Assembly (NCBI GenBank): GCA_902605135.1
Contig: CACLBK010000003.1
Span: 1-63,025, forward strand
DNA from: an uncultured Alphaproteobacteria bacterium
GTDB taxonomy: Bacteria > Pseudomonadota > Alphaproteobacteria > HIMB59 > GCA-002718135
Direction of reading: 5' to 3'
Length of the DNA: 63,025 nucleotides
Shown: positions 1-63,025 of the stretch, piece by piece
How positions within the stretch are numbered: the stretch's first letter is position 1
Layout of the letters: each line of letters opens with the position of its first letter
Program-made: the position numbers and the translations under genes
Notes under the pieces: generated by a model
What the model saw: only the letters and a program-made list of their open reading frames with translations
Told to the model about the DNA's origin: nothing
The model's database searches: none

Positions 1-2
1 CT

Positions 3-182
3 GTATTAGGAGAGATAGTTGCTAAAGATAAAAATGCTTATAAGTATTTGAGTGAAAGCATTGATTTATTTCCTTCACAAGAAGAGCTTAGTAAGAATCT
101 AATTGATTATGGATTTACGAAAGTTGAGACTATTAATCTATTCAATGGAATTGTAGCTATACATACTGGTTATAAACCGTAA
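3..182 (+). CDS. ubiE: Ubiquinone/menaquinone C-methyltransferase UbiE, 3' end only (runs off window)
   Basis: Manual translation of frame 3 gives VLGEIVAKDKNAYKYLSESIDLFPSQEEL...NLFNGIVAIHTGYKP*, the typical UbiE C-terminus (AY.YL.ESI..FP, G.VAIH.G.K). The stop overlaps the coaBC ATG. Confidence 0.85.
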   Translation, partial: VLGEIVAKDKNAYKYLSESIDLFPSQEELSKNLIDYGFTKVETINLFNGIVAIHTGYKP

Positions 183-1351
183 TGAAAAAAATTTTAATCA
201 TAGTAACTGGCTCTATTGCAGCATCTCGATGTAAAGATATTATTACTTTGCTGAATATTAATGAAGTTAAAATTAGCTGCATTCTCACTAAAGAGGCAAA
301 GAAATATGTAAAAATATCAGATATAAAAAAATTACTTAAAAATAGAATATTTACTGATGAAGATGAGAAAAAAAATAAGATGCTTCATATAAATTTATCA
401 AGAGATAATGATATAATAGTTGTGTGTCCAGCTACAGCTAATTCTATTGCAAAGTTTGCTAATGGATATGGAGATAATTTAGCCTCTAATACGTTACTTG
501 CTTCAAGTAAAAAAATTTTGTTTATCCCTGCAATGAATAGCTTTATGTGGCATAATAAAATTAATCAGAAAAATGTGAGATTATTAAAAGATAGTGGTCA
601 TGAGTTTATTGGACCAAAAGTTGGAAATCTAAAATGTGGAGAATTTGGTTTAGGTAGAATTGATAACTCAAAAAATATAGTAAATAAAATTTTAAGCAGA
701 TTAGAAAATATTAATTTATTAAAAGATAAAAAATGCCTAGTAACAGCAGGACCAACAATTGAAATGATTGATCCAGTTAGGTTTATTTCAAATCAATCTT
801 CAGGGAAACAAGGTTATGAAATTGCTTCACAACTTGTTTTATATGGAGCGAATGTAATCTTGGTATCTGGACCAACAAATTTAGACCCTCCACCAAATTT
901 GAAATTTATTCAAATAAAATCTGCAAACGAAATGTATCAGAAAATTAGAAAAATTTCTAAAATTGATATAGGAATTTTTACTGCTGCAGTATCAGATTTC
1001 AAAAATAAAAATATCAATAAATCCAAGATTAAAAAAAATGAAAAATTAAAAATTAGTCTTTGTAAGAATATTGATATTTTAGAAAAAATTGGAAAAAGTA
1101 AAACTCAAAGACCTAAATATTTAGTAGGTTTTGCAGCTGAAACAGGAAGCATTAATAATGCCAAAAAAAAATTAGTAGAAAAAAAATGTGATATGATTGT
1201 TTACAATAAAATAGATAGTAAAAATAAAGTTTTTGGTTCAGATTATAATCGAATATCAATAATTACAAAAAACCAGATAAAAAAATTTAAAAAAATGACA
1301 AAGGTAAATTGTGCAAAGCAAATTATAGAACAAATTTATAATACTATATAG
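182..1351 (+). CDS. coaBC: Bifunctional phosphopantothenoylcysteine decarboxylase/ligase
   Basis: TGSIAA, PATANSIAK, PAMN and LKCGEFGLGR in the decarboxylase half; VTAGPT.E.IDPVRFISN.SSGKQG and VGFAAET in the ligase half. Confidence 0.95.
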   Translation: MKKILIIVTGSIAASRCKDIITLLNINEVKISCILTKEAKKYVKISDIKKLLKNRIFTDEDEKKNKMLHINLSRDNDIIVVCPATANSIAKFANGYGDNLASNTLLASSKKILFIPAMNSFMWHNKINQKNVRLLKDSGHEFIGPKVGNLKCGEFGLGRIDNSKNIVNKILSRLENINLLKDKKCLVTAGPTIEMIDPVRFISNQSSGKQGYEIASQLVLYGANVILVSGPTNLDPPPNLKFIQIKSANEMYQKIRKISKIDIGIFTAAVSDFKNKNINKSKIKKNEKLKISLCKNIDILEKIGKSKTQRPKYLVGFAAETGSINNAKKKLVEKKCDMIVYNKIDSKNKVFGSDYNRISIITKNQIKKFKKMTKVNCAKQIIEQIYNTI

Positions 1352-1355
1352 AGTT

Positions 1356-2108
1356 ATGAATAATTACTCTGAAGAAGAATATAAAATTTTTAGCAGACTA
1401 TTTATTTTAAGCGAATTTTCAGAAGAAAACCTAAAAAAATTATCTAACATAAAAATTGGTATTGTTGGTATGGGAGGTATAGGATGTCCTTTAAGTCAAT
1501 ATTTAGTAAACTCTGGAATTAAAGAATTATTAATAATAGATGGAGACATTGTTGAAAAAAGTAATCTTAATAGACAAATTTTGTTTAATTTAAATGATAT
1601 TGGGAAAAAAAAGGTTGATGTCGCAAAATACAAATTAAAGTTAATCAATCCAGAGTGTAAAATTAATATTATTGATGAAAATATTCATTCTTTAAATTTA
1701 AATTCTTTAAAAGAATGTTCTATAATTGTTGATGCAACTGATGATTGGTTCAGCTCTAAATTATTAAATGAATATTGTCTTAAAAACTCAATCAATTTTT
1801 TATATTCCTCTGCATTAAGACATGATTTGCAAATAATTCTCTTCAATAATTCAAATAAAAATAATCATCTATGTTTAAATTGTATATTTCCTAACAAAGA
1901 TGATGTTGATCTTCCTAGATGTAGTGTAGTGGGTATTTCAGGCATTTCTGCAGGGTTAGCAGGTTTGATTGCTGCACAAAAAATAATTAATTATTATTTA
2001 AATTTAAATGATGAAACTAATATAATGACAATTTCTGATGGAAAAAAATTAAGTATTGATAATATTGTTATTAAAAGTAAACATGATTGTTACTTAAATT
2101 CAGTTTAA
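1356..2108 (+). CDS. ThiF/MoeB/HesA family adenylyltransferase
   Basis: VGMGGIG nucleotide-binding loop, D.VEKSNLNRQ, DATD, CLNC, C...G. MoeB versus ThiF cannot be decided. Confidence 0.85.
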   Translation: MNNYSEEEYKIFSRLFILSEFSEENLKKLSNIKIGIVGMGGIGCPLSQYLVNSGIKELLIIDGDIVEKSNLNRQILFNLNDIGKKKVDVAKYKLKLINPECKINIIDENIHSLNLNSLKECSIIVDATDDWFSSKLLNEYCLKNSINFLYSSALRHDLQIILFNNSNKNNHLCLNCIFPNKDDVDLPRCSVVGISGISAGLAGLIAAQKIINYYLNLNDETNIMTISDGKKLSIDNIVIKSKHDCYLNSV

Positions 2109-2147
2109 GTTAATTGATAAATACATAAAAAAAGTTTAATTTAAATT

Positions 2148-2654
2148 ATGAAACAAAATTCATTTACCTACGATCAATTAATTGATTGTGCAAAAGGTGT
2201 CCTATTTGGAAAAGGGAATGCTCAACTTCCAATGCCTCCTATGTTAATGTTTGATAGAATAACTTCAATAAATGAGAATGGTGGAATATTTTCTAAAGGT
2301 GAAGTTATTGCAGAATTAGATATTAAAGAAGACTTATGGTTTTTTGAATGTCATTTTAAAGATGATCCGGTAATGCCAGGTTGTTTAGGTTTGGATGCTA
2401 TGTGGCAATTACTTGGTTTTTATTTAGGATGGCTTGGCCAACCAGGGAAAGGTAGGGCTTTAGGAGTTGGTGAGGTTAAGTTTACCGGTCAAGTATTACA
2501 AAAAGTCAAAAAAGTAACTTACCATATATCTCTTAAAAGACTTATACTGAGAAAATTAATTTTAGGAGTTGGAGATGGTGTTTTAAAAGCTGACGGTGAG
2601 ACAATTTATGAAGCTAAAGATATGAAAGTCGGTTTATTTTCACCTGAGAATTAA
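2148..2654 (+). CDS. fabA: 3-hydroxydecanoyl-ACP dehydratase/isomerase
   Basis: [37 protein letters not shown]. Confidence 0.97.
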
Positions 2655-2656
2655 TA

Positions 2657-3874
2657 ATGAATAGAGTTGTAGTAACAGGTTTAGGTATCGTATCATGCAT
2701 TGGTAATAGTCAATCAGATGTTATAGACAGTCTTAAAAATTTAAAATCTGGGATTACAAGTGCAGAAGAATATGAGGAGTTTTCTTTTAGAAGTCTTGTA
2801 CATGGTAAACCAAACATAGATATTAGCAACCAAATAGATAGAAGATTACTCAGGTTTATGGGTGATGGAGCAGCATATAACTATATTGCAATGAAAGATG
2901 CTATAGAAGATTCAGGCTTAGAGGATAGTGATATTTCAAATGAAATGACTGGAATTATTGTTGGTTCAGGAGGTCCATCTACACAAAATTTATTTAAGTC
3001 TTCTGAAATTGGAAAGAGTGTAGGTTCAAAAAAAATTGGGCCATTTATGGTACCAAGAGCAATGTCTAGTACAAATTCTGCAACTCTTGCGACTCCTTTT
3101 AAAATTAAAGGAGTTAACTATTCAATTACTTCAGCATGTTCTACAAGTTCACATTGTATTGGTAATGCATACGAACTAATTCAGATGGGAAAACAAAATA
3201 TTGTTTTTGCTGGTGGGGGTGAGGAGCTCCATTGGACTTTATCAATTTTATTTGATGCAATGGGTGCTTTGTCATCAAAATATAATTCTACTCCAAACAA
3301 ATCTTCAAGGGCATATGATGCAGATAGAGATGGTTTTGTAATTGCTGGTGGAGGTGGAACTTTAGTACTTGAAGAATTAGAGCATGCAAAAGCTAGAGGT
3401 GCTAAAATATATGGTGAAATAACAGGATATGGAGCAACGTCAGATGGATATGATATGGTTCAGCCTTCTGGAGAAGGAGCAGAAAGATGTATGAAGCAGG
3501 CGTTAAAAAATATTGATAGTAAGATTGATTATATAAATACACATGGAACAAGTACTCCAATTGGAGATGTAAAAGAATTAGAAGCAATCAAAAATGTATT
3601 TGGTTTAAATATTCCAAAAATGAGCTCGACAAAATCTTTAACAGGACATTCCTTAGGGGCGACTGGTGTGCATGAAGCAATTTATAGTTTATTGATGATG
3701 AAAAATAATTTTATTAGTGGTTCTGCTAATATTGAAAAGCTTGATGATAGTGCTAAGGACTGTAATATTCTTTTAAAAACCGAAAATGATTTAGAAATTG
3801 AGCATGTTATGTCAAATAGTTTCGGTTTTGGTGGTACAAATGCAACATTAGTATTTTCAAAATATCATGCTTAG
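2657..3874 (+). CDS. fabB: Beta-ketoacyl-ACP synthase I
   Basis: [30 protein letters not shown]; follows fabA. Confidence 0.96.
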
Positions 3875-4640
3875 AAATAAAAAGGGTTTAGTATTTGGTA
3901 TTGCAAATAATCATTCAATTGCATGGGGAATTGCGAAACAGCTTGCTGATAATGGTGCTGAAATAGCCATTGGTTATCAAAACGAAATATTATTGAAGAG
4001 AGTAAAACCACTTTCTGAAAAAATTAATTCAAAAATACTGATAGAATGTGATTTCAATAATGATGACTCAATAAATAAATCTGTAGAAATTATAAGAAAA
4101 AAATGGGGTAAAATTGATTTTATAATCCATGCTGTTGCATTTGCAGATAAATCAGAATTAAATGGTAGATATGTTGATACTACGAAGGATAATTTTATTA
4201 ATTGTTTGGAAATATCATGTTTTTCATTAACTAGTCTTGCAAGAAGTTATGAACCTATAATGAATGATGGAGGAAGTATTCTAACCCTTACTTTTTACGG
4301 CTCAAATAAAGTGATACCAAATTATAATTTAATGGGAATTGCAAAAGCCGCTTTAGAAACAAGTGTAAAATACTTGAGTGTGGATTTAGGTACAAAAAAT
4401 ATTCGTGTGAATGCAATATCAGCAGGACCTATGAGAACTATTGCTGGTGCAGCAATAAATAATGCTAGAGAGGTGTTTAAATTTACTGAAGAACATTCAG
4501 CATTGAAACGAAATGCGCAACTAGATGAAATTGGTAAATCTGCTTTATACTTTGTTAGTGATTTATCTTCTGCAGTTACTGGTGAAATACATTATGTTGA
4601 CTGTGGTTACAATATTATTGGAATGCCAAGTAAACTTTAA
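3867..4640 (+). CDS. fabI: Enoyl-ACP reductase
   Basis: [34 protein letters not shown]. Confidence 0.96.
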
Positions 4641-5392
4641 AATTTTCCAAATAAATCTCTAGGATTATCAATAAAAATACTATCTACACCTAATGAGAAA
4701 ATCTCTTTAGCGTTAGATAAATTTATATTTTTATCTGAATAAACAGTAATTGACATATTAGATTCTTTAATTTTTTTAATAATATCAGTTGATACAAGAT
4801 CTATATTTAATCCACAAATTTTTAAATCATTATTAATTGATAAATTAATTAAATCATCAATATTATTTTCTTTAAAATCATCTAATAGAAAACTTCGAAA
4901 AGATTGAGGGTAAAGTTTTGAAATTTCTAAAATAGAAATCATATCAAATGATGAGAAAAAAATATCTATTTGATGAATATTTTTTGTAAGTCCGTAAATT
5001 TGAAGAGTATTTTCTTTTTCAAAATTTTTATTGGGTTTTAATTCAATATTTAAATTACTATTATTGTTAATACATAGACTTAAGACATCTTCTAATTTTG
5101 GAATAAAGATATTTGTGTTTTTTTTATAAAAAAATTTTCCCGCATCAAGTTTTTTTATATTCTCATAATCATAATCAATTGCAAGTCCTCTCCCATTTGT
5201 AGTTCTATCCAACTTGTCATCATGTAATAAAATTGGAATTTTATCTTTGGAAATCTTTACGTCGATTTCTACAAAGGTTAGGCCTAATTCTAATGCCATA
5301 GCAATAGATTCTAAAGTGTTTTCTGGACACAGATCTTTTACACCTCTGTGTCCAATTAATTTTGGTAATTTAAGCGTTTTCTTCTGCGTCAA
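4637..5392 (-). CDS. Glycerophosphodiester phosphodiesterase (UgpQ/GlpQ family)
   Basis: IGHRG..PENT, E.DV.ISKD, HD..LDRTTNG, NIELK. Confidence 0.92.
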
Positions 5393-7463
5393 CTGCTTTC
5401 ATAGAAAGTTTTATTTTTCCTCTTGAATCGATATCCAGTACTTTTACTTTAACCATATCTCCTTCACTAATAACATCTTCAACTTTCTCCACTCTTTCAT
5501 TTTTTAATTGACTAATATGAACTAGTCCATCTGTAGATCCCATGAAATTAACAAAAGCACCAAAGTCCATTATCTTTATAACTTTACCATCATAAATTTT
5601 TCCAATCTCTGGCTCTTCAACAATACCTTTGATCCATTCTAATGCATCATTTCCAGATTTTTGATCTACAGCTGCAATACTCACTAAACCTTCATCATTA
5701 ATTTCAATTTTAGCTCCAGTTGTTTCAGATATTTCTCTAATAACTGCTCCTCCCTTACCAATAACCTCTCTAATTTTATCTTTGTTTATTTGAAGATTAG
5801 TTATTGTTGGTGCGTATTGTGAAATTGATTTTTTTGGTTTATCAATTGCCTTAGCCATTTCGCCTAATATATGGAAGCGTCCATCTTTAGCTTGAGCTAA
5901 AGCTTCTTTCATTATTTCAGGCGTTATGCTTGTTATCTTAATATCCATTTGAAGAGATGTAATGCCTTCTGAAGTTCCGGCTACTTTAAAATCCATATCT
6001 CCCAAATGATCTTCATCTCCTAAGATATCTGACAAAATTACATATTTATCATCTTCTTTAATTAACCCCATCGCAATTCCAGCCACTGGTCTTTCTAGTG
6101 GTACACCTGCATCCATTAAAGACATAGATGTGCCACACACAGTTGCCATTGAGCTAGAGCCGTTTGATTCTGTAATCTCAGAGACAACTCTATAAGTGTA
6201 TGGAAATTTTTCGTTTGATGGCAACATTGGATGTATTGCTCTCCATGCTAGTTTTCCATGACCAATTTCTCTTCTACTAGTTGAACCAACTCTACCGACT
6301 TCTCCAACTGAGTATGGTGGAAAATTATAGTGAAGCATAAAATTTTCAGTATATTCTCCATCAATAGCATCAATTCTTTGCTCATCTTGACCAGTGCCTA
6401 AAGTTGATACAACAATTGCTTGCGTTTCTCCTCTGGTGAATAATGCTGATCCATGTGTACGTTCAAGTATACCTGTTTCACAAACAATTGGTCGAACAGT
6501 TTTTGTATCTCTTCCATCAATTCTTTTACCCGTATTAATTAGCTCTCCTCTAACAATATCTTTCTCAACGTTTTTGATAGCATCAGCTATTATTACTGCT
6601 GATAGTGTTTCAGATGTATATTTTTCAGAAATTGAATTTCTAATAGAAGATAATTGATCTGATCTCTTTTGTTTTTCTATTATTTTATATGCTTCTATAA
6701 AATCATTACCAAACTCACTACTAATATTTGTTGGTAGGTTTTTAATCTCATCTTCTTTTTCTTTTAATTCCCATGGTTCTTTTGCTGCTTTTTTTGCTAG
6801 AGCTATAATTGCATCAATTACTGCTTTGTAACTATCTTGCCCAAGAACAACAGCATCTAACATCTGTTTTTCTGAGAGTTCATGTGCTTCAGACTCAATC
6901 ATTAAGACACCCTCTTTTGTTCCTGCTAGTACTAACTCTAGTTTTGTATTAGCTAATTGACTTTTTGTTGGGTTAACAACAAACTCATCATCAATAAAAC
7001 CAATTTTTATTGCACCTAATGGCCCTAAAAATGGTAATCCAGATAATGTCAATGCTGCACTTGCAGCAACTAGCGCTACTACATCTGAGTCATTTTCTTG
7101 ATCATGTGATAAAACTGTACATGTAACTTGAGTTTCATTTTTGAAATCTTTGTGAAATAATGGTCTAACAGGTCTATCAATTAGACGGCAGACTAAAGTT
7201 TCTTTTTCAGTAGGTCTAGCTTCTCTTTTAAAAAACCCGCCTGGAATTTTACCTACTGAGTAATATTTTTCCTGATAGTTTACAGTTAGTGGAAAAAAAT
7301 CAATATCTGGTTTTGCTTCTTTTGCCGCCACTACATTTGCCATAACTGTAGTTCCGCCATAAGTGGCTAATACCGTTGCATCAGCTTGTCTTGCTATCTT
7401 TCCAGTTTCTAGTTTAAGTTTTCTACCTGCCCATTCAATTTCTACATTTTTTACATCAAACAT
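5370..7463 (-). CDS. pnp: Polyribonucleotide nucleotidyltransferase (PNPase)
   Basis: [32 protein letters not shown]-terminal KH and S1 domains. Confidence 0.99.
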
Positions 7464-7485
7464 AATTTCTATTCTTCCTCTTTTA

Positions 7486-7755
7486 TTATCCTCTAATATT
7501 TAGCTTTTTAATTAACTCTGAGTATTCAGACTTATTTTTTTTAGATAAGTAATTTAATAATTTTTTTCTTTTATTAACCAAAGCAACCAAACCCCTTTTG
7601 GAATGATTATCTTTGTTATGTGATTTAAAATGTTCAGTTAAATTTTTTATTCTTTCTGTTAAAACTGCTATCTGAACACCTGTTGATCCAGTATCTTTAT
7701 CATTTTTAGAAAATTCATTAATAAGATTTTTTTTATTTTCTTTAGTTATCGACAT
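7486..7755 (-). CDS. rpsO: 30S ribosomal protein S15
   Basis: [18 protein letters not shown]...KD.HS.RGL. Confidence 0.98.
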
Positions 7756-7763
7756 CAGTTCTC

Positions 7764-8669
7764 CTATATTAATATTTTATTTGGTTTAAACAAATTACCA
7801 TCTAATTTGCCTATTGAGACTATGTCTCCATTTTTAAATAAAAAAATATTTTTTTTATCTAAGTTGATTGATGAAGAATTAATAATTTTTTTTTCATCAA
7901 TCTTAATAGATCTCCCAAAAGATAAATTATTAATATCCAGTTGTTCTTCAATTTCATAAGCCAAGATGTCGTCCAGCATAGAGATTGATGGGGAAATACA
8001 ATTAATTTCTTTTTGCCTTTGTCTTATTTTAAGAAGATCGTCCAGTAAAATCGATGTTTTTTCATTAAATTTACCTACTTTTGACCTTTTTAATGAAGAA
8101 ATATGTCCATATGTTTTTAGATCTAATGCAAAATCACGAGCAAAACTTCTAACATAAAAACCTTTACCACACAAAATTTTAAATGATGTATTGTATGTAT
8201 TATGCTCAGTGATATTTAATTTTTCAATAAAAACTTTTTTTGACTCAATGGTAAATTTTTCATTTTCTCTAAATAATTTATAAGCTCTTTGACCATTGAT
8301 TTTAACTGCAGAAACTTTTGGCGGTATCTGATTAATATAACCTAAGTAACTATTAATTTTTTTTTCTATTTCTATTTTTGTGGGAAAATAATTTGACTCA
8401 AATATAATTTTGCCTTGTGAGTCATCTGTTGTTGTTTGGCTTCCCCAAGTTATAGTGAACTCATATTCTTTTTTCATAATATTAATATATGGAATTAGCT
8501 TTGTTGCTTTTCCTATAGCAATAGGCAATATACCTTCAGCCATAGGATCTAAAGTGCCTGCATGACCAATTTTTTTAATTAAAAAATTTTTTTTTATAAA
8601 ATTGATTGCTTTAAAAGAAGTAATATTTTTAGGTTTATATAAATTTATCCAACCTTGTTTTGGAATCAT
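7764..8669 (-). CDS. truB: tRNA pseudouridine(55) synthase
   Basis: [23 protein letters not shown]; operon position. Confidence 0.96.
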
Positions 8670-9034
8670 TGCTTAATATCTCTTAAGACATTTTTGTTTA
8701 ATAAAAGATTTTCAATTTTTTCTGCTTCATCAAATGTGTCATCTAAATAAAAGGAGAGCTTAGGTGTAAATTTTGAATTAATTTTTGCTTTAGAAAGAAA
8801 CTTCTGAAAAATATATTTTCTATCTTTCAAAATATCTAAAATTTCTGATTTATCTTTACCGCCAAGAGGCATAAAGTATACGTTTGCAATTTTTAAATCC
8901 TTAGACATTCTAACAAATGATATTGTAATAGATGCAGAATTAATATTTTCATCAAAAAAATCTTCTTTTAGTAAACAATCACTTAATAAGGACCTTATCA
9001 GTTCACCAAATCTTATTTGCCTCTGCGTATCCAT
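8666..9034 (-). CDS. rbfA: Ribosome-binding factor A
   Basis: V.MS.DL..A.VY, P.L.F..D; lies between infB and truB. Confidence 0.92.
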   Translation of the reverse strand: MDTQRQIRFGELIRSLLSDCLLKEDFFDENINSASITISFVRMSKDLKIANVYFMPLGGKDKSEILDILKDRKYIFQKFLSKAKINSKFTPKLSFYLDDTFDEAEKIENLLLNKNVLRDIKQ

Positions 9035-9046
9035 TGTAAAAAAACA

Positions 9047-11287
9047 TTATAACTTTCTACTTGTAGTAACTTCTTCAAATGTTTCAATAATATCACCTAC
9101 TTTTATATCACTATAATTGTCTAACATTACACCACACTCAAAACCTGACTTAACTTCAGATACTTCTTCCTTAAATCTTTTTAAACTGCTAATTTGTCCT
9201 TTATGAATTACGATGTTATCTCTAAGAATTCTAATTTGGGATTTTCTAGAAATGAGACCATCTTTAACCATACACCCTGCAATATTCCCAACTTTTGATA
9301 TATTAAATACCTCTCTAATCTCAACATTACCTGTGATATTTTCTGAAATATCAGGTTTTAGTAAACCAGATAAAAGATTTTTTACATCATCAATAAGCTC
9401 ATAAATAATTGAATAGTATTTTATATCTACACCATCTCTTTTTGCTGTATCTCTTGCATGCGGTAGTGCTCTTACATTAAAACCAACAATAAAACCTTTT
9501 CCAGAACCAGCTAAAGCAACATCACTCTCAGTAATTGCGCCTACGCCTTTATAAATAACATTCACTTTAACTTCATCAGTTGAAAGTTGAATTATTGAAT
9601 TTTCAATTGCTTCAGCAGAACCTTGAACATCTGTTTTAATTACTACTGGAAGACTTGTTGCTTCGCCTTTATTAATTTGGGCAAACATTTCTTCAACATT
9701 AGATTTAACAACTGTATTTTTTTGAATTTGTAGCTTACTTGATCTAAATTCTGCAATTTTACGGGCAATACTTTCGTTTTCAACTACAATAAAGTCATCA
9801 CCAGCTAAGGGGTTAGAATCAAATCCTAGAACTTCAACCGGCACAGATGGTTCAGCTTGTTTTATATTTTTACTTTTATCGTCAATTAAAGCTTTAACTT
9901 TTCCCCACTCAGACCCTGATACAAAAATATCACTTACCTTTAGTGTTCCTTTTTGCACTAGGACTGTTGCTACTGAACCCCTACCTTTTTCAAGTTTAGA
10001 TTCAATTACTGACCCTCTTGCTTTTCTATTAGGGTTAGCTTTGAGATTAAGAATATCTGCTTGTAAATGAATTGCTTCTTCTAATTTATCTAAATTTGTT
10101 CCTTTAGTTGCTGATACCTCAATATCTAAAACTTCACCACTTAATTTCTCAACAATTACTTCATGACTTAGTAATTCATTTCTTACTTTATCAGGATCAG
10201 CTCCAGGAAGATCAATTTTATTAATAGCTACAATTATTGGGACTTCAGCTGATTTTGCATGAGCAATTGATTCAATTGTCTGAGGCTTAATTCCGTCATC
10301 AGCAGCCACAACAAGTATGACTATGTCCGTTGTTTTAGATCCTCTAGCTCTCATATTTGAGAAAGCTGCATGACCAGGAGTGTCAATAAATGTAATTTTT
10401 TTATTATTATTATTGATTTGATAAGCACCAATATGCTGTGTGATACCGCCTGCCTCACCAGATACTACGTTACTTTCTCTAAAGGCATCAAGCAAAGAAG
10501 TTTTGCCATGATCAACATGCCCCATGATTGTTACTACTGGAGCTCTTTTTATAAGATTTTCTTCTTGGTCTTCAAAATCTTTAATGTCATTTAACACATC
10601 ATCATCTTTAACGACAGTTACCTTATGACCCAATTCTTCTGCAACTAATTGAGCTGTATCAGACTCTAAAGATTGAGTTGCATTTGCCATAACACCCATT
10701 TTCATAAGAACTTTAACTAAGTCTGCAGTTTTTTCTGCCATTCTGTTTGCTAAATCTTGAACAGTTATAAAATCAGGGATAGAAATTTCTCTAGATATTT
10801 TACTCTCATCTTCATCATTAACTGATTTTAATCTTTCTTTTTCTCTAGCTCTTTTTATTTTAGCTAAACTTGGAAATTTATCAAATTCTTGTTCTTCTTG
10901 CTCTAGTATTTTTTTTGCATCAGACTTACTAAAATCATCCTCAAGAGGTCTAAGAGTTGATTTTTTTTGTTGGGTTTTTTTATCTATGTTTTTTTTATTT
11001 TTATTCTCAAAGCTTCTAGTTTTATTGGGAGAAGAAAAGTTTAGTTGAGGAGAAGAATTTAAACCCGGTCTGGGTGTTCTTAAACTAGATGATCCCCTAA
11101 AATTAGACTGAGTTGTAGATGAACTTTTTTGCTGATTATTTTTATTTTTAAAAACAATCTGAATTGTTTTTTTGCTACCACTGCTTCTTGATTTATCTCC
11201 AGCTGGTCCAAGATTCTTTCTTATTTGTAATCTTCCTGATGAAGATAATTTTAGTGGTTTTTTCTTGTTACCTTTATCTTTATCCAA
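9047..11287 (-). CDS. infB: Translation initiation factor IF-2 (TTG start)
   Basis: GHVDHGKTSLLD, DTPGHAAF, NKID, SLKRFK..V.EV..G.ECG. Confidence 0.98.
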   Translation of the reverse strand: MDKDKGNKKKPLKLSSSGRLQIRKNLGPAGDKSRSSGSKKTIQIVFKNKNNQQKSSSTTQSNFRGSSSLRTPRPGLNSSPQLNFSSPNKTRSFENKNKKNIDKKTQQKKSTLRPLEDDFSKSDAKKILEQEEQEFDKFPSLAKIKRAREKERLKSVNDEDESKISREISIPDFITVQDLANRMAEKTADLVKVLMKMGVMANATQSLESDTAQLVAEELGHKVTVVKDDDVLNDIKDFEDQEENLIKRAPVVTIMGHVDHGKTSLLDAFRESNVVSGEAGGITQHIGAYQINNNNKKITFIDTPGHAAFSNMRARGSKTTDIVILVVAADDGIKPQTIESIAHAKSAEVPIIVAINKIDLPGADPDKVRNELLSHEVIVEKLSGEVLDIEVSATKGTNLDKLEEAIHLQADILNLKANPNRKARGSVIESKLEKGRGSVATVLVQKGTLKVSDIFVSGSEWGKVKALIDDKSKNIKQAEPSVPVEVLGFDSNPLAGDDFIVVENESIARKIAEFRSSKLQIQKNTVVKSNVEEMFAQINKGEATSLPVVIKTDVQGSAEAIENSIIQLSTDEVKVNVIYKGVGAITESDVALAGSGKGFIVGFNVRALPHARDTAKRDGVDIKYYSIIYELIDDVKNLLSGLLKPDISENITGNVEIREVFNISKVGNIAGCMVKDGLISRKSQIRILRDNIVIHKGQISSLKRFKEEVSEVKSGFECGVMLDNYSDIKVGDIIETFEEVTTSRKL

Positions 11288-11289
11288 TT

Positions 11290-12828
11290 TTAATCCTTAT
11301 TTTGTTCTTCAGACCAGAAACTTCTTGCTTCCATTATCATATTGTTTGCAATTTCTTCATCAAGATCTAATTCTTTTAAAATTCCTTCATCTTTATCAAT
11401 AAGTTCAAATGTAGCTAAATCAGCAAAATCATTAACATTAAGAATATTTGATTTTACAAGTTTTGCTAAAATACCATTATTCATACCCTTCAAATTTTTT
11501 AATTTTTCATCATTAATATTTTCTTCTATAAGTTTTTTATCTGACTCCTCTTTATCTTTTATAAAATTTTTAGATCTATCTATTATTTCCTGGGCTAGGG
11601 TTGAATCAAAACCTTCTATTTTTTCTAAATTTTCTAAAGTTTCTAAAGCTATGGACTCAACAGTTATATATCCATCAGTAACAAGCAACTGAGCAATAAC
11701 ATCTTCAACATCAAGAGATTCAGCTAACAAAATACTTTTTTCTTTAAATTCTTGTTGTCTTCTTTCAGACTCTTCATCTTCAGTTAGTATGTCTATTTCT
11801 AAACTAGTTAAATTGGAAGCTAATTTTACATTTTGACCTTTTCTTCCTATTGCTAAACTCAGTTGATCATCAGGTATTACTACCTCTACTTTATTTTTTT
11901 CTTCATATAAGAAAATTTTGCTTACTTCAGCCGGAGCAAGTGCATTTGCTAAGAAAGTAGCTTGATTATCTGACCAAGTTACAATATCTATTTTTTCTCC
12001 TTGTAGTTCGTTAACGACAGCTTGTACTCTTGAACCTCTCATACCAACACAAGCACCAACTGGATCTATAGTAGAGTCTTCAGTAAAAACACTAATTTTT
12101 GCTCTTGAGCCTGGATCTCTTGCTACACTTTTAACGGTAATTACCCCTTCATAAATTTCTGGAACTTCTTGAAAGAACAATTTGGATAAAAATTGAGGGT
12201 GTGTTCTTGATAAGAAAACTTGATATCCCTTAACATCATTTTTTACTTCATATATGTACGCCCTTACTCTGTCTCCATTTTTAAATGTTTCTCTTGGAAT
12301 AAGCTCTTCCCTTTTAATTATTGCTTCACTTTTACCTAAATCTATAATTAGATTTCCAAATTCAGTTCTTTTAACAATACCAACTGCTATTTCACCAATT
12401 TTATCTTTATATTCTTCATATTGATTAGATTTATCTGCTTCTCTTACTTTTTGAATAATTACTCCTTTTGCATTTTGTGCTGCAACTCTACCCAATTCAA
12501 TTGGAGGTAATTCCTTTGTGATGAATTCACCTAAATTGATGTCTGAGTTAGTTTTTTTTGCATCTTCTAAAAGAATTTGTCTAGATTGTAATTCTTCATC
12601 AATAGTTTCAACTACTTCAAGATATGAATTTAACTTAATATTACCTGTAGCTCTATCTATTGAAATTCTTATATCTATTTCTTGACCGTATTTAACCCTA
12701 GCAGCCTTTTCTAATGCTTGTTCCATTGCTGAAAAAACTGCATCTTGATCTATATTTTTTTCTTGAGCCACATTAGATGCAACTTGAAGCATTTCTTCTC
12801 TAATTACATTATATTTTTTTTTTGCCAT
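11290..12828 (-). CDS. nusA: Transcription termination/antitermination factor NusA
   Basis: ARDPGSRAKI, DPVGACVGMRGSRV, SLAIGRKGQNV. Confidence 0.98.
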   Translation of the reverse strand: MAKKKYNVIREEMLQVASNVAQEKNIDQDAVFSAMEQALEKAARVKYGQEIDIRISIDRATGNIKLNSYLEVVETIDEELQSRQILLEDAKKTNSDINLGEFITKELPPIELGRVAAQNAKGVIIQKVREADKSNQYEEYKDKIGEIAVGIVKRTEFGNLIIDLGKSEAIIKREELIPRETFKNGDRVRAYIYEVKNDVKGYQVFLSRTHPQFLSKLFFQEVPEIYEGVITVKSVARDPGSRAKISVFTEDSTIDPVGACVGMRGSRVQAVVNELQGEKIDIVTWSDNQATFLANALAPAEVSKIFLYEEKNKVEVVIPDDQLSLAIGRKGQNVKLASNLTSLEIDILTEDEESERRQQEFKEKSILLAESLDVEDVIAQLLVTDGYITVESIALETLENLEKIEGFDSTLAQEIIDRSKNFIKDKEESDKKLIEENINDEKLKNLKGMNNGILAKLVKSNILNVNDFADLATFELIDKDEGILKELDLDEEIANNMIMEARSFWSEEQNKD

Positions 12829-12834
12829 AGTTAT

Positions 12835-12860
12835 AAAAAAAAGGTGGGATAACCCACCTT
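12835..12860 (-). terminator. Intrinsic terminator/attenuator hairpin in the nusA leader
   Basis: Minus strand AAGGTGGG-TTAT-CCCACCTT followed by a T-run, ending about 6 nt before the nusA ATG. Confidence 0.7.
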
Positions 12861-12900
12861 AATAATATTGCGTATATTAATATTTTACAGAATTTCAAGC

Positions 12901-13557
12901 TTATAATTTTCTCAAAATGAATAAAGATGGTTTTCTTTGAGAATTAATTGCTTTTTTATAATATTTTGTCTCAATATTGAAATAATCTTTTATATATAAA
13001 TTCATTTCAGATTGGTTAAGCCAAAGAAAATAATCCTTACAATTGAAAATTGAATTCAAAATAAATCTTACATAAACTGTTGAATCTGTAGCTATATGTA
13101 TCTCACTATTTTCTTTTAAAATCCTATGAAGTTTAATTAAAAAATCACTAGTTATCAATCTGCGCTTAGCATGTCTATTTTTTGGCCATGGATCAGGAAA
13201 AAAAATCCATACAAGGTTAAAATGTTTTTTATTTGCAATTTCTATAACATTATAAACATTTCCATTATGCAATATAATATTGTTTATATTATACTTTTGA
13301 ATATTTTTAAGTAAGCTTATATTTCCATCAATATATTTTTCACAAGATATGACAACTTTGTCTTCAAATTGCTTTGCAAGAAATATACTGGTTTCACCGT
13401 AACCAGTTCCTATATCTAAAATATATTCTGATTTATCATTAAAATTTTTAAACTTATATTTAGCAACTGTATCGTAATAATTTTTTAAATTAATTTTTTT
13501 TTTACTTCTTCCTCTTGTCCTTCCAAATAATCGATTTGTATAATTGTTACTAAACAT
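12901..13557 (-). CDS. trmB: tRNA (guanine-N7)-methyltransferase
   Basis: LDIGTGYGE, FFPDPWPK.RHAKRR, IATD. Confidence 0.93.
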   Translation of the reverse strand: MFSNNYTNRLFGRTRGRSKKKINLKNYYDTVAKYKFKNFNDKSEYILDIGTGYGETSIFLAKQFEDKVVISCEKYIDGNISLLKNIQKYNINNIILHNGNVYNVIEIANKKHFNLVWIFFPDPWPKNRHAKRRLITSDFLIKLHRILKENSEIHIATDSTVYVRFILNSIFNCKDYFLWLNQSEMNLYIKDYFNIETKYYKKAINSQRKPSLFILRKL

Positions 13558-15001
13558 TTTTCCTAAAATAATAGAAAGTAATTAAAAAAAATATAATAAA
13601 AAAATAAATCTTTAGTATTAAATGCTGATTAACGAAATTAATATTTTCTTGAAGAAATAATTTATGTTCAAATTTTTCAATATTATTTAGTTTAGTATTT
13701 TTTATTATACTACCATTATTGTCTATCACTGCAGATATTCCATTATTAGATACACGTATTGTTGGTTTATTAAACTCTGCTGCTCTAATTTTAGTTAAAT
13801 ACAAATGCTGGTATGGTCCTATATATTTACCAAACCAAAAATCATTAGTAATATTTACAATAAAATTACTTTTGTAATTTAACTTATTTAAGAGCTTCCA
13901 ATAAAAAACTATCTCATAACAAATTACAGGAATAAAAGTTATATTATTTGGTAAATTAATTATTCTTTCTTCTTTACCATTTGAATAATTGTTTGGACCA
14001 GCAATACTCTCTAAAAAAGTGAGTGAATCTCTAAGAGGTAGGAATTCTCCAAAAGGAACAAGTATTATTTTGTCAAAATAAGTTACTTTTGATTCGGTAA
14101 TATTGATTAAACTATTATAGTATTTATCGTTCTCAAATCTTGTAGCACCAATAATCAATACTTGATTTTCTTTTAAAGATTCTTTTAGAATTTTTAGATC
14201 AAGCTTATCTAAAAGATATGGAAAGTTATTTTCACCAAATATTAATAAATCTGCAGTACTTTCTTGAATATTTTTCATTATTATATTTAGTTTTTTTTCA
14301 GGAGTTAAAGATTTATCATTGTTTTTAAAATTTAGTTGGAAAATTTCTAAATCTATTGTTTTGGTATTTAAATTATTATTTTTAGAATTAAAATTTGATA
14401 TCATTAAAAAAATTACTGGTAAAACAATAAAAAATGAAAGGTATCCAATTTCCTTTTTCAGTTTAACTTTAGTAATAAAAATAAAAGGTATACAGAATAT
14501 CTGAATTATCAAATAACTTGAGATGAATGTTCCAAAAAACTTTAATGAAAAAATCAGAAATTCGTTACTAGAAATAATCAAGGAAAAGGTAAACCATGGA
14601 AATCCATAAAAAAATAGTGAAATTATATATTCACTAATAGTGAACATAAATGGAATTAAAAAAATTATTGGAATTTTTTTTCCTAACTTAAAAATTATCG
14701 TAAATACTAAACTTAGAATTAGAGATAATAAAATTATTAATAACAAAAAAACTAGAAAGAAATTTTTTGTTTCTTCAAAAACAAAAAAAGGATTTTTAAC
14801 CCAAAATAAATAACTTATAAAAAACCCAAAGCCAAAAAATGAAAAGTTTCTAAAAATATTTAAATCACTATTGTTTTTTTTATTTGATTCAAACAACAGA
14901 CAAAGAAAGGGGAAAATAATAAAACCTAATGGTAAAAAAAAATATGGAGGAAATAAAAGTGATGTTAGAAGTCCTAAGATTAAATAAATTAAAATACTCA
15001 A
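13550..15001 (-). CDS. lnt: Apolipoprotein N-acyltransferase
   Basis: Hydrophobic N-half, GFPW, K..LVPFGE, ICYE, NITND.WFG. Confidence 0.93.
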   Translation of the reverse strand: MSILIYLILGLLTSLLFPPYFFLPLGFIIFPFLCLLFESNKKNNSDLNIFRNFSFFGFGFFISYLFWVKNPFFVFEETKNFFLVFLLLIILLSLILSLVFTIIFKLGKKIPIIFLIPFMFTISEYIISLFFYGFPWFTFSLIISSNEFLIFSLKFFGTFISSYLIIQIFCIPFIFITKVKLKKEIGYLSFFIVLPVIFLMISNFNSKNNNLNTKTIDLEIFQLNFKNNDKSLTPEKKLNIIMKNIQESTADLLIFGENNFPYLLDKLDLKILKESLKENQVLIIGATRFENDKYYNSLINITESKVTYFDKIILVPFGEFLPLRDSLTFLESIAGPNNYSNGKEERIINLPNNITFIPVICYEIVFYWKLLNKLNYKSNFIVNITNDFWFGKYIGPYQHLYLTKIRAAEFNKPTIRVSNNGISAVIDNNGSIIKNTKLNNIEKFEHKLFLQENINFVNQHLILKIYFFIIFFLITFYYFRKNV

Positions 15002-15846
15002 TTATTTTTATTTACTTCTACAATTTCAATTTTTCTATTGTTTGATTTAACAATCTTGATTCTAAGTTCATCATTAAAATCAATTATTTCATTATTTTTT
15101 GGTATCCTATTTATTTTTTCATATACTAGACCGCCTACAGAAGAAGTTTCATCATCTGCATTTCTAGGAATATTAATGGCAAAAAATTCCTCTAAATCTT
15201 CCACTCTATAACTAGCATCTACAGTTATTGAATTGTCTGATTTTTTATAAACTAATTCTTCCTCATCTTCAGCATCATGCTCATCTTCAATCTCACCAAC
15301 AATTTCTTCAACTAAGTCCTCTATCGTAACCAATCCGTCTACACCTCCAACTCCATCGACAACAAGCCCTATATGAATCCTTGATGACCTCATGGTTTTT
15401 AATAAATCTAAAATTGGTGATTTTGGTGCGACATATAAAACATCTCTTATAATTTCATTCATTTGAAATGTATCTTGTGAGAATTTAATAAAATCTTTAA
15501 TGTGAAAGAATCCAATTACGTTATCAATATTTTTTTTATATATTGGAAATCTAGAATGTCCTTCCTCTTTAATGAACTCTAAAATTTCATTATAAGATTT
15601 GTCATGATCTAGTGCAATTATTTCACTTCTTGGTATCATTAAGTCTTCAACGCTTTTTTCATTCAAATTTACGATATTCTTAATTAAATTTTTTTCATTA
15701 TTGTCATTAAGATCTTCAAGATTTCTATCATGTTCATCATTAGCTATAAAATTTAAGATATCTTCTTTAGTTGAATCATTAGATAATAATTTTTTAATTA
15801 TCCAATTTTTCCAACTCGATGTTTTATCAGTGTTATTTGTATTCAT
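14998..15846 (-). CDS. corC: CBS/CorC-HlyC family Mg2+/Co2+ efflux-associated protein
   Basis: MIPRS, HSRFP, GLVTIEDLVEEIVGEIEDEHD; lies between ybeY and lnt. Confidence 0.88.
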   Translation of the reverse strand: MNTNNTDKTSSWKNWIIKKLLSNDSTKEDILNFIANDEHDRNLEDLNDNNEKNLIKNIVNLNEKSVEDLMIPRSEIIALDHDKSYNEILEFIKEEGHSRFPIYKKNIDNVIGFFHIKDFIKFSQDTFQMNEIIRDVLYVAPKSPILDLLKTMRSSRIHIGLVVDGVGGVDGLVTIEDLVEEIVGEIEDEHDAEDEEELVYKKSDNSITVDASYRVEDLEEFFAINIPRNADDETSSVGGLVYEKINRIPKNNEIIDFNDELRIKIVKSNNRKIEIVEVNKNN

Positions 15847-16325
15847 TAAATTGTGTAAGGATTATTAATTCCAAATGATTCTAAAATTTTTATCTCCTCT
15901 TTTTTCATTTTTTTAAAATCAAAATTTTTTTTATGATCATATCCGTTAATATGTAATAAACTATGGATTAGTAAATGGTTAAAATGATTATATATGCTAA
16001 CTTTATTCCTACGTATAAATTTTTCAATAGTATCTATAGAGAAAAAAATATCACAATATAATATTTTTCCAACATTTTTATTTAAATTCTTTGAAATAAA
16101 AGTAAGAACATCTGTGTCTGCTTGTTTATTTTTATAGTTTTTATTAAGTTTTATCATTTTTGATTTATCAATTAAAATTATGTTTAATTCAAATTTATAA
16201 TCTCTTTTAAAATATGGGCTCATCTTATTTATAGTTTTTTTTGTAATAGTCTTAATTTTAGGTACTCGCCTTGACCATTTTTTTGACTCTGAAAAAAAAT
16301 CAACTTTTATGTTTTTCATATGCAT
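15846..16325 (-). CDS. ybeY: rRNA maturation endoribonuclease YbeY
   Basis: TDVLTF, HLLIHSLLHINGYDH zinc motif. Confidence 0.92.
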   Translation of the reverse strand: MHMKNIKVDFFSESKKWSRRVPKIKTITKKTINKMSPYFKRDYKFELNIILIDKSKMIKLNKNYKNKQADTDVLTFISKNLNKNVGKILYCDIFFSIDTIEKFIRRNKVSIYNHFNHLLIHSLLHINGYDHKKNFDFKKMKKEEIKILESFGINNPYTI

Positions 16326-17259
16326 TAATTATTTTTTTTACTAAATCATGTCGAACTACATCCTTCTCTGATAATTCAATGAAACCTATATCGTTAACTT
16401 TGTTTAATTTTTTCAATGCATCTTTAAGTCCTGAATCTTTTTCACTTACAAGATCGATCTGCGTAATATCTCCTACAACTACCATTTGACTATTTTTACC
16501 TAGTCTAGTTAGAAACATTTTCATTTGTGTTTTTGTTGTATTTTGAGCCTCATCTAAGATTATAAAACAATCTTCAAGAGTTCTTCCTCTCATAAATGCG
16601 ATAGGTGCTATTTCAATTGTATTATTAAGTAATTTTTTTTCTACCTGTTCATAGGGAAGCATTGAATATAAAGCATCATAAATAGGTCTCAAAAAAGGAT
16701 CTACTTTTTCTTTTAAATCTCCTGGAAGAAATCCTAATTTTTCTCCTGCTTCAACTGCTGGTCTTGATAGAATAATTTTATTTACTTTTCCATCTTGAAG
16801 GGCTGAAACTGCTTTCGCAACAGCTAAATAAGTTTTTCCAGTCCCAGCTGGACCAATAGCAAATGTAATATTTTTAGTATTTAGTAATTGAAGATATTTA
16901 TTTTGTATTTCAGTTCTTGGTATAATTTTTCTTTTTTTAGTTTGAATAAATAGATCCATCTGTTTGTCTGTTTTAATATTCATCGATATTAAGCTTTTAT
17001 TATCTCTTATTCTATCCTCATCTATTTCAATACCATTTTGTGCTTCTTTAAATAAATTAAGAATAGTTTTCTTTGTTTCAAAAATTGATTTTTTATTTCC
17101 TGAAATTTTAATTTTATTTCCACGATATTGAATTTTAACTTGATTAATCTCCTCTATAAGTGATAAATTTCTATCATTAATACCAAATAAATTACTTAAA
17201 ATTGTATTATCATCTAACTCCAATTCCAGATTTTCATTCTTACTTACTATATTTGACAT
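16300..17259 (-). CDS. phoH: PhoH-family ATPase (YbeZ type)
   Basis: GPAGTGKTYLA, RPAVEAGEKLGFLPGD, MRGRTL, DEAQN; miaB-phoH-ybeY synteny. Confidence 0.95.
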   Translation of the reverse strand: MSNIVSKNENLELELDDNTILSNLFGINDRNLSLIEEINQVKIQYRGNKIKISGNKKSIFETKKTILNLFKEAQNGIEIDEDRIRDNKSLISMNIKTDKQMDLFIQTKKRKIIPRTEIQNKYLQLLNTKNITFAIGPAGTGKTYLAVAKAVSALQDGKVNKIILSRPAVEAGEKLGFLPGDLKEKVDPFLRPIYDALYSMLPYEQVEKKLLNNTIEIAPIAFMRGRTLEDCFIILDEAQNTTKTQMKMFLTRLGKNSQMVVVGDITQIDLVSEKDSGLKDALKKLNKVNDIGFIELSEKDVVRHDLVKKIINAYEKHKS

Positions 17260-18548
17260 TCAAGAGCAAAATTAGTTGAGTTTATAATTTTAACATTCAT
17301 AATTTGATTTAATAAATCTTTTTTAGAATTAACAAATGTGCTTTGATTATAAATTGTACGACCTATGAATTGGTCTTTGTGTCTTCCTATTTTTTCAAAT
17401 AATACTTCCATACCTTTATTAATAAATGACTTATTAAAATTTATTTGTTGTTGCGTAAGCAAAGATTGCAATGCACTTAAACGTGCTTTTTTATCTAATA
17501 TACTAATATTATCTTTATTTTGAGCAGGTGTTCCTGGTCTTGGACTATAAATAAATGAATAAGCAATAACAAAATTAACCTTTTCAATAAATTTCATTGT
17601 ATCTTCAAAATCTTTATCTGCCTCTTCTGGAAAGCCAACAATAAAATCTGATGAAAGAGCAATATCGGGACGAATATTTCTGATTTTTTCTACAATTTTT
17701 AGATAATCATCAACTGTATGTTTTCTATTCATTTTTTTTAAAATTTTATCTGAGCCAGATTGAATAGGTAGATGAAGGAATGGCATTAGTTTTGTATTGT
17801 CGGCATGAGCATTAATTAGAGAGTCTTTCATATCTATAGGATGAGATGTCATATATCTAATCCTCTTAATTTCTTCAATTTCACCTATCTTATTAATCAA
17901 ATAAGCTAGATCTTTTGATTTTCCATCAGAGGCAATGCCATGATAGGCATTAACATTTTGACCTAGTAAAATTATTTCTTTAATTCCGTTTGAAACATAT
18001 TTTTTTGTCTCTTCTACAATATCTTTAACTGGTCTAGAAAATTCTGGCCCTCTGGTGTATGGAACTACACAGAAAGAACAGAATTTGTCACAACCTTCTT
18101 GAATAGATAAGAATTCAGATGATAAATTTGATGATTTAAAAATTAAGTTTTTGAATTTTTCATTTTGTAAAAACTCACTATTTTCTACTTCGTCCACACT
18201 ATCTATCATATCAGGAAGTTTGTGATAAGATTGAGGTCCTACAACATAGTCAACTGACGGTGATCTTTTTTTAATTTCAAGACCTTCTGCTTGAGCAACA
18301 CAACCAGCAACTACTAATTTCATGTTCTGTTTTTTATCTTTAATTTTTTTAACTCTACCAATATCAGAATAGACTTTCTCAACTGCCTTTTCCCTGATAT
18401 GACATGTGTTCAAAACAGTTAAATCTGCCTTTGAAATATCATCAGTTACTTTGTATCCTTTATTTGAAAATAAATCTTTAATACGGTTGCTGTCGTATAC
18501 ATTCATCTGACAACCATATGATTTTATATAAATGTACTTATCACTCAT
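17247..18548 (-). CDS. miaB: tRNA-2-methylthio-N6-dimethylallyladenosine synthase
   Basis: YGCQMNVYDS, NTCHIREKA, radical-SAM CDKFCSFC, YSPRPGTPA. Confidence 0.97.
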   Translation of the reverse strand: MSDKYIYIKSYGCQMNVYDSNRIKDLFSNKGYKVTDDISKADLTVLNTCHIREKAVEKVYSDIGRVKKIKDKKQNMKLVVAGCVAQAEGLEIKKRSPSVDYVVGPQSYHKLPDMIDSVDEVENSEFLQNEKFKNLIFKSSNLSSEFLSIQEGCDKFCSFCVVPYTRGPEFSRPVKDIVEETKKYVSNGIKEIILLGQNVNAYHGIASDGKSKDLAYLINKIGEIEEIKRIRYMTSHPIDMKDSLINAHADNTKLMPFLHLPIQSGSDKILKKMNRKHTVDDYLKIVEKIRNIRPDIALSSDFIVGFPEEADKDFEDTMKFIEKVNFVIAYSFIYSPRPGTPAQNKDNISILDKKARLSALQSLLTQQQINFNKSFINKGMEVLFEKIGRHKDQFIGRTIYNQSTFVNSKKDLLNQIMNVKIINSTNFALECQI

Positions 18549-19020
18549 GATTAATTTTTTTTATAAAGCATTTAGCATGAACATTTCTATAATTATATCT
18601 ATAATAATTATGTCTAAAATTTAAAAAAACAAAGTTGTTTTTTTTATAAAAACTTATTGCATCTAAATTATCTTCAGCAACTTCAACGAAAATCTTTGAA
18701 AATTTAAATATATTTGTTTCAACACAATTTAATAATTTAGTCGCAATTTTTTTTCTTCTTTGGTCTTTTGACACGAATAACATATGCAATTCTAAATCAT
18801 AATCTTTATCGTTTTTAATTTTTTCACCAATTAAAAGTCCTACTAGGTTATTAGCCTTAAAATATCCAATAGAGTAATTATTAACTTTGCTAAATTGACT
18901 TTCAATATTTTTAAGATTCCATCCTATCTTTTTAAAATAACTATATTCATTACTATTATCATCCATGAATTTAATGATTGAAGAAAGATCCTCTTTATTT
19001 ATTAGACTAATACTGTTCAA
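18541..19020 (-). CDS. GNAT acetyltransferase (RimI-like)
   Basis: V....R.K.IA..LL, EVAEDN..AISFY, R.NYY; tsaB-rimI-miaB synteny. Confidence 0.8.
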   Translation of the reverse strand: MNSISLINKEDLSSIIKFMDDNSNEYSYFKKIGWNLKNIESQFSKVNNYSIGYFKANNLVGLLIGEKIKNDKDYDLELHMLFVSKDQRRKKIATKLLNCVETNIFKFSKIFVEVAEDNLDAISFYKKNNFVFLNFRHNYYRYNYRNVHAKCFIKKINHE

Positions 19021-19628
19021 TTTAGCAATTGATTATTTGATATATAAATTGGTTTAATAATAATATTTTTTTTAAAAGTTAAATTATTATAATTTTCATA
19101 AAATTCTTTAAAAAAAGAAAATTGAATTTGTTCTAATTTATTATTTTCATTAATCTTTGTCTTATTAAAAAAAATTAATTCGATATGTTTTGGAATAGAG
19201 CATTTATTATTTTCGATTTTATTGTATTCCATTACTTTATCTTTATTTTTATAACATAAAAATTGCTGATTATTAGATGATGTTATAAAAACTCCTAAAT
19301 TTTTTTTAGAAAATTTTTTTGAATTAAAATTTAAAATATCCTCAATTGATAGTGGATAGTAAGGAATTTTTCGAGATATCATGAGGCCTGATATAAATGC
19401 TGAACCGACTCTTAAACTTGTATATGATCCAGGGCCAATTGTCGTAGAAATTTTATTAAGATTTTTTGTTAAATTTAAACGTTTATCAATCTCTATATAG
19501 GATTGTATTATATTATCACTCAACCTATCTGTTTCATTTTGAATAATTTTCTCCTGCAATATTACTTTGTTGTCTTGAATTACACAAAACTCTGGTATTG
19601 ATGATATAACATCTAGAAACAATAACAT
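19017..19628 (-). CDS. tsaB: tRNA threonylcarbamoyladenosine biosynthesis protein TsaB (divergent)
   Basis: GPGSYTSLRVG signature; synteny. Confidence 0.82.
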   Translation of the reverse strand: MLLFLDVISSIPEFCVIQDNKVILQEKIIQNETDRLSDNIIQSYIEIDKRLNLTKNLNKISTTIGPGSYTSLRVGSAFISGLMISRKIPYYPLSIEDILNFNSKKFSKKNLGVFITSSNNQQFLCYKNKDKVMEYNKIENNKCSIPKHIELIFFNKTKINENNKLEQIQFSFFKEFYENYNNLTFKKNIIIKPIYISNNQLLN

Positions 19629-20657
19629 ATGAAATTACGTAACTACATTCTATTGCTGTTTTTAAAAAGTATTTCTTTAATTTTTTTATTAGTAAGTGGG
19701 ACTTTTGCAAATGAGGTTAAAAATTCAGCTACTGTATTTATGTATCATAAATTTGGAGTTTCAAAATATCCTTCAACAAGTGTTACTATTGATCAACTTA
19801 ACAGTCACATTGAAGAACTAACTAAAGAAAAATATACGATTAAATCATTAGATTTTATTGTTGATACAATTAATAATGATGGTGACCTTCCTGCAAATAC
19901 TATTGGTATAAGTGTGGATGATGCTGATAAGTCTTTTTTAGAAGTTGGATGGCCTTTATTTAAAAAAAATAATATACCTGTAACCTTATTTGTAACAACT
20001 GGAACAATATCAAATAATAAAAAATATATTAACTGGGATCAGATAAGAAAACTTAAAGAAGAAGGTGTAATAATTGGTGCACATTCTCATACACATGCTC
20101 ACATGCCAGATATTAGCATTGATGAAGTAAGAAGTGAGATAGAAACATCAAATAAAATATTCCTAAACGAACTTGGGGAAATACCAACTTTATTTGCATT
20201 TCCTTATGGTGAAACAACAGATGAAATAATTGAATTAGTAAAAGAATTTAAGTTTAAAGTAGCCTTTGGTCAGCATTCTGGAATAATTAATGAAACTTCA
20301 AACATGTATTATCTACCAAGATTTTCATTAAATGAAAGATATGGTGAAATAGGCAGAGTTAAATTTGCTGCTTCCTCTAAAGGTTTAGGAGTTTATGATT
20401 TTATACCTCAAAATCCAACAATTAAACAAAACCCACCATTCATAGGATTTTCTCTTCTTGATGATAAAAAAGCACAATCTTTGGATTGTTTTGTATTTGA
20501 TAGTAAGGGTCAGGTTGATAGAGAAATTTATAAATTTAATGAAAGAATTGAAATAAGACTTTCAAGAGAATTGTCACCTGGAAGGTCTAGAATGAATTGT
20601 ACTGTTAAAGATAAGGACGGAAATTGGAGATGGTTTGGCCATCAATTCTATTTTTAA
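19629..20657 (+). CDS. Polysaccharide deacetylase (CE4/NodB family), secreted
   Basis: Signal peptide-like N-terminus, MYH, ISVDDA, HSHTH, FAFPYG, LPRF. Confidence 0.9.
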   Translation: MKLRNYILLLFLKSISLIFLLVSGTFANEVKNSATVFMYHKFGVSKYPSTSVTIDQLNSHIEELTKEKYTIKSLDFIVDTINNDGDLPANTIGISVDDADKSFLEVGWPLFKKNNIPVTLFVTTGTISNNKKYINWDQIRKLKEEGVIIGAHSHTHAHMPDISIDEVRSEIETSNKIFLNELGEIPTLFAFPYGETTDEIIELVKEFKFKVAFGQHSGIINETSNMYYLPRFSLNERYGEIGRVKFAASSKGLGVYDFIPQNPTIKQNPPFIGFSLLDDKKAQSLDCFVFDSKGQVDREIYKFNERIEIRLSRELSPGRSRMNCTVKDKDGNWRWFGHQFYF

Positions 20658-21650
20658 TTAATAAGAAATAGTTTTTTGATCAAAAATACTAAAATTGTTA
20701 GTTTTAATAACTTGTTTTATAGTTTTAATATAATTCTTATCTTCTGCGTAAGTACTTAATCTATCAACTAATAAGTTAACATTTGAAAAATTATTTCTTG
20801 TTCTCATAATATTCCGAATATCTCGAAAATCTTGGTAAGCATAGTGAGAATTAATATTGTTAAAGTATGACTCAACGCTGTTATTATAAGAGTTGAATGC
20901 TTTGATTAGATGAGTTTCGCCATTTTCTCTTTCAAGTGGGATGACACCTTTAGTATTATCATAAGTATATTCACCAAATAATGCATTATATTCCTGAGCA
21001 AATCTAGATGATCCCCAACCACTTTCAATTGCAGCTTGAGCTAAAACAATAGAGTTTGGAATCATTTCAACCCTTAAAAGAAGTTTATCAATAATTTCCA
21101 TTTTATGTTCATTATCGAATTCAATTTTATATTTTTTTGATAATTTTCTTAATTTTTTTAGCTCAAAACTATTTAATGAATTATTTTCAGAAAGCTTCGA
21201 GCGTAAAATCATTAGATCATTTCTATTTGATAAAATTTTTTGATTTTCATTTATTATTAGCGGTAGAACTATTTTAACAAATTGTTGTTTTTGCTCATTT
21301 AAATGCTGAAAGTCTATTTCAGATAAATTTGATACTAAATTAACTTTTTCAATTTTCTCAATATTAGAATATGATTTTGGATGTAACGGTTTAGTTTTAA
21401 TATTTACTAAAAATTTATTTGATTTAAATTTATTAAGAATATCATTTTTTAAAATATCTTTTTCAGAATAAAGTTTATTAATTGTATATGAATCATAAGT
21501 CTTACAGTAGTTTAAAACGAGCTCATCAAAATCTGCATTTAATTTATATTTTATATCTAGTGTTGGTGATTTTTCCTCAAAGGCAATAGTTGGAATTGAA
21601 ACTGCAAGTCCAATAATTATAACTGGATATAAAGAAAGTTTATGCATCAA
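20658..21650 (-). CDS. Glucosaminidase domain protein (Bax/GH73-like)
   Basis: LAQAAIESGWGSSRFA..YNALFG, Y..N.N.H.AY, YAED..Y. Confidence 0.88.
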   Translation of the reverse strand: MMHKLSLYPVIIIGLAVSIPTIAFEEKSPTLDIKYKLNADFDELVLNYCKTYDSYTINKLYSEKDILKNDILNKFKSNKFLVNIKTKPLHPKSYSNIEKIEKVNLVSNLSEIDFQHLNEQKQQFVKIVLPLIINENQKILSNRNDLMILRSKLSENNSLNSFELKKLRKLSKKYKIEFDNEHKMEIIDKLLLRVEMIPNSIVLAQAAIESGWGSSRFAQEYNALFGEYTYDNTKGVIPLERENGETHLIKAFNSYNNSVESYFNNINSHYAYQDFRDIRNIMRTRNNFSNVNLLVDRLSTYAEDKNYIKTIKQVIKTNNFSIFDQKTISY

Positions 21651-22203
21651 TTGGTCTTACTTCTTGGACCTCAGGAACATAATGTTTGAGCATATTTTCT
21701 ATTCCCATTTTAAGTGTAGCGGTAGAACTTGGGCATCCTGAGCATGCGCCCTGCATATGCAGATATACAACTCCGTCCTTAAAACTGTCATAAACAATAT
21801 CACCACCATCCATTGCTACAGCTGGTCTAACCCTAGTATCTAGTAATTCTTTAATCTGCTTTACAATATCTGTATCATTTTCATCAACCTTTAACGAAGT
21901 ATCATCATTCTTTTTTTGACTATTGATTGTTACATCACCGGAGTTATAGTGATCCATAATAGATCCTAGAATTAATGGCTTCATAACTTGCCAATCTAAA
22001 GATTGATTTTTTGTTATAGTAATAAAATCACTGCCAAAAAATACACCTTCTACACCATCTAATTCAAATAAACGTTTTGCAAACGGAGAATGTGATCCTT
22101 CTTCAACATTTTGAAAAAAAGCTGTTCCTTCTTCCATCACAACTTTACCCGGAAGGAATTTTAAGGTTTGCGGATTTGGTGTTTGTTCAGTTTGTATAAA
22201 CAT
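21640..22203 (-). CDS. nfuA: NifU/NfuA family Fe-S carrier
   Basis: MFIQTE.TPNP.TLKFLPG, RPAVAMDGGD, GACSGCPSS..TLK.GIE. Confidence 0.93.
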   Translation of the reverse strand: MFIQTEQTPNPQTLKFLPGKVVMEEGTAFFQNVEEGSHSPFAKRLFELDGVEGVFFGSDFITITKNQSLDWQVMKPLILGSIMDHYNSGDVTINSQKKNDDTSLKVDENDTDIVKQIKELLDTRVRPAVAMDGGDIVYDSFKDGVVYLHMQGACSGCPSSTATLKMGIENMLKHYVPEVQEVRPIDA

Positions 22204-22276
22204 ATAGCGTATATATAGTTATTAATATGTCTTTAGTATGAATTTTATAAAAAAAAATATTAAATTTGGGGAGTTT

Positions 22277-23284
22277 TTATATCAAAAAACCAATAATTTC
22301 TTTAGTTTTTTGTAAAACAGGTTCAGCAACTGAAATTGCATTATCTTTTCCGGCATTTAGAACAGAATCGATATACGAAATATCATTCATAAGTTTATTC
22401 ATTTCACTCGTAATTGGCTCCAATTTTGAGACAGATAAATCAGCTAAATCCTTCTTAAAAGTAGAGAATTCTTTTCCAGAATATTCATTAATGACATTGT
22501 CAACTGAGGTATCTTTCAAAGAAGCAAATATAGAAATCAAGTTTTCAGCTTCAGGTCTTTTTTCTAAATCAGTTTTGTTTTCTGGCAGTGGTTCTGGATC
22601 TGTTTTTGCTTTTCTAATTTTTTGAACAATATTTTCTGCCGTATCAGTTAACATTATTCTCGAATAATCAGATGGATCAGACTTACTCATTTTTTTTGAC
22701 CCATCACGAAGGCTCATTACTCTAGTTGCTTCTCCAAAAATTAAGGGTTCAGGAATGGGGAATAAATCTGTTTTAAAATCATTATTAAATTTTTGGGCGA
22801 TATCTCTGGTTAATTCCAAGTGTTGTTTTTGATCATCGCCAACTGGTACATGAGTAGCCAAATAAATTAAAATATCTGCTGCCATTAAAGTTGGATAGGA
22901 AAAAAGACCAACTGATACATTTTCACTATTCTTTCCTGCCTTATCTTTGAATTGTGTCATACGGTTTAACCAGCCCATTCTTGCAACACAGTTAAATAGC
23001 CAACCAAGCTGTGCATGTTGAGGGACTTGTGATTGAACAAAAATATTATTTTTCTTTGGATCAATACCAGAGGCAATAAATGCAGCCGTTACTTCTCTAG
23101 TTTTATCTGCTAGTACTTTAGGATCTTGCCATACAGTAATTGCATGTAAGTCAACAACACAAAAAAAACATTCATATTCTTTTTGAAGCGTAACAAAATT
23201 TTTTATCGCACCAAGATAATTCCCTAAATGAAGATCACCTGAAGGCTGTACCCCTGATAAAATTCTTTTTGTTGGTTTTTCCAT
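22277..23284 (-). CDS. trpS: Tryptophan--tRNA ligase
   Basis: [25 protein letters not shown]. Confidence 0.98.
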
Positions 23285-23285
23285 T

Positions 23286-24833
23286 TTATTTTTTTAAATA
23301 TTCTCTTAATTGATTAATGGTTAAGACTTTTAACACAATTACTAAGGCAAAATAAATAATTATAACTAAAAAGATAATTAGAAGTAAAAGTCCTGAGTTT
23401 ACCAAAGCTGCATTCTCGATAATTTTATTTAAGAGGGCTCCGTTTAATACATATATTGCTGCAAATAATATGGCTGAACTTACAAATATTTTGAATGAAT
23501 TTTTAACTAAAATATCATCAAATTGGATAAGGTTTCTCGTATATAAAAAGACATAGAGCAATAAAGCATTTATCCATGCACTAATAGCTGTTGCTAGTGC
23601 AATTCCCATTTCTCTCATCGATCCAATTAAAAGAAGTGATAATACAATATTACTAATCACGCTTACAATTGAGATATAAAGAGGTGTTCTTGTATCCTCT
23701 CTTGCAAAGAAACAGGAAACTAAGACTTTAATAATAATATAAGCAGGTAGACCTAAGGCAAAGTAACTGAGAACTTTAGCAGTATAAAAAGTATCTTCTG
23801 CTAAAAATGCACCTCGTTCAAATAAAATATGAATAATAGGTTCTGCTAAAATAAATAATCCTATGGCGGAGGGTAAAGAAATTAATAACGAAAATTCAAT
23901 AGATCTATTTTGAATATTATTTGTTGTGTCGAAATCTGATTGTTTAATTGCTTTTGATAAACTTGGTAAAAGAACAATACCAAGTGCTATACCAAAAATA
24001 CCAAGTGGCAGTTGGTTAAGACGATCTGCGTAATAAATATGACTGATTGCACCAACGGGTAAAAAAGAAGCAATAATAGTTCCAATAACAATGTTTAACT
24101 GTATAACACCTGAGCCAACAACACCTGGTAAAAATAATTTGAAAAACTTTTTTAATTTTTCATTTAAAACTGGAATACGAATTCGTGGTCGGTAAAAGTT
24201 TAAAACTGCTCTGTATAAATATAGAAATTGTAATATGCCGCCTATTAATACTCCATACGATAATGCATGACCTGCAGTTGTTACAAAAGGTGTTAAAAAG
24301 AATAATGACAGGATAAAACTTATATTCAAAATAGCAGGGGCAAATGCACCAGCCGCGAAGCGTTCATGAACATTATTAATTGAGGCAAAGTGAGCAGCTA
24401 AAGAAATAAAAATAATATAGGGAAAAATTATTTTTCCAAAATGCACGGCAAGTTCATAGGCCTCTTTATTATCAGTAAAACCTGGTGCTAAAACTTGAAT
24501 GATATAAGGCATTCCAAAGAAGAAAATGATTGTTAAAACAACCGTAGCAAAAAGTAACATGGAGGTTGTGTTTTCAACAAAATCAGAAGCCTCACGTTCA
24601 TCTTTTGGATTGAGAACAACACCAGAGAAAACAGGGATTAATGCAGCACTGTATGCTCCTTCTGCGAGGACGCGGCGAAAGAAATTAGGAATACGAAATG
24701 CTACGAAGAATGCGTCAGCAATGACTGTCGATCCAAGATACCTAGCTATTAATATGTCTCGGATAAAACCTAATACTCGACTTAAAAATGTATAGAAGCT
24801 GACAGTAAAGAATGATCTAAAAAGACTCTTCAT
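23286..24833 (-). CDS. murJ: Lipid II flippase MurJ (MviN)
   Basis: [42 protein letters not shown]. Confidence 0.96.
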
Positions 24834-25006
24834 AAGATAGTTTTATAGTTTGAATGGTGATTTGTATAAGTGAATTTTAGGGCCTAATTATGCCCAAAGC
24901 TATAACCTGTAGATCTTCCGGTTCTTGTTTGTAACAGAAGTATTATTTTTTTAAATAAAAAGAATTATCTTTCGAATCTAATTTAAAAAAATATAAGCTT
25001 ATAAAA

Positions 25007-25966
25007 ATGGAGTTAACCTTAATTTACACAATAATAGGTTTTGGACTTGCAGCATATTCTGTTATTGCCAATGACTCTGTTCAAACTCTTGGAACATTTA
25101 TAGCTTCAAACCAACGCTTTAAATGGTACTGGTTAGCTACTGCTGGCTCTGCTGTACTAGCATTTACACTTATATATGGATGGACCATTAACGATGGTGA
25201 TATTACTTTTGGACGTTTAAATAAAATTCCATATCAAACTATTCAGTGGTATCATGCTTGTGCTCCATTAATTTTAGTACTTCTTACAAGAGGTGGAATT
25301 CCAGTATCTACTACTTTCTTAGTTTTGTCTGCTTTTGCATCAACAGTCGTATTAGAAAAAGTTCTGATGAAATCTGTAATTGGATACGGATTGGCAGCAA
25401 TGATAGCGTATATGGTTTGGATTGGTGTAAGTTATTTTATAAATGAAAAATTTGATAAAGTTCAAGATAAACACAGAAAACCATGGGTAGTAGCTCAATG
25501 GTGTACAACTGGTTTTCTTTGGTACACTTGGTTAAGTCATGATATTGCGAATATAGCTGTTTTTCTTCCTCGTGAACTTCCATTAAGTTTATTAATAGCA
25601 ATAATTGCTTTATTAAGTGTTCTTTTATTCTATATCTTTTGGGACAGAGGTGGACGCATTCAACGAGTTGTCTATTCAAAAACTGGAACACGCTATACCC
25701 GTTCAGCAACTATAATTGATTTTGTTTATGCAGTCATTCTACTCTACTTTAAGCAATACAATGATATTCCAATGTCAACTACATGGGTCTTTGTTGGTTT
25801 ATTATGTGGAAGAGAACTTGCAATCTCTACAATGAACAAAGATTACAAACTTCGTTATGTCTTTCCATTAATTGGAAAAGATTTTCTAAAAATGATTTTT
25901 GGATTAACTGTATCTGTTGGAATTGTTTTATCAATTCATTATGTTTTAATACCAAACGGTTTTTAA
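25007..25966 (+). CDS. Multi-pass membrane protein, probable divergent PiT/PHO4-like anion permease
   Basis: Twice-repeated PiT-like motif pairs: ANDSVQTLGT...GIPVSTT and HDIANIA...IPMSTT. Confidence 0.6.
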   Translation: MELTLIYTIIGFGLAAYSVIANDSVQTLGTFIASNQRFKWYWLATAGSAVLAFTLIYGWTINDGDITFGRLNKIPYQTIQWYHACAPLILVLLTRGGIPVSTTFLVLSAFASTVVLEKVLMKSVIGYGLAAMIAYMVWIGVSYFINEKFDKVQDKHRKPWVVAQWCTTGFLWYTWLSHDIANIAVFLPRELPLSLLIAIIALLSVLLFYIFWDRGGRIQRVVYSKTGTRYTRSATIIDFVYAVILLYFKQYNDIPMSTTWVFVGLLCGRELAISTMNKDYKLRYVFPLIGKDFLKMIFGLTVSVGIVLSIHYVLIPNGF

Positions 25967-26460
25967 AGTTTACCTTTTTTCTTTTTGAGTTCTTTTTTTA
26001 GTTTAGGCCAATCATTATCACTTAAAATATAACCGACACAATTTTTAGAACCACACTTACAAATGTGATCCACAAAATCAGTATCAAAAGGATAACCGTA
26101 GTTATAGAAAAGTTCGGCACCTTTTTTTATTCGTTTAATTGATGAAATCCAAATTTCATTATCTATGATGTCTACTTCACAATTAGGATTACATGAGTGA
26201 TTAATAAATTTTGCAAAATTATAATCAACATCACCGTCAATGTCGTATCGCTTGTTTAGTTCAAAAACATAGACCATGCCGTTATTTTTATCTTTTTTTG
26301 CTTTACGGATTTGTTTATCTGCTCTTTTGTCACCCTCTCTTTTAGTAACTTTATCACCAATATATTGGATTACTTTCTGGCCTTTTTTAATATTAGTTTT
26401 TGCAAATAATCCAGAACCGTGAAGGGGTGATTTTTTTTTAAACCAAATTTTCTGCGTCAT
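25963..26460 (-). CDS. SET-domain protein (lysine methyltransferase fold) with post-SET Cys cluster
   Basis: HGSGLFA, FINHSCNPNC, ELFYNYG, CKCGSKNC.G. Confidence 0.92.
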   Translation of the reverse strand: MTQKIWFKKKSPLHGSGLFAKTNIKKGQKVIQYIGDKVTKREGDKRADKQIRKAKKDKNNGMVYVFELNKRYDIDGDVDYNFAKFINHSCNPNCEVDIIDNEIWISSIKRIKKGAELFYNYGYPFDTDFVDHICKCGSKNCVGYILSDNDWPKLKKELKKKKGKL

Positions 26461-26546
26461 ACTGTTATTTTTTTACAATACACACATATAATAATAAATT
26501 GTATTATAAAATGATACTTTTATGTATAAGAGCAATTCTTTAATTA

Positions 26547-27359
26547 ATGAAATTTGAAACAAATAAAAAATTTTACCGCACAATTTGGATTTCGGATACC
26601 CATCTAGGAACTAGTGGTTGTAAAAGCAAAATGCTTTTAGAATTCTTAGAAGAAACAGATTCAGAATATCTATTTTTAGTAGGCGACATTGTTGATGGAT
26701 GGCGCATGCGTAAGAAAATGTATTGGCCTCAAGAACATAACGACGTAGTTCAAAAAGTTTTAAAGAAAGCGAAAAATGGAACTAGAGTAGTGCTTATCCC
26801 AGGAAATCATGATGAAGTATTAAAAGATTTTACAAATTTTTCCTTTGGAGAAATTTCAATCAAAAATGAAGATACGCATCAATTAGCTGATGGAAGAAAA
26901 GTACTGATTACACACGGAGATGAATTTGATGCCGTGATCATTAATGCAAGATGGTTAGCTAAAGTTGGATCAGCACTTTATGAATATTTACTAAAGTTAA
27001 ATAATGTATTTAATTTTATTCGACGAAAGATGGGCTTGTCTTACTGGTCATTGTCCCAATATTTAAAAAAGAAAACAAAACATGCAACGAACTTTATTAG
27101 TAATTTTGAGTTTGCTGTATCTGATAGGGCAAGAAGAGAAAATGCCGATGTTGTTGTATGTGGGCATATACATAGACCAGAAATAAAAGAATTAAATGGT
27201 ATTCTCTATTGTAATGATGGTGACTGGATTGAAAGTTGTACAGCACTCGTTGAAGATGAAATTGGAAATTTATCAATTCTTAATTGGCCCGAAGAAAGAG
27301 AAAAATTAAAATTAATTTCTTTAGAAGAAAGACGAAAAATAAAAGAGGATGCAGCCTAA
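26547..27359 (+). CDS. plcP: PlcP-like intracellular phospholipase C (LpxH-like metallophosphoesterase)
   Basis: ISDTHLG, GDIVDGW, PGNHD, HGDEFD, CGHIH, YCNDGDWIESCTAL; translationally coupled to a GT4 gene as in plcP-agt loci. Confidence 0.8.
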   Translation: MKFETNKKFYRTIWISDTHLGTSGCKSKMLLEFLEETDSEYLFLVGDIVDGWRMRKKMYWPQEHNDVVQKVLKKAKNGTRVVLIPGNHDEVLKDFTNFSFGEISIKNEDTHQLADGRKVLITHGDEFDAVIINARWLAKVGSALYEYLLKLNNVFNFIRRKMGLSYWSLSQYLKKKTKHATNFISNFEFAVSDRARRENADVVVCGHIHRPEIKELNGILYCNDGDWIESCTALVEDEIGNLSILNWPEEREKLKLISLEERRKIKEDAA

Positions 27360-28356
27360 AAAAATCGCGTTAATAAGTGATGCGTGGGTTCCTCAGGTAA
27401 ATGGCGTAGTTACGACATTTCAAAGCGTTATACCTCTCCTAGAAAAAAAAGGTTTTGAAATTAAAATATTACATCCAGAGATGTTTAATAATTTTAGTTA
27501 TCCTTGGTACAAAGAAATTAAAATTTCTTACAATACTAAAAAAGTTACAGAAAAATTTTTTAAAGAATTTAATCCAGATATTGTTCATATAATGACTGAA
27601 GGGCCAGTAGGTTTTGCTGGTCGTAAATATTGTATTAAAAATAAACTACGATACACTTCTTCTTTTCACACCCGTTTTCCTGATTATATTAAACAGAGAG
27701 CTTATATTCCTAAAAGTTTAACATATTCAATATTAAGAAGACTTCATGATAATTCTGTAAATGTACTTGTTCCATCACTTTCCATGGTCGAAGAATTAGA
27801 GCGGTATAATTTCAAAAATTTAAAAGTATGGAATAGAGGAGTTGATACTGAATTATTCAATCCAAATAAAAGAAATAGAGATGATGATGACATTCAACTG
27901 ACTTATGTTGGAAGAGTTGCTATTGAAAAAAATATTGAAGAATTTTTAACACTAAAAGGAAATTATAATAAAACTGTTGTGGGTGATGGTCCTGAATTAC
28001 AAAAATATATAAATAAGTATCCTGATGTAAATTTTGTTGGATTGAAACGAGGTAATGAACTTGCAGAATATTATGCGAATGCTGATGTATTTGTTTTCCC
28101 ATCTAAAACGGATACTTTAGGAAATGTAATACTTGAAGCTCTTGCTTGCGGAACACCAATTGCTGCATTTCCTGTTACTGGACCAAAAGATATTCTAAAA
28201 GATACTAAAATAAATACACTTGATGACAGACTAGGTAATTCAGTAGAAAAAGCTCTTAAAGTGAATAGAAATGATTGTCGTGAATTTGCTATGAAATTTA
28301 CGTGGGAAGATTGCGCTAATGAATTTTTAGATTCACAAATTGATTCTAAAAATTAA
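27349..28356 (+). CDS. GT4 glycosyltransferase, Agt-like diacylglycerol glycosyl/glucuronosyltransferase
   Basis: DAWVPQVNGVV.T, TEGPVG, YVGRVAIEKN, FPSKTDTLG.V.LEALACG.P. Confidence 0.85.
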   Translation: MQPKKIALISDAWVPQVNGVVTTFQSVIPLLEKKGFEIKILHPEMFNNFSYPWYKEIKISYNTKKVTEKFFKEFNPDIVHIMTEGPVGFAGRKYCIKNKLRYTSSFHTRFPDYIKQRAYIPKSLTYSILRRLHDNSVNVLVPSLSMVEELERYNFKNLKVWNRGVDTELFNPNKRNRDDDDIQLTYVGRVAIEKNIEEFLTLKGNYNKTVVGDGPELQKYINKYPDVNFVGLKRGNELAEYYANADVFVFPSKTDTLGNVILEALACGTPIAAFPVTGPKDILKDTKINTLDDRLGNSVEKALKVNRNDCREFAMKFTWEDCANEFLDSQIDSKN

Positions 28357-28364
28357 TTACTTTT

Positions 28365-28592
28365 CTAAACAAATAAATAGACGTACCCAAAAAGAAAAAG
28401 AGGTAGTTGTAATCCAAAGTTTGTTAATAACGCTTTATCTCTTGTCATATAACCAACCACTGACCAACCAACTGCACCTGTTCCATGTATAATAATATTA
28501 TATGGATATGCATTTAAGTTAGTTAATAATATTCCTGACAAGATTAAAAAGGTACTAAACCACTTAATTCTATTAATTGATATATCTGTCAT
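28365..28592 (-). CDS. Small three-helix membrane protein of unknown function
   Basis: 75 aa hydrophobic ORF with AGGAG RBS; KW..T....G..L...N.YP.N pattern. Confidence 0.7.
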   Translation of the reverse strand: MTDISINRIKWFSTFLILSGILLTNLNAYPYNIIIHGTGAVGWSVVGYMTRDKALLTNFGLQLPLFLFGYVYLFV

Positions 28593-28657
28593 AAAACTCC
28601 TAAATTCTGAAAATTTTCATTAATATATGTATCCTAAAGATAAAGATATTAATCAAA

Positions 28658-28675
28658 TTGTAACGAATTTTTAAC
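28658..28675 (+). promoter_or_regulatory. Putative Pho box (PhoB site) upstream of DUF47-pit
   Basis: TTGTAAC-GAAT-TTTTAAC, a 7-4-7 direct repeat resembling CTGTCAT-N4-CTGTCAT. Confidence 0.5.
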
Positions 28676-28714
28676 ATTTCTTTATTTTTTTTTGAAAAGT
28701 TCTATAAGCACGCC

Positions 28715-29377
28715 ATGTTTGGACTAAAAAGTGCATCTTTATTTGGTGATACCAAAAAACTTGAGAGAGAAATTGATGAATTTGTCGATATTGTCTCTGA
28801 AGTAGGTTTAGTATTTAAATCTATTGTTCCAACTTATCTCAATCATTCCGCCAACGGTAAATTTGAGGAAATGGTTGAAAAAGTAAAAGAAATGGAAAGT
28901 AAGGCCGACAAAATTACGAAAGATGTTGAGCATACTCTTTATGAAGAAACACTAATCCCAGATGCAAGAAGTGATGTGTTACGACTTCTAGAACACATCG
29001 ACGAATTAATTGGAATGTACCAAGGGAATTGTTATCACTTCTCTATTCAAAAACCTAATTTTCCAAAAGAGTTTCACCAAGATTTAATTGAGTTAACAGA
29101 GACTGTTGTAAATTGTGTTGAATCATTATGTTTAACCGTAAGATCATTTTTTAGAGATATTAAATCTGTTAGAGATAATGCACATAAAGTTACATTTTAT
29201 GAAAAAGAATCTGATATAAAATTTAGTTCTCTTGCAAGAAGAATTTTTGATTCTGAATTACCCTTAGATCAAAAAATGCATCTTCGATACTTTGTAGAGA
29301 AAATTGATCGTATTTGTGATCAAGCAGAAGACATAGCTGACGAGGTTCAAATTTATGCTATTAAACGTTCCGTTTAA
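28715..29377 (+). CDS. DUF47/TIGR00153 PhoU-like phosphate transport regulator
   Basis: E..AD.I...V...LY...L.PD.R.D and D.AEDIAD motifs; immediately upstream of a pit gene. Confidence 0.88.
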   Translation: MFGLKSASLFGDTKKLEREIDEFVDIVSEVGLVFKSIVPTYLNHSANGKFEEMVEKVKEMESKADKITKDVEHTLYEETLIPDARSDVLRLLEHIDELIGMYQGNCYHFSIQKPNFPKEFHQDLIELTETVVNCVESLCLTVRSFFRDIKSVRDNAHKVTFYEKESDIKFSSLARRIFDSELPLDQKMHLRYFVEKIDRICDQAEDIADEVQIYAIKRSV

Positions 29378-29383
29378 TTTTCA

Positions 29384-30436
29384 ATGGAAATTACAATTCT
29401 AATTTTTTTATTTGGTGGTCTTTTTTTAGGTTGGTCACTTGGTGCTAATGATGCAGCAAATGTTTTTGGGACTGCTGTTGGAACGCGAATGGTTGGTTTC
29501 ACAACTGCAGCAATAATTTGTAGTGTCTTTGTTATTCTAGGTGCGATTATTAGCGGAGCAGGGACAACAGAAACTTTAGGTAAATTGGGTGCTATTAATG
29601 CATTGCCTGGTGCTTTTGCAGCATGTGTGGCTGCGGGAATATCTGTTTATTTAATGACCAAAGTTGGCTTGCCTGTTTCAACGACGCAAGCGATTGTTGG
29701 AGCAATTGTTGGTTGGAATTTATACACGGGATCTTCAACTAATCTTCAAGTCTTAATTACTATTTTAGGAACATGGATACTCTGCCCTATTATTGCAGGA
29801 GTTATTGCAATGGGTTTATTTACTTTTACAAAAAGAGTTATACTCAATAGAAAGCTACATATTCTCAGACTTGATGCGTATACAAGAACAGCTTTACTTT
29901 TAGCAGGTGCTTTTGGTGCTTATAGTTTAGGTGCAAACAATATTGCCAATGTAATGGGTGTCTTCGTACCTATATCGCCGTTTACTGATGTTACTATTGG
30001 AAATTTATTTGTCTTTTCTTCTAAAGAACAATTATTTCTTCTTGGTGGTTTAGCAATAGCCGTTGGTGTTTTTACTTACTCGAAAAGAGTTATGTTTACC
30101 GTGGGTAATGATCTTTTAAAAATGACACCTGTGGCAGCATTTATTGTTGTCATATCGCATTCTATTGTTTTATTTTTATTTGCATCCCAGGGTATAAGTG
30201 CTTTTTTACAATCTATAAATCTTCCCTCTATACCTTTGGTTCCAGTATCAAGTTCCCAAGCTGTTGTAGGCGGCGTAATTGGAATTGGTCTTTTAAAAGG
30301 AGGAAAAGAAGTTCAATGGTCAATTGCAGGAAGAATTTCTTTGGGTTGGATGACACTACCTATAATTGCAGCATTAATTTCTTTAATTGTTTTATTTATT
30401 CTAGAAAATATTTTTAATTTAACGGTCTCTTTTTAA
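29384..30436 (+). CDS. pit: Inorganic phosphate transporter, PiT family
   Basis: GANDAANVFGTAVG, GLPVSTTQA, GANNIANV, PVSSSQA. Confidence 0.95.
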   Translation: MEITILIFLFGGLFLGWSLGANDAANVFGTAVGTRMVGFTTAAIICSVFVILGAIISGAGTTETLGKLGAINALPGAFAACVAAGISVYLMTKVGLPVSTTQAIVGAIVGWNLYTGSSTNLQVLITILGTWILCPIIAGVIAMGLFTFTKRVILNRKLHILRLDAYTRTALLLAGAFGAYSLGANNIANVMGVFVPISPFTDVTIGNLFVFSSKEQLFLLGGLAIAVGVFTYSKRVMFTVGNDLLKMTPVAAFIVVISHSIVLFLFASQGISAFLQSINLPSIPLVPVSSSQAVVGGVIGIGLLKGGKEVQWSIAGRISLGWMTLPIIAALISLIVLFILENIFNLTVSF

Positions 30437-30957
30437 TTAACTGCTCGATAAGAAAAAATAAAATCTTCTTGGATTTTTGACTCAATAGCCCCTTTTCTTC
30501 TTGATCGCACTAGATCGATAGCTTCTTGTTTTTCATAATTAAATTCAACAAGTAAAATAGCAGCTATGGTGCCAGCCCTTCCTTTGCCTCCACGGCAATG
30601 CAAAACTATATTTTTTCCATCTATCAATTCATTCTTTAATAAAACTTTTGTTGTTTCCCATTTATATTTAAAATCTTTATCTGGTGCTCCCATGTCATAG
30701 ATGGGTAAATGGTACCAATGTAATTTATGTTCATAAATACTTTTGACAAAAAAAGTTTTATCACACAATTTTTCAAATTCGCTATCTTCAACAAAAGAAC
30801 TAATAGAACTACAATTATTATTTTTAAATATTTCTAATTCATTTGCTAAAATTTTTTCTTCAAACAAACCATAAGAATTAAGACCTGGAAAGGAAGTTAA
30901 TATAATTTTTCCTGCAAATGACTTAGAGTCAATAAAATCATAATTGCTAAATTGCAT
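30433..30957 (-). CDS. Cys-dependent (CX5R) dual-specificity/PTP-like phosphatase, CDKN3-like
   Basis: HCRGGKGRAG P-loop, HLPI.D..APD, R..R.GAIE...Q. Confidence 0.88.
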   Translation of the reverse strand: MQFSNYDFIDSKSFAGKIILTSFPGLNSYGLFEEKILANELEIFKNNNCSSISSFVEDSEFEKLCDKTFFVKSIYEHKLHWYHLPIYDMGAPDKDFKYKWETTKVLLKNELIDGKNIVLHCRGGKGRAGTIAAILLVEFNYEKQEAIDLVRSRRKGAIESKIQEDFIFSYRAVN

Positions 30958-31533
30958 TTACGCTTGTTTAGCTAAAAAAGACTGTCTTGCTTCTTCTAAA
31001 TAGGGACGGAAATGTTCAACATCGGGAGTTTTTTTATCTAGAATTTTTGCTAAATCATCAAATCTTCTAAGTTCTACTGCCTCATCCATAAAAGGTTTGC
31101 CGATAAACGCATCTGCTTCTTCTTTTGTGAAAGGACCACCTTGAACTTTTAACGAAAGTTTCGATGCTTCTGATAGGCTATCATAATAACCCTCTTCAAC
31201 ACTTGATAAATATCTTTTTGAATCAACATGTGCTCTAATTGGTAAAATAACATCTTCACCAAAATATTTTTTTAAAAAATCAGCACCTAAGTTTTCATGA
31301 TGACCATCTTTGCCTTCATGAATGGGATCGCCGTCCTCATAGATAAGGTGGCCAACATCATGCAGTAATGCTGCAGCAATTGTTGGTCCTGGTAATTTAT
31401 GTTTTTCAGCAAGTTCAGCGCATTGGAGTGCATGCTCAAGCTGGGTCACATCCTCATTACCATATTGAATATCAGCACCTTTTGTTTTCAAAAGATCTAA
31501 GAGATAATCTACGATATTTTCTTCCATTCTCAT
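30958..31533 (-). CDS. phnZ: HD-domain diiron phosphonate oxygenase, PhnZ/TmpB family
   Basis: VTQLEHALQCA, ALLHDVGH, HENLGA, HVDSKRYL, SL..QGG, RRFDD.AK; divergent from phnW. Confidence 0.85.
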   Translation of the reverse strand: MRMEENIVDYLLDLLKTKGADIQYGNEDVTQLEHALQCAELAEKHKLPGPTIAAALLHDVGHLIYEDGDPIHEGKDGHHENLGADFLKKYFGEDVILPIRAHVDSKRYLSSVEEGYYDSLSEASKLSLKVQGGPFTKEEADAFIGKPFMDEAVELRRFDDLAKILDKKTPDVEHFRPYLEEARQSFLAKQA

Positions 31534-31621
31534 TTATAATTAACTTATTAGAAAATAAATTCAATTCCAACTTTAATAAGATTGATCAAATTTATAATAA
31601 TATTTATTAAGTAAATATTTA

Positions 31622-32719
31622 ATGGATAAAAAATTATTAACCCCTGGTCCTCTCACGACATCGATGTCAACAAAAGAGGCTATGCTTCATGATTGGGGTT
31701 CAAGGGATACAAAATTTATTGATCTCAATGCATCAATTAGAGATTCCCTTGTTAAATTAATAGACGGTGAAGATAAATATCAATGTGTTCCAATGCAGGG
31801 AAGTGGAACTTTTGCTGTAGAGTCGATGGTGAGCTCTCTTACTCAAAAAGATTCTAAAATTCTGATTCTGATCAATGGTGCTTACGGACAAAGAATGAAA
31901 AAAATGTGCACTTATTTAGGGAGAGATTTTATTGAATATGAAGTTGCTGAACATGAAGTACATGACATCAATAAAATTGAAGAGTTAATTGATAGCAACA
32001 ACTTAACACACGTCTTTGCTGTATATTGTGAAACAACATCGGGTATTTTAAATCCTATTGAAGAGATTGCAAAATTAGTTGAAGGGAAAAACTTATCTTT
32101 ATTCATCGATGCAATGAGTGCCTTTGGTGCATTACCCTTAAGTTCTAAAACAATTACTTTTGATGCTGTAGCCGCTTCATCAAACAAATGCTTAGAAGGT
32201 GTGCCAGGTGTTGGTTTCATTCTTGTTAAAAATGATGTTATTCAAAATGCAAAAGGCAATAGTCACTCACTAAGTCTAGACCTGTATGATCAATGGCAAG
32301 CAATGGAAAAAAATAAACAATGGCGATTTACACCTCCTACACACGTATTGGCTGCATTCAACCAAGCTATTGAGGAACATAAAAAACAAGGCGGTGTAGA
32401 GGGAAGAGGTAAAAGATATAAAAAAAATTGTGAAATTATTTGTAATGGAATGAAAGAGTTGGGATTTGAGCAATTACTTCCTGATAATTTGCAAGCACCA
32501 ATTATTATTACTTTTAAACAACCTAATGATCCTAAATTTAATTTTGAGAAGTTTTATAATGCTCTTAGTGAAAAAGATTTTTTAATTTATCCTGGAAAAC
32601 TAACCGTGGCAGAAACTTTTAGAATTGGGTGTATTGGTAATTTAGATGAACAAGACATGATGGATACTATAAAGGCAGTAAAAGAAGTTGTTACTGAATT
32701 GGGACTAACATTAAACTAA
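31622..32719 (+). CDS. phnW: 2-aminoethylphosphonate--pyruvate transaminase
   Basis: LLTPGPLTTS, DWGSRD, CETTSG, DAMSAFG, SSNKCLEGVPG, QWRFTPPTH, IYPGKLT. Confidence 0.97.
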   Translation: MDKKLLTPGPLTTSMSTKEAMLHDWGSRDTKFIDLNASIRDSLVKLIDGEDKYQCVPMQGSGTFAVESMVSSLTQKDSKILILINGAYGQRMKKMCTYLGRDFIEYEVAEHEVHDINKIEELIDSNNLTHVFAVYCETTSGILNPIEEIAKLVEGKNLSLFIDAMSAFGALPLSSKTITFDAVAASSNKCLEGVPGVGFILVKNDVIQNAKGNSHSLSLDLYDQWQAMEKNKQWRFTPPTHVLAAFNQAIEEHKKQGGVEGRGKRYKKNCEIICNGMKELGFEQLLPDNLQAPIIITFKQPNDPKFNFEKFYNALSEKDFLIYPGKLTVAETFRIGCIGNLDEQDMMDTIKAVKEVVTELGLTLN

Positions 32720-32726
32720 CAAAACT

Positions 32727-33359
32727 ATGACAAAAGAAATTGAAATACCTTTAGTTAAAGCAACAAATGAAAATCTTAAAGGATATGGGTATTTAATCGA
32801 TAGTTTTGAAAATAGTGATATTGAAATTGTTACTTGGCCAAAACAAGGATGGCGCGACATAGAAGAGGGAACAGGAAATGAAGGTGGAACTACCGAAGGT
32901 TCTTTTGATACCTGGTGGCAAGGTGACGTGCTTTATGGACAAAATAATGCTGTCCAACATAAGAGCGATTATGAAGTAGATGGAAAATATATACTGGGTT
33001 ATGCCAATAACCCCGATCAAGAATTGCAAAAAGATAAATATTCAGATCCAACAAAAATATTTCTATGGCATGCAAATTATCATCCTGATGGAGGTCAGCT
33101 TTTTTTTCCTGCAGAAAATAAACCATTTATTTGTCCTTTAGCTTTACCAACAGACGACATCGAACCAGAACATTTCAAAGCATTTTATTGTGATGGATCA
33201 AAAGGTTTGTATATTCATCCAAACATTTGGCATGAAGGGGTGTTTCCAGTTTCAGAAAAACAATCATTTCAAGGAAAACAAGGTAAAGTACATGCAAGAG
33301 TTAGCATCGACTTAAAAGAGGAATTTAATAAGTATATTTATTTTAAAACTGCGGTCTAA
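32727..33359 (+). CDS. Ureidoglycolate-lyase-like cupin protein of unknown function
   Basis: AT.E....YG.L, HANYHPDGGQLFFP, F.AF..DG..GL.I.P..WH pattern as in AllA-like cupins. Confidence 0.65.
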   Translation: MTKEIEIPLVKATNENLKGYGYLIDSFENSDIEIVTWPKQGWRDIEEGTGNEGGTTEGSFDTWWQGDVLYGQNNAVQHKSDYEVDGKYILGYANNPDQELQKDKYSDPTKIFLWHANYHPDGGQLFFPAENKPFICPLALPTDDIEPEHFKAFYCDGSKGLYIHPNIWHEGVFPVSEKQSFQGKQGKVHARVSIDLKEEFNKYIYFKTAV

Positions 33360-33379
33360 TTATAAATTTATATAAAATA

Positions 33380-34168
33380 ATGAAAATTATTCATCTTTCA
33401 GACCCTCATATTTATATAGATAAGATTCATGGCATAGATCCTGTCAGTAAATTTAAAAAAGCATTAAGTCATATAAAAAATAATCATGGTGATGCAGATT
33501 TATTTGCCATCACTGGTGATATTACAGACTTAGGTGATAAAGATTCTTATCAGTTATTTATAAAAATCATTGATGAAGCAGGTCTGCCAAAGAATTTAAA
33601 TCCTCAATTAATTATAGGTAATCATGATAACAGAGATGAGTTTAAAATAAACTTTCCTAATATTGAAACCGATCCAAATGGATTTATTCAATACTTTAAG
33701 GATATAGATAATAAACGTTTAATTTTTATAGATACTAATCTAATTAATACTCACCAAGGACATTACTGTGAAGAGAGGCAAGAATGGTTAAATAATATTT
33801 TAAGTAAGACTAATACAGATACGTATATCTTTATGCATCATAATCCACTGGCATTAGTAAAAGAGGAAAGTGATGGAATAGGATTACAACAAAAAAAAGA
33901 GTTTCAAAAAATTTTAACGAAAAATAATAAGATAATAAAACATATTTTTTTTGGTCATCAACACATTACAAGTTCTGGCTCTTATTGTGGTATTACTTTT
34001 TCTTCACCAAGAAGTACTTGGTCTCCTCTAATACCTAACTTTTCAAATGAATATCGTTTAGGAACAGCTAATACAGATACAAATTATAATGTTGCAATAA
34101 TTCGATCTGACGCCTTAATTATTCATACAGAGGATTTTTTAAAAACAGAAGTTAATTGGTTTAAATAA
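33380..34168 (+). CDS. Metallophosphoesterase/phosphodiesterase, GpdQ/CpdA-like
   Basis: HLSDPH, TGDITD.G, GNHD.R, MHH.P, FGHQH. Confidence 0.9.
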   Translation: MKIIHLSDPHIYIDKIHGIDPVSKFKKALSHIKNNHGDADLFAITGDITDLGDKDSYQLFIKIIDEAGLPKNLNPQLIIGNHDNRDEFKINFPNIETDPNGFIQYFKDIDNKRLIFIDTNLINTHQGHYCEERQEWLNNILSKTNTDTYIFMHHNPLALVKEESDGIGLQQKKEFQKILTKNNKIIKHIFFGHQHITSSGSYCGITFSSPRSTWSPLIPNFSNEYRLGTANTDTNYNVAIIRSDALIIHTEDFLKTEVNWFK

Positions 34169-34172
34169 AAGA

Positions 34173-35279
34173 TTATTTTTTTTCGATTACAAATATTTCA
34201 TTGTTAAAATAAAGACCTTTATTTTTAGCAACAATGTTTTGGACTACTTTTTCGTAATTTTTTGTTTTTTCTACCTTCATTACTTTTTCGTCATCCATTT
34301 GGTTGACATATATGGAGGCATTCCAAGCAGAGAAAACTAATGATGTCGCTATACCTCCAGTGATTTCTGTTGGAAGAGCTCTCAGTTTACATTTAATAAT
34401 TCTTTTTTCTCCAAAAGATAAACTGCTTAATAACTCTTTATCTAAATTTTTCTTAAGATAAGAAACGATACTATTTCCAAGAGAAGGAAAAGGGTCCTCT
34501 TTTGGCCAAATTTTTCGAATTATTTCATTAGCAGGATCTTTTCCTGAAGCATGAATAGTTAATAATTTCCCTTTTGATTTTAAGGCTCTAATCATTGGTT
34601 CAATGACATATTTTGATTTCTTTTCTGCTGAAATTCTTGACCGATAAGGCTGTGAAGCAATAATAAGATCAAATTTATTATCTGATCTTTTTTTGGTAGG
34701 GATTAATTCATTAACATTAAATTCTTGATCTTCGCGGTAGATAACCATGACTGAAGGCTCTTTATAAGTATGGTTACCTGATTTTTTATTAATTTCTATA
34801 TTCCATTTTTTTTCTAAAAATTCATTTTGTTTTCTTAATTGTTGAGCAAATTCAAGAGAAGTGTCACCTTTTAATTTAATAATATTCCAATTAATTTTTT
34901 TCTGTTTAACTTCATTTTTTGATTTTAGGTTTGCGGCTTCCGCGTAGTGTAGATTTGAAATGACAAAAACAGTATTCTTATGCTCAACAAACCTATCGGG
35001 TAATTTTTCTAAACCTAATCTTACATCTTCTATGCTTATTTCTTTTGTGCAAACTAATAGAGGTACGTTAGGCCTAGCTTCGTGGCACTGACGCATTACA
35101 TTCATAAGTAAAGAACCATCCCCCATACCAGCATCAAATATTTTTAAACCAGGTTTTTGAGGTTTAATTTTATTTACGTGAGGACGTATCGCATCGGCAA
35201 TTTGATTTTTTTCATTTGTTGTTGTGACAAATAATAAATATTTTTGTCTGTTATCATAAAACCTGAAATTTTTTTTCAT
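34173..35279 (-). CDS. Conserved hypothetical protein with class I SAM-binding-like motif
   Basis: IFDAGMGDGS motif-I-like, KEIS.ED, FDLIIASQPY; 2 nt downstream of the Fe-ADH gene. Confidence 0.6.
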   Translation of the reverse strand: MKKNFRFYDNRQKYLLFVTTTNEKNQIADAIRPHVNKIKPQKPGLKIFDAGMGDGSLLMNVMRQCHEARPNVPLLVCTKEISIEDVRLGLEKLPDRFVEHKNTVFVISNLHYAEAANLKSKNEVKQKKINWNIIKLKGDTSLEFAQQLRKQNEFLEKKWNIEINKKSGNHTYKEPSVMVIYREDQEFNVNELIPTKKRSDNKFDLIIASQPYRSRISAEKKSKYVIEPMIRALKSKGKLLTIHASGKDPANEIIRKIWPKEDPFPSLGNSIVSYLKKNLDKELLSSLSFGEKRIIKCKLRALPTEITGGIATSLVFSAWNASIYVNQMDDEKVMKVEKTKNYEKVVQNIVAKNKGLYFNNEIFVIEKK

Positions 35280-35281
35280 TA

Positions 35282-36394
35282 CTAATAAAGTCCCATTGAT
35301 TTAGCAGAAGAGATGAAGGCTTCTTTATTGCCAATAAAGTTTTTACCTCGTTCCCCTAAAAACGCATCATCTACTATATTATTCCATTCTTGAACAGGAA
35401 CTTTTATTTCATTTAAGTTAAGAGGAACCTCTAAAGAACGCATAAATTCACTCAGATGATTTGCGGCATTCTCTAGGTTATCGTTAAAAATTAATTTTAG
35501 TCTTTCTTCAGCTACACTATCAATTCCAACCATACTTTTAGTAATCATCGGTAAAGTAAATGAACAAGCAATACCATGCTGAATACCGTAATTGAGTGTC
35601 ACAGGGTATGATAGATTGTGCGCAATAGCAGTTTTCGTATTGGAAAACGCTAAGCCAGCATGAACGCATGCCAATGCAATGTTTGAGCGTAATACAACAT
35701 TTCTTAAATCTTTAGTGAGAAGTGGTAAATTTTCTAATACTAATTTTGATGCTTGTATTGCATGAGAAGCAGAAATTGGGTTCGCATTAATATTCCAAAT
35801 ACTTTCCATTGAATGGGAGAGAGCATCTAAACCAGTTGAAATGGTCAAGCCTAAAGGCTTATCAACCATAATAGATGGATCAATAATTGCTTTTTCTGCA
35901 TAAAGAGATTTATGAGCCAAAGATAATTTATTGTTTTTTTCTTTATCCCAAATTGTGGCCCAACACGTAAGCTCACTTGATGTTCCTGAAGTTGTAGGTA
36001 TTGCAATAATCTTGATTGAATTTTCGACTCTTGGACTTTTCTTATTGCGAACGAAATCTGTTAGGTATTCTTGTTTATCTTTAAATGCAGCAATTGCTTT
36101 AGCTGTGTCTGTAACAGAGCCACCACCTATAGCTAAAATATAATCTACCGATTCATTGATTAAAGAAAATTTTTTTTGTAGCTCTAAAATATCCTTATAA
36201 TCTGGATTAGGTTGAACATCCGTCATAATGGATAAGGGTGGATTTGAAGAAGATTTTAATTCATCGCTATATTTTTTAAAAATTTCTTCTGGATGAGTGA
36301 TAATGATGTAGTTCTTATTTTTAAGAGCATCATGTACTTCTTTAAATCTATTTTCTCCAAAGATAATTTCAACAGGGTTAAAATAATTCCACAT
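35282..36394 (-). CDS. Iron-containing alcohol dehydrogenase, hydroxyethylphosphonate dehydrogenase/phosphonoacetaldehyde reductase-like
   Basis: GGGS..D.AK, PTTSGT.SE.T.WAT.WD, DALSH..ES.W, AFSNTKTAIAH.LSY..T...HG.AC; metal ligands intact. Confidence 0.85.
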   Translation of the reverse strand: MWNYFNPVEIIFGENRFKEVHDALKNKNYIIITHPEEIFKKYSDELKSSSNPPLSIMTDVQPNPDYKDILELQKKFSLINESVDYILAIGGGSVTDTAKAIAAFKDKQEYLTDFVRNKKSPRVENSIKIIAIPTTSGTSSELTCWATIWDKEKNNKLSLAHKSLYAEKAIIDPSIMVDKPLGLTISTGLDALSHSMESIWNINANPISASHAIQASKLVLENLPLLTKDLRNVVLRSNIALACVHAGLAFSNTKTAIAHNLSYPVTLNYGIQHGIACSFTLPMITKSMVGIDSVAEERLKLIFNDNLENAANHLSEFMRSLEVPLNLNEIKVPVQEWNNIVDDAFLGERGKNFIGNKEAFISSAKSMGLY

Positions 36395-36398
36395 TACA

Positions 36399-37478
36399 TT
36401 AAATTGATTTTGCCGCTTTAGTTAAAATTGTCATTTTCTCAATTGCTTGTTCTCTTGTAAAAAAACCTAATCCACAATCAGGAGCAGCAATTAAACGATT
36501 TTCATCAATATGCTCTAAAGAATCTTTCATACGAACTCTAACTTCTTCTACTGTCTCCATTCTGCTTTTAGCAATGTCAATAAATCCAAAAATAACTTTT
36601 GTTTTTGTAAATTTTTCTAAAAGATTTAAGTCATTATGTCTGTGGGAGTCTTCTAAGGATACTTCGTCAATTGTAGAGTCATCTACTAAAGTAGCAATTC
36701 TATCATAAGCATCTAATTCTGCTTTCTTGTATCCATGAGAATCTAAGGAATTTGGATAACCACAACAGATATGACAAACTCGTTGAACTTCTTTTGGAAT
36801 ACCATGCATCATTCTTTCCAAGTTTTCCATGCCATAAGCATTGGCCTCATCGGGTTTTCTTGCAAAAACTGGTTCATCAATTTGGATATATTGACAACCA
36901 GCATCTGCTAGAGCTTTTACCTCTTTGTTTAGAGCCAAAGCTAAATCAAAACCAAGTTTTTTCATGTCATCATAATAATTATTAGCAATAGAATCTGTTA
37001 TTGTCATCGGTCCGGGGAGAGTTATTTTAACTGGATTTTTTGTAAATTGCTGAGCACTTTTCCAATCTATATGCATTCGAATTTCTTTACTTGAAATTGG
37101 AGCTACTATCGTTGGAAGATCAGCTTCAAAGGCTCCTTGTCGTACAGATTTATGAGTTACCTCTTTAAAACTTACACCATTTAAAAAACGACATTGGTAT
37201 AAAACATAACTTTCACGTCTTACTTCTCCATCAGTTGGAACATCAATTCCCGCATTTACCTGATCAATAATAACTTCTTTAATTGCTTCTAAAAATAATT
37301 TTTCTGCTTCTTCACCTGCTGACTCTAATGCCTTTTCATAAGCGCCTGGAGACCAATTAGATAAAAGTCCTTTTGAAGCTTTTCTCTCTTCTTCTGATTT
37401 GGTACCTAAAAACCAATCTTGAATTGGTGTCTGTTTTGGTTTTGGATATGCACCTATGGTAGTAGTTGTAAGAGGCAT
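36399..37478 (-). CDS. Stand-alone MetE C-terminal (cobalamin-independent methionine synthase II / core) family Zn enzyme
   Basis: TTIGAYPKP, TDGE.RR, K.TLPGP.T, IQIDEP, HICCG, APDCG; 359 aa with no N-terminal MetE barrel. Confidence 0.88.
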   Translation of the reverse strand: MPLTTTTIGAYPKPKQTPIQDWFLGTKSEEERKASKGLLSNWSPGAYEKALESAGEEAEKLFLEAIKEVIIDQVNAGIDVPTDGEVRRESYVLYQCRFLNGVSFKEVTHKSVRQGAFEADLPTIVAPISSKEIRMHIDWKSAQQFTKNPVKITLPGPMTITDSIANNYYDDMKKLGFDLALALNKEVKALADAGCQYIQIDEPVFARKPDEANAYGMENLERMMHGIPKEVQRVCHICCGYPNSLDSHGYKKAELDAYDRIATLVDDSTIDEVSLEDSHRHNDLNLLEKFTKTKVIFGFIDIAKSRMETVEEVRVRMKDSLEHIDENRLIAAPDCGLGFFTREQAIEKMTILTKAAKSI

Positions 37479-37508
37479 GACTTATTCTCCCAAATATCTT
37501 AAAATAAA

Positions 37509-37533
37509 ACAGCGGCTTTTATAAAGCCGCTGT
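37509..37533 (-). terminator. Stem-loop after the SBP gene (terminator or mRNA-stabilising hairpin)
   Basis: ACAGCGGCTTT-TAT-AAAGCCGCTGT perfect 11-bp stem, followed by TTTATTTT on the minus strand. Confidence 0.75.
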
Positions 37534-37560
37534 AATAAAAAGTTAACAATAAAGTAATCT

Positions 37561-38814
37561 TTATAGAAGATCGTTTATTTCTTCCATCATCTCTTCTTGA
37601 AGATCACCCATGTCGTCAGCATCACCTGTAGCAATTTCTTCAGTATAATCATAGATTACCTGAGTTACTGCTAATCCGTTTTCACCAGGATATGCAAACC
37701 AATCGGCTAATAATGGAAGTTGTTCAACAGCAGTAAGTTTATTAGGGTTTTCACTATAGAAATCACCTAATAATTCATTCGCTGCTTTATTTGGTGGAAC
37801 GTATCCAGTAGTTTCAGCAACAAGTGCTGCACCTATACCAGAAGTAATGAACTTTAAGAAAGTCCAAGCCGCATCCACTCTTGCTGGGTCATCAGAAGTA
37901 GAAACCAACATCGCAGCATTACCACCTGCTGGTAGTCTTGCTGGTGTTCCATTATTCACACCTGCCATTCCAGGAAATGGTGCTGTTTTAAGAACAAAAT
38001 CTGCTTTTGCAGCATTAACTGAACCTAAGCTAGAAGTTGACCAGAACATCATACCGATAGTACCTGCATTAAAAGCAGCTTGACCATCAGCAATTGAATA
38101 GTTTGGCATATTACAACCACTCATGATTTCTTTCATTTGTTCTAAAGTAGCCAGACCTGCATCTCCACCCATGTTGACAGTTCCATCTTTTACCATTGGT
38201 ACATTTTGAGTATGCATTAAAGCTTGGTGGAACCAGTTACCTGTAATGTTCCAACCAAAATATAAAGTTCCTTTTCCAGCTGCCTCTAATTTATTACAAG
38301 CTGCAATAACTTCATCCCAGTTGGTTGGGATGCTATCTATACCTGCTTCAGCTAATAAATCCATGTTGTAGTATCCAACTGGAGTTGATACAGAAAATGG
38401 TAAACCATAAACTTCACCACCAAAGGTAGATAGGCTTAACATTGCAGAGTGATAACCATCTTTTTCAAAATCAGCTTCTCCTGCAATAAAAGGTTCAAGT
38501 GATTTTGCAATTTCTTTATCAACCAATGGCGCTTGTCTATTAAGACCTTGCATTGTTACATCTGGTAAATTACCTGAAGTTGATTCTCTGAAAATTGTTG
38601 CAGTAGCATCCTCATAGTTTTCATAAGTTGCTCTGAACTTTACTTGAATATCTGGATGTGCTTTTTCAAACTCTGGCATAATAGCTTGAAACGTTACATC
38701 GAATAATCCTGAATAAGGATAAGCTACTTCTATCTCAATAGATTTAGCTGAATTAACTGAACCATAAAAACCAAAAGCTAATACAGCAGCTAATCCTGTA
38801 ATTAATTTTTTCAT
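37561..38814 (-). CDS. ABC transporter substrate-binding protein, CUT1/UgpB-like
   Basis: Signal peptide, YGLPFSVSTPV.YYN.D, P..WDE, GGNAAM, AAW.FLKF, TGY.P; RBS GGAGG. Confidence 0.88.
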   Translation of the reverse strand: MKKLITGLAAVLAFGFYGSVNSAKSIEIEVAYPYSGLFDVTFQAIMPEFEKAHPDIQVKFRATYENYEDATATIFRESTSGNLPDVTMQGLNRQAPLVDKEIAKSLEPFIAGEADFEKDGYHSAMLSLSTFGGEVYGLPFSVSTPVGYYNMDLLAEAGIDSIPTNWDEVIAACNKLEAAGKGTLYFGWNITGNWFHQALMHTQNVPMVKDGTVNMGGDAGLATLEQMKEIMSGCNMPNYSIADGQAAFNAGTIGMMFWSTSSLGSVNAAKADFVLKTAPFPGMAGVNNGTPARLPAGGNAAMLVSTSDDPARVDAAWTFLKFITSGIGAALVAETTGYVPPNKAANELLGDFYSENPNKLTAVEQLPLLADWFAYPGENGLAVTQVIYDYTEEIATGDADDMGDLQEEMMEEINDLL

Positions 38815-38868
38815 TTAATCCTCCGATTTTAATAAAATATAAATTAACCTACCATGTAGAATAATGAG

Positions 38869-38886
38869 GTTACAATTTTATTACGT
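38869..38886 (-). promoter_or_regulatory. Putative Pho box upstream of the SBP-MetE-like-FeADH operon
   Basis: Minus strand ACGTAAT-AAAA-TTGTAAC, with a weaker third half-site TCGGAAT 11 nt further upstream. Confidence 0.5.
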
Positions 38887-38954
38887 AATTATTCCGAAAA
38901 AATAATAGTATTTTTCCACAGCTCTTAAGATATTGTTGAAAATCTAGGTTTTTT

Positions 38955-40397
38955 TTACCAAGGTAAAGAAAATGTTTTAACGTTGGTAAAGCTTTTCATC
39001 GCTTCAATTACACCCTCTTTATAACCAAGACCTGAGTCTTTAATTCCTCCAAAAGGAGACATTTCAATTCTGTAGCCTGGCACCTCCCAAATATTTACAG
39101 TGCCAACATTTAAACCTTGAATATATTTTTTTGCTCGCATGAAGTTGTTTGTACATACACCTGATGATAATCCAAATGCTGTAGAATTAGAAATATTCAT
39201 CACGGCATCATCATCATTTGGTACACGGATGATTGGAATAACTGGACCAAATGTTTCTTCTAAAACTAATTCACTTTTAGGATCAACATTGTCTACTACT
39301 ATTGGAGGCAACAACGCACCGTTTCTTCCAGGGTGATATAAAATTTTAGCACCGTCTTCTTCCGCCATTGAAACTCTTTTATCAAATAGTTCTGCAGCTT
39401 GAACATTAACAACTGTTCCTAAATCTGTTTCCATATTCATTGGGTCACCAAATTTAATTTTTTTTGCTCTTTCAAGAGTCATTTCAACAAATTGATCAGC
39501 AATTGATTCTTGAACTAAAATTCTTTTAACTGCAGTACAGCGCTGTCCTGAATTTTTTGTTGCGCCAGTAACAGCTAGCTCAACAGCTTTTTTAAGGTCA
39601 TCGACGTCTAAATCATTTAATACAATTAATGGATCGTTTCCACCAAGTTCTAGAACAGTTCTTTTATATCCAGCTTGTTCGGCAATTAATTTTCCTACAC
39701 CTACACTTCCTGTAAAAGTAATAAGATCGATATTTGGGTTCTTAATCATTTCAGAGCCAATATCTTGCGGCCACCCGGTAACAACTGAAAACATTTCTGG
39801 TGGTAAACCAGCTTCGTATAAAACATCAGCGAGTACCATTGCTGTTAAAGGTGTTAATTCTGTCTGCTTACAAACAGTACAATTGTTTGTTGCAATTGAT
39901 GGAGCAATTTTATGTGCTACCATATTCAAAGGATGATTAAATGGAGTGATTGCTGAAATAGCTGTTAATGGTTCTCTTATAGTAAATATTTTTCTTGCTT
40001 TTCCATGTGGAGTTAAATCACAAGAAAATATTTCTCCATCATCTAGAATACAAAGTTGAGCCGTTAATGAAAATACATCGAAAGCTCTTCCTACTTCGTA
40101 TAAAGAATCTTGTTTTGAGATACCAAGTTCTAAAGTAATAATATCAGAAATTTCTTCTTTTCTTTTAACAAGTACTTCTGCAGCAGTTTGAAGAATTTTT
40201 TGTCTCTCATATCTTGTAAGTTTAGGTTGGTAATTTGCAGCAATATCTAGAGCCTTTCTTGCATGCTCAGCAGTACCGGCAGGGACCGTGCCGATTACTT
40301 CACCTGTAAAAGGGTACTCAACATTTATTGTTTTATCTGAAGTAACTTTTTCTCCAGCTATACGCATTGCTTCATTAATCATTTTTTTGTGCATCAT
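38955..40397 (-). CDS. phnY: Phosphonoacetaldehyde dehydrogenase (NAD+ ALDH)
   Basis: [57 protein letters not shown]; coupled to phnA. Confidence 0.95.
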
Positions 40398-41635
40398 AGG
40401 GCTCCGTTAATTGCATAGTAAAATGCATCATAGTTATATAATTGTTTGCTAGTATCTATGTTTTGTAATTTTAAATTTGATATGAATGGCACTTCTCTTT
40501 CATGAAGTCCACCATGAGAACGTAAAGGTTCATTTAATCCAGAAAGATTGTGTTTATCTTCCGATGAACCAATGGTCATAAATTCTGAAGACATACATAT
40601 TATGTCTCCCATTCTATCAGGGGGTAAGTTATAAGTAGAGCATCCTTCGTCTTTTGTTAAAACAACTTCTATATCTTTTATTTCTTTGATAGCATTTACA
40701 ACTGAATCTACCTTACTTTTGTCTTCTAAATAAATTGTTGCAAAAGAACCAAGTGAACCATGATGCACGACATATGGATCTGTAATTGGTAGAATAACTT
40801 TAGCCATGTTTGGTTCAAATTTATTATCTAAATAATCTTGTAAAAATATTGCATTAGGTGAACCGTCTTCTTTTGATTTTGGTTTCATACCGTGATCTGC
40901 TGTAATGATTATAGAAACATTCTCCTTATTTAAAAGACCAATATATTTATCAAACATTGCATAAAATTTATTTGCTGTTTCATTTCCTGGTGCATATTTG
41001 TGCTGAATATAATCTGTTGTCGATAAATACATGATATTTGGTTTGAACTCTTCAAGAAGCTTTACACCTGCGGCCATTACAAATTCAGAAAGTCCTTCAG
41101 AGTATACTTCTGGCACTGGCATTCCCAACCAATCGTTTACATTATCTATACCATTGAGATCTTTTGTTGCTTGATCAGATTTTTCAGCAGAAAAACAAAT
41201 AGCTCTCTCATCATCAAAACTTAATCCGTTTCCTAAAAGTGTTCTCAGCTTATCTTTTGCAGTAACAAGAGCAATTTTAGAACCAGAATTGTAAAATTTT
41301 TCAAAAATAGTTGGTGCTCGCATATATTTTGGGTCATTCATCATTACTTCTTCACCAGTCTCGGGTGTATAAAAAAAGTTTCCGCATATACCGTGAACAG
41401 AACTTGGCTGCCCAGTTACAATGGAAATATTATTAGGATTTGTAAAACTTGGAATAGCGCTGTGAACAAGTAGGTTTTCACCACTTGCAATTAGTTTGTC
41501 AAGATTTGGCGTAAGATTTGATTTTGATGCTTCGTCGAGATACTCTTTTTGACTACCATCAAGACATATAACAATAGCAGTTTTTGAGAAAGAGCTTGGA
41601 TATTCTCTTTTATTAATTTCTAAATTATCAGACAC
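40394..41635 (-). CDS. phnA: Phosphonoacetate hydrolase (GTG start)
   Basis: [51 protein letters not shown]. Confidence 0.96.
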
Positions 41636-41711
41636 GAATTCAACTAATATATCATTAAAAATAAGAATTTATAGTTATCTGCTAGTTAAACTCAATCATA
41701 ATTTGAATATT

Positions 41712-41755
41712 TGTTAATAAAATTGAAATAAAACTGAAATAATTAGATTTATAAT
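41712..41755 (+). promoter_or_regulatory. Putative Pho-box-like 11-nt repeats and -10 element upstream of the ABC ATPase
   Basis: TGTTAAT-AAAA-TTGAAAT-AAAA-CTGAAAT (41712-41740), then TATAAT at 41750-41755. Confidence 0.45.
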
Positions 41756-41812
41756 ATTCTCAAATTTAATAAAATTTTGTAGATTAAATATAATTATAAG
41801 GGGGGAGATTAA

Positions 41813-42952
41813 GTGGGCACAATATCACTTAAAAATATTTCAAAGTCATTTGGATCTACGCAAGTATTAAACAATTTAAATGTTGATATACAAGATGGCG
41901 AATTTTTAACATTAGTTGGTCCATCTGGTTGTGGTAAATCTACGTTACTTCGAATCATTGCAGGATTAGAACAACAAACTTCAGGCGATGTATTAATTGA
42001 TAATAAGAATGTAAATAAAATTAGAGCCAGCGAGCGAGATCTTGCAATGGTATTTCAATCATACGCTTTATATCCACATTTAACGGTACGAAGAAATTTA
42101 GAAACACCTCTAAGACTGAGAGATTATAATGCTTTTGAACGCCTTCCTTTAATAGGGAATTTTTCTCCAAACAAAAAAAATAAAACTGAGTCTATCAATC
42201 AATTAGTTAATAAAACATCTGAAACACTTCAGATTTCTGAACTACTGGATAGAAAACCAGGACAATTATCAGGAGGCCAAAGACAAAGAGTAGCTCTTGG
42301 TCGCGCAATGGTAAGAGAACCTGTTGCATTCTTAATGGATGAACCGCTATCAAATTTAGATGCCGCTCTAAGAGTGCATATGCGATCTGAATTATCAGAA
42401 CTTCACAATTCACTTAAAACAACATTTGTTTATGTAACGCATGATCAAGCAGAAGCATTGACAATGTCTTCTCGTATGGCGGTAATGATTGATGGAAATT
42501 TATTACAACTAGATACACCTCAAGAAGTTTATGATAATCCTTCATCATTAAGTGTTGCGCAATTTGTTGGTAGTCCTAAAATAAATATTTTTAATGGATC
42601 TTCAGATTCTAGTGGAACTGTTAATTTTTTAAATGTTAACCTGAAAAGAAAAAGTTCTGAAAGTAATTCAGATTTACACATAGGAATTCGACCAGAACAT
42701 TTAGAAATTACTAATGATAAAGATGAAAACACATTTAGTGGCACTGTTGCTTACAGAGAAAATTTAGGATCAGATATATACTTCCATGTTAATATAGAAG
42801 ACAACTCAAAAAAAATAATTGTAAGAGGCTTACCTCAATTTACACATCAAATTACAAATGGTTCAAGTGTAAATATCAAGAGAGATTCAAATAAAGCATT
42901 GTTATTTAATCAAACAGGGATGAGGATTCATTTTAATAATGCAATGGGATAA
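41813..42952 (+). CDS. ABC transporter ATPase, CUT1 (UgpC/MalK-like), GTG start
   Basis: GPSGCGKST, VFQSYALYPH, LSGGQRQRVA, MDEPLSNLD, YVTHDQ. Confidence 0.93.
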   Translation: MGTISLKNISKSFGSTQVLNNLNVDIQDGEFLTLVGPSGCGKSTLLRIIAGLEQQTSGDVLIDNKNVNKIRASERDLAMVFQSYALYPHLTVRRNLETPLRLRDYNAFERLPLIGNFSPNKKNKTESINQLVNKTSETLQISELLDRKPGQLSGGQRQRVALGRAMVREPVAFLMDEPLSNLDAALRVHMRSELSELHNSLKTTFVYVTHDQAEALTMSSRMAVMIDGNLLQLDTPQEVYDNPSSLSVAQFVGSPKINIFNGSSDSSGTVNFLNVNLKRKSSESNSDLHIGIRPEHLEITNDKDENTFSGTVAYRENLGSDIYFHVNIEDNSKKIIVRGLPQFTHQITNGSSVNIKRDSNKALLFNQTGMRIHFNNAMG

Positions 42953-42967
42953 GGATAACATTTACTA

Positions 42968-43924
42968 ATGCATAATTCAAAAGCGCATCTATGGTTTATT
43001 GCCCCTGCAATAATACTCATGATAATTATTTTAATCTTTCCTCTTTTTCTTGCAGGTGGAATTTCCTTTACTGATTATAATCTAGGTAACAAAACATTCG
43101 AATGGATTGGGTTAGAGAACTATGACAAAATGTTTAACCGAAAAACTTATGTGAAAATGATTTGGGCGACAGCCACGTATGTAATTGTTGTGGTGCCTAT
43201 TTCAGTTATACTTGGTTTATGTGCAGCGATGCTCTTGAATTCTCTTCGATTTGGTGCTGACATATATAAAACTATTTTCTTTCTTCCTGTTATGGCGACA
43301 CTTCTGGCAATGGCTATTGCTTGGGAATTCACTCTTCACCCAACTCTTGGAATAGTAAATAGTTTTTTAGCTAATGGTTGTGGTGGTGCAAGAGAATTTA
43401 TTTTTGGTTTTCATTGGTTGCCGTGGGTAGATTCAGAACAAAGTTGGTATGCAGTGGCGTGTGCAAATAACATGGACTTTCCTTATTGGTTAAAACAAAA
43501 AAATACTGCCATTTGGACTGTGTGTTTTATTGGAATATGGCAAGCCTTTGGTTTCAATATGGTTTTATATTTAGCTGGATTAACAGGTATACCAAGAGAG
43601 TTATACCAAGCTGCAGAAATGGATGGGGCTAAATCAACATGGGAACAATTTAAACTTGTAACATGGCCAATGCTTGGTCCAACAACTTTATTTGTTGTAA
43701 CCATAACTACTATTAGAACCTTTCAAGTTTTTGATACAATTGAAATACTCACAAAAGGTGGTCCATCTAAAACAACCTACGTTATGATGTATGCAATTTT
43801 TGAAAAAGCTATTCAACAAAATTTAACAAGTATTGGTGCGGCTATCACAGTTGTATTCATTGGCTTTATATTGATATTAACTTTCTTCCAAAGATATATC
43901 ATTGAGAAAAGGGTTCATTATTAA
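42968..43924 (+). CDS. Carbohydrate-type ABC permease 1 (UgpA-like)
   Basis: ELYQAAEMDGA EAA loop, F.VFD.I..LT.GGP. Confidence 0.92.
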   Translation: MHNSKAHLWFIAPAIILMIIILIFPLFLAGGISFTDYNLGNKTFEWIGLENYDKMFNRKTYVKMIWATATYVIVVVPISVILGLCAAMLLNSLRFGADIYKTIFFLPVMATLLAMAIAWEFTLHPTLGIVNSFLANGCGGAREFIFGFHWLPWVDSEQSWYAVACANNMDFPYWLKQKNTAIWTVCFIGIWQAFGFNMVLYLAGLTGIPRELYQAAEMDGAKSTWEQFKLVTWPMLGPTTLFVVTITTIRTFQVFDTIEILTKGGPSKTTYVMMYAIFEKAIQQNLTSIGAAITVVFIGFILILTFFQRYIIEKRVHY

Positions 43925-44817
43925 TGGAAGCTAAACAGTATATTGGAGAAGGTTGGAAACATGCAATATTAATTGTTGGTGCAATTGTTGTGTTGTTGCC
44001 TTTTTATATGATGGTTTCAATGTCATTAAAATCTCAACAAGAAATTCAATCTATTTCTGGAGGTTTAATTGGTGCACAAGAAACTCAAACATTTCCCGTA
44101 TGTGTAAAAACTGGATACTCAGAAGAAGAATGCACAATGAAACCATATAAATACAACTATTGGTTTGCTTTCGAAAAGGCTCCTATTCCAAGATACTTGA
44201 TGAATGGTGTTATCGTTACTTTATCAATTTTTATTATTCAGGTTCTTGTCGCCTTACCGTGTGCTTACGCACTGGCCAAACTTAGATTTTATGGACGAGA
44301 ATTTGTTTTCTCGATGGTTCTATTTTGTTTACTCATTCCAGTGCATGGTATTGCACTTCCGCTTTATGTCATGCTTGCTCAGGCAGGTTTGGTCGATACC
44401 TATTCTGCCTTAATACTCCCCTGGACAATATCGGTATTTGGAATCTTTTTAATGCGGCAATTTTTTATGACAGTCCCAGATGAATTAATTGATGCCGCCA
44501 GAATGGATGGAATGGGAGAGTATGCTATCGTCTGGAAAGTAATGCTTCCAACTGCGATACCAGCGTTGCTTGCCTTTGCAATATTCTCCGTAGTTGCACA
44601 CTGGAATGATTATTTCTGGCCTCGTATGGTAATAACAGGAAATAGAGATCTCTTTACACCACCTCTTGGTATCAGAGAATTTAGAGGAGGAATTGATAGT
44701 GATGAATTTGGTCCAATGATGGCTTCAATTGTTACAGTTACAGTGCCTCTCATTGTTGCTTTTATAATTGCGCAAAAAAGATTTATTGAAGGAATTACTT
44801 TAACAGGAATGAAGTAA
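43924..44817 (+). CDS. Carbohydrate-type ABC permease 2 (UgpE-like)
   Basis: ELIDAARMDG, WNDYFWP, Q.RFIEGI. Confidence 0.92.
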   Translation: MEAKQYIGEGWKHAILIVGAIVVLLPFYMMVSMSLKSQQEIQSISGGLIGAQETQTFPVCVKTGYSEEECTMKPYKYNYWFAFEKAPIPRYLMNGVIVTLSIFIIQVLVALPCAYALAKLRFYGREFVFSMVLFCLLIPVHGIALPLYVMLAQAGLVDTYSALILPWTISVFGIFLMRQFFMTVPDELIDAARMDGMGEYAIVWKVMLPTAIPALLAFAIFSVVAHWNDYFWPRMVITGNRDLFTPPLGIREFRGGIDSDEFGPMMASIVTVTVPLIVAFIIAQKRFIEGITLTGMK

Positions 44818-44826
44818 GATAGTCTT

Positions 44827-45669
44827 TTGTCTATCAATTTTATTTTTCTTTTAATTATTTTATCTGCACTGTGTCACGCTATTTGGAGTGCCATAATTAA
44901 ATCAAGTAAAAACCCCTTATCACTAATGGGAATTACTTCTATCTTAGAAGTAGTTATTTTTTTACCATTAACATTTACCGTTCCTTTTCCTAAAATAGAA
45001 GTCTGGTACTTTTTAATTGCAACTGTAATTATTCATGTCTTTTACAGACTAAATGTTATCTACTCTTACAGATATGGGGATCTATCCTACATCTATCCAA
45101 TCTCTAGAGGAAGTTCATGTTTATTTGTTGCTATCATTAGTATTTTGTTTTTAAGTTCTAATATTAGTGTTGCTGGCTTTGTTGGAATATTGATTGTTTG
45201 TATTGGTTTATTTTTAATATCGTATTCGAAAAATTTATCTTTTAACTTTAGAGGTTTTTCACTTGCGATTTCAACTGCTATTTTAATTACTGCATATACT
45301 TTAGTTGACGGAGTTGGGGTTAGGCTTTCGGAAAACGGTTTTTCATATATTTATTGGCTCTTCACTCTAAATGGTATTCCTTTATTAGTTATAGGTTTAA
45401 TTTCTAAGAATGGATTGCGAAAAACAGAAACGTATAGTTATAGCTCTGGTATAACAGCAGGTATATTTGCAACAAGCAGTTATGCGATTGTTGTTTGGAG
45501 TATGCAGTTTATAGAAATAGCATATGTCTCAAGTATCAGAGAAATCAGTATTGTTTTTGCTGCAATAATTGGAATGGTTTTCTTGTTTGAGAAGAATGCG
45601 AAATCTCGAATAATACCTTCTATTTTAATAGTGAGTGGTATTTCAGTGGTTTATTTTCAAATTCTTTAG
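44827..45669 (+). CDS. DMT/EamA family transporter
   Basis: HA.W, GDLS..YPI.RG, YTLVDG.G, RE.S.VF; about 10 TM segments. Confidence 0.85.
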   Translation: MSINFIFLLIILSALCHAIWSAIIKSSKNPLSLMGITSILEVVIFLPLTFTVPFPKIEVWYFLIATVIIHVFYRLNVIYSYRYGDLSYIYPISRGSSCLFVAIISILFLSSNISVAGFVGILIVCIGLFLISYSKNLSFNFRGFSLAISTAILITAYTLVDGVGVRLSENGFSYIYWLFTLNGIPLLVIGLISKNGLRKTETYSYSSGITAGIFATSSYAIVVWSMQFIEIAYVSSIREISIVFAAIIGMVFLFEKNAKSRIIPSILIVSGISVVYFQIL

Positions 45670-45713
45670 TTAAAAAATATAGACATTTTGGGTTAAAATT
45701 TTATATGAGTTTT

Positions 45714-45875
45714 ATGGCAGATTATATTGTTGAGGTTGATCCTAAAACTGAAACTATCTCTTGCGATGGGGGTGAAGATGGTTTAGGACATCCCGCAGTT
45801 TATTATACCTTCAATAATGAGAACAAAATTGTGTGTGGTTATTGTGGTAAAATATTTATAAGAAAAGAAGAGTAA
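45714..45875 (+). CDS. Small zf-CHCC zinc-finger protein (missing from the ORF track)
   Basis: Manual translation MADYIVEVDPKTETISCDGGEDGLGHPAVYYTFNNENKIVCGYCGKIFIRKEE* with CDGG...GHP.VY...C.YC; alternative ATG at 45705. Confidence 0.88.
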   Translation: MADYIVEVDPKTETISCDGGEDGLGHPAVYYTFNNENKIVCGYCGKIFIRKEE

Positions 45876-45877
45876 AA

Positions 45878-46231
45878 ATGTATAAAGAATCCTGGGGTTC
45901 AAAGAGAATTTGTCCAATGTGCAGTAAGCAATACTATGATTTGGGAAGAACTGAGCTTGAATGTCCTGAGTGTGGTAAATTAATTGAAGTTACTACATTA
46001 ACAAGACCAAGACGAGGAAGAAAACCAGGAAGTACAAACGCAGCACCTTTAACAAATCCTATTCCTTCAAAACCAAAAGAAAAAGATGATGATCTTAATA
46101 TTGATAGTTTAGATGTAGATAATGATGAAGATAATCTTGAGGATGATACAGTTTTATTAGAAGACGAAACAGAAATAGATCCAGTGGCCGAAGGTATTAA
46201 GCCTAAAGATGACGGCGAAGAAGAATACTAA
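45878..46231 (+). CDS. FYDLN-acid domain protein (TIGR02300-like)
   Basis: WG.KR.CP.C...YYDL.....CP.CG followed by an acidic tail. Confidence 0.85.
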   Translation: MYKESWGSKRICPMCSKQYYDLGRTELECPECGKLIEVTTLTRPRRGRKPGSTNAAPLTNPIPSKPKEKDDDLNIDSLDVDNDEDNLEDDTVLLEDETEIDPVAEGIKPKDDGEEEY

Positions 46232-46254
46232 TATTTTTCAGTAAAATTTACAAA

Positions 46255-47493
46255 ATGTTTAAGGTACTACAAAACACTTGGGCCCTTTTTTTTGGGTTCG
46301 CTTTGATTAGTCTTGGTCACGGGTTACAAGGAACATTAATTGGAGTGCGTTCGGTTCTTGAGGGTTTTAGTTTTGTATCTTCTGGGCTAATCATAGCAGG
46401 ATATTATGTTGGTTACTTAACAGGTGCTTTAACTATTCCAACATTATTAAGAAGAGTTGGACATATAAGAGTGTTTGCTGCTTTGGCATCTCTTGCTTCC
46501 ATTGCTATATTATTACACTCAGTATTTGTTCATCCCTATTCATGGATGTTTATTCGTATTTTAACAGGTATGAGTCTTGCCGGTATATATGTAATAATGG
46601 AAAGTTGGTTAAATGAAAAATCAACTAACGAAACTCGTGGTCAATTACTTTCTATATATATGATTTTTACGTTTGTATTTGTTGGAGCTGGTCAGTTTTT
46701 ATTAAACTTAAGTGATCCAGCTAAAGTTGATTTATTTATTTTGGTATCAATTTTATTATCATTTGCGTTACTACCAATTTTATTATCTAGAACAGATCAA
46801 CCAAATACAGAGAGTCCAAAATATTTTTCTTTAAAAGAGTTTTATAACGTTTCTCCTTTAGGCTTTGTTGGTGCTTTAGCAACTGGATTATCTCACAGCG
46901 CAGTGTTTGGTTATGGTGCAATCTACGCTTCTTCTATTAATCTTAGTTTGTTTGAAATATCCTTGTACATGACAATCATAACTTCTGCTGGAGCGTTGTC
47001 TCAATGGCCGATTGGTTATTTATCAGATAGATTAGATAGGCGTATTATCTTAATTGGTGTTTCCTTTATGGCATCTGGTTTAAGTTTATTCTTTGTTTTT
47101 GTAAACTTTATACCACTTACTTTATTTTTCATTATTACCTTCTTTTTCTCCATAGCTTGTTTGCCAATGTATTCTTTAGCCGTAGCGCACACAAATGATT
47201 TTCTTCAACCAAATGAAATAGTATCAGCGAGTGCTACTTTTGGAATACTTATAGGAATTGGATCAATTATGGGCCCATTACTTGTTTCAGGTTTTATGGA
47301 AATTATAGGAGCAGCTGGATTTTATATTTATTTGTTTTTAATACACGGACTACTTGGTCTTTTTGGTTTGTATAGAATGACACAAAGAACGAAACCTCGA
47401 GATTTAGAATCTTTGTACAATCCTTTGCCTCGAAATATTACACCAGCTGGAATGGAAATGAATCCTGTTACCGAGCCAACAGAGGGCGAGTAA
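46255..47493 (+). CDS. MFS transporter (YcaD-like)
   Basis: RVGHIRVFAA, ESWLN......RG, QWP.G.LSDR.DRR. Confidence 0.9.
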   Translation: MFKVLQNTWALFFGFALISLGHGLQGTLIGVRSVLEGFSFVSSGLIIAGYYVGYLTGALTIPTLLRRVGHIRVFAALASLASIAILLHSVFVHPYSWMFIRILTGMSLAGIYVIMESWLNEKSTNETRGQLLSIYMIFTFVFVGAGQFLLNLSDPAKVDLFILVSILLSFALLPILLSRTDQPNTESPKYFSLKEFYNVSPLGFVGALATGLSHSAVFGYGAIYASSINLSLFEISLYMTIITSAGALSQWPIGYLSDRLDRRIILIGVSFMASGLSLFFVFVNFIPLTLFFIITFFFSIACLPMYSLAVAHTNDFLQPNEIVSASATFGILIGIGSIMGPLLVSGFMEIIGAAGFYIYLFLIHGLLGLFGLYRMTQRTKPRDLESLYNPLPRNITPAGMEMNPVTEPTEGE

Positions 47494-48073
47494 GTTTTTT
47501 AAATATTCTGTGAAGTAACAACAGCAAAATTATTCCCATATAAATAACTGGTTCTGTTTTATCTGCACGCACTAAAACATAAAAATGTAAACTGGCTAAA
47601 ATAGCAACTGGATAAATTAAATAATGAATTTTCTTCCATAATTTAAAACCCAGTTTTTTAATCATTTTATTTGTTGATGTGCTTGCTAGTGGAATCAAGA
47701 ATAGAAAACTAATAAATCCAAAAGTAATAAAAGGTCTTTTAATAATATCTTGGATAATGAATTGCATATCTAAAAAATGATCTAAAACAATATACGTAGA
47801 GAAATGTAAACAAACATAATAGAAAGCAAAAAGACCAATCATTCTTCTTAAAATAACTATCGATTTTATTGCCTTAATATTTGATAAAGTAGTAATCATA
47901 AGCGTTACTATTATTAATCTAAGAGCCATAAGACCCAACTCATCCATTAATTTTTCAATTGGATTAACACCAAGATTGCCAATAACAAATTGATATGCCC
48001 ATAGCAAACTTGGAAATAAAATTAATATAAATAAGATTGGTTTACTTTTGTTAAAATTTTTTGTTGAAAACAT
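47468..48073 (-). CDS. msrQ: Heme-binding membrane subunit MsrQ (YedZ)
   Basis: RRMIGL.AF.Y...H, KRPFIT.G, W..IH..IY, LH; downstream of msrP. Confidence 0.93.
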   Translation of the reverse strand: MFSTKNFNKSKPILFILILFPSLLWAYQFVIGNLGVNPIEKLMDELGLMALRLIIVTLMITTLSNIKAIKSIVILRRMIGLFAFYYVCLHFSTYIVLDHFLDMQFIIQDIIKRPFITFGFISFLFLIPLASTSTNKMIKKLGFKLWKKIHYLIYPVAILASLHFYVLVRADKTEPVIYMGIILLLLLHRIFKKLTRPLLAR

Positions 48074-48076
48074 TCA

Positions 48077-48994
48077 TTAATAAAATTTAGTTAAATCTAA
48101 GTCTTTATAGAGATGTGCAACTTCTTTTTCATAACCATTAAACATTAGTGTTTCTCTTCTTTTAAACTCTCCAATTCGTCTCTCTGTTCCTTGACTCCAT
48201 CTTGGATGGTTAACAGTAGGATTAACGTTCGCATAAAAACCATATTCCCAAGGAGCTAAGGTTTCCCAAGATGTTTCAGGTTGTTGGTCTAAAAATCTTA
48301 TTTCAACAATTGATTTAATTGATTTAAATCCATATTTCCAAGGAACTACAAGTCTCATTGGGGCACCATTTTGATTTGGCATTTCATGGCCATATAAACC
48401 AGTTGCTAAAATTGTTAATGGATTCATTGCTTCATCCATTCTAAGTCCTTCTCTATAAGGCCAATTTATTGTTCGTTTCTTTTGTCCTGGCATTTCTTCT
48501 GGTCTAAAGACAGTGACGAATTGGATGTACTTTGCTGAACTTAAAGGTTCAGCCATTTTGATAAGCTCAGATAATTGAAATCCTTGCCAAGGAATAACCA
48601 TGGACCAAGCTTCAACACACCTCAGTCTATAAACTCTATCTTCAATTGTAACTTTTGATAAAATTTTTTCTAAGTCAATTGTCATAGGTTTTTTTACAAG
48701 ACCATCTATTTTTACTGACCAAGGCTTTGGTTTAAAATCACCAGAATTTAAATGCGGATGTTTTTTGTGAGTACCAAATTCATAGAAATTATTATACGTT
48801 GTAATTTCTTCATAAGAATTAACTTTATCATTCTCATTCATAAATTGATTATAAGTTGAAGGATCAGTATTATGGTTTGCTAAAACCGAACTTGATACTG
48901 TTGCTAGTAGAGCACTAGCAAATGATCCTTCAATAAACTTGCGTCTATTTAGGTAGGTTTTATAAGGTGTAATTTCAGATCCTAAAATTTTCAT
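48077..48994 (-). CDS. msrP: Periplasmic molybdoenzyme methionine sulfoxide reductase MsrP (YedY)
   Basis: Tat motif NRRKFI, YNNFYEFG, YRLRCVEAWS, PWKYGFKSIKSI, HPRWSQ. Confidence 0.96.
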   Translation of the reverse strand: MKILGSEITPYKTYLNRRKFIEGSFASALLATVSSSVLANHNTDPSTYNQFMNENDKVNSYEEITTYNNFYEFGTHKKHPHLNSGDFKPKPWSVKIDGLVKKPMTIDLEKILSKVTIEDRVYRLRCVEAWSMVIPWQGFQLSELIKMAEPLSSAKYIQFVTVFRPEEMPGQKKRTINWPYREGLRMDEAMNPLTILATGLYGHEMPNQNGAPMRLVVPWKYGFKSIKSIVEIRFLDQQPETSWETLAPWEYGFYANVNPTVNHPRWSQGTERRIGEFKRRETLMFNGYEKEVAHLYKDLDLTKFY

Positions 48995-49080
48995 AATTTA
49001 AATATATATTAATAAATTTAAAATTGTAGCTATGATAAGAACATCTTTATCAAATCCATATAAATTGCTAGGGTAAATCT

Positions 49081-50871
49081 ATGAAAAAATTACTACTCTT
49101 AATAATAAGTATAGTCTTACTTTCCTTACCCATCAAAATATCATTTGCTGAACAAGTACATGGTATTTCAATGCATGGCACACCAAAGTATGCCAGTGAT
49201 TTTGAAAATTTGGATTATGTAAATCCTGATGCACCAAAAGGTGGCACAGTTAAATTTGGATCATATGGATCTTTTGATAATCTTAATAGAGTAGCTTTCA
49301 AAGGGTCAAAAGCGGCAGGACTAGGGTATGTTAATGACACACTAATGAGAAGAGTTTGGGATGAAGCATTCTCTCTTTATGGTTTAATTGCCGAAACAGT
49401 TGAGTTACCTGAGGATAGATCATTTATAACATTTTATTTGAACCCAAATGCTACCTTTCATGATGGATCACCAATTACAAGAGATGATGTATTATTTAGT
49501 TTAGAAACTTTTCAAACAAAAGGCACACCTAATCAGAAAAAGACTTATGGAAAAGTAGTTCAAACTGAAATGGTTGGAAACAACGGAATTAAAATGATTT
49601 TTGAAAATAATGAAGATAAAGAACTTCCACTCATCATTGCAGGTTTCCTGCCTATTATTCCAAAAAAGTTTTATGAAAACTTAGATGTAACAAAAACTTT
49701 TTTAGATATTCCTCTTGGAAGTGGTCCCTATCAAATTGATAGTCTCGATCCAGGGCGACAAATTAAATACAAACGCGTAGAAAATTACTGGGCTAAAGAT
49801 TTGCCAGTAAACAAAGGTCTCTATAACTTCGATGCTATTATTTATGATTATTATAAGGACTCTAATGTTTTGGTTGAAGCGTTTAAGGTTGGTGAATATG
49901 ACTTCAGAAGAGAGTACAATGTTAAGCGTTGGTTAACAGAATATGATTTTAAGGCAGTTAATTCTGGAGAGGTAATCCTTGAAGAAATGAATAATGATAG
50001 ACCAGTTGGAATGAATGGTCTTGTCATGAATACTAGACGGGACATATTTAATAATAGAAACGTGCGCCTAGCACTCAGTTATGCTTATGATCATGAGTGG
50101 ATTAATAAAACAATTTATCAAAATGCCTATGTAAGGACGGATAGTTTTTTTGATAATTCACCTTTAGCTTCCTCCGGTTTACCTTCAAAAGAAGAATTAG
50201 AATTATTAGATGTGTGGAAAGATCAAATTCCATCAGAAGTATTTACAGAAACATTTACTCCCCCAACAACTGATGGAAGTGGAAATGATCGTAAAAATTT
50301 ATTGAGAGCAAAAGAGATACTAGAAAAAGAAGGATGGATAGTTGAAAATGGAAAGCTATTCAAAGATGGGCAAGAATTTAAATTTGAATTTTTAATTGTC
50401 AGTCCTTCAGATGAAAAAATAGCTTTAGCATATCAAAGTAACTTAAAAAAACTTGGCATTACTATGGATGTTAGAACAGTTGATTCCTCACAATATCAAG
50501 AACGTCTTTTAAGTTATGATTTTGATATGATTAAGAGATATTGGGGAGTGAGTCTAAGCCCTGGAAATGAACAACAATTTTATTGGGGCTCTGAAGTAGG
50601 AAAAAAAGATGGGAGTAGAAATTATCCTGGAATTGATAGTCCCGCAGTTGATGCATTAATTGAAAAACTAATAAATGCCTCAAATAGACAGGAGCTAACT
50701 ACTGCAATTCACGCTCTTGATAGAGTTTTATTGTGGGGTCACTATGTTGTTCCACTCTATCATAGTAACAAAGATCGAATTGCTTATTGGGATTTTTTTG
50801 AGTATCCCGATGAAATTCCACTTTACGGGATAGTAATTGAATCTTGGTGGATTAATAAAGATAAACAATAA
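49081..50871 (+). CDS. Family 5 peptide ABC substrate-binding protein, YejA-like
   Basis: HGISMHG.PKY...F...DYVNPDAPKGG, YGLIAE, PLGSGPY, ALDRVL. Confidence 0.88.
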   Translation: MKKLLLLIISIVLLSLPIKISFAEQVHGISMHGTPKYASDFENLDYVNPDAPKGGTVKFGSYGSFDNLNRVAFKGSKAAGLGYVNDTLMRRVWDEAFSLYGLIAETVELPEDRSFITFYLNPNATFHDGSPITRDDVLFSLETFQTKGTPNQKKTYGKVVQTEMVGNNGIKMIFENNEDKELPLIIAGFLPIIPKKFYENLDVTKTFLDIPLGSGPYQIDSLDPGRQIKYKRVENYWAKDLPVNKGLYNFDAIIYDYYKDSNVLVEAFKVGEYDFRREYNVKRWLTEYDFKAVNSGEVILEEMNNDRPVGMNGLVMNTRRDIFNNRNVRLALSYAYDHEWINKTIYQNAYVRTDSFFDNSPLASSGLPSKEELELLDVWKDQIPSEVFTETFTPPTTDGSGNDRKNLLRAKEILEKEGWIVENGKLFKDGQEFKFEFLIVSPSDEKIALAYQSNLKKLGITMDVRTVDSSQYQERLLSYDFDMIKRYWGVSLSPGNEQQFYWGSEVGKKDGSRNYPGIDSPAVDALIEKLINASNRQELTTAIHALDRVLLWGHYVVPLYHSNKDRIAYWDFFEYPDEIPLYGIVIESWWINKDKQ

Positions 50872-50888
50872 ATTTACATACATTTTCT

Positions 50889-51773
50889 ATGAGTCATACA
50901 AGAGCAAATATAATGATGCTTATTGCATCACTTATATGGGGAACAGCATTTGTTAGTCAGACTACAGGCATGGGTGCCATTGGACCATTTACTTTTAGTT
51001 TTGGAAGATTTTTCTTTGCTTTTTTAACTGTGATTCCCTTTGCTATTTACCTTGAACAAAAAAATGTTTCAAAAATTTTGCATGATAGGAAAAAAATTTA
51101 TCTTTGTATTGCAACAGGAATTTTTCTGTTTGGTGGTATGGGCCTACAACAATATGCTCTCCAAAAATCGTTAATATCAAATGCTGCTTTTCTAAGCACA
51201 CTTTATGTTCCATTTGTTGGAATCATTTCAAGATTTATAATTAAAAAACAAGTTCACTGGATTATATGGGTTGCGATATTACTCTGTTTGTATGGGTCTT
51301 ACCTCTTATCTTCAAATCAATCAGTTGAGATACAACAATCTGATAGTCTTTTATTTATAGCAGCCTTGTTTTTTGCTTTGCATATTATTTGTATTGATAT
51401 TTTTATGAAGGAACTCAATAGTCCTTTTTTGTTTGGTAGCATTCAATACTTTATAGTTTTTATATTATCTATGATTTTAGCATTCTGGTGGGAAGAACCA
51501 AAATTATCAAATATGCAAATTGAATGGTTTGAAATTTTGTATACAGGAATTTTCTCTGCGGGAATTGGTTATACATTACAAATAATAGCTCAACAAAAAG
51601 CTAATCCTGCGCCAGCCGCAATTATATTATCGATGGAATCTGTATTTGCAGCAATTGCAGGATGGATACTTTTAAATCAAATCTTAGACACACAAAAAAT
51701 ACTGGGATGCCTTGCAATATTTATTGGAGTGATTATAGTACAACTTGTACCAATAATAATTAAACAAAAATGA
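50889..51773 (+). CDS. DMT/EamA family transporter
   Basis: IWG.AFV.Q, GYTLQ..AQ, ILS.ESVFA; about 10 TM segments. Confidence 0.88.
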   Translation: MSHTRANIMMLIASLIWGTAFVSQTTGMGAIGPFTFSFGRFFFAFLTVIPFAIYLEQKNVSKILHDRKKIYLCIATGIFLFGGMGLQQYALQKSLISNAAFLSTLYVPFVGIISRFIIKKQVHWIIWVAILLCLYGSYLLSSNQSVEIQQSDSLLFIAALFFALHIICIDIFMKELNSPFLFGSIQYFIVFILSMILAFWWEEPKLSNMQIEWFEILYTGIFSAGIGYTLQIIAQQKANPAPAAIILSMESVFAAIAGWILLNQILDTQKILGCLAIFIGVIIVQLVPIIIKQK

Positions 51774-52744
51774 GTGAAAAATTAGACGTAGTAGGAATTG
51801 GAAACGCAATGGTTGATGCGATTATTCCATCCAATCAAAGCGAAATTGAAAAACATGAAATAAATAGAGATTCTATGAATCTTATTGATGAAGGTTTGAA
51901 AAATAATTTACATGATAGTTATTCAATCAGAGAAATGGCAGGTGGCGGATCACTTGGTAATTCTATGTTTGGCATTACATCATTCGGTGGCAATGGAAGC
52001 TTTATTGGAAAAATAAAAAATGATGAAATTGGTATTTATCTTCAAAAAGATATGGTTCGTGAAGGATTAAAATTTCCTTTAGGTTTTACATCACCTGATA
52101 TTTCAACAGGATGTTGTACAATATTTGTAGAAGAAGATGGAACAAGAACAATGTGTACCTTTTTGGGTGCGGGAACATTGATTGGCCCTGAAGATATCAA
52201 AGAGGATGATATTAGAAATCATAAGATTGCTTATTTAGAAGGATATTTGTGGGATAATGAAAATGCAAAAAAAGCTATGAAAAAAATGGTGGATATTTGT
52301 AAAGCCGATAATCAAAAAATTGCTTTTACTCTTTCAGATCTTTTTTGTGTTGATAGACACCGTGACTCTTTTAAAGAATTAATAACAGAGAATGTTGATA
52401 TTTTATTTGCCAATGAAGATGAAATCAAAGCTATGGCAGAAACAGATAGTTTTGATGAAGGTTTAGAATATGCAAAATCATTAAATATTGTTGCAGCTAT
52501 TACTAAAGGAAGTAGTGGATCAGTAATTGTATCGGGAAGTGAAGTAACTGAAGTTTCGGCAAAAAAAGTAGAAAAGGTTATTGATACTACTGGTGCAGGT
52601 GATTTATTTGCAGCTGGCTTTTTGTTTGGTTATTCAAAAGATAAGAGCATGGAAGAATGCGGAAACTATGCATCGATTGCTGCAGCAGAAATTATTTCGC
52701 ACTACGGAGCAAGACCTTTAGTAAAACTATCTAGCTTAATTTAG
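51770..52744 (+). CDS. PfkB-family kinase, adenosine kinase-like
   Basis: GIGNA.VD, GGS..N, RTM.TFLGA, YLEGYLWD, DTTGAGDLFAAGF. Confidence 0.88.
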   Translation: MSEKLDVVGIGNAMVDAIIPSNQSEIEKHEINRDSMNLIDEGLKNNLHDSYSIREMAGGGSLGNSMFGITSFGGNGSFIGKIKNDEIGIYLQKDMVREGLKFPLGFTSPDISTGCCTIFVEEDGTRTMCTFLGAGTLIGPEDIKEDDIRNHKIAYLEGYLWDNENAKKAMKKMVDICKADNQKIAFTLSDLFCVDRHRDSFKELITENVDILFANEDEIKAMAETDSFDEGLEYAKSLNIVAAITKGSSGSVIVSGSEVTEVSAKKVEKVIDTTGAGDLFAAGFLFGYSKDKSMEECGNYASIAAAEIISHYGARPLVKLSSLI

Positions 52745-53711
52745 ATAATAATTTATTTTTATTTTCATCATCACAAAAAGAATACTTAATGGCATTATGA
52801 GTTAGTGACGTAAGTTCTTTTTCATTCAAACCTAATTCTTCCATAACTTTGTATTCACCTTGAATAGTGGCATTGAAAAATGGAGGGTCATCTGAATTAA
52901 CTGTAACTTTAACACCTTGATCAAATAACGATTTAACTGGATGACTTTCATAATCTTCATAAATTTTTGTTGCGATATTACTTGTTGGACAAGTTTCAAG
53001 AATGATATCTTTTTCAATAATCTCTTTTACAAGATCAGGATCCTCAATTGATCTTACACCGTGACCTAATCTAGTCGGGTGTAATAAATTGATAGCATTA
53101 CGAATATTTTCTGGACCATCCCACTCACCAGCATGAACAGAAATGGGAAAATTCATCTCTTTCAGCATATCAAATGTTTTTACAAATAGATTTGGAGGAA
53201 AATGTAACTCATCACCAGCTAAACCAAAACCAACTAAACATGGATGAGGGTTATCAAGGACTTCTTTAGCTGTATTTTGAACAGACTCTGGTCCAAGATG
53301 TCTAATTCCATTCATTATATATCGAGACACAATACCAAAATCCTCTTCAGCTTTTTTAGAAGCTTCGTATACTCCTTCAATAAATGAATGATATGTCATT
53401 CCCTTTGCTTTGGCATGAGTTGATGAAATCATCGCTTCAACATAGAGGACATTGTTGGCGGCACATTCTTTTAAATACTCATACGTTAATTCAAAATAGT
53501 CTTCTGGTGTGTAAATAACAGAAGTGACAATGTCGTACTTTTTTATAAAATCATAAAAATCATCCCATTGGTATGCATATTTTGATCCAAACATTTCTTC
53601 TGGTATTTCATGATTGTTGCGCATAGCAAATTTTTTACAAAGATCTGGTGTAATGGTAGCTTCAAGATGAACATGAATTTCTGCTTTTTTAACTGTATTA
53701 AAAATTTTCAT
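52731..53711 (-). CDS. add: Adenosine deaminase (start moved to the ATG at 53711)
   Basis: AEIHVHLE, HAGE, RLGHG, CPTSN, NSDDP; the upstream extension in the ORF track overlaps the next gene. Confidence 0.92.
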   Translation of the reverse strand: MKIFNTVKKAEIHVHLEATITPDLCKKFAMRNNHEIPEEMFGSKYAYQWDDFYDFIKKYDIVTSVIYTPEDYFELTYEYLKECAANNVLYVEAMISSTHAKAKGMTYHSFIEGVYEASKKAEEDFGIVSRYIMNGIRHLGPESVQNTAKEVLDNPHPCLVGFGLAGDELHFPPNLFVKTFDMLKEMNFPISVHAGEWDGPENIRNAINLLHPTRLGHGVRSIEDPDLVKEIIEKDIILETCPTSNIATKIYEDYESHPVKSLFDQGVKVTVNSDDPPFFNATIQGEYKVMEELGLNEKELTSLTHNAIKYSFCDDENKNKLLSKLS

Positions 53712-53740
53712 ATAATTGAAATTATGTATATAATAAATTA

Positions 53741-54652
53741 GTGGAAACAAAAACAAATAGAAGAAATTTTATTGTTGGAGCAAGCTGCTCATTATGTGGA
53801 TCTGTATTTTTACCATCTTGCACACAAGTTCCGCTAACAAATAGAAGTCAGTTAAATTTATATGATAGCAACCTTCCCATAATTTTAATGGGTGGAGGTA
53901 TCCTTGGCACACCAAAAATTTATCCCAATGAAAGATCTCTCAATCAAGAGGTTGAAAAAACATATTCAAGATTTTTATCTAAAGCTAAAGAGGATAAAAT
54001 TCTTTTAGATAACACTGATGAATCAAAAAAAATTGAAGAAATAGGAAAAGAAATTTACACCTCTCTTGATACATATTATCTTAATAAGCGTGAAAAAAAT
54101 CCTGCTGGAAATTTTAATTGGCAGTTCGCTCTTATAGATTCAGAAAATAAAAATGCTTGGTGTATGCCAGGGGGCAAAATTGCTTTTTATACAGGTATAC
54201 TTCCTATATGTAAAAATGATGATGGTATTGCAGCAGTCATGGGACATGAAATTGCTCATGCGTTTGCAAGACATACTGTGGAAAAATTAACTCAAGCTTC
54301 AATGATACAAATGGCAACGATTGGGATATCACGAAGTAGGTATGCAGAACTTCTTAATAAGTCTTTTAGAGTAGGTAATGTAGGTGGTAATGTTTACAAC
54401 TCCGTTGTTAAATATGGAATCTTTCTTCCCTTCAGTAGAAAAATGGAAAGTGAAGCCGATTATTTAGGCATGGGATTTATGAATCTTGCGGGATTTAATA
54501 TTAAGGAGCCTGCCAAACTATGGCAAAGAATGATGGCAGATCAAGAAGGAAGAATGCCCGAATTTATGGGATCTCACCCAAGTCCAGATAATAGATCTAA
54601 AAAATTTCTAGAATGGGAAAGTGAAGTTTTAGATAAATTTCCTCGTGTTTAA
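53741..54652 (+). CDS. M48 family zinc metallopeptidase, probable Tat-exported lipoprotein
   Basis: NAWCMPGGKI, GHEIAH, E.EAD..G, SHP; N-terminal NRRNFI and LPSC lipobox. Confidence 0.9.
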   Translation: METKTNRRNFIVGASCSLCGSVFLPSCTQVPLTNRSQLNLYDSNLPIILMGGGILGTPKIYPNERSLNQEVEKTYSRFLSKAKEDKILLDNTDESKKIEEIGKEIYTSLDTYYLNKREKNPAGNFNWQFALIDSENKNAWCMPGGKIAFYTGILPICKNDDGIAAVMGHEIAHAFARHTVEKLTQASMIQMATIGISRSRYAELLNKSFRVGNVGGNVYNSVVKYGIFLPFSRKMESEADYLGMGFMNLAGFNIKEPAKLWQRMMADQEGRMPEFMGSHPSPDNRSKKFLEWESEVLDKFPRV

Positions 54653-54674
54653 TTTTTAGTGTATTAGGAAAGTT

Positions 54675-55721
54675 ATGTTAGCTGTTGAAGTAAAAAATCT
54701 GACTCATGAGATTAATAATAAAAAAATCTTAAATAATATTGAGTTCAATCTAACCAAGGATAGCATTTCTTGTATTCTTGGTCCTTCAGGAAGTGGAAAA
54801 ACAACATTATTAAAACTTATTGCAGGTTTAGAAAAAGTACAATCTGGTGAAATCTTAATAAATGGCGAAGAGGTGAGTAGTACAAAAAAACATTTGCCAA
54901 CTGAAAAGAGAAAAATTGGATTTTTATTTCAAGACTATGCTTTATTTCCACATTTAACAGTCAAGCAGAACTTAGAGTATCCCATAAATTATAAAAATTC
55001 AAATTATAGAATTGAGGATATTATTGATTTAATAAAACTTCCAAACTCTCTAAATAAATTTCCCCATGAGTTAAGTGGTGGCGAACAACAAAGAGTAGCA
55101 TTAGCAAGATCAATTATTTCTCAACCTGATTTGCTTTTATTAGATGAGCCATTTTCGAGTCTTGATTTGAATTTAAGAGAAGAGGTCAGAGATGATACTT
55201 TGCATTTATTACAAAAATCTAACATATCAGTGATTATTGTTACTCATGATCCATTTGAAGCTATGTTCATTTCTAATCAAATAAATATTATGGATACCTC
55301 AGGATATATTATTCAATCTGGTAGCCCGGCAGAATTATATAAAAATCCTAAAAATTCATATGTGACTGAATTTTTTGGAGAAACAAATAGGTTTCATGGT
55401 GTAGTTAATAACTCTTTTGTAGATACGCCAGTAGGAAAAATTAAAGCTCCAAATGAACTTGAAAATACAAATGTAGAAATACATGTAAGACCACAAGGAG
55501 TAAAATTAAAACAACAACCAACACCTGTTAATGGAATAAAAGGTACTGTTATGGCCTCAAAATTAATGGGTTCTTTCAGTTTTGTTCATCTTTCAGTGCT
55601 TGATGATAATAATGAGGTTATTCATGTTCATAGTCACATGCCTCCAGAATTTAATCCTCAACAATCATCTGCTGTCGAAATTGAGATAGATCAATCTCAA
55701 GCTTTTATTTTTAAAAATTAG
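54675..55721 (+). CDS. Fe3+ ABC transporter ATPase (FbpC/SfuC-like)
   Basis: GPSGSGKTT, FQDYALFPHL, LSGGEQQRVALAR; converges on the Fe3+ permease. Confidence 0.85.
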   Translation: MLAVEVKNLTHEINNKKILNNIEFNLTKDSISCILGPSGSGKTTLLKLIAGLEKVQSGEILINGEEVSSTKKHLPTEKRKIGFLFQDYALFPHLTVKQNLEYPINYKNSNYRIEDIIDLIKLPNSLNKFPHELSGGEQQRVALARSIISQPDLLLLDEPFSSLDLNLREEVRDDTLHLLQKSNISVIIVTHDPFEAMFISNQINIMDTSGYIIQSGSPAELYKNPKNSYVTEFFGETNRFHGVVNNSFVDTPVGKIKAPNELENTNVEIHVRPQGVKLKQQPTPVNGIKGTVMASKLMGSFSFVHLSVLDDNNEVIHVHSHMPPEFNPQQSSAVEIEIDQSQAFIFKN

Positions 55722-57331
55722 TTGCTTTCTTTTTTTTGTGAAACTCTTTGAAGAGTTGTGTTTAAAAATATTACTGGACCAAGACCAACAATAATAATTA
55801 TTAGAGCAGCAAATGATGATTCTTGTAAAAGTTCATCGGATGCATATTGGTAGACATAAGTAGCTAAAGTTTCAAAATTAAAAGGTCTTAGCAGAAGAGT
55901 GATTGGAAGTTCTTTTAAAATATCAACAAAAACTAGGATGCCTCCTATTAGGATATTGGTATAAATTAAGGGTAATACGATTACTCGAATTGTATTTAGA
56001 AAACCTTTTCCCATTGTTTGAGAAGCGTCAACCGCATTTGGATGAACTTTAAGTATTCCTGATCGCAGGGCTGCATTACCAACTGCTAAAAATCTAGTTG
56101 TGTAAGCAAAAATTAATACTAAGAAACCACCTGCAGCATAACCCATTTCAATATTAGTTATTGAATTTAACCATCCAAAAAAGATAACAATGCCAACTGC
56201 AAGTATAGTACCTGGTAAAGCATAACCACATGAAGCTACAAAAATTAATCCTTTTTGAAAAGTATTTGATTTATAGTTTGATACAATAATTAGAATTATA
56301 GAGACTAGCATGACAGTAGCAGCTCCTGCAAGTGCAAGTGATATACTTGTTGTTGCAGCAAATATAACTTCACTAAAATTAATTATAGAAAAACCACTTA
56401 AAACAAAATTTAAAAGAATGAGCACAGGAATTACAAATCCAAGAGTAATTGGGGTCAAACAAATTAAAAAACAAAGTAACTTTCCAGAAAATGAAATTGT
56501 TTCTGACTCAAGCATATTTTGACCACTACTTTTTTCAAAATATCTTTGTCTACGTCTTGCTAAATATTCAATAGTTAAAAGGACAACAACAAAAATAAAT
56601 AAAACTGAAGATATTTGTGCTGCACCTGACAGACTGTTCATTCCCAACCAAACATTAAATACACCAAGGGTTAGAGTCTCTAGAGCAAAGTATTCAACTG
56701 TTCCAAAATCAGAAATTGTTTCCATTAATACGAGTGCTAGGCCAGCAAATATTCCCGGTCTTGCAAGTGGCAGGGCAACAGAAAAAAAACTGCTTCGTCC
56801 ATAAATTAAACTTGTTTGATAAAAAGATAAGGGCACGGTTAAAAAAGATGCTCTGGTCATCATGTAAATATATGGATAAAGAACACACGACATAACTAAA
56901 ATAGCTCCGCCCATTGATCGTATTTCTGGGAACCAATAGTCGTCAACATTACTCCAGTTAAAAATTTCCCTTAGTAGTTTTTGTAATGGACCAGCGTATT
57001 CTAAAAAATCAGTATATGTATAAGCAATGATATATGCAGGTACTGCAGCAGGTAATAATAGTGCCCACTCAAAAAAATTTTTACCTATAAAGTTATATCT
57101 TGTAACTACCCATGCTGAAGAAACACCAAAGATCATACTTAGAATACCTACTCCGATCATGAGCACAATTGTGTTGTAAACATATCTTGGTAGAACGGTT
57201 GAGAATAAATGTGGCCATAGACTGGTGTCTCCTAAAAATGCGGAGTAAAAAATAGCAACTATTGGACAAATAATAAAAAGAGCAAGAAAAGTTGCTAACG
57301 TAGATGAGCTATTCCAATTATACAAATTCAC
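55718..57331 (-). CDS. Fe3+ ABC transporter permease (FbpB/FutB-like)
   Basis: P.YIIAY.Y, LPLARP, E..SDFG.V, KELP.TLLLRPFNFETLA. Confidence 0.92.
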   Translation of the reverse strand: MNLYNWNSSSTLATFLALFIICPIVAIFYSAFLGDTSLWPHLFSTVLPRYVYNTIVLMIGVGILSMIFGVSSAWVVTRYNFIGKNFFEWALLLPAAVPAYIIAYTYTDFLEYAGPLQKLLREIFNWSNVDDYWFPEIRSMGGAILVMSCVLYPYIYMMTRASFLTVPLSFYQTSLIYGRSSFFSVALPLARPGIFAGLALVLMETISDFGTVEYFALETLTLGVFNVWLGMNSLSGAAQISSVLFIFVVVLLTIEYLARRRQRYFEKSSGQNMLESETISFSGKLLCFLICLTPITLGFVIPVLILLNFVLSGFSIINFSEVIFAATTSISLALAGAATVMLVSIILIIVSNYKSNTFQKGLIFVASCGYALPGTILAVGIVIFFGWLNSITNIEMGYAAGGFLVLIFAYTTRFLAVGNAALRSGILKVHPNAVDASQTMGKGFLNTIRVIVLPLIYTNILIGGILVFVDILKELPITLLLRPFNFETLATYVYQYASDELLQESSFAALIIIIVGLGPVIFLNTTLQRVSQKKESN

Positions 57332-57342
57332 TTGGTTATAAA

Positions 57343-58362
57343 CTACCAGCCAACCCGATCAATTATCATTTGGGCATTAGGAGCAAGTTCTGCTATTTTT
57401 ATTATTGGAAGTGTATCCTCTCTAAAGCTACCCCAGCTTTGTAATTCTTCTCCAGGCTCAATTTTTAGATTTGCTGGGTACTCAAAATTTATTTCTCCGT
57501 AAAGTTTTTGTGCCTTTTCACTTGTTAAAAACTCAAGTAACTTCTGAGCTTCTTCTTTGTTACTAGAATACTTAGCTACACCTCCACCTGAAATATTTAC
57601 ATGTGCTCCTCTGTCACCCTCAGCTTGATTAGGAAAAACTAATCTCACACTTTCAGCCCATTTTCTTTGTTCAGGGTCTTCTGAGAATTTAAGTTTTCCA
57701 TAATAATAATTATTTATAAGAGCAAGTTCACACTCCCCTTCATGAATAGCTTTAACCTGTGCTCTATCATTGCCTTGTGGTCTTTTGGCAAAATTAGCCA
57801 CCATAGCCTTAGCCCATTTTTCAGCTTCATCTTCTCCAAGCGCTGCTAAAACTGATGCCATTATTCCACGGTTATAAACGTGACTTCCAGGTCTTGAGCA
57901 AATCTTTCCTTTCCATTTGGGGTCTGCCAAATCTTCAATTCTAGTTATTTCACCTTCTGCAATCTTCTCTTTGTGAACTACAATAACTCTAGCTCTTTTG
58001 GAAAGCCCAAACCATGTATTTTCAGGACTCCTCAGGTAATTAGGAATATTATTTTGTAACTGTTTTGAATCTAATGGAGAAAGTAAATCAAGATCATCAT
58101 AAATATACAGTCTTCCTATATCTACCGTAAGAATAACATCTGCTGGACTATTTTCTCCCTCAGCCTTCAGTCTCTGGGCTAAGCCTTTTTTAGAATAAAC
58201 AACATTTGTTTTAATCCCAGTTTCCTCGGTAAATAGTTCTAGAAAAGGGTTAATTAAGAATGGCTGTCTATGTGAATAAATATTTATCTCTTTTGCATTT
58301 AAATACGGAGTAAAAATAAATATAAAAAATAAAAATACAAAATGTAATAAATTAGTTTTCAT
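57343..58362 (-). CDS. Fe3+ ABC substrate-binding protein (FbpA/FutA-like)
   Basis: SPADV..TVD, GNDRAQ, N.YYYG tyrosine ligands, G.HVNISG, N.EYP. Confidence 0.93.
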   Translation of the reverse strand: MKTNLLHFVFLFFIFIFTPYLNAKEINIYSHRQPFLINPFLELFTEETGIKTNVVYSKKGLAQRLKAEGENSPADVILTVDIGRLYIYDDLDLLSPLDSKQLQNNIPNYLRSPENTWFGLSKRARVIVVHKEKIAEGEITRIEDLADPKWKGKICSRPGSHVYNRGIMASVLAALGEDEAEKWAKAMVANFAKRPQGNDRAQVKAIHEGECELALINNYYYGKLKFSEDPEQRKWAESVRLVFPNQAEGDRGAHVNISGGGVAKYSSNKEEAQKLLEFLTSEKAQKLYGEINFEYPANLKIEPGEELQSWGSFREDTLPIIKIAELAPNAQMIIDRVGW

Positions 58363-59362
58363 TTAACGATCTCCTTTTTAGATTAATTGAGCTAAATTTA
58401 AGTTTTATTTTTAAAAACTTTCTTAAAAAATAATTTTTAATTTCAATAAATGGATTTATGTATAAATCTTTTAAATTATGACTTTCATCTTTTTGGTTCT
58501 TTTCAATTCCAAGTTCTAAAGTTTCAAATTCAACTGAATGATGAAGTGATCTAAATAGATAATCCCAAATAGCTAAAGCTGCTCCAAAGTTCTTATCATG
58601 GTGTTCTCTTGCTATAGAGTGATGTAATTGATGTTGGGCTGGGGAAATGAATATATACTCTACCCATCTCCAATATCTAATTCCTACATGCGAGTGTCGT
58701 AAATTTGATCCTAGAATATTAAAAATAAATACAAAAATGTTTACTCCAAGAACTGTATATAAGCTTACTGAATCACCAAATAAAAAAATAAAAGAAGAAA
58801 TACTTATTGCTTGTGTGATTGAACTTCTAAGAGAGAAAACTATTCCTTCTAAAGGATGAGTTCTAAAAACAGTCATTGGTGTTAAAACGGTAGCAGAATG
58901 GTGAACTTTATGAAGTGACCATAAAATTGGCCATTTGTGCATAAACCTATGAACTATATATTTGCTAAAATCATCAATAGTAAATTGAAAAGTAGTGAAA
59001 GCAATTATCACAAGAATTGGAAGGGCTTCTTTAAACATTCCAACACTTAACCAATCAATGGTGTGAAAATAAAAGTAAAGTGCTGTAGCAATTGTTAATT
59101 GAGTAATTAAAAATGGTGAAATAGTCATCATGATTAATTGGTTGATAAGAAAAACTTTGTAGTCGGATTTTGCTGACTTAGAAAAAAATATTTTTTTATC
59201 AAAAATTTTCTTAAATGCTGCAAAAAGAGAATATTTTCTTAATAAGATAAACCATAGAAATGCAATTAATATTGAGATTCCAATGTATGCTACAAAGACT
59301 CTTTTTTTTGGATCAATAAATTGATTACCAATATTAGATAAATATTCTGTTAAAATTTCCAT
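58352..59362 (-). CDS. Sterol desaturase / fatty-acid hydroxylase family di-iron membrane enzyme
   Basis: His boxes HRFMH, HKVHH, (R)HSH, HQLHH; NFG....WD..F. Confidence 0.9.
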   Translation of the reverse strand: MEILTEYLSNIGNQFIDPKKRVFVAYIGISILIAFLWFILLRKYSLFAAFKKIFDKKIFFSKSAKSDYKVFLINQLIMMTISPFLITQLTIATALYFYFHTIDWLSVGMFKEALPILVIIAFTTFQFTIDDFSKYIVHRFMHKWPILWSLHKVHHSATVLTPMTVFRTHPLEGIVFSLRSSITQAISISSFIFLFGDSVSLYTVLGVNIFVFIFNILGSNLRHSHVGIRYWRWVEYIFISPAQHQLHHSIAREHHDKNFGAALAIWDYLFRSLHHSVEFETLELGIEKNQKDESHNLKDLYINPFIEIKNYFLRKFLKIKLKFSSINLKRRSLNEN

Positions 59363-59374
59363 TCCAGTTTAGCA

Positions 59375-59398
59375 GTGTGGCTTTATACAAAGCCACAC
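59375..59398 (-). terminator. Intercistronic stem-loop (mRNA stabiliser or weak terminator)
   Basis: GTGTGGCTTT-ATAC-AAAGCCACAC perfect 10-bp stem; no clear U-tract. Confidence 0.6.
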
Positions 59399-59410
59399 CA
59401 TAATATTCAA

Positions 59411-60790
59411 TTAATCGTTTTCAGCTGAGTCAGAACTTCCCATAGAACCAGCAAGCTCCTCCATTGCAGCTAATTGATCATTGTTTCTTGCAGTAATACC
59501 AAACTCATCAACCATCATTTTTTGAATTTTAAGCATATGAAGTTTAAACTCACTCCACTCCTGTGCTTGGTCTTTTATGAAATTACCACTAGAGTCAACA
59601 CCTACAACCTGTGATGCATTTAAGAGAACCGGGCCAAAACCCATCATTCGGTTCATCTTAACAGCAGTTTCTCCAAGATCTCCAGGACCACACTGTAGAG
59701 CTAATGCAAAACCTTTAAGTTCACCCCAATGTTTAGCATATTTTCTAAAAGCTTCTTCAGTATCACCATTGGCATCCATGATTGTTTCAAGTGCAACAAT
59801 ATCTTTGTAGGTAGATCCAGCATATTTAAAGACGGACTCAGCAATAACTTTTTGCCAGTTATCTCTAATCACATCTCTTGCAGCTAACATGTCAGTTCTT
59901 TCAGAAAAATTTAAGTTTCTTCCATCAGCATCTCTAATAACTTTTCGTCCATCAATAAATGCTTGATTAATAGTTGCAAGATAATCAGTCTTACCACCTT
60001 TATCATAACTTGAAGCATAGTAAGCGTGTGCAAAAGTCATCTCAGAATATAGATCAACAACACCATCACCGTTAAAGTCGGCAGATGCTAAATCTTTTTT
60101 CTTAGCAACATTATAGTTGTCCTCGGCTGAGAGAGTTAGTGCGTGAGCAGCAGATCCCCAATAACCAAATGCCTCATCCCAACTATGCTCCTTACCAGTG
60201 TAGTAAGCCCCTTCTTTATAAGGTGCATTATTTGGTTTTTGACCAATTTCCATTTTACTACCAAGATAACTGTTTACAGCTTGATTATAAAAAACAGCTC
60301 CCATAGCAAACTTTGATATTAATTGAGTGTAATCAAAACCAGTAGATGGATCAAAACCACCTTCAACTTGACTTGCCTTAAGCATCATATGTTCAATAGC
60401 TTCTGGACCTGTTAGATTACCCCAGCCAGGAATGTATCCTTTATACATTTTACCCGAAAGGTTTCCGCTACCTATTTCTGAAACCATGGTTTGTTTAACT
60501 GGAAAACCATCAGCAGATTTGGGAGCTATTATTTCTAAACCATCTTCTCCATTGTAATAGGACATCATTTTATCTAGATCACCTGTTTTCACTAAAGCTT
60601 TTAAACTGTCATGTAAAACTTGTCTGGCCATCTGACCTGTATATTTCACTGAGTTTGTTTTATCGCCGTCATAACCTTTTAAAGTAATAGGGTAAGGTCC
60701 ATAAACTTCTGGACCATGACCATCTGCAAAAGATTTAGAAAAGCTGAAAGAAAAAACTAAAGCAGTAGCAATGAGTAATATTTTTTTCAT
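59411..60790 (-). CDS. Secreted DUF4856-like (iron-regulated, imelysin-associated) protein
   Basis: Signal peptide; Y.GQ..R, Q...K...GAV.Y.Q, EH.WDEAFGY.G, W.E.KGF...LQ; heads the Fe3+ uptake operon. Confidence 0.7.
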   Translation of the reverse strand: MKKILLIATALVFSFSFSKSFADGHGPEVYGPYPITLKGYDGDKTNSVKYTGQMARQVLHDSLKALVKTGDLDKMMSYYNGEDGLEIIAPKSADGFPVKQTMVSEIGSGNLSGKMYKGYIPGWGNLTGPEAIEHMMLKASQVEGGFDPSTGFDYTQLISKFAMGAVFYNQAVNSYLGSKMEIGQKPNNAPYKEGAYYTGKEHSWDEAFGYWGSAAHALTLSAEDNYNVAKKKDLASADFNGDGVVDLYSEMTFAHAYYASSYDKGGKTDYLATINQAFIDGRKVIRDADGRNLNFSERTDMLAARDVIRDNWQKVIAESVFKYAGSTYKDIVALETIMDANGDTEEAFRKYAKHWGELKGFALALQCGPGDLGETAVKMNRMMGFGPVLLNASQVVGVDSSGNFIKDQAQEWSEFKLHMLKIQKMMVDEFGITARNNDQLAAMEELAGSMGSSDSAEND

Positions 60791-60832
60791 GTATATTTTC
60801 CTTAATTGTAAATTTTTTCTTAGTTTAAAGGT

Positions 60833-60900
60833 GTGGAGATGAGTTGAAACTCGTTTGGTTAAGATGCGCCTTTACCCTTAAAAAGATTAATCATCTCCAC
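60833..60900. repeat. 10-bp perfect inverted repeat (long hairpin B)
   Basis: GTGGAGATGA (60833-60842) and TCATCTCCAC (60891-60900), with a 48-nt interior. Confidence 0.8.
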
Positions 60901-60996
60901 GTCCTATTACTAAGGATCTATGATGCTTTTATAATAATTTAATAAACAAATATTTTTATTTTATAAACCCAATGTTTATAGGTTATATCAGGTATA

Positions 60997-61013
60997 TTTA
61001 GATTTATTCTAAT
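60997..61013. promoter_or_regulatory. Irr-binding ICE-like box
   Basis: TTTAGATTTATTCTAAT versus ICE consensus TTTAGAA-N3-TTCTAAA; upstream of iron-uptake genes. Confidence 0.6.
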
Positions 61014-61031
61014 TTAAAGATCTTTTAAATA

Positions 61032-61088
61032 GGTGGTTAGTAATCGTAATATTAAATGTGAGTTATAATGTTATAAAAACTAACCACC
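61032..61088. repeat. 10-bp perfect inverted repeat (long hairpin A)
   Basis: GGTGGTTAGT (61032-61041) and ACTAACCACC (61079-61088), with a 37-nt interior. Confidence 0.8.
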
Positions 61089-61178
61089 ATGGAACGGAAG
61101 TAAATTTATTTATAGGTAAAAATTAATATTTATTTAAAAAAAATTATTTTTGATCTTATAAAATAGATATTTAAGAGT

Positions 61179-61195
61179 TTTAGAATTATTCTAAT
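61179..61195. promoter_or_regulatory. Irr-binding ICE box
   Basis: TTTAGAA-TTA-TTCTAAT, one mismatch from TTTAGAA-N3-TTCTAAA. Confidence 0.7.
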
Positions 61196-61222
61196 TAAAA
61201 GTAATAGACATTCATTATAGGT

Positions 61223-61240
61223 GGGGCCTCAGAGGGCCCC
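61223..61240 (-). terminator. GC-rich hairpin at the 3' end of hsp20
   Basis: Minus strand GGGGCCCTCTGAGGCCCC directly after the hsp20 stop; the U-tract is weak. Confidence 0.6.
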
Positions 61241-61249
61241 TATCCAAGA

Positions 61250-61687
61250 CTACTTTATAGAAATAAGTCTAGCTTTCTTTTCTTCTGGTATAATTCTCTC
61301 CAGATCAATTGTTAAAAGTCCATTGATTAATTCGGCATCCTTAACTTTGATGTCTTCTGAAATAGTGAACGATCTTTCAAACTGTCTGGTTGAGATTCCT
61401 TTGTGAATTACTCCATTACCATTATCATTAACCACTTTTTCTTTTGGTTTATTTCTAACAGTAAGATTATTTTCTTTTAATTCAATCTCAATGTCTTCTT
61501 TACTATATCCAGCAAGAGCAACTTCAATTTTATAATTGTTATCATCAACTCTATGAATATTGTAAGGTGGATAGTTTGTATTGTAACGTTCAGTGGATTC
61601 TAACATTCTATCAAATTCATCGAAAATCGAATCAAATCCAACAGAAAATGGTCTTAAAGAATTCCAAACGGATAGGTTTCTAGTCAT
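61250..61687 (-). CDS. ibpA: Small heat-shock protein, Hsp20/IbpA family (start moved to MTRNLS at 61687)
   Basis: YPPYNI, IEVALAG, HKGIS.R.F.R.F, A.L.NGLL.I.L.R.IPEEKK; AAGGAG RBS at 61693-61698. Confidence 0.93.
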   Translation of the reverse strand: MTRNLSVWNSLRPFSVGFDSIFDEFDRMLESTERYNTNYPPYNIHRVDDNNYKIEVALAGYSKEDIEIELKENNLTVRNKPKEKVVNDNGNGVIHKGISTRQFERSFTISEDIKVKDAELINGLLTIDLERIIPEEKKARLISIK

Positions 61688-61744
61688 AATAACTCCTTTG
61701 TAAGCAAGTATTAATGTCGGCACCCACAATGGCATGCTGACATT
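61688..61744 (-). ncRNA. ROSE-like RNA thermometer in the hsp20 5' UTR
   Basis: 5' hairpin AATGTCAGCA...TGCCGACATT, then CTTGCTT (U-U/C-GCU motif) able to pair with the AAGGAG SD. Confidence 0.65.
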
Positions 61745-61748
61745 TATG

Positions 61749-61776
61749 ATGTGGTGATGATTATAATTAATTCAAG
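61749..61776 (-). promoter_or_regulatory. RpoH (sigma32)-type promoter of hsp20
   Basis: CTTGAA-N16-CCACAT on the minus strand. Confidence 0.65.
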
Positions 61777-61783
61777 TATGTAA

Positions 61784-62440
61784 TTATTTTTTTCTTATAA
61801 AGGATAAGCCATCTGATAACGGTAAAAGAGAAAAGTCTACACGAGAATCATGTTGGATTTTTGTATTTAAGTCTCTTATGGTATTTGTTTGAGAGTCATT
61901 TTTTTTCTCATCAGCAACATCACCATGCCAAAGCATGTTATCAATAATTATAATACCATTTGATGGAACAAGACTTAAAGATAATTCATAATAATTAAGA
62001 TAATTATTTTTGTCAGCATCTATGAAGATAAAATCATAAGAATGTTGACGGTCTATCATACTTTGCATTATTTCAACCCCATCACCGATAATAGATTCAA
62101 TTTTTGAACTCATATTATCTAGATCCCAATATTTTTTAGCTAATGATAGAAATTCGTCTGAATTATCAATTGTTGTAATTTTTCCTTCTGCTGACAAACC
62201 TCTTGCAATAAATAAAGTGCTCATGCCAGTAAATCTTCCAACTTCTAGACAAGATTTTGCTTTCGATAATTTTGTGATTATTTCTAAAAACTGACCTTGT
62301 TCTTTTGCAATTTGCATTTGAGATACACTGCCAAGCTTAGATGTTTCATCTGCTAGATCGTCAATTATTTTATCTTTTCTATAACCTACGTTTTGTAGAT
62401 ATTTTACTAAGCTTTCATCTATTTTAGTTTGTGTACTCAT
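61784..62440 (-). CDS. Class I SAM-dependent O-methyltransferase (caffeoyl-CoA OMT/TrmR-like)
   Basis: EQGQFL, LEVG.FTG.S, FIDADK.NY, DNMLW.G, DGL. Confidence 0.9.
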   Translation of the reverse strand: MSTQTKIDESLVKYLQNVGYRKDKIIDDLADETSKLGSVSQMQIAKEQGQFLEIITKLSKAKSCLEVGRFTGMSTLFIARGLSAEGKITTIDNSDEFLSLAKKYWDLDNMSSKIESIIGDGVEIMQSMIDRQHSYDFIFIDADKNNYLNYYELSLSLVPSNGIIIIDNMLWHGDVADEKKNDSQTNTIRDLNTKIQHDSRVDFSLLPLSDGLSFIRKK

Positions 62441-63024
62441 TAATTAATGTACTCATAAACTTGTGGTAATTTTTTTATTTCTTTATCTGAAATTATAAAA
62501 CAATCTTTTATTCTTTCTTCCAATTCTTTTGAATCATCTTCTGGGTTTGAGTGTAATTGCAATAATGGTTTGGTGCTATCAATTTTTTCACCAACAGAAA
62601 TAACACTGTCATATCCTACACCATAATTTATTTTATCAGAAATTTGTTTACGTCCTCCGCCAAGCTCTATTAAAATTAAACCTAATTCTCTTGTATGAAT
62701 TTTTTCGATCCAACCTTCTTTATCAGAAAAAATATCTCTAGGTGTTGACTCATTATGTAAATCTGTTTCGTAAGTTGATAAAATATTTTTTGGTCCTCCC
62801 AAAGCTGAAGTCATCTTTTCAAATTTTTCTGCTGCTTCTCCATTTGAAAGAACCTCTTCAATTTTTTTAAGAGCATCTTCTTTAGAGATTTTATGGACCA
62901 TCATTAAAAGTGAAGAGATTAATTCATTCGTGATTTTTTCTAAGCGATAATCTTTAATTTCATTTTTTAAATACTTTATACACTCTAACATTTCTAAAGT
63001 ATGACCTGCGCTTTTTCCTAAGAC
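62440..63024 (-). CDS. deoA: Thymidine/pyrimidine-nucleoside phosphorylase, 3' part (runs off window)
   Basis: VLGKSAGHTLEM.E, G.A.E.F..M..ALGG, LGGGR....D.I..GVG; the frame stays open to the window edge. Confidence 0.88.
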   Translation of the reverse strand, partial: VLGKSAGHTLEMLECIKYLKNEIKDYRLEKITNELISSLLMMVHKISKEDALKKIEEVLSNGEAAEKFEKMTSALGGPKNILSTYETDLHNESTPRDIFSDKEGWIEKIHTRELGLILIELGGGRKQISDKINYGVGYDSVISVGEKIDSTKPLLQLHSNPEDDSKELEERIKDCFIISDKEIKKLPQVYEYIN

Positions 63025-63025
63025 T

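Follow-up and report, generated by a model that had tools for sequence, protein, structure and literature searches.

A mosaic phosphonate island in a streamlined marine bacterium combines known AEP and HEP catabolism with a putative import and methyl-transfer cassette

The gene island at 30433-45669 of the window, the whole 63,025-nucleotide stretch of DNA analysed here, is a genuine phosphorus-scavenging gene cluster of a streamlined marine bacterium. It is best read as a mosaic, in which known catabolism of 2-aminoethylphosphonate (AEP) and 2-hydroxyethylphosphonate (HEP) is accompanied by one undescribed import and methyl-transfer cassette. According to this reading, to which we give a probability of about 0.4, PhnW-PhnY-PhnA and PhpC stand beside an importer and a MetE-core enzyme that likely take up a methyl-bearing two-carbon phosphonate and transfer its methyl group to homocysteine. 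The remainder of the cluster is known biochemistry.

A profile scan with Pfam and curated NCBIfam-type models covered 17 ORFs, spanning 28715-45669. All 15 genes of the island were found at the coordinates below, with intergenic gaps of -4 to 177 bp, and they are arranged in four blocks transcribed from alternating strands rather than in a single operon.

28715..30436, + strand: PhoU-like (DUF47) and PiT phosphate transporter pair (Pfam PF01865, PF01384)
30433..30957, - strand: CX5R (DSP/PTP-fold) phosphatase (PF22784/PF00782)
30958..31533, - strand: PhnZ/TmpB-family HD diiron oxygenase (TIGR03276, 199.9 vs 214.6; TmpB model, 155 vs 300; 6npa, 4mlm)
31622..32719, + strand: PhnW, 2-aminoethylphosphonate:pyruvate transaminase (NF010006 and TIGR02326, above cut-off)
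32727..33359, + strand: ureidoglycolate-lyase-like (AllA-like) cupin (PF04115, partial; Atlas)
33380..34168, + strand: GpdQ/SpdA-like metallophosphodiesterase (SpdA model, 174 vs cut-off 400; GpdQ 2dxl, E=6e-13)
34173..35279, - strand: methyltransferase-like ("SAM-fold") protein of 368 aa, in no curated family (motif and ESM Atlas neighbours)
35282..36394, - strand: predicted PhpC-type HEP dehydrogenase, Fe-ADH family (TIGR03405 best match; residues)
36399..37478, - strand: MetE-core zinc enzyme, HxCCGYP subfamily, 359 aa (PF01717; zinc and homocysteine ligands)
37509..37533, - strand: terminator-like hairpin with a T-run, between the binding-protein and MetE-core genes (consensus match only)
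37561..38814, - strand: CUT1 solute-binding protein of a phosphodiesterase-linked importer family (profile matches and orthologue neighbourhoods)
38955..40397, - strand: PhnY, phosphonoacetaldehyde dehydrogenase (TIGR03250, above cut-off)
40394..41635, - strand: PhnA, phosphonoacetate hydrolase (TIGR02335, above cut-off)
41813..44817, + strand: CUT1 importer ATPase and two permeases, divergent from phnA (profile matches; co-inheritance)
44827..45669, + strand: EamA/DMT membrane protein (TIGR03340-related, 145 vs 288)

The PhoU-like/PiT pair abuts the left end of the island, outside the span of the earlier note on this DNA; it adjoins the cluster in most loci of family f1 and phnA in two loci of the sister family f2. 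As that note had reported, no gene for PepM/Ppd, C-P lyase, PbfA/C/D, TmpA, or a local regulator was recognised among the 17 ORFs, and PhnJ was not found in genome G000 (68% complete).

The core that had been proposed, phnW, phnY, and phnA, is present in one cluster, with PhnW (NF010006, 512 vs 296), PhnY (TIGR03250, 797 vs 636), and PhnA (TIGR02335, 467 vs 408) all scoring above the curated cut-offs. As known for these families, PhnW would convert AEP to phosphonoacetaldehyde, which PhnY would oxidise to phosphonoacetate and PhnA would cleave to acetate and Pi. PMC11366302 reports this route, with transcripts, in >85% of Ca. Indicimonas (AEGEAN-169) genomes. The island departs from the PhnW-PhnY-PhnA 2-AEP pathway in three respects: its importer is of the CUT1 type rather than AepXVW/PhnS2, a LysR regulator is lacking, and phnW lies apart from phnY-phnA in another block.

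The Fe-ADH is predicted to be a PhpC-type dehydrogenase that oxidises HEP to phosphonoacetaldehyde. Its TIGR03405 score of 362.2 is below the curated cut-off of 423.7 (385 for the f2 orthologue and 426 for a rhizobial neighbour), but this model is still the best match by >200 bits. Matched by numbering and not by alignment, its D190/H194/H259/H273 correspond to the metal ligands D191/H195/H260/H274 of published PhpC, and K156, T255, Y263, and R349 correspond to the phosphonate residues K157, T256, Y264, and R349. These residues, the clustering with phnY-phnA, and the frequent lack of phnW are shared with the PhpC, PhnY, and PhnA clusters of Piazza et al. 2026 (PMC13576164), in which the class was characterised as oxidising HEP and PhpC-PhnY-PhnA was found to suffice for HEP. 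The HEP branch is therefore no longer undescribed, and both entries, AEP and HEP, are already known; their convergence on phosphonoacetaldehyde, followed by PhnY and PhnA, is supported. This marine order is not represented in Tables S1-S2 of PMC13576164, which list only phnW, pbfD, phnX, phnY, and phnA, and no occurrence of "methionine" was found in the supplement of that paper.

In the sister family, 7 of the 9 fetched phnA regions consist of only the importer and phnA-phnY-SBP-MetE-PhpC, and this cassette lacks phnW and the HD, AllA-like, phosphodiesterase, and DMT genes. phnW was not found in any of five f2 cassette genomes (92-94% complete; best match, 20-21%), nor a PbfD-type oxidase in any of four (protein query; profile with positive control), and four of five carry a 36% phosphodiesterase homologue elsewhere in the genome. 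phnY and phnA only, termed a "partial 2-AEP pathway," are reported in 30% of Ca. Nemonibacter (PMC11366302), and the f2 cassette would explain this as a likely HEP-type pathway.

Ugp is the best named match of the CUT1 importer, with all subunits below cut-off (UgpB, 67/411; UgpA, 101/335; UgpE, 129/297; UgpC, 391/432). Among the AepXVW/PhnS2-T2 models, TIGR03261 gave no match and the ATPase scored 308 vs 458 on TIGR03265; true members of these systems occur in related loci L041 and L042. The CUT1 architecture is shared with UgpBAEC/UgpQ and GpdQ-type phosphodiester cassettes, and orthologous cassettes end in a metallophosphodiesterase; the cassette of this order differs in having the MetE-core gene 3' of the binding protein and in wrapping phnY-phnA. 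Of the importer orthologues examined, those in 9/12 genomes and 4/4 plasmids have a phosphodiesterase gene next in line, which fits the ester uptake proposed in the earlier note, but the phosphodiesterase of the island shares only 27-36% identity with the usual partner of the importer and is missing from the sister-family cassette. phnA, phnY, or phnW was found near importer orthologues outside the order in 0 of 12 cases.

Importer and MetE-core are inherited together. In 33 island-spanning loci, the MetE-core, binding-protein, ATPase, and both permease genes occur as a complete set in 21 and are missing together from 12, with none discordant, and after the removal of two duplicates the four importer genes and MetE-core are all present in 20 and all absent in 11 of 31 distinct islands. 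These genes lie on both sides of phnY-phnA, and PhpC persists without them in three spanning loci. Since the related genomes are kin, this co-inheritance may reflect few events. Same-sized contigs were tried as a proxy for the co-location of MetE-core and binding-protein matches and were not used as evidence (4/120 vs 1.6 by chance, P ~0.08); only the 267,308-base match was persuasive.

The MetE-core protein is predicted to be a folate-independent homocysteine methyltransferase, with PF01717 only and without the folate-binding N-terminal barrel (TIGR01371, 91 vs 930). Its zinc ligands H236/C238/E276/C335 and homocysteine ligands E85, D201, and Y241, equivalent to E73, D188, and Y226 of MesD, are intact and are kept in 119-121 of 121 sequences, the zinc ligands in 120-121. 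Of the MesD homocysteine ligands Ser22, Glu73, Asp188, and Tyr226 (Price et al. 2021, PMC7857596), only the Ser22 position differs, being Ala10 in the island protein (Ala in 90 and Ser in 26 of the 121). The predicted model (pLDDT 92) has MesD 3rpd, likewise a stand-alone barrel, as its closest structure (Z 42.2, rmsd 2.0 A over 329 residues). Assignment as MesD was rejected on the basis of 33% identity to 3rpd, against ~55% or more expected, a PRK09121 score of 199 vs a cut-off of 392, and no match to MesX (DUF1852, PF08908) among its neighbours; a genome-wide MesX search gave no match in 5/5 genomes, with the positive control silent too. Further differences from MesD are the linkage to importers and ester hydrolases and an invariant extra Cys, the HxCCGYP motif, which marks a subfamily of which we could find no description. 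Replacement of MesD Tyr226 by this Cys was rejected, as Tyr226 corresponds to Y241, which is kept. Viral contigs contained no relative and plasmids only 32-34% identical methionine synthases, and the count for the family of G1060 was 0/4.

Alternatively, the importer may take up HEP itself or HEP esters without a methyl group, and the MetE-core may be an ordinary folate-independent methionine synthase with a generic donor, hitch-hiking with the binding-protein gene. We consider this somewhat unlikely. It agrees with the sufficiency of PhpC-PhnY-PhnA for HEP (PMC13576164), with a near-universal MetE-core paralogue elsewhere in f1 genomes, and with the settings of most outside HxCCGYP members, which stand alone or among genes unrelated to phosphonates. 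phn genes were found near them in 0/24 places in family f9 and 0/20 fetched places in the order of G731, where they stand alone or adjoin an omega-aminotransferase (7/20) or betaine-type genes, and phnA/phnY in only 1/17 places in the order of G732, so a phosphonate link of the whole subfamily was rejected. These counts, like the 0 of 12 for importer orthologues, also weigh against the favoured reading. Against hitch-hiking, the island copy falls in a separate clade (100 SH-aLRT, quick tree), with MAG proteins of Magnetovibrio, Arenicellales, and Chromatiales as its nearest outside members, it is intact at 70-96% identity across two families of streamlined genomes and never found without the importer in spanning loci, and a PF02574-type homocysteine methyltransferase is already present in 4/5 genomes tested. 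Moreover, the pairing recurs in L276, a gammaproteobacterial locus (Granulosicoccaceae-locus order), where phnA, a PehA-like ester hydrolase, and MetE-core form one co-oriented run adjoined by an Opp importer and phnY. PehA-like hydrolases flank MetE-core in 4/16 loci of this order and the f1 paralogue in 6/15 loci, with a PHP metallohydrolase in 5 more. Gene order had suggested that MetE-core replaces an esterase, but this is weakened by the presence of both in L276, L266, L271, L274, and the f1 paralogue locus; the hydrolase, where present, accompanies MetE-core, which thus need not be the de-esterifying step.

In the favoured mosaic reading, the CUT1 importer would bring in an esterified or N-methylated two-carbon phosphonate, MetE-core would pass its methyl group to homocysteine, yielding methionine and the phosphonate, and the demethylated phosphonate would enter PhpC/PhnY/PhnA. 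MetE-core probably acts by Zn-thiolate SN2 methyl transfer to homocysteine, and given this chemistry the odds are slightly better than even that the methyl group comes from the imported compound itself or from the first product made of it. A donor whose demethylation leaves HEP, e.g., a P-O-methyl ester, is favoured because the minimal cassette has PhpC and no amine-removing enzyme, with a quaternary-ammonium donor a close second. A methyl ester of HEP is not known to us to occur naturally in seawater. Direct methyl-donor:homocysteine methyltransferases accompanied by an importer are represented by MmuP/MmuM and BHMT, which the proposed use of an imported small donor resembles; they differ in fold (PF02574 vs PF01717 here) and in that the donor here is possibly a phosphonate.

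Onium donors suit Zn-thiolate chemistry, as established for BHMT and MmuM. The enzyme could be a MetE-fold analogue of betaine:homocysteine methyltransferase using a quaternary amine, either N,N,N-trimethyl-AEP or choline/betaine from an imported ester, an explanation that overlaps the mosaic reading, differs from it in the donor, and seems improbable to us. MetE-core relatives beside an OpuAC importer (L160) and beside dimethylglycine-dehydrogenase-like and GbcA-like genes (L260, L261), OpuAC-type importers in two f1 islands, and the TmpB-related HD gene point towards it. However, demethylation would yield dimethyl-AEP, which requires a PbfD-type oxidase (PMC10590968); none was found in the cassette genomes, and the PhnY*/TmpA hydroxylase partner of the HD protein is absent from the cluster, with only 29-31% relatives elsewhere in G000. 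The earlier proposal that N-methylated AEP is routed to phosphonoacetaldehyde is unsupported; our searches found no enzyme for such a conversion.

It is also conceivable, although rather doubtful, that the HxCCGYP proteins constitute an additional family of folate-independent methionine synthases, which obtain their methyl groups straight from solutes brought into the cell, and that the island clade uses a methylated organophosphonate in this way. If so, a single molecule would supply abundant oligotrophic bacteria with phosphate, acetate, and methionine, and seawater would be expected to contain a pool of methylated phosphonate that has gone unrecognised. Much of the dissolved phosphonate in the sea consists of HEP esters; the ligand of the CUT1 binding protein would show which phosphonate form these cells take up, and MetE-core offers a concrete handle on which donors core methionine synthases use. 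Among the best matches in the literature covered, to which subscription journals do not belong, no paper joined methionine-synthase and phosphonate-cluster terms.

The PTP, HD, AllA-like, phosphodiesterase, SAM-fold, and DMT genes behave as optional additions with an inheritance of their own. The CX5R phosphatase was seen only in f1 islands. The HD protein matches 6npa and 4mlm over its full length, and bona fide TmpB scores 203.5 on TIGR03276. The AllA-like gene has phosphonate neighbours in only 1/6 outside loci, a tmpA-tmpB operon. The predicted metallophosphodiesterase keeps the seven GpdQ-type metal ligands in alignment to 2dxl/2zo9, in the motifs DxH, GD, GNH, H, and GHxH; its slot is variable, some relatives carrying instead a variant with its own ABC importer. 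Searches of Pfam, NCBIfam, and PDB gave no match to the 368-aa protein, and its "SAM-fold" identity is a lead, drawn from a DxGxGxG motif and from ESM Atlas neighbours labelled "methyltransferase family" (0.99). TIGR03340, which the DMT protein resembles, describes a phosphonate-associated membrane protein, and the gene also adjoins phnY in rhizobial and other loci.

All 15 genes might instead form one integrated funnel of ester import, local phosphodiesterase cleavage, and AEP, HEP, and methylated routing, or be partly biosynthetic, with AEP converted to HEP, SAM-dependent methylation, DMT export, and MetE-core recycling homocysteine. The complete set is the arrangement most often seen in f1 (20/33 spanning loci), a 33% SAM-fold relative lies near the f2 cassette too, PhpC works faster as a reductase (PMC13576164), and AEP-to-HEP repurposing has been proposed (PMC9381506). 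We nevertheless regard either version as very improbable: gains and losses are block-wise, the f2 cassette does without most of the accessory genes, the SAM-fold gene is kept in islands without PhpC, MetE-core, and importer and has phn neighbours in 0/11 outside loci, and PhnY and PhnA are degradative. Of the single funnel envisaged in the earlier note, the convergence of AEP and HEP stands, but not one coordinated accessory set, and the expected co-occurrence of accessory and phn genes in other genomes was not seen in outside loci for the SAM-fold gene and was seen in only 1/6 for the AllA-like gene.

A promoter scan gave 72 sites vs 72.3 in shuffles, and a hairpin scan gave 4 terminator-like sites vs 7.4; given the hairpin at 37509..37533, genes downstream of it would be transcribed by read-through. 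A loose Pho-box pattern, with no chance control, had 12 matches. Contigs from metatranscriptome libraries of 4 studies, which as contigs are not proof of transcription, span the region completely (30/30 bins), the MetE-core gene included.

The 15 ORFs at positions 30433 to 45669 of the window are genuine and closely packed, as the earlier note had described, and GC content across the window is 23 to 35%. The gene labels proposed there are borne out for PhnW, PhnY, and PhnA, which score above the NCBIfam cutoffs; the others are the best available matches but fall below cutoff. The island is arranged in four blocks:

Block 1, minus strand: PTP and HD genes
Block 2, plus strand: phnW, AllA-like gene, phosphodiesterase gene
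Block 3, minus strand: phnA, phnY, solute-binding protein (SBP) gene of a CUT1 importer, MetE-core gene (half-size methionine-synthase-like zinc enzyme, HxCCGYP subfamily), Fe-ADH gene, SAM-fold gene
Block 4, plus strand: importer ATPase and permease genes, DMT gene

The genes belong to a marine alphaproteobacterium with a streamlined genome, and RNA-library contigs from four studies span the whole region, which indicates presence in those libraries rather than levels or cotranscription. A bacterial SET-domain protein (PF00856; 25963 to 26460) is encoded close to the island, TGTAAC-like repeats in 11-bp phase at 28647 to 28675, 5′ of a PhoU-like/PiT pair, are possibly a Pho box, and a probable short ORF between the DMT and FYDLN genes (45714 to 45875) has, by eye, a zinc-finger-like CxxG...H...CxxC pattern.

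By their known steps, PhnW would convert 2-aminoethylphosphonate (AEP) to phosphonoacetaldehyde, PhnY phosphonoacetaldehyde to phosphonoacetate, and PhnA phosphonoacetate to acetate and phosphate. The best model for the Fe-ADH is TIGR03405 (362, against a cutoff of 424), and its D190/H194/H259/H273, K156, T255, Y263, and R349 correspond in position to PhpC's metal and phosphonate residues. The window's copy is thus predicted to oxidize 2-hydroxyethylphosphonate (HEP) to phosphonoacetaldehyde, as demonstrated for PhpC by Piazza et al. (PMC13576164); the available part of that paper places PhpC alongside phnY-phnA, frequently without phnW, and therefore both the AEP and HEP entries to the PhnY-PhnA route are already published. 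The suggestion that the combination is undescribed accordingly fails for the core pathway and the HEP branch. Of the cassette of importer and MetE-core, as of the HxCCGYP subfamily, no description was found in the open-access literature searched, and the accessible part of PMC10308909 makes no mention of it. The genome search yields an order with two families, the window's own (f1) and a sister family (f2). For this order, the portion of PMC10734472 at hand reports C-P lyase islands alone, with no mention of phnW, phnA, or phnZ. PMC11366302 (HIMB59/AEGEAN-169), as far as its text was available, gives a full pathway in >85% of “Ca. Indicimonas” and a partial one in 30% of “Ca. Nemonibacter,” with transcripts detected, and the split between full and phnY-phnA-only pathways in the window's order agrees with it, which points to HIMB59/AEGEAN-169 as the probable order of the host.

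The gene phnA is present in 30 of 41 genomes searched. Window genes were mapped onto 100 loci, 33 of which (31 distinct) span the f1 island; the genomes are kin, and the inheritance counts are not independent events. The genes for MetE-core, SBP, ATPase, and both permeases are all present in 21 of the 33 loci and all absent in 12, with none discordant, although they flank phnY-phnA from both sides. PhpC is kept without MetE-core and the importer in three loci, the SAM-fold gene is present in 32, and the phosphodiesterase gene is missing from four and in others replaced by a 56 to 70% variant, sometimes bringing its own importer. The phnW/phosphodiesterase slot varies among relatives (L034:3401-7348; L066; L036:636-5524; L041:1379-6633), where its importers are UgpB-like, GDPD-linked, OpuAC betaine-type, or AepX-type with a TIGR03329-like oxidase.

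Island-type MetE-core occurs in 46 of 79 f1 and 26 of 71 f2 genomes. In seven of nine fetched f2 phnA regions, the importer, phnA, phnY, SBP, MetE-core, and PhpC genes occur together, and of the remaining island genes only a SAM-fold relative (33%) is seen, two genes away; in the other two regions, an AepX-type importer is found with a TIGR03364 oxidase. One f2 cassette (L044:14087-16478) adjoins a gene for a DddP-like DMSP lyase (below cutoff) and a 33% SAM-fold relative. No phnW was found in five of five cassette-bearing f2 genomes (92 to 94% complete), and this phnW-free cassette matches the “partial pathway” in the available text of PMC11366302. A PbfD-type oxidase, which dimethyl-AEP would require according to the part of PMC10590968 at hand, was not found in four of four cassette genomes (a separate search with a positive control covered one); TIGR03329-type relatives are just 27 to 37% identical.

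The importer scores below the Ugp and AepX model cutoffs. Its orthologs (35 to 66%) occur in 12 of 400 other genomes of the class, in nine of which a GpdQ-like phosphodiesterase gene follows the SBP gene, an order also found in all four plasmid records opened (of 31). The window's phosphodiesterase is 27 to 36% identical to these usual partners, and none of the 12 outside regions contains phnA, phnY, or phnW. These neighborhoods thus suggest a phosphodiester-type importer family, which looks to have been recruited here into a phosphonate pathway, with MetE-core in the slot after the SBP gene.

The MetE-core protein is a 359-residue catalytic barrel whose closest relative is MesD (3rpd; E value, 2e-45); its predicted model (pLDDT, 92) superimposes on 3rpd with a Z-score of 42.2 and an rmsd of 2.0 Å at 33% identity. 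Of the MesD ligands given in the available part of Price et al. (PMC7857596), the MetE-core protein retains the four for zinc and three of the four for homocysteine, with Ala in place of Ser at the remaining one. It also has an additional cysteine, Cys239, shared by 121 of 121 sequences. It does not qualify as MesD, its identity being too low and no MesX gene lying adjacent. That it is a passenger methionine synthase is a somewhat less probable reading than the one preferred here. In the reading that we prefer, with a probability of about 0.4, the importer would deliver a methyl-bearing phosphonate, whose methyl group would pass to a Zn-activated homocysteine thiolate. A donor leaving HEP is favored because the minimal cassette has PhpC without a deaminating enzyme. 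Marine polysaccharides have been described as carrying HEP and methylphosphonate esters, and phosphonate monoester hydrolase has been proposed to play a part (PMC5649143 and PMC9381506, from the parts available).

A quick tree (86 rows) places the island copies in a supported clade of their own within a set of marine MAG proteins, and a paralog in most f1 genomes falls outside it. The paralog adjoins omega-aminotransferase and alanine dehydrogenase genes in 15 of 15 loci, with an Opp importer and PehA-like phosphonate-monoester hydrolase (six), Opp and a PHP metallohydrolase (five), or a polyamine-type importer (four). At L157 in the window's genome (G000:C17:6994-18463), the paralog shares an operon with the PehA-like gene, divergent from an Opp-type importer and adjoining aptA-ald; this hydrolase slot alternates between PehA-like and PHP among relatives. 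Both L100 and L106 encode, close to PhpC-phnA-phnY, a PHP protein that falls in the same model family. MetE-core matches occur in 16 of 36 genomes of one surveyed order (that of G732), where one of 17 places, the gammaproteobacterial cluster L276:2-17229, has phnA, PehA-like, and MetE-core genes co-oriented, with phnY, a phosphonate-type LysR gene, and an Opp importer alongside; three further places have a PehA-like gene. Against a phosphonate-specific subfamily count the contexts in family f9 (matches in 21 of 301 genomes; phn genes in none of 24 places) and the order of G731 (none of 20 fetched places of 32). A phylum-wide draw gave a match in just 1 of 400 other genomes. In L243, L244, L249 to L251, L254, and L259, HxCCGYP MetE-core adjoins an AptA omega-aminotransferase gene, with alanine dehydrogenase too in two, which suggests a link to beta-alanine-type solutes. 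A few outside places have betaine-related neighbors; in L260:3007-11093, MetE-core lies immediately 3′ of a dimethylglycine-dehydrogenase-like gene, near GbcA-like Rieske oxygenase and sarcosine-oxidase-like genes. Such neighbors would fit an onium compound as the methyl donor, an improbable alternative, and the aminotransferase and betaine contexts limit the phosphonate claim for MetE-core.

No pathway step can be given to PTP, HD, AllA-like, or SAM-fold. PTP was seen in f1 islands only. The HD protein belongs to the PhnZ/TmpB family; it has no local hydroxylase gene, and two TmpA relatives (29 to 31%) are encoded at other sites in the genome. The AllA-like protein has seven outside matches, and one of six fetched lies within a tmpA-tmpB operon (L217:6649-9053), directly after tmpA-tmpB and 56% identical to the window's; a plasmid copy has no such context. 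Beyond the genus, 25 of 249 genomes have SAM-fold matches, with phn genes in none of 11 fetched regions. Outside relatives (L226:6130-7509; L225:6026-7477) exceed the window's copy in length and have in common a similar extension at the N terminus, which that copy lacks.

Follow-up and report, generated by a model that had tools for sequence, protein, structure and literature searches.

A MetE-like zinc protein of a separate subfamily in a phosphonate gene cluster: a putative stand-alone homocysteine methyltransferase

What does a protein resembling the catalytic barrel of the methionine synthase MetE do inside a phosphonate catabolic cluster? The question is raised by the genome of an uncultured alphaproteobacterium of the HIMB59 lineage (GenBank assembly GCA_902605135.1), of which positions 1 to 63,025 of contig CACLBK010000003.1 were analysed; this whole stretch of 63,025 nucleotides is referred to as the window. 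The available portion of PMC12478193 describes the role of truncated 'core-MetE' proteins in aerobic marine bacteria as open. As the gene neighbourhoods yield a short list of substrates that can be bought or have been published, the question is directly testable. The features considered are as follows.

30958..31533, minus strand: PhnZ/TmpB-like HD oxygenase (TIGR03276 199.9, cut-off 214.6; TmpB model 155, cut-off 300)
31622..32719, plus strand: PhnW AEP:pyruvate transaminase (TIGR02326, 460 bits, over cut-off)
32727..33359, plus strand: ureidoglycolate-lyase-like cupin (three database proteins combine it with a MetE-like subfamily member in a fusion)
33380..34168, plus strand: metallophosphoesterase, the usual partner of the SBP family (directly behind the SBP in 10/11 SBP-homolog loci)
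34173..35279, minus strand: unnamed methyltransferase-like protein, 368 aa (no Pfam or NCBIfam match over threshold; Atlas clusters 'Methyltransferase family protein')
35282..36394, minus strand: Fe-ADH family protein (PsrA-like), likely a PhpC-type 2-hydroxyethylphosphonate (HEP) dehydrogenase (TIGR03405, 362 bits, below the cut-off of 423.7)
36399..37478, minus strand: Zn enzyme resembling the MetE core, from an uncharacterised subfamily related to MesD (PF01717, 123 bits; 32% identity to annotated MesD; PRK09121 198.8, cut-off 392)
37509..37533, minus strand: intrinsic-terminator-like hairpin in the gap between SBP and MetE-like gene (11-pair stem and U tract; z -3.5)
37561..38814, minus strand: CUT1/UgpB-like ABC solute-binding protein, SBP (family match; in 14/22 clade loci)
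38955..40397, minus strand: PhnY phosphonoacetaldehyde dehydrogenase (TIGR03250, 797 bits, over cut-off)
40394..41635, minus strand: PhnA phosphonoacetate hydrolase (TIGR02335, 467 bits, over cut-off)
41813..44817, plus strand: ATPase and permease pair (UgpC/A/E-like) that form one importer with the SBP (family match; co-travel)

The MetE-like gene is confirmed as genuine. It encodes 359 aa from an ATG start with a GGGAG motif upstream, and Meth_synt_2 is the sole Pfam match over cut-off in its product, the same search revealing neither an N-terminal folate barrel nor a match to PF02574 (S-methyl_trans). The motifs HICC (at 236), SLED (at 274) and APDCG (at 332) contain the Zn ligands H236, C238, E276 and C335. 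A sequence-only reading of the locus had described just such a single-barrel MetE homolog with intact Zn ligands and no N-terminal half, placed between an SBP and an Fe-ADH gene; both points hold, with the refinement that the SBP is of the UgpB-like CUT1 type and not the known AEP binder AepX/PhnS2. The AlphaFold model (pLDDT 94.3) has MesD (3RPD) as its top structural match (TM 0.83; 159 bits).

On the minus strand the order is phnA, phnY, SBP, MetE-like gene, Fe-ADH and methyltransferase-like ORF, with 82 bp between the SBP stop and the MetE-like gene and 4 bp to the Fe-ADH start. Where the contig permits, the same order was found in 70 loci of close kin (80-100% identity, not independent), with the SBP in 67 and the Fe-ADH in 69. 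Transcription from the SBP would have to read through the hairpin, which is spanned by one RNA-library contig (record 21) that does not in itself prove a single transcript. RNA-library contigs of four of the 14 RNA holders covered parts of the gene in all four cases; as these contigs carry neither level nor strand and may hold DNA, the coverage is not taken as proof of expression. A promoter scan was at chance level (36 vs 33.5), and a riboswitch search of 40 loci found no SAM riboswitch.

Judged by family scores and phylogeny, the protein belongs to a separate, uncharacterised subfamily and not to MesD. It scored 199 bits against the MesD model (PRK09121, cut-off 392), for which a true MesD encoded beside MesX reached 686, 114 against the MesA model (cut-off 258) and 91 against TIGR01371 (cut-off 930). 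A search of 401 genomes from the class gave 19 matches above 300 bits, spread over 16 genomes, with the next best at 176 bits or less; the former, own gene aside, share 47-55% identity. In a FastTree phylogeny built from 106 subfamily loci plus 6 outgroup rows, without XecA, MesA-C and MetE, the subfamily formed its own long branch, with a support of 0.70 including and 0.98 excluding its deepest member. Matches occurred in 59 of 81 genomes at the order level and in one genome besides the own one in a phylum-level sample of 401; the family sample around G155 comprised only 6 genomes. The subfamily is entirely absent from genome G030 (99% complete). Viral contigs gave no match to the gene; 188 records of a plasmid collection matched, with identities of at most 34% among the 60 matches listed. 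The C-terminal part of one protein (P0014) is closer to the paralog described below than to the phosphonate copy, and two others (P0063 and P0069) matched only 72% of the query; all three are possible recombinants or assembly chimeras.

Across the 106 loci, many of which are close kin and not independent, H236, C238 and E276 are present in 106/106 and C335 in 105/106 (one gap), and the homocysteine-site residues E85, D201 and Y241 are likewise invariant (106/106), while the Ser contact position (Ser22 in MesD, Ser433 in MetE) is A10 here and Ala in 100/106. At six further positions (R207, C239, D246, K252, D277 and H279) the subfamily shows little or no variation, whereas the outgroup mostly has other residues; R207 is invariant in the former, occurs in one of the 6 outgroup rows and corresponds, in the sequence alignment, to the pterin-binding Glu of MetE. 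R207, K252 and H279 could form a putative oxyanion site that accommodates a small donor. Taking all readings together, we consider it probable that the protein methylates homocysteine in one way or another.

Partner proteins of known methionine synthases were searched for in five genomes each. MesX (DUF1852) was found in 0/5 genomes, in a search in which no positive control was detected; a MesX query matched two outgroup loci but gave no hit in the 68% complete own genome. The MetE N-terminal half (PF08267, over cut-off), the B12-binding domain PF02310 and the MttB family PF06253 were each found in 0/5 genomes, with controls detected. These absences point to a small molecule as the likely donor. 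By family scores and missing partners, an ordinary MesD, an ordinary MetE and a corrinoid-linked synthase were all rejected, in agreement with the sequence-only reading, which had set the protein apart from such enzymes. That reading had also considered the opening of an epoxy-phosphonate such as fosfomycin by an epoxide:thiol transferase. Epoxyalkane:CoM transferase does share the MetE-barrel fold; however, the closest characterised relative by both sequence and structure is MesD, and no alkene-oxidation or CoM genes recur among the annotated neighbour families. Genomic context thus lends the epoxide idea no support, and we regard it as very improbable.

The window gene falls within a clade of 22 loci (support 0.997) on contigs of 31-66% GC, 4 of the 22 having less than 300 bp of upstream DNA. 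A CUT1 SBP is encoded in 14 of these loci, phnA/phnY/phnW/phn-LysR in 9 and a metallophosphoesterase in 4, and an alcohol dehydrogenase, from two different families, lies directly downstream in 9. In this clade the subfamily is reproducibly tied to an organophosph(on)ate importer, and the phosphonate link recurs in unrelated lineages. Where this copy is missing from related genomes (18 phosphonate regions, 17 genomes), so is the importer; three of these genomes keep the Fe-ADH. SBP homologs without a MetE-like gene also exist, some with 60-66% identity (as on Phaeobacter plasmids), and a metallophosphoesterase is the next gene in 10 of 11 such loci, which makes a phosph(on)ate ester the likely cargo of the importer. 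The MetE-like gene is likely an add-on to this importer, and the metallophosphoesterase of the window probably cleaves the imported ester. Two Phaeobacter plasmids (L258:7815-14143 and L259:7822-14135) carry a mobile module of LysR, CUT1 importer and metallophosphoesterase, the SBP being 62% identical to that of the window, and in both the module adjoins conjugation genes. As a neighbourhood control, phosphonate markers within 1.5 kb were counted in 6/15 subfamily loci versus 1/14 outgroup loci (p 0.08), a weak comparison in which several markers stem from the same loci and which is partly circular.

Other genes of the cluster proved less constant companions. The 34173-35279 ORF occurs without the MetE-like gene in six loci (L149, L150, L153, L157, L158 and L163), indicating separate inheritance, and a fixed trio of MetE-like gene, Fe-ADH and methyltransferase-like ORF was rejected, the latter two occurring without the first. 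A homologue of this ORF lies upstream of the importer in L164 and L166. The cupin is fused to a subfamily member in three related database proteins (P0123-P0125; MetE-like part 43% and cupin part 47% identical to the proteins of the window). Its co-occurrence with the subfamily is 3/14 versus 15/385, kin not being independent; it adjoins tmpB or phn-LysR in 4/18 loci and follows phnW in the window. The cupin is thus a further tie to phosphonate metabolism, yet no fixed partner: it was found in 0/5 cassette genomes of family f2 (see below), and an obligatory MesX-like role is not supported on this ground and because the fusion is confined to three related proteins. Genes for a PhoU-like DUF47 protein, a dual-specificity phosphatase and a PiT phosphate transporter flank the cluster (28715-30957). 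In the 68% complete own genome, a search for TmpA yielded no ortholog, the best match having 31% identity.

Outside the clade lie 84 of the 106 loci, mostly in non-phosphonate settings and with the same active-site residues, so that the phosphonate-specific role proposed earlier is too narrow. Within 6 kb, these 84 loci encode a PotD-type importer (25 loci) or an omega-aminotransferase (19); xsc/tau genes (8), DMG-dehydrogenase-like (6), PehA-like (3) and betA-like genes (4) and methionine-cycle genes (6) were also found, and a TmpA-type gene is near 5/84 loci from four families, two of three scanned TmpA candidates being over cut-off. Since the active-site residues are unchanged between settings, one chemistry is likely across them, and the shared substrate denominator would likely be X-CH2-CH2-N(methyl), where X can be a carboxylate, a sulfonate or a phosphonate. 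Beta-alanine betaine and taurine betaine occur in nature. The own genome encodes a paralog (48% identity; L001:8447-9496) directly behind a PehA-like phosphonate monoester hydrolase (both within L001:8447-11110, G000:C17), with an SBP5 importer and an omega-aminotransferase/alanine dehydrogenase pair as neighbours. In L097 (G049:C56), a separate MesD-like protein (59% to MesD) adjoins an AepX-like binding protein (52%). In L187, an MttB-family methyltransferase gene (2564-4108) containing an Rfam PYLIS_3 match follows a subfamily member at a distance of 19 bp, with PhnZ-like and cupin genes nearby.

Many subfamily members sit amid housekeeping genes, and metK, ahcY or metY are near in 10 loci. 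A general methionine synthase that uses another cellular donor or partner and hitch-hikes in catabolic islands would account for these settings; in addition, MetE and MetH appear to be missing from these genomes and the cupin fusion hints at a partner. However, the phosphonate copy has been gained and lost together with the importer, the 99% complete G030 does without the subfamily and the cupin was not found in the five f2 cassette genomes searched. Furthermore, a core-MetE homolog failed to rescue methionine auxotrophy in Phaeobacter according to the available portion of PMC12478193, although the subfamily may differ. A general role therefore seems unlikely to us.

Alternatively, the protein might be a MetE-fold methyltransferase that passes a methyl group from glycine betaine (or choline) to homocysteine and is recruited wherever betaine arises, from TmpAB, choline, carnitine or, once the phosphodiesterase has acted, glycerophosphocholine. 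Such a donor would suit the order tmpA-tmpB-MetE-like gene-dmgdh in L108, the betA/betB/betC/carnitine genes nearby in other loci and the f2 phosphoesterase, which adjoins betA in 4/4 loci. It would also suit an apparent swap between homologous clusters, the own-genome choline/carnitine cluster having a PF02574 homocysteine methyltransferase where L113 and L117 have the MetE-like subfamily. Yet the genome already encodes a PF02574 enzyme, and two features would stay unexplained, namely operons that encode MMSDH and an aminotransferase of the beta-alanine type, and the close association with phnA, phnY and HEP dehydrogenase, which leaves glycine betaine a rather unlikely general donor. The own-genome cluster (L269, G000:C16:2418-18363) comprises GcvT-like, PF02574 methyltransferase, SBP5 importer and betA-like genes, as well as carnitine dehydrogenase, BKACE and an HD protein. 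One tmpAB cluster contains a frameshifted subfamily member (L117:9065-10125), and in another tmpA is broken by an IS1595 element (L112:5935-8698).

The sequence-only reading had further supposed that demethylation would turn the substrate into one that PhnW accepts. Of the 34 genomes in family f2, 15 carry a copy of 70-72% identity, each at a distance of about 4 kb from phnA, and six f2 regions show the order ABC-phnA-phnY-SBP-MetE-like gene-FeADH. PhnW was found in 0/34 f2 genomes (best 143 bits vs 361, checked in five) and a PbfD-type (TIGR03364) oxidase in 0/4. An obligatory link to PhnW was therefore rejected, the proposal failing as a general rule, and these cassettes offer no visible exit for a demethylated amine. 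In the available portion of Piazza 2026 (PMC13576164), PhpC-type enzymes oxidise HEP and are often encoded with phnY-phnA in the absence of phnW, which explains the Fe-ADH without help from the MetE-like gene. Such a role for the Fe-ADH leaves room for alternatives in which the MetE-like gene yields HEP. A PhnW-less sister cassette in G030 (L146:9644-18877) has the order phnA-phnY-TIGR03364 oxidase-DUF6-HAD-AepX importer, an alternative occupant of the slot.

One such alternative is that the MetE barrel is no methyltransferase and that its Zn site cuts the C-N bond of trimethyl-AEP, giving HEP and trimethylamine (or hydrates vinylphosphonate to HEP), with HEP oxidised by the next gene's product for PhnY and PhnA and no methionine formed; beta-alanine and taurine betaines would be cut elsewhere. 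The alcohol dehydrogenases of two families directly downstream in 9/22 clade loci, the f2 cassettes without PhnW and PbfD and the PbfD-type oxidase and AepX in the slot behind phnY in G030 would all fit. The invariant homocysteine-site residues argue against it, as do the three genomes with an Fe-ADH but no MetE-like gene and the beta-alanine-type operons, which show a transaminase rather than an alcohol dehydrogenase; we hold C-N cleavage to be quite unlikely. The second is O-demethylation of a phosphonate or phosphate methyl ester, e.g. HEP methyl ester, to methionine and the free acid, which would likewise supply HEP in PhnW-less cassettes. The MetE-like gene occupies the slot behind the SBP that holds a phosphoesterase in 10/11 other loci, and the paralog follows a PehA-like monoester hydrolase; however, loci of the beta-alanine and taurine type share this active site and have no phosphoester genes. 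We know of no abundant marine phosphonate methyl ester, which also counts against this donor, and consider it improbable.

Our preferred explanation, to which we assign a probability of roughly 0.4, is a stand-alone homocysteine methyltransferase whose donor is an imported N-methylated 2-aminoethyl-oxyanion, in the window probably trimethyl-AEP or a similar headgroup of the choline type. The CUT1 importer would bring in a glycero-phosph(on)ate ester and the metallophosphoesterase would free the headgroup, whose N-methyl would be attacked by the Zn-thiolate while R207, K252 and H279 hold the oxyanion, yielding methionine without folate, B12 or MesX. The main gain would be the methyl group, and the C-P skeleton would reach PhnY and PhnA only where an amine-removing enzyme is present; the HEP dehydrogenase would process HEP independently of the MetE-like gene. 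Acting on the betaines of beta-alanine and taurine, such an enzyme would also account for the remaining members of the family. An N-methylated phosphonate as methyl donor had already been proposed from the sequence, and this part we retain, though not its restriction to phosphonates; overall, the sequence-only interpretation is partly supported. In favour of this explanation, the 17 related phosphonate genomes without the importer are also without the MetE-like gene. According to the available portion of PMC10590968, neither PhnW nor the Pbf oxidases act on trimethyl-AEP, for which TmpAB is the only route described. Several observations count against methyl transfer from such a donor: Ala replaces Ser in 100/106 loci, housekeeping settings are common, the neighbourhood control is weak, none of the 40 loci searched has a SAM riboswitch and SBP orthologs (60-66%) occur without the gene. 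Moreover, f2 cassettes without PhnW or PbfD and the alcohol dehydrogenase next to 9/22 clade genes fit the HEP-yielding alternatives better, and for members encoded beside TmpAB a simpler donor is glycine betaine.

The subfamily is widespread in a single abundant lineage of streamlined bacteria, from which MetE and MetH appear to be missing. If methyl harvest from phosphonate headgroups and betaines is true, it would represent a new folate-, B12- and partner-free methionine synthase and tie phosphonate and osmolyte turnover to methionine supply. If C-N cleavage is true, it would provide an oxygen-free and transaminase-free entry into PhnY/PhnA and a new marine source of trimethylamine in very abundant bacteria.

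Among characterised proteins, MesD is similar in its single catalytic barrel, Zn ligands and Glu/Asp/Tyr contacts (31-35% identity), and the 359 aa fall within the MesD-type size range of about 340-390 aa for a catalytic barrel only. The homocysteine contacts of MesD are S22, E73, D188 and Y226 in the available portion of Price, Deutschbauer and Arkin 2021 (PMC7857596). In contrast to MesD, the window protein has the invariant residues R207, C239, D246, D277 and H279 and Ala at the Ser22 position, and its gene lies behind the importer of a catabolic cluster with no MesX found. MesA, MesB and MesC are likewise Zn/homocysteine barrels without folate domain, but are corrinoid-dependent, whereas the hosts here are streamlined marine bacteria without a detected B12-binding domain or MttB. 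The truncated MetE of Phaeobacter (PGA1_c27430) also retains its Zn ligands, and its function is unclear in the available portions of PMC12366255 and PMC12478193, which propose no donor or neighbourhood link. There, Mausz et al. (PMC12478193) question the function of core-MetE homologs in marine bacteria, and Narvaez-Barragan et al. (PMC12366255) report that core-MetE deletion in Phaeobacter left DMSP lag shortening unaffected. No paper tying the MetE-like gene to phosphonate clusters was found, although the gene may appear in Dataset S2 of PMC12478193 or among the clusters tabulated in PMC13576164. PbfB/C/D (PMC10590968), PhpC/PbfG (PMC13576164) and TmpAB are, in the available portions of these sources, comparable as recurrent accessories of phnW/phnY/phnA that broaden the substrate range; these feeders oxidise or hydroxylate, however, and none saves the methyl group as methionine, a word with 0 occurrences in the three main texts on Pbf/PhpC feeders that were searched. 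BHMT/MmuM (PF02574) resembles the proposed enzyme in that homocysteine, bound to Zn, receives its methyl group directly from an onium compound; the MetE-like protein belongs to a different family and may work like one of these enzymes without being one.
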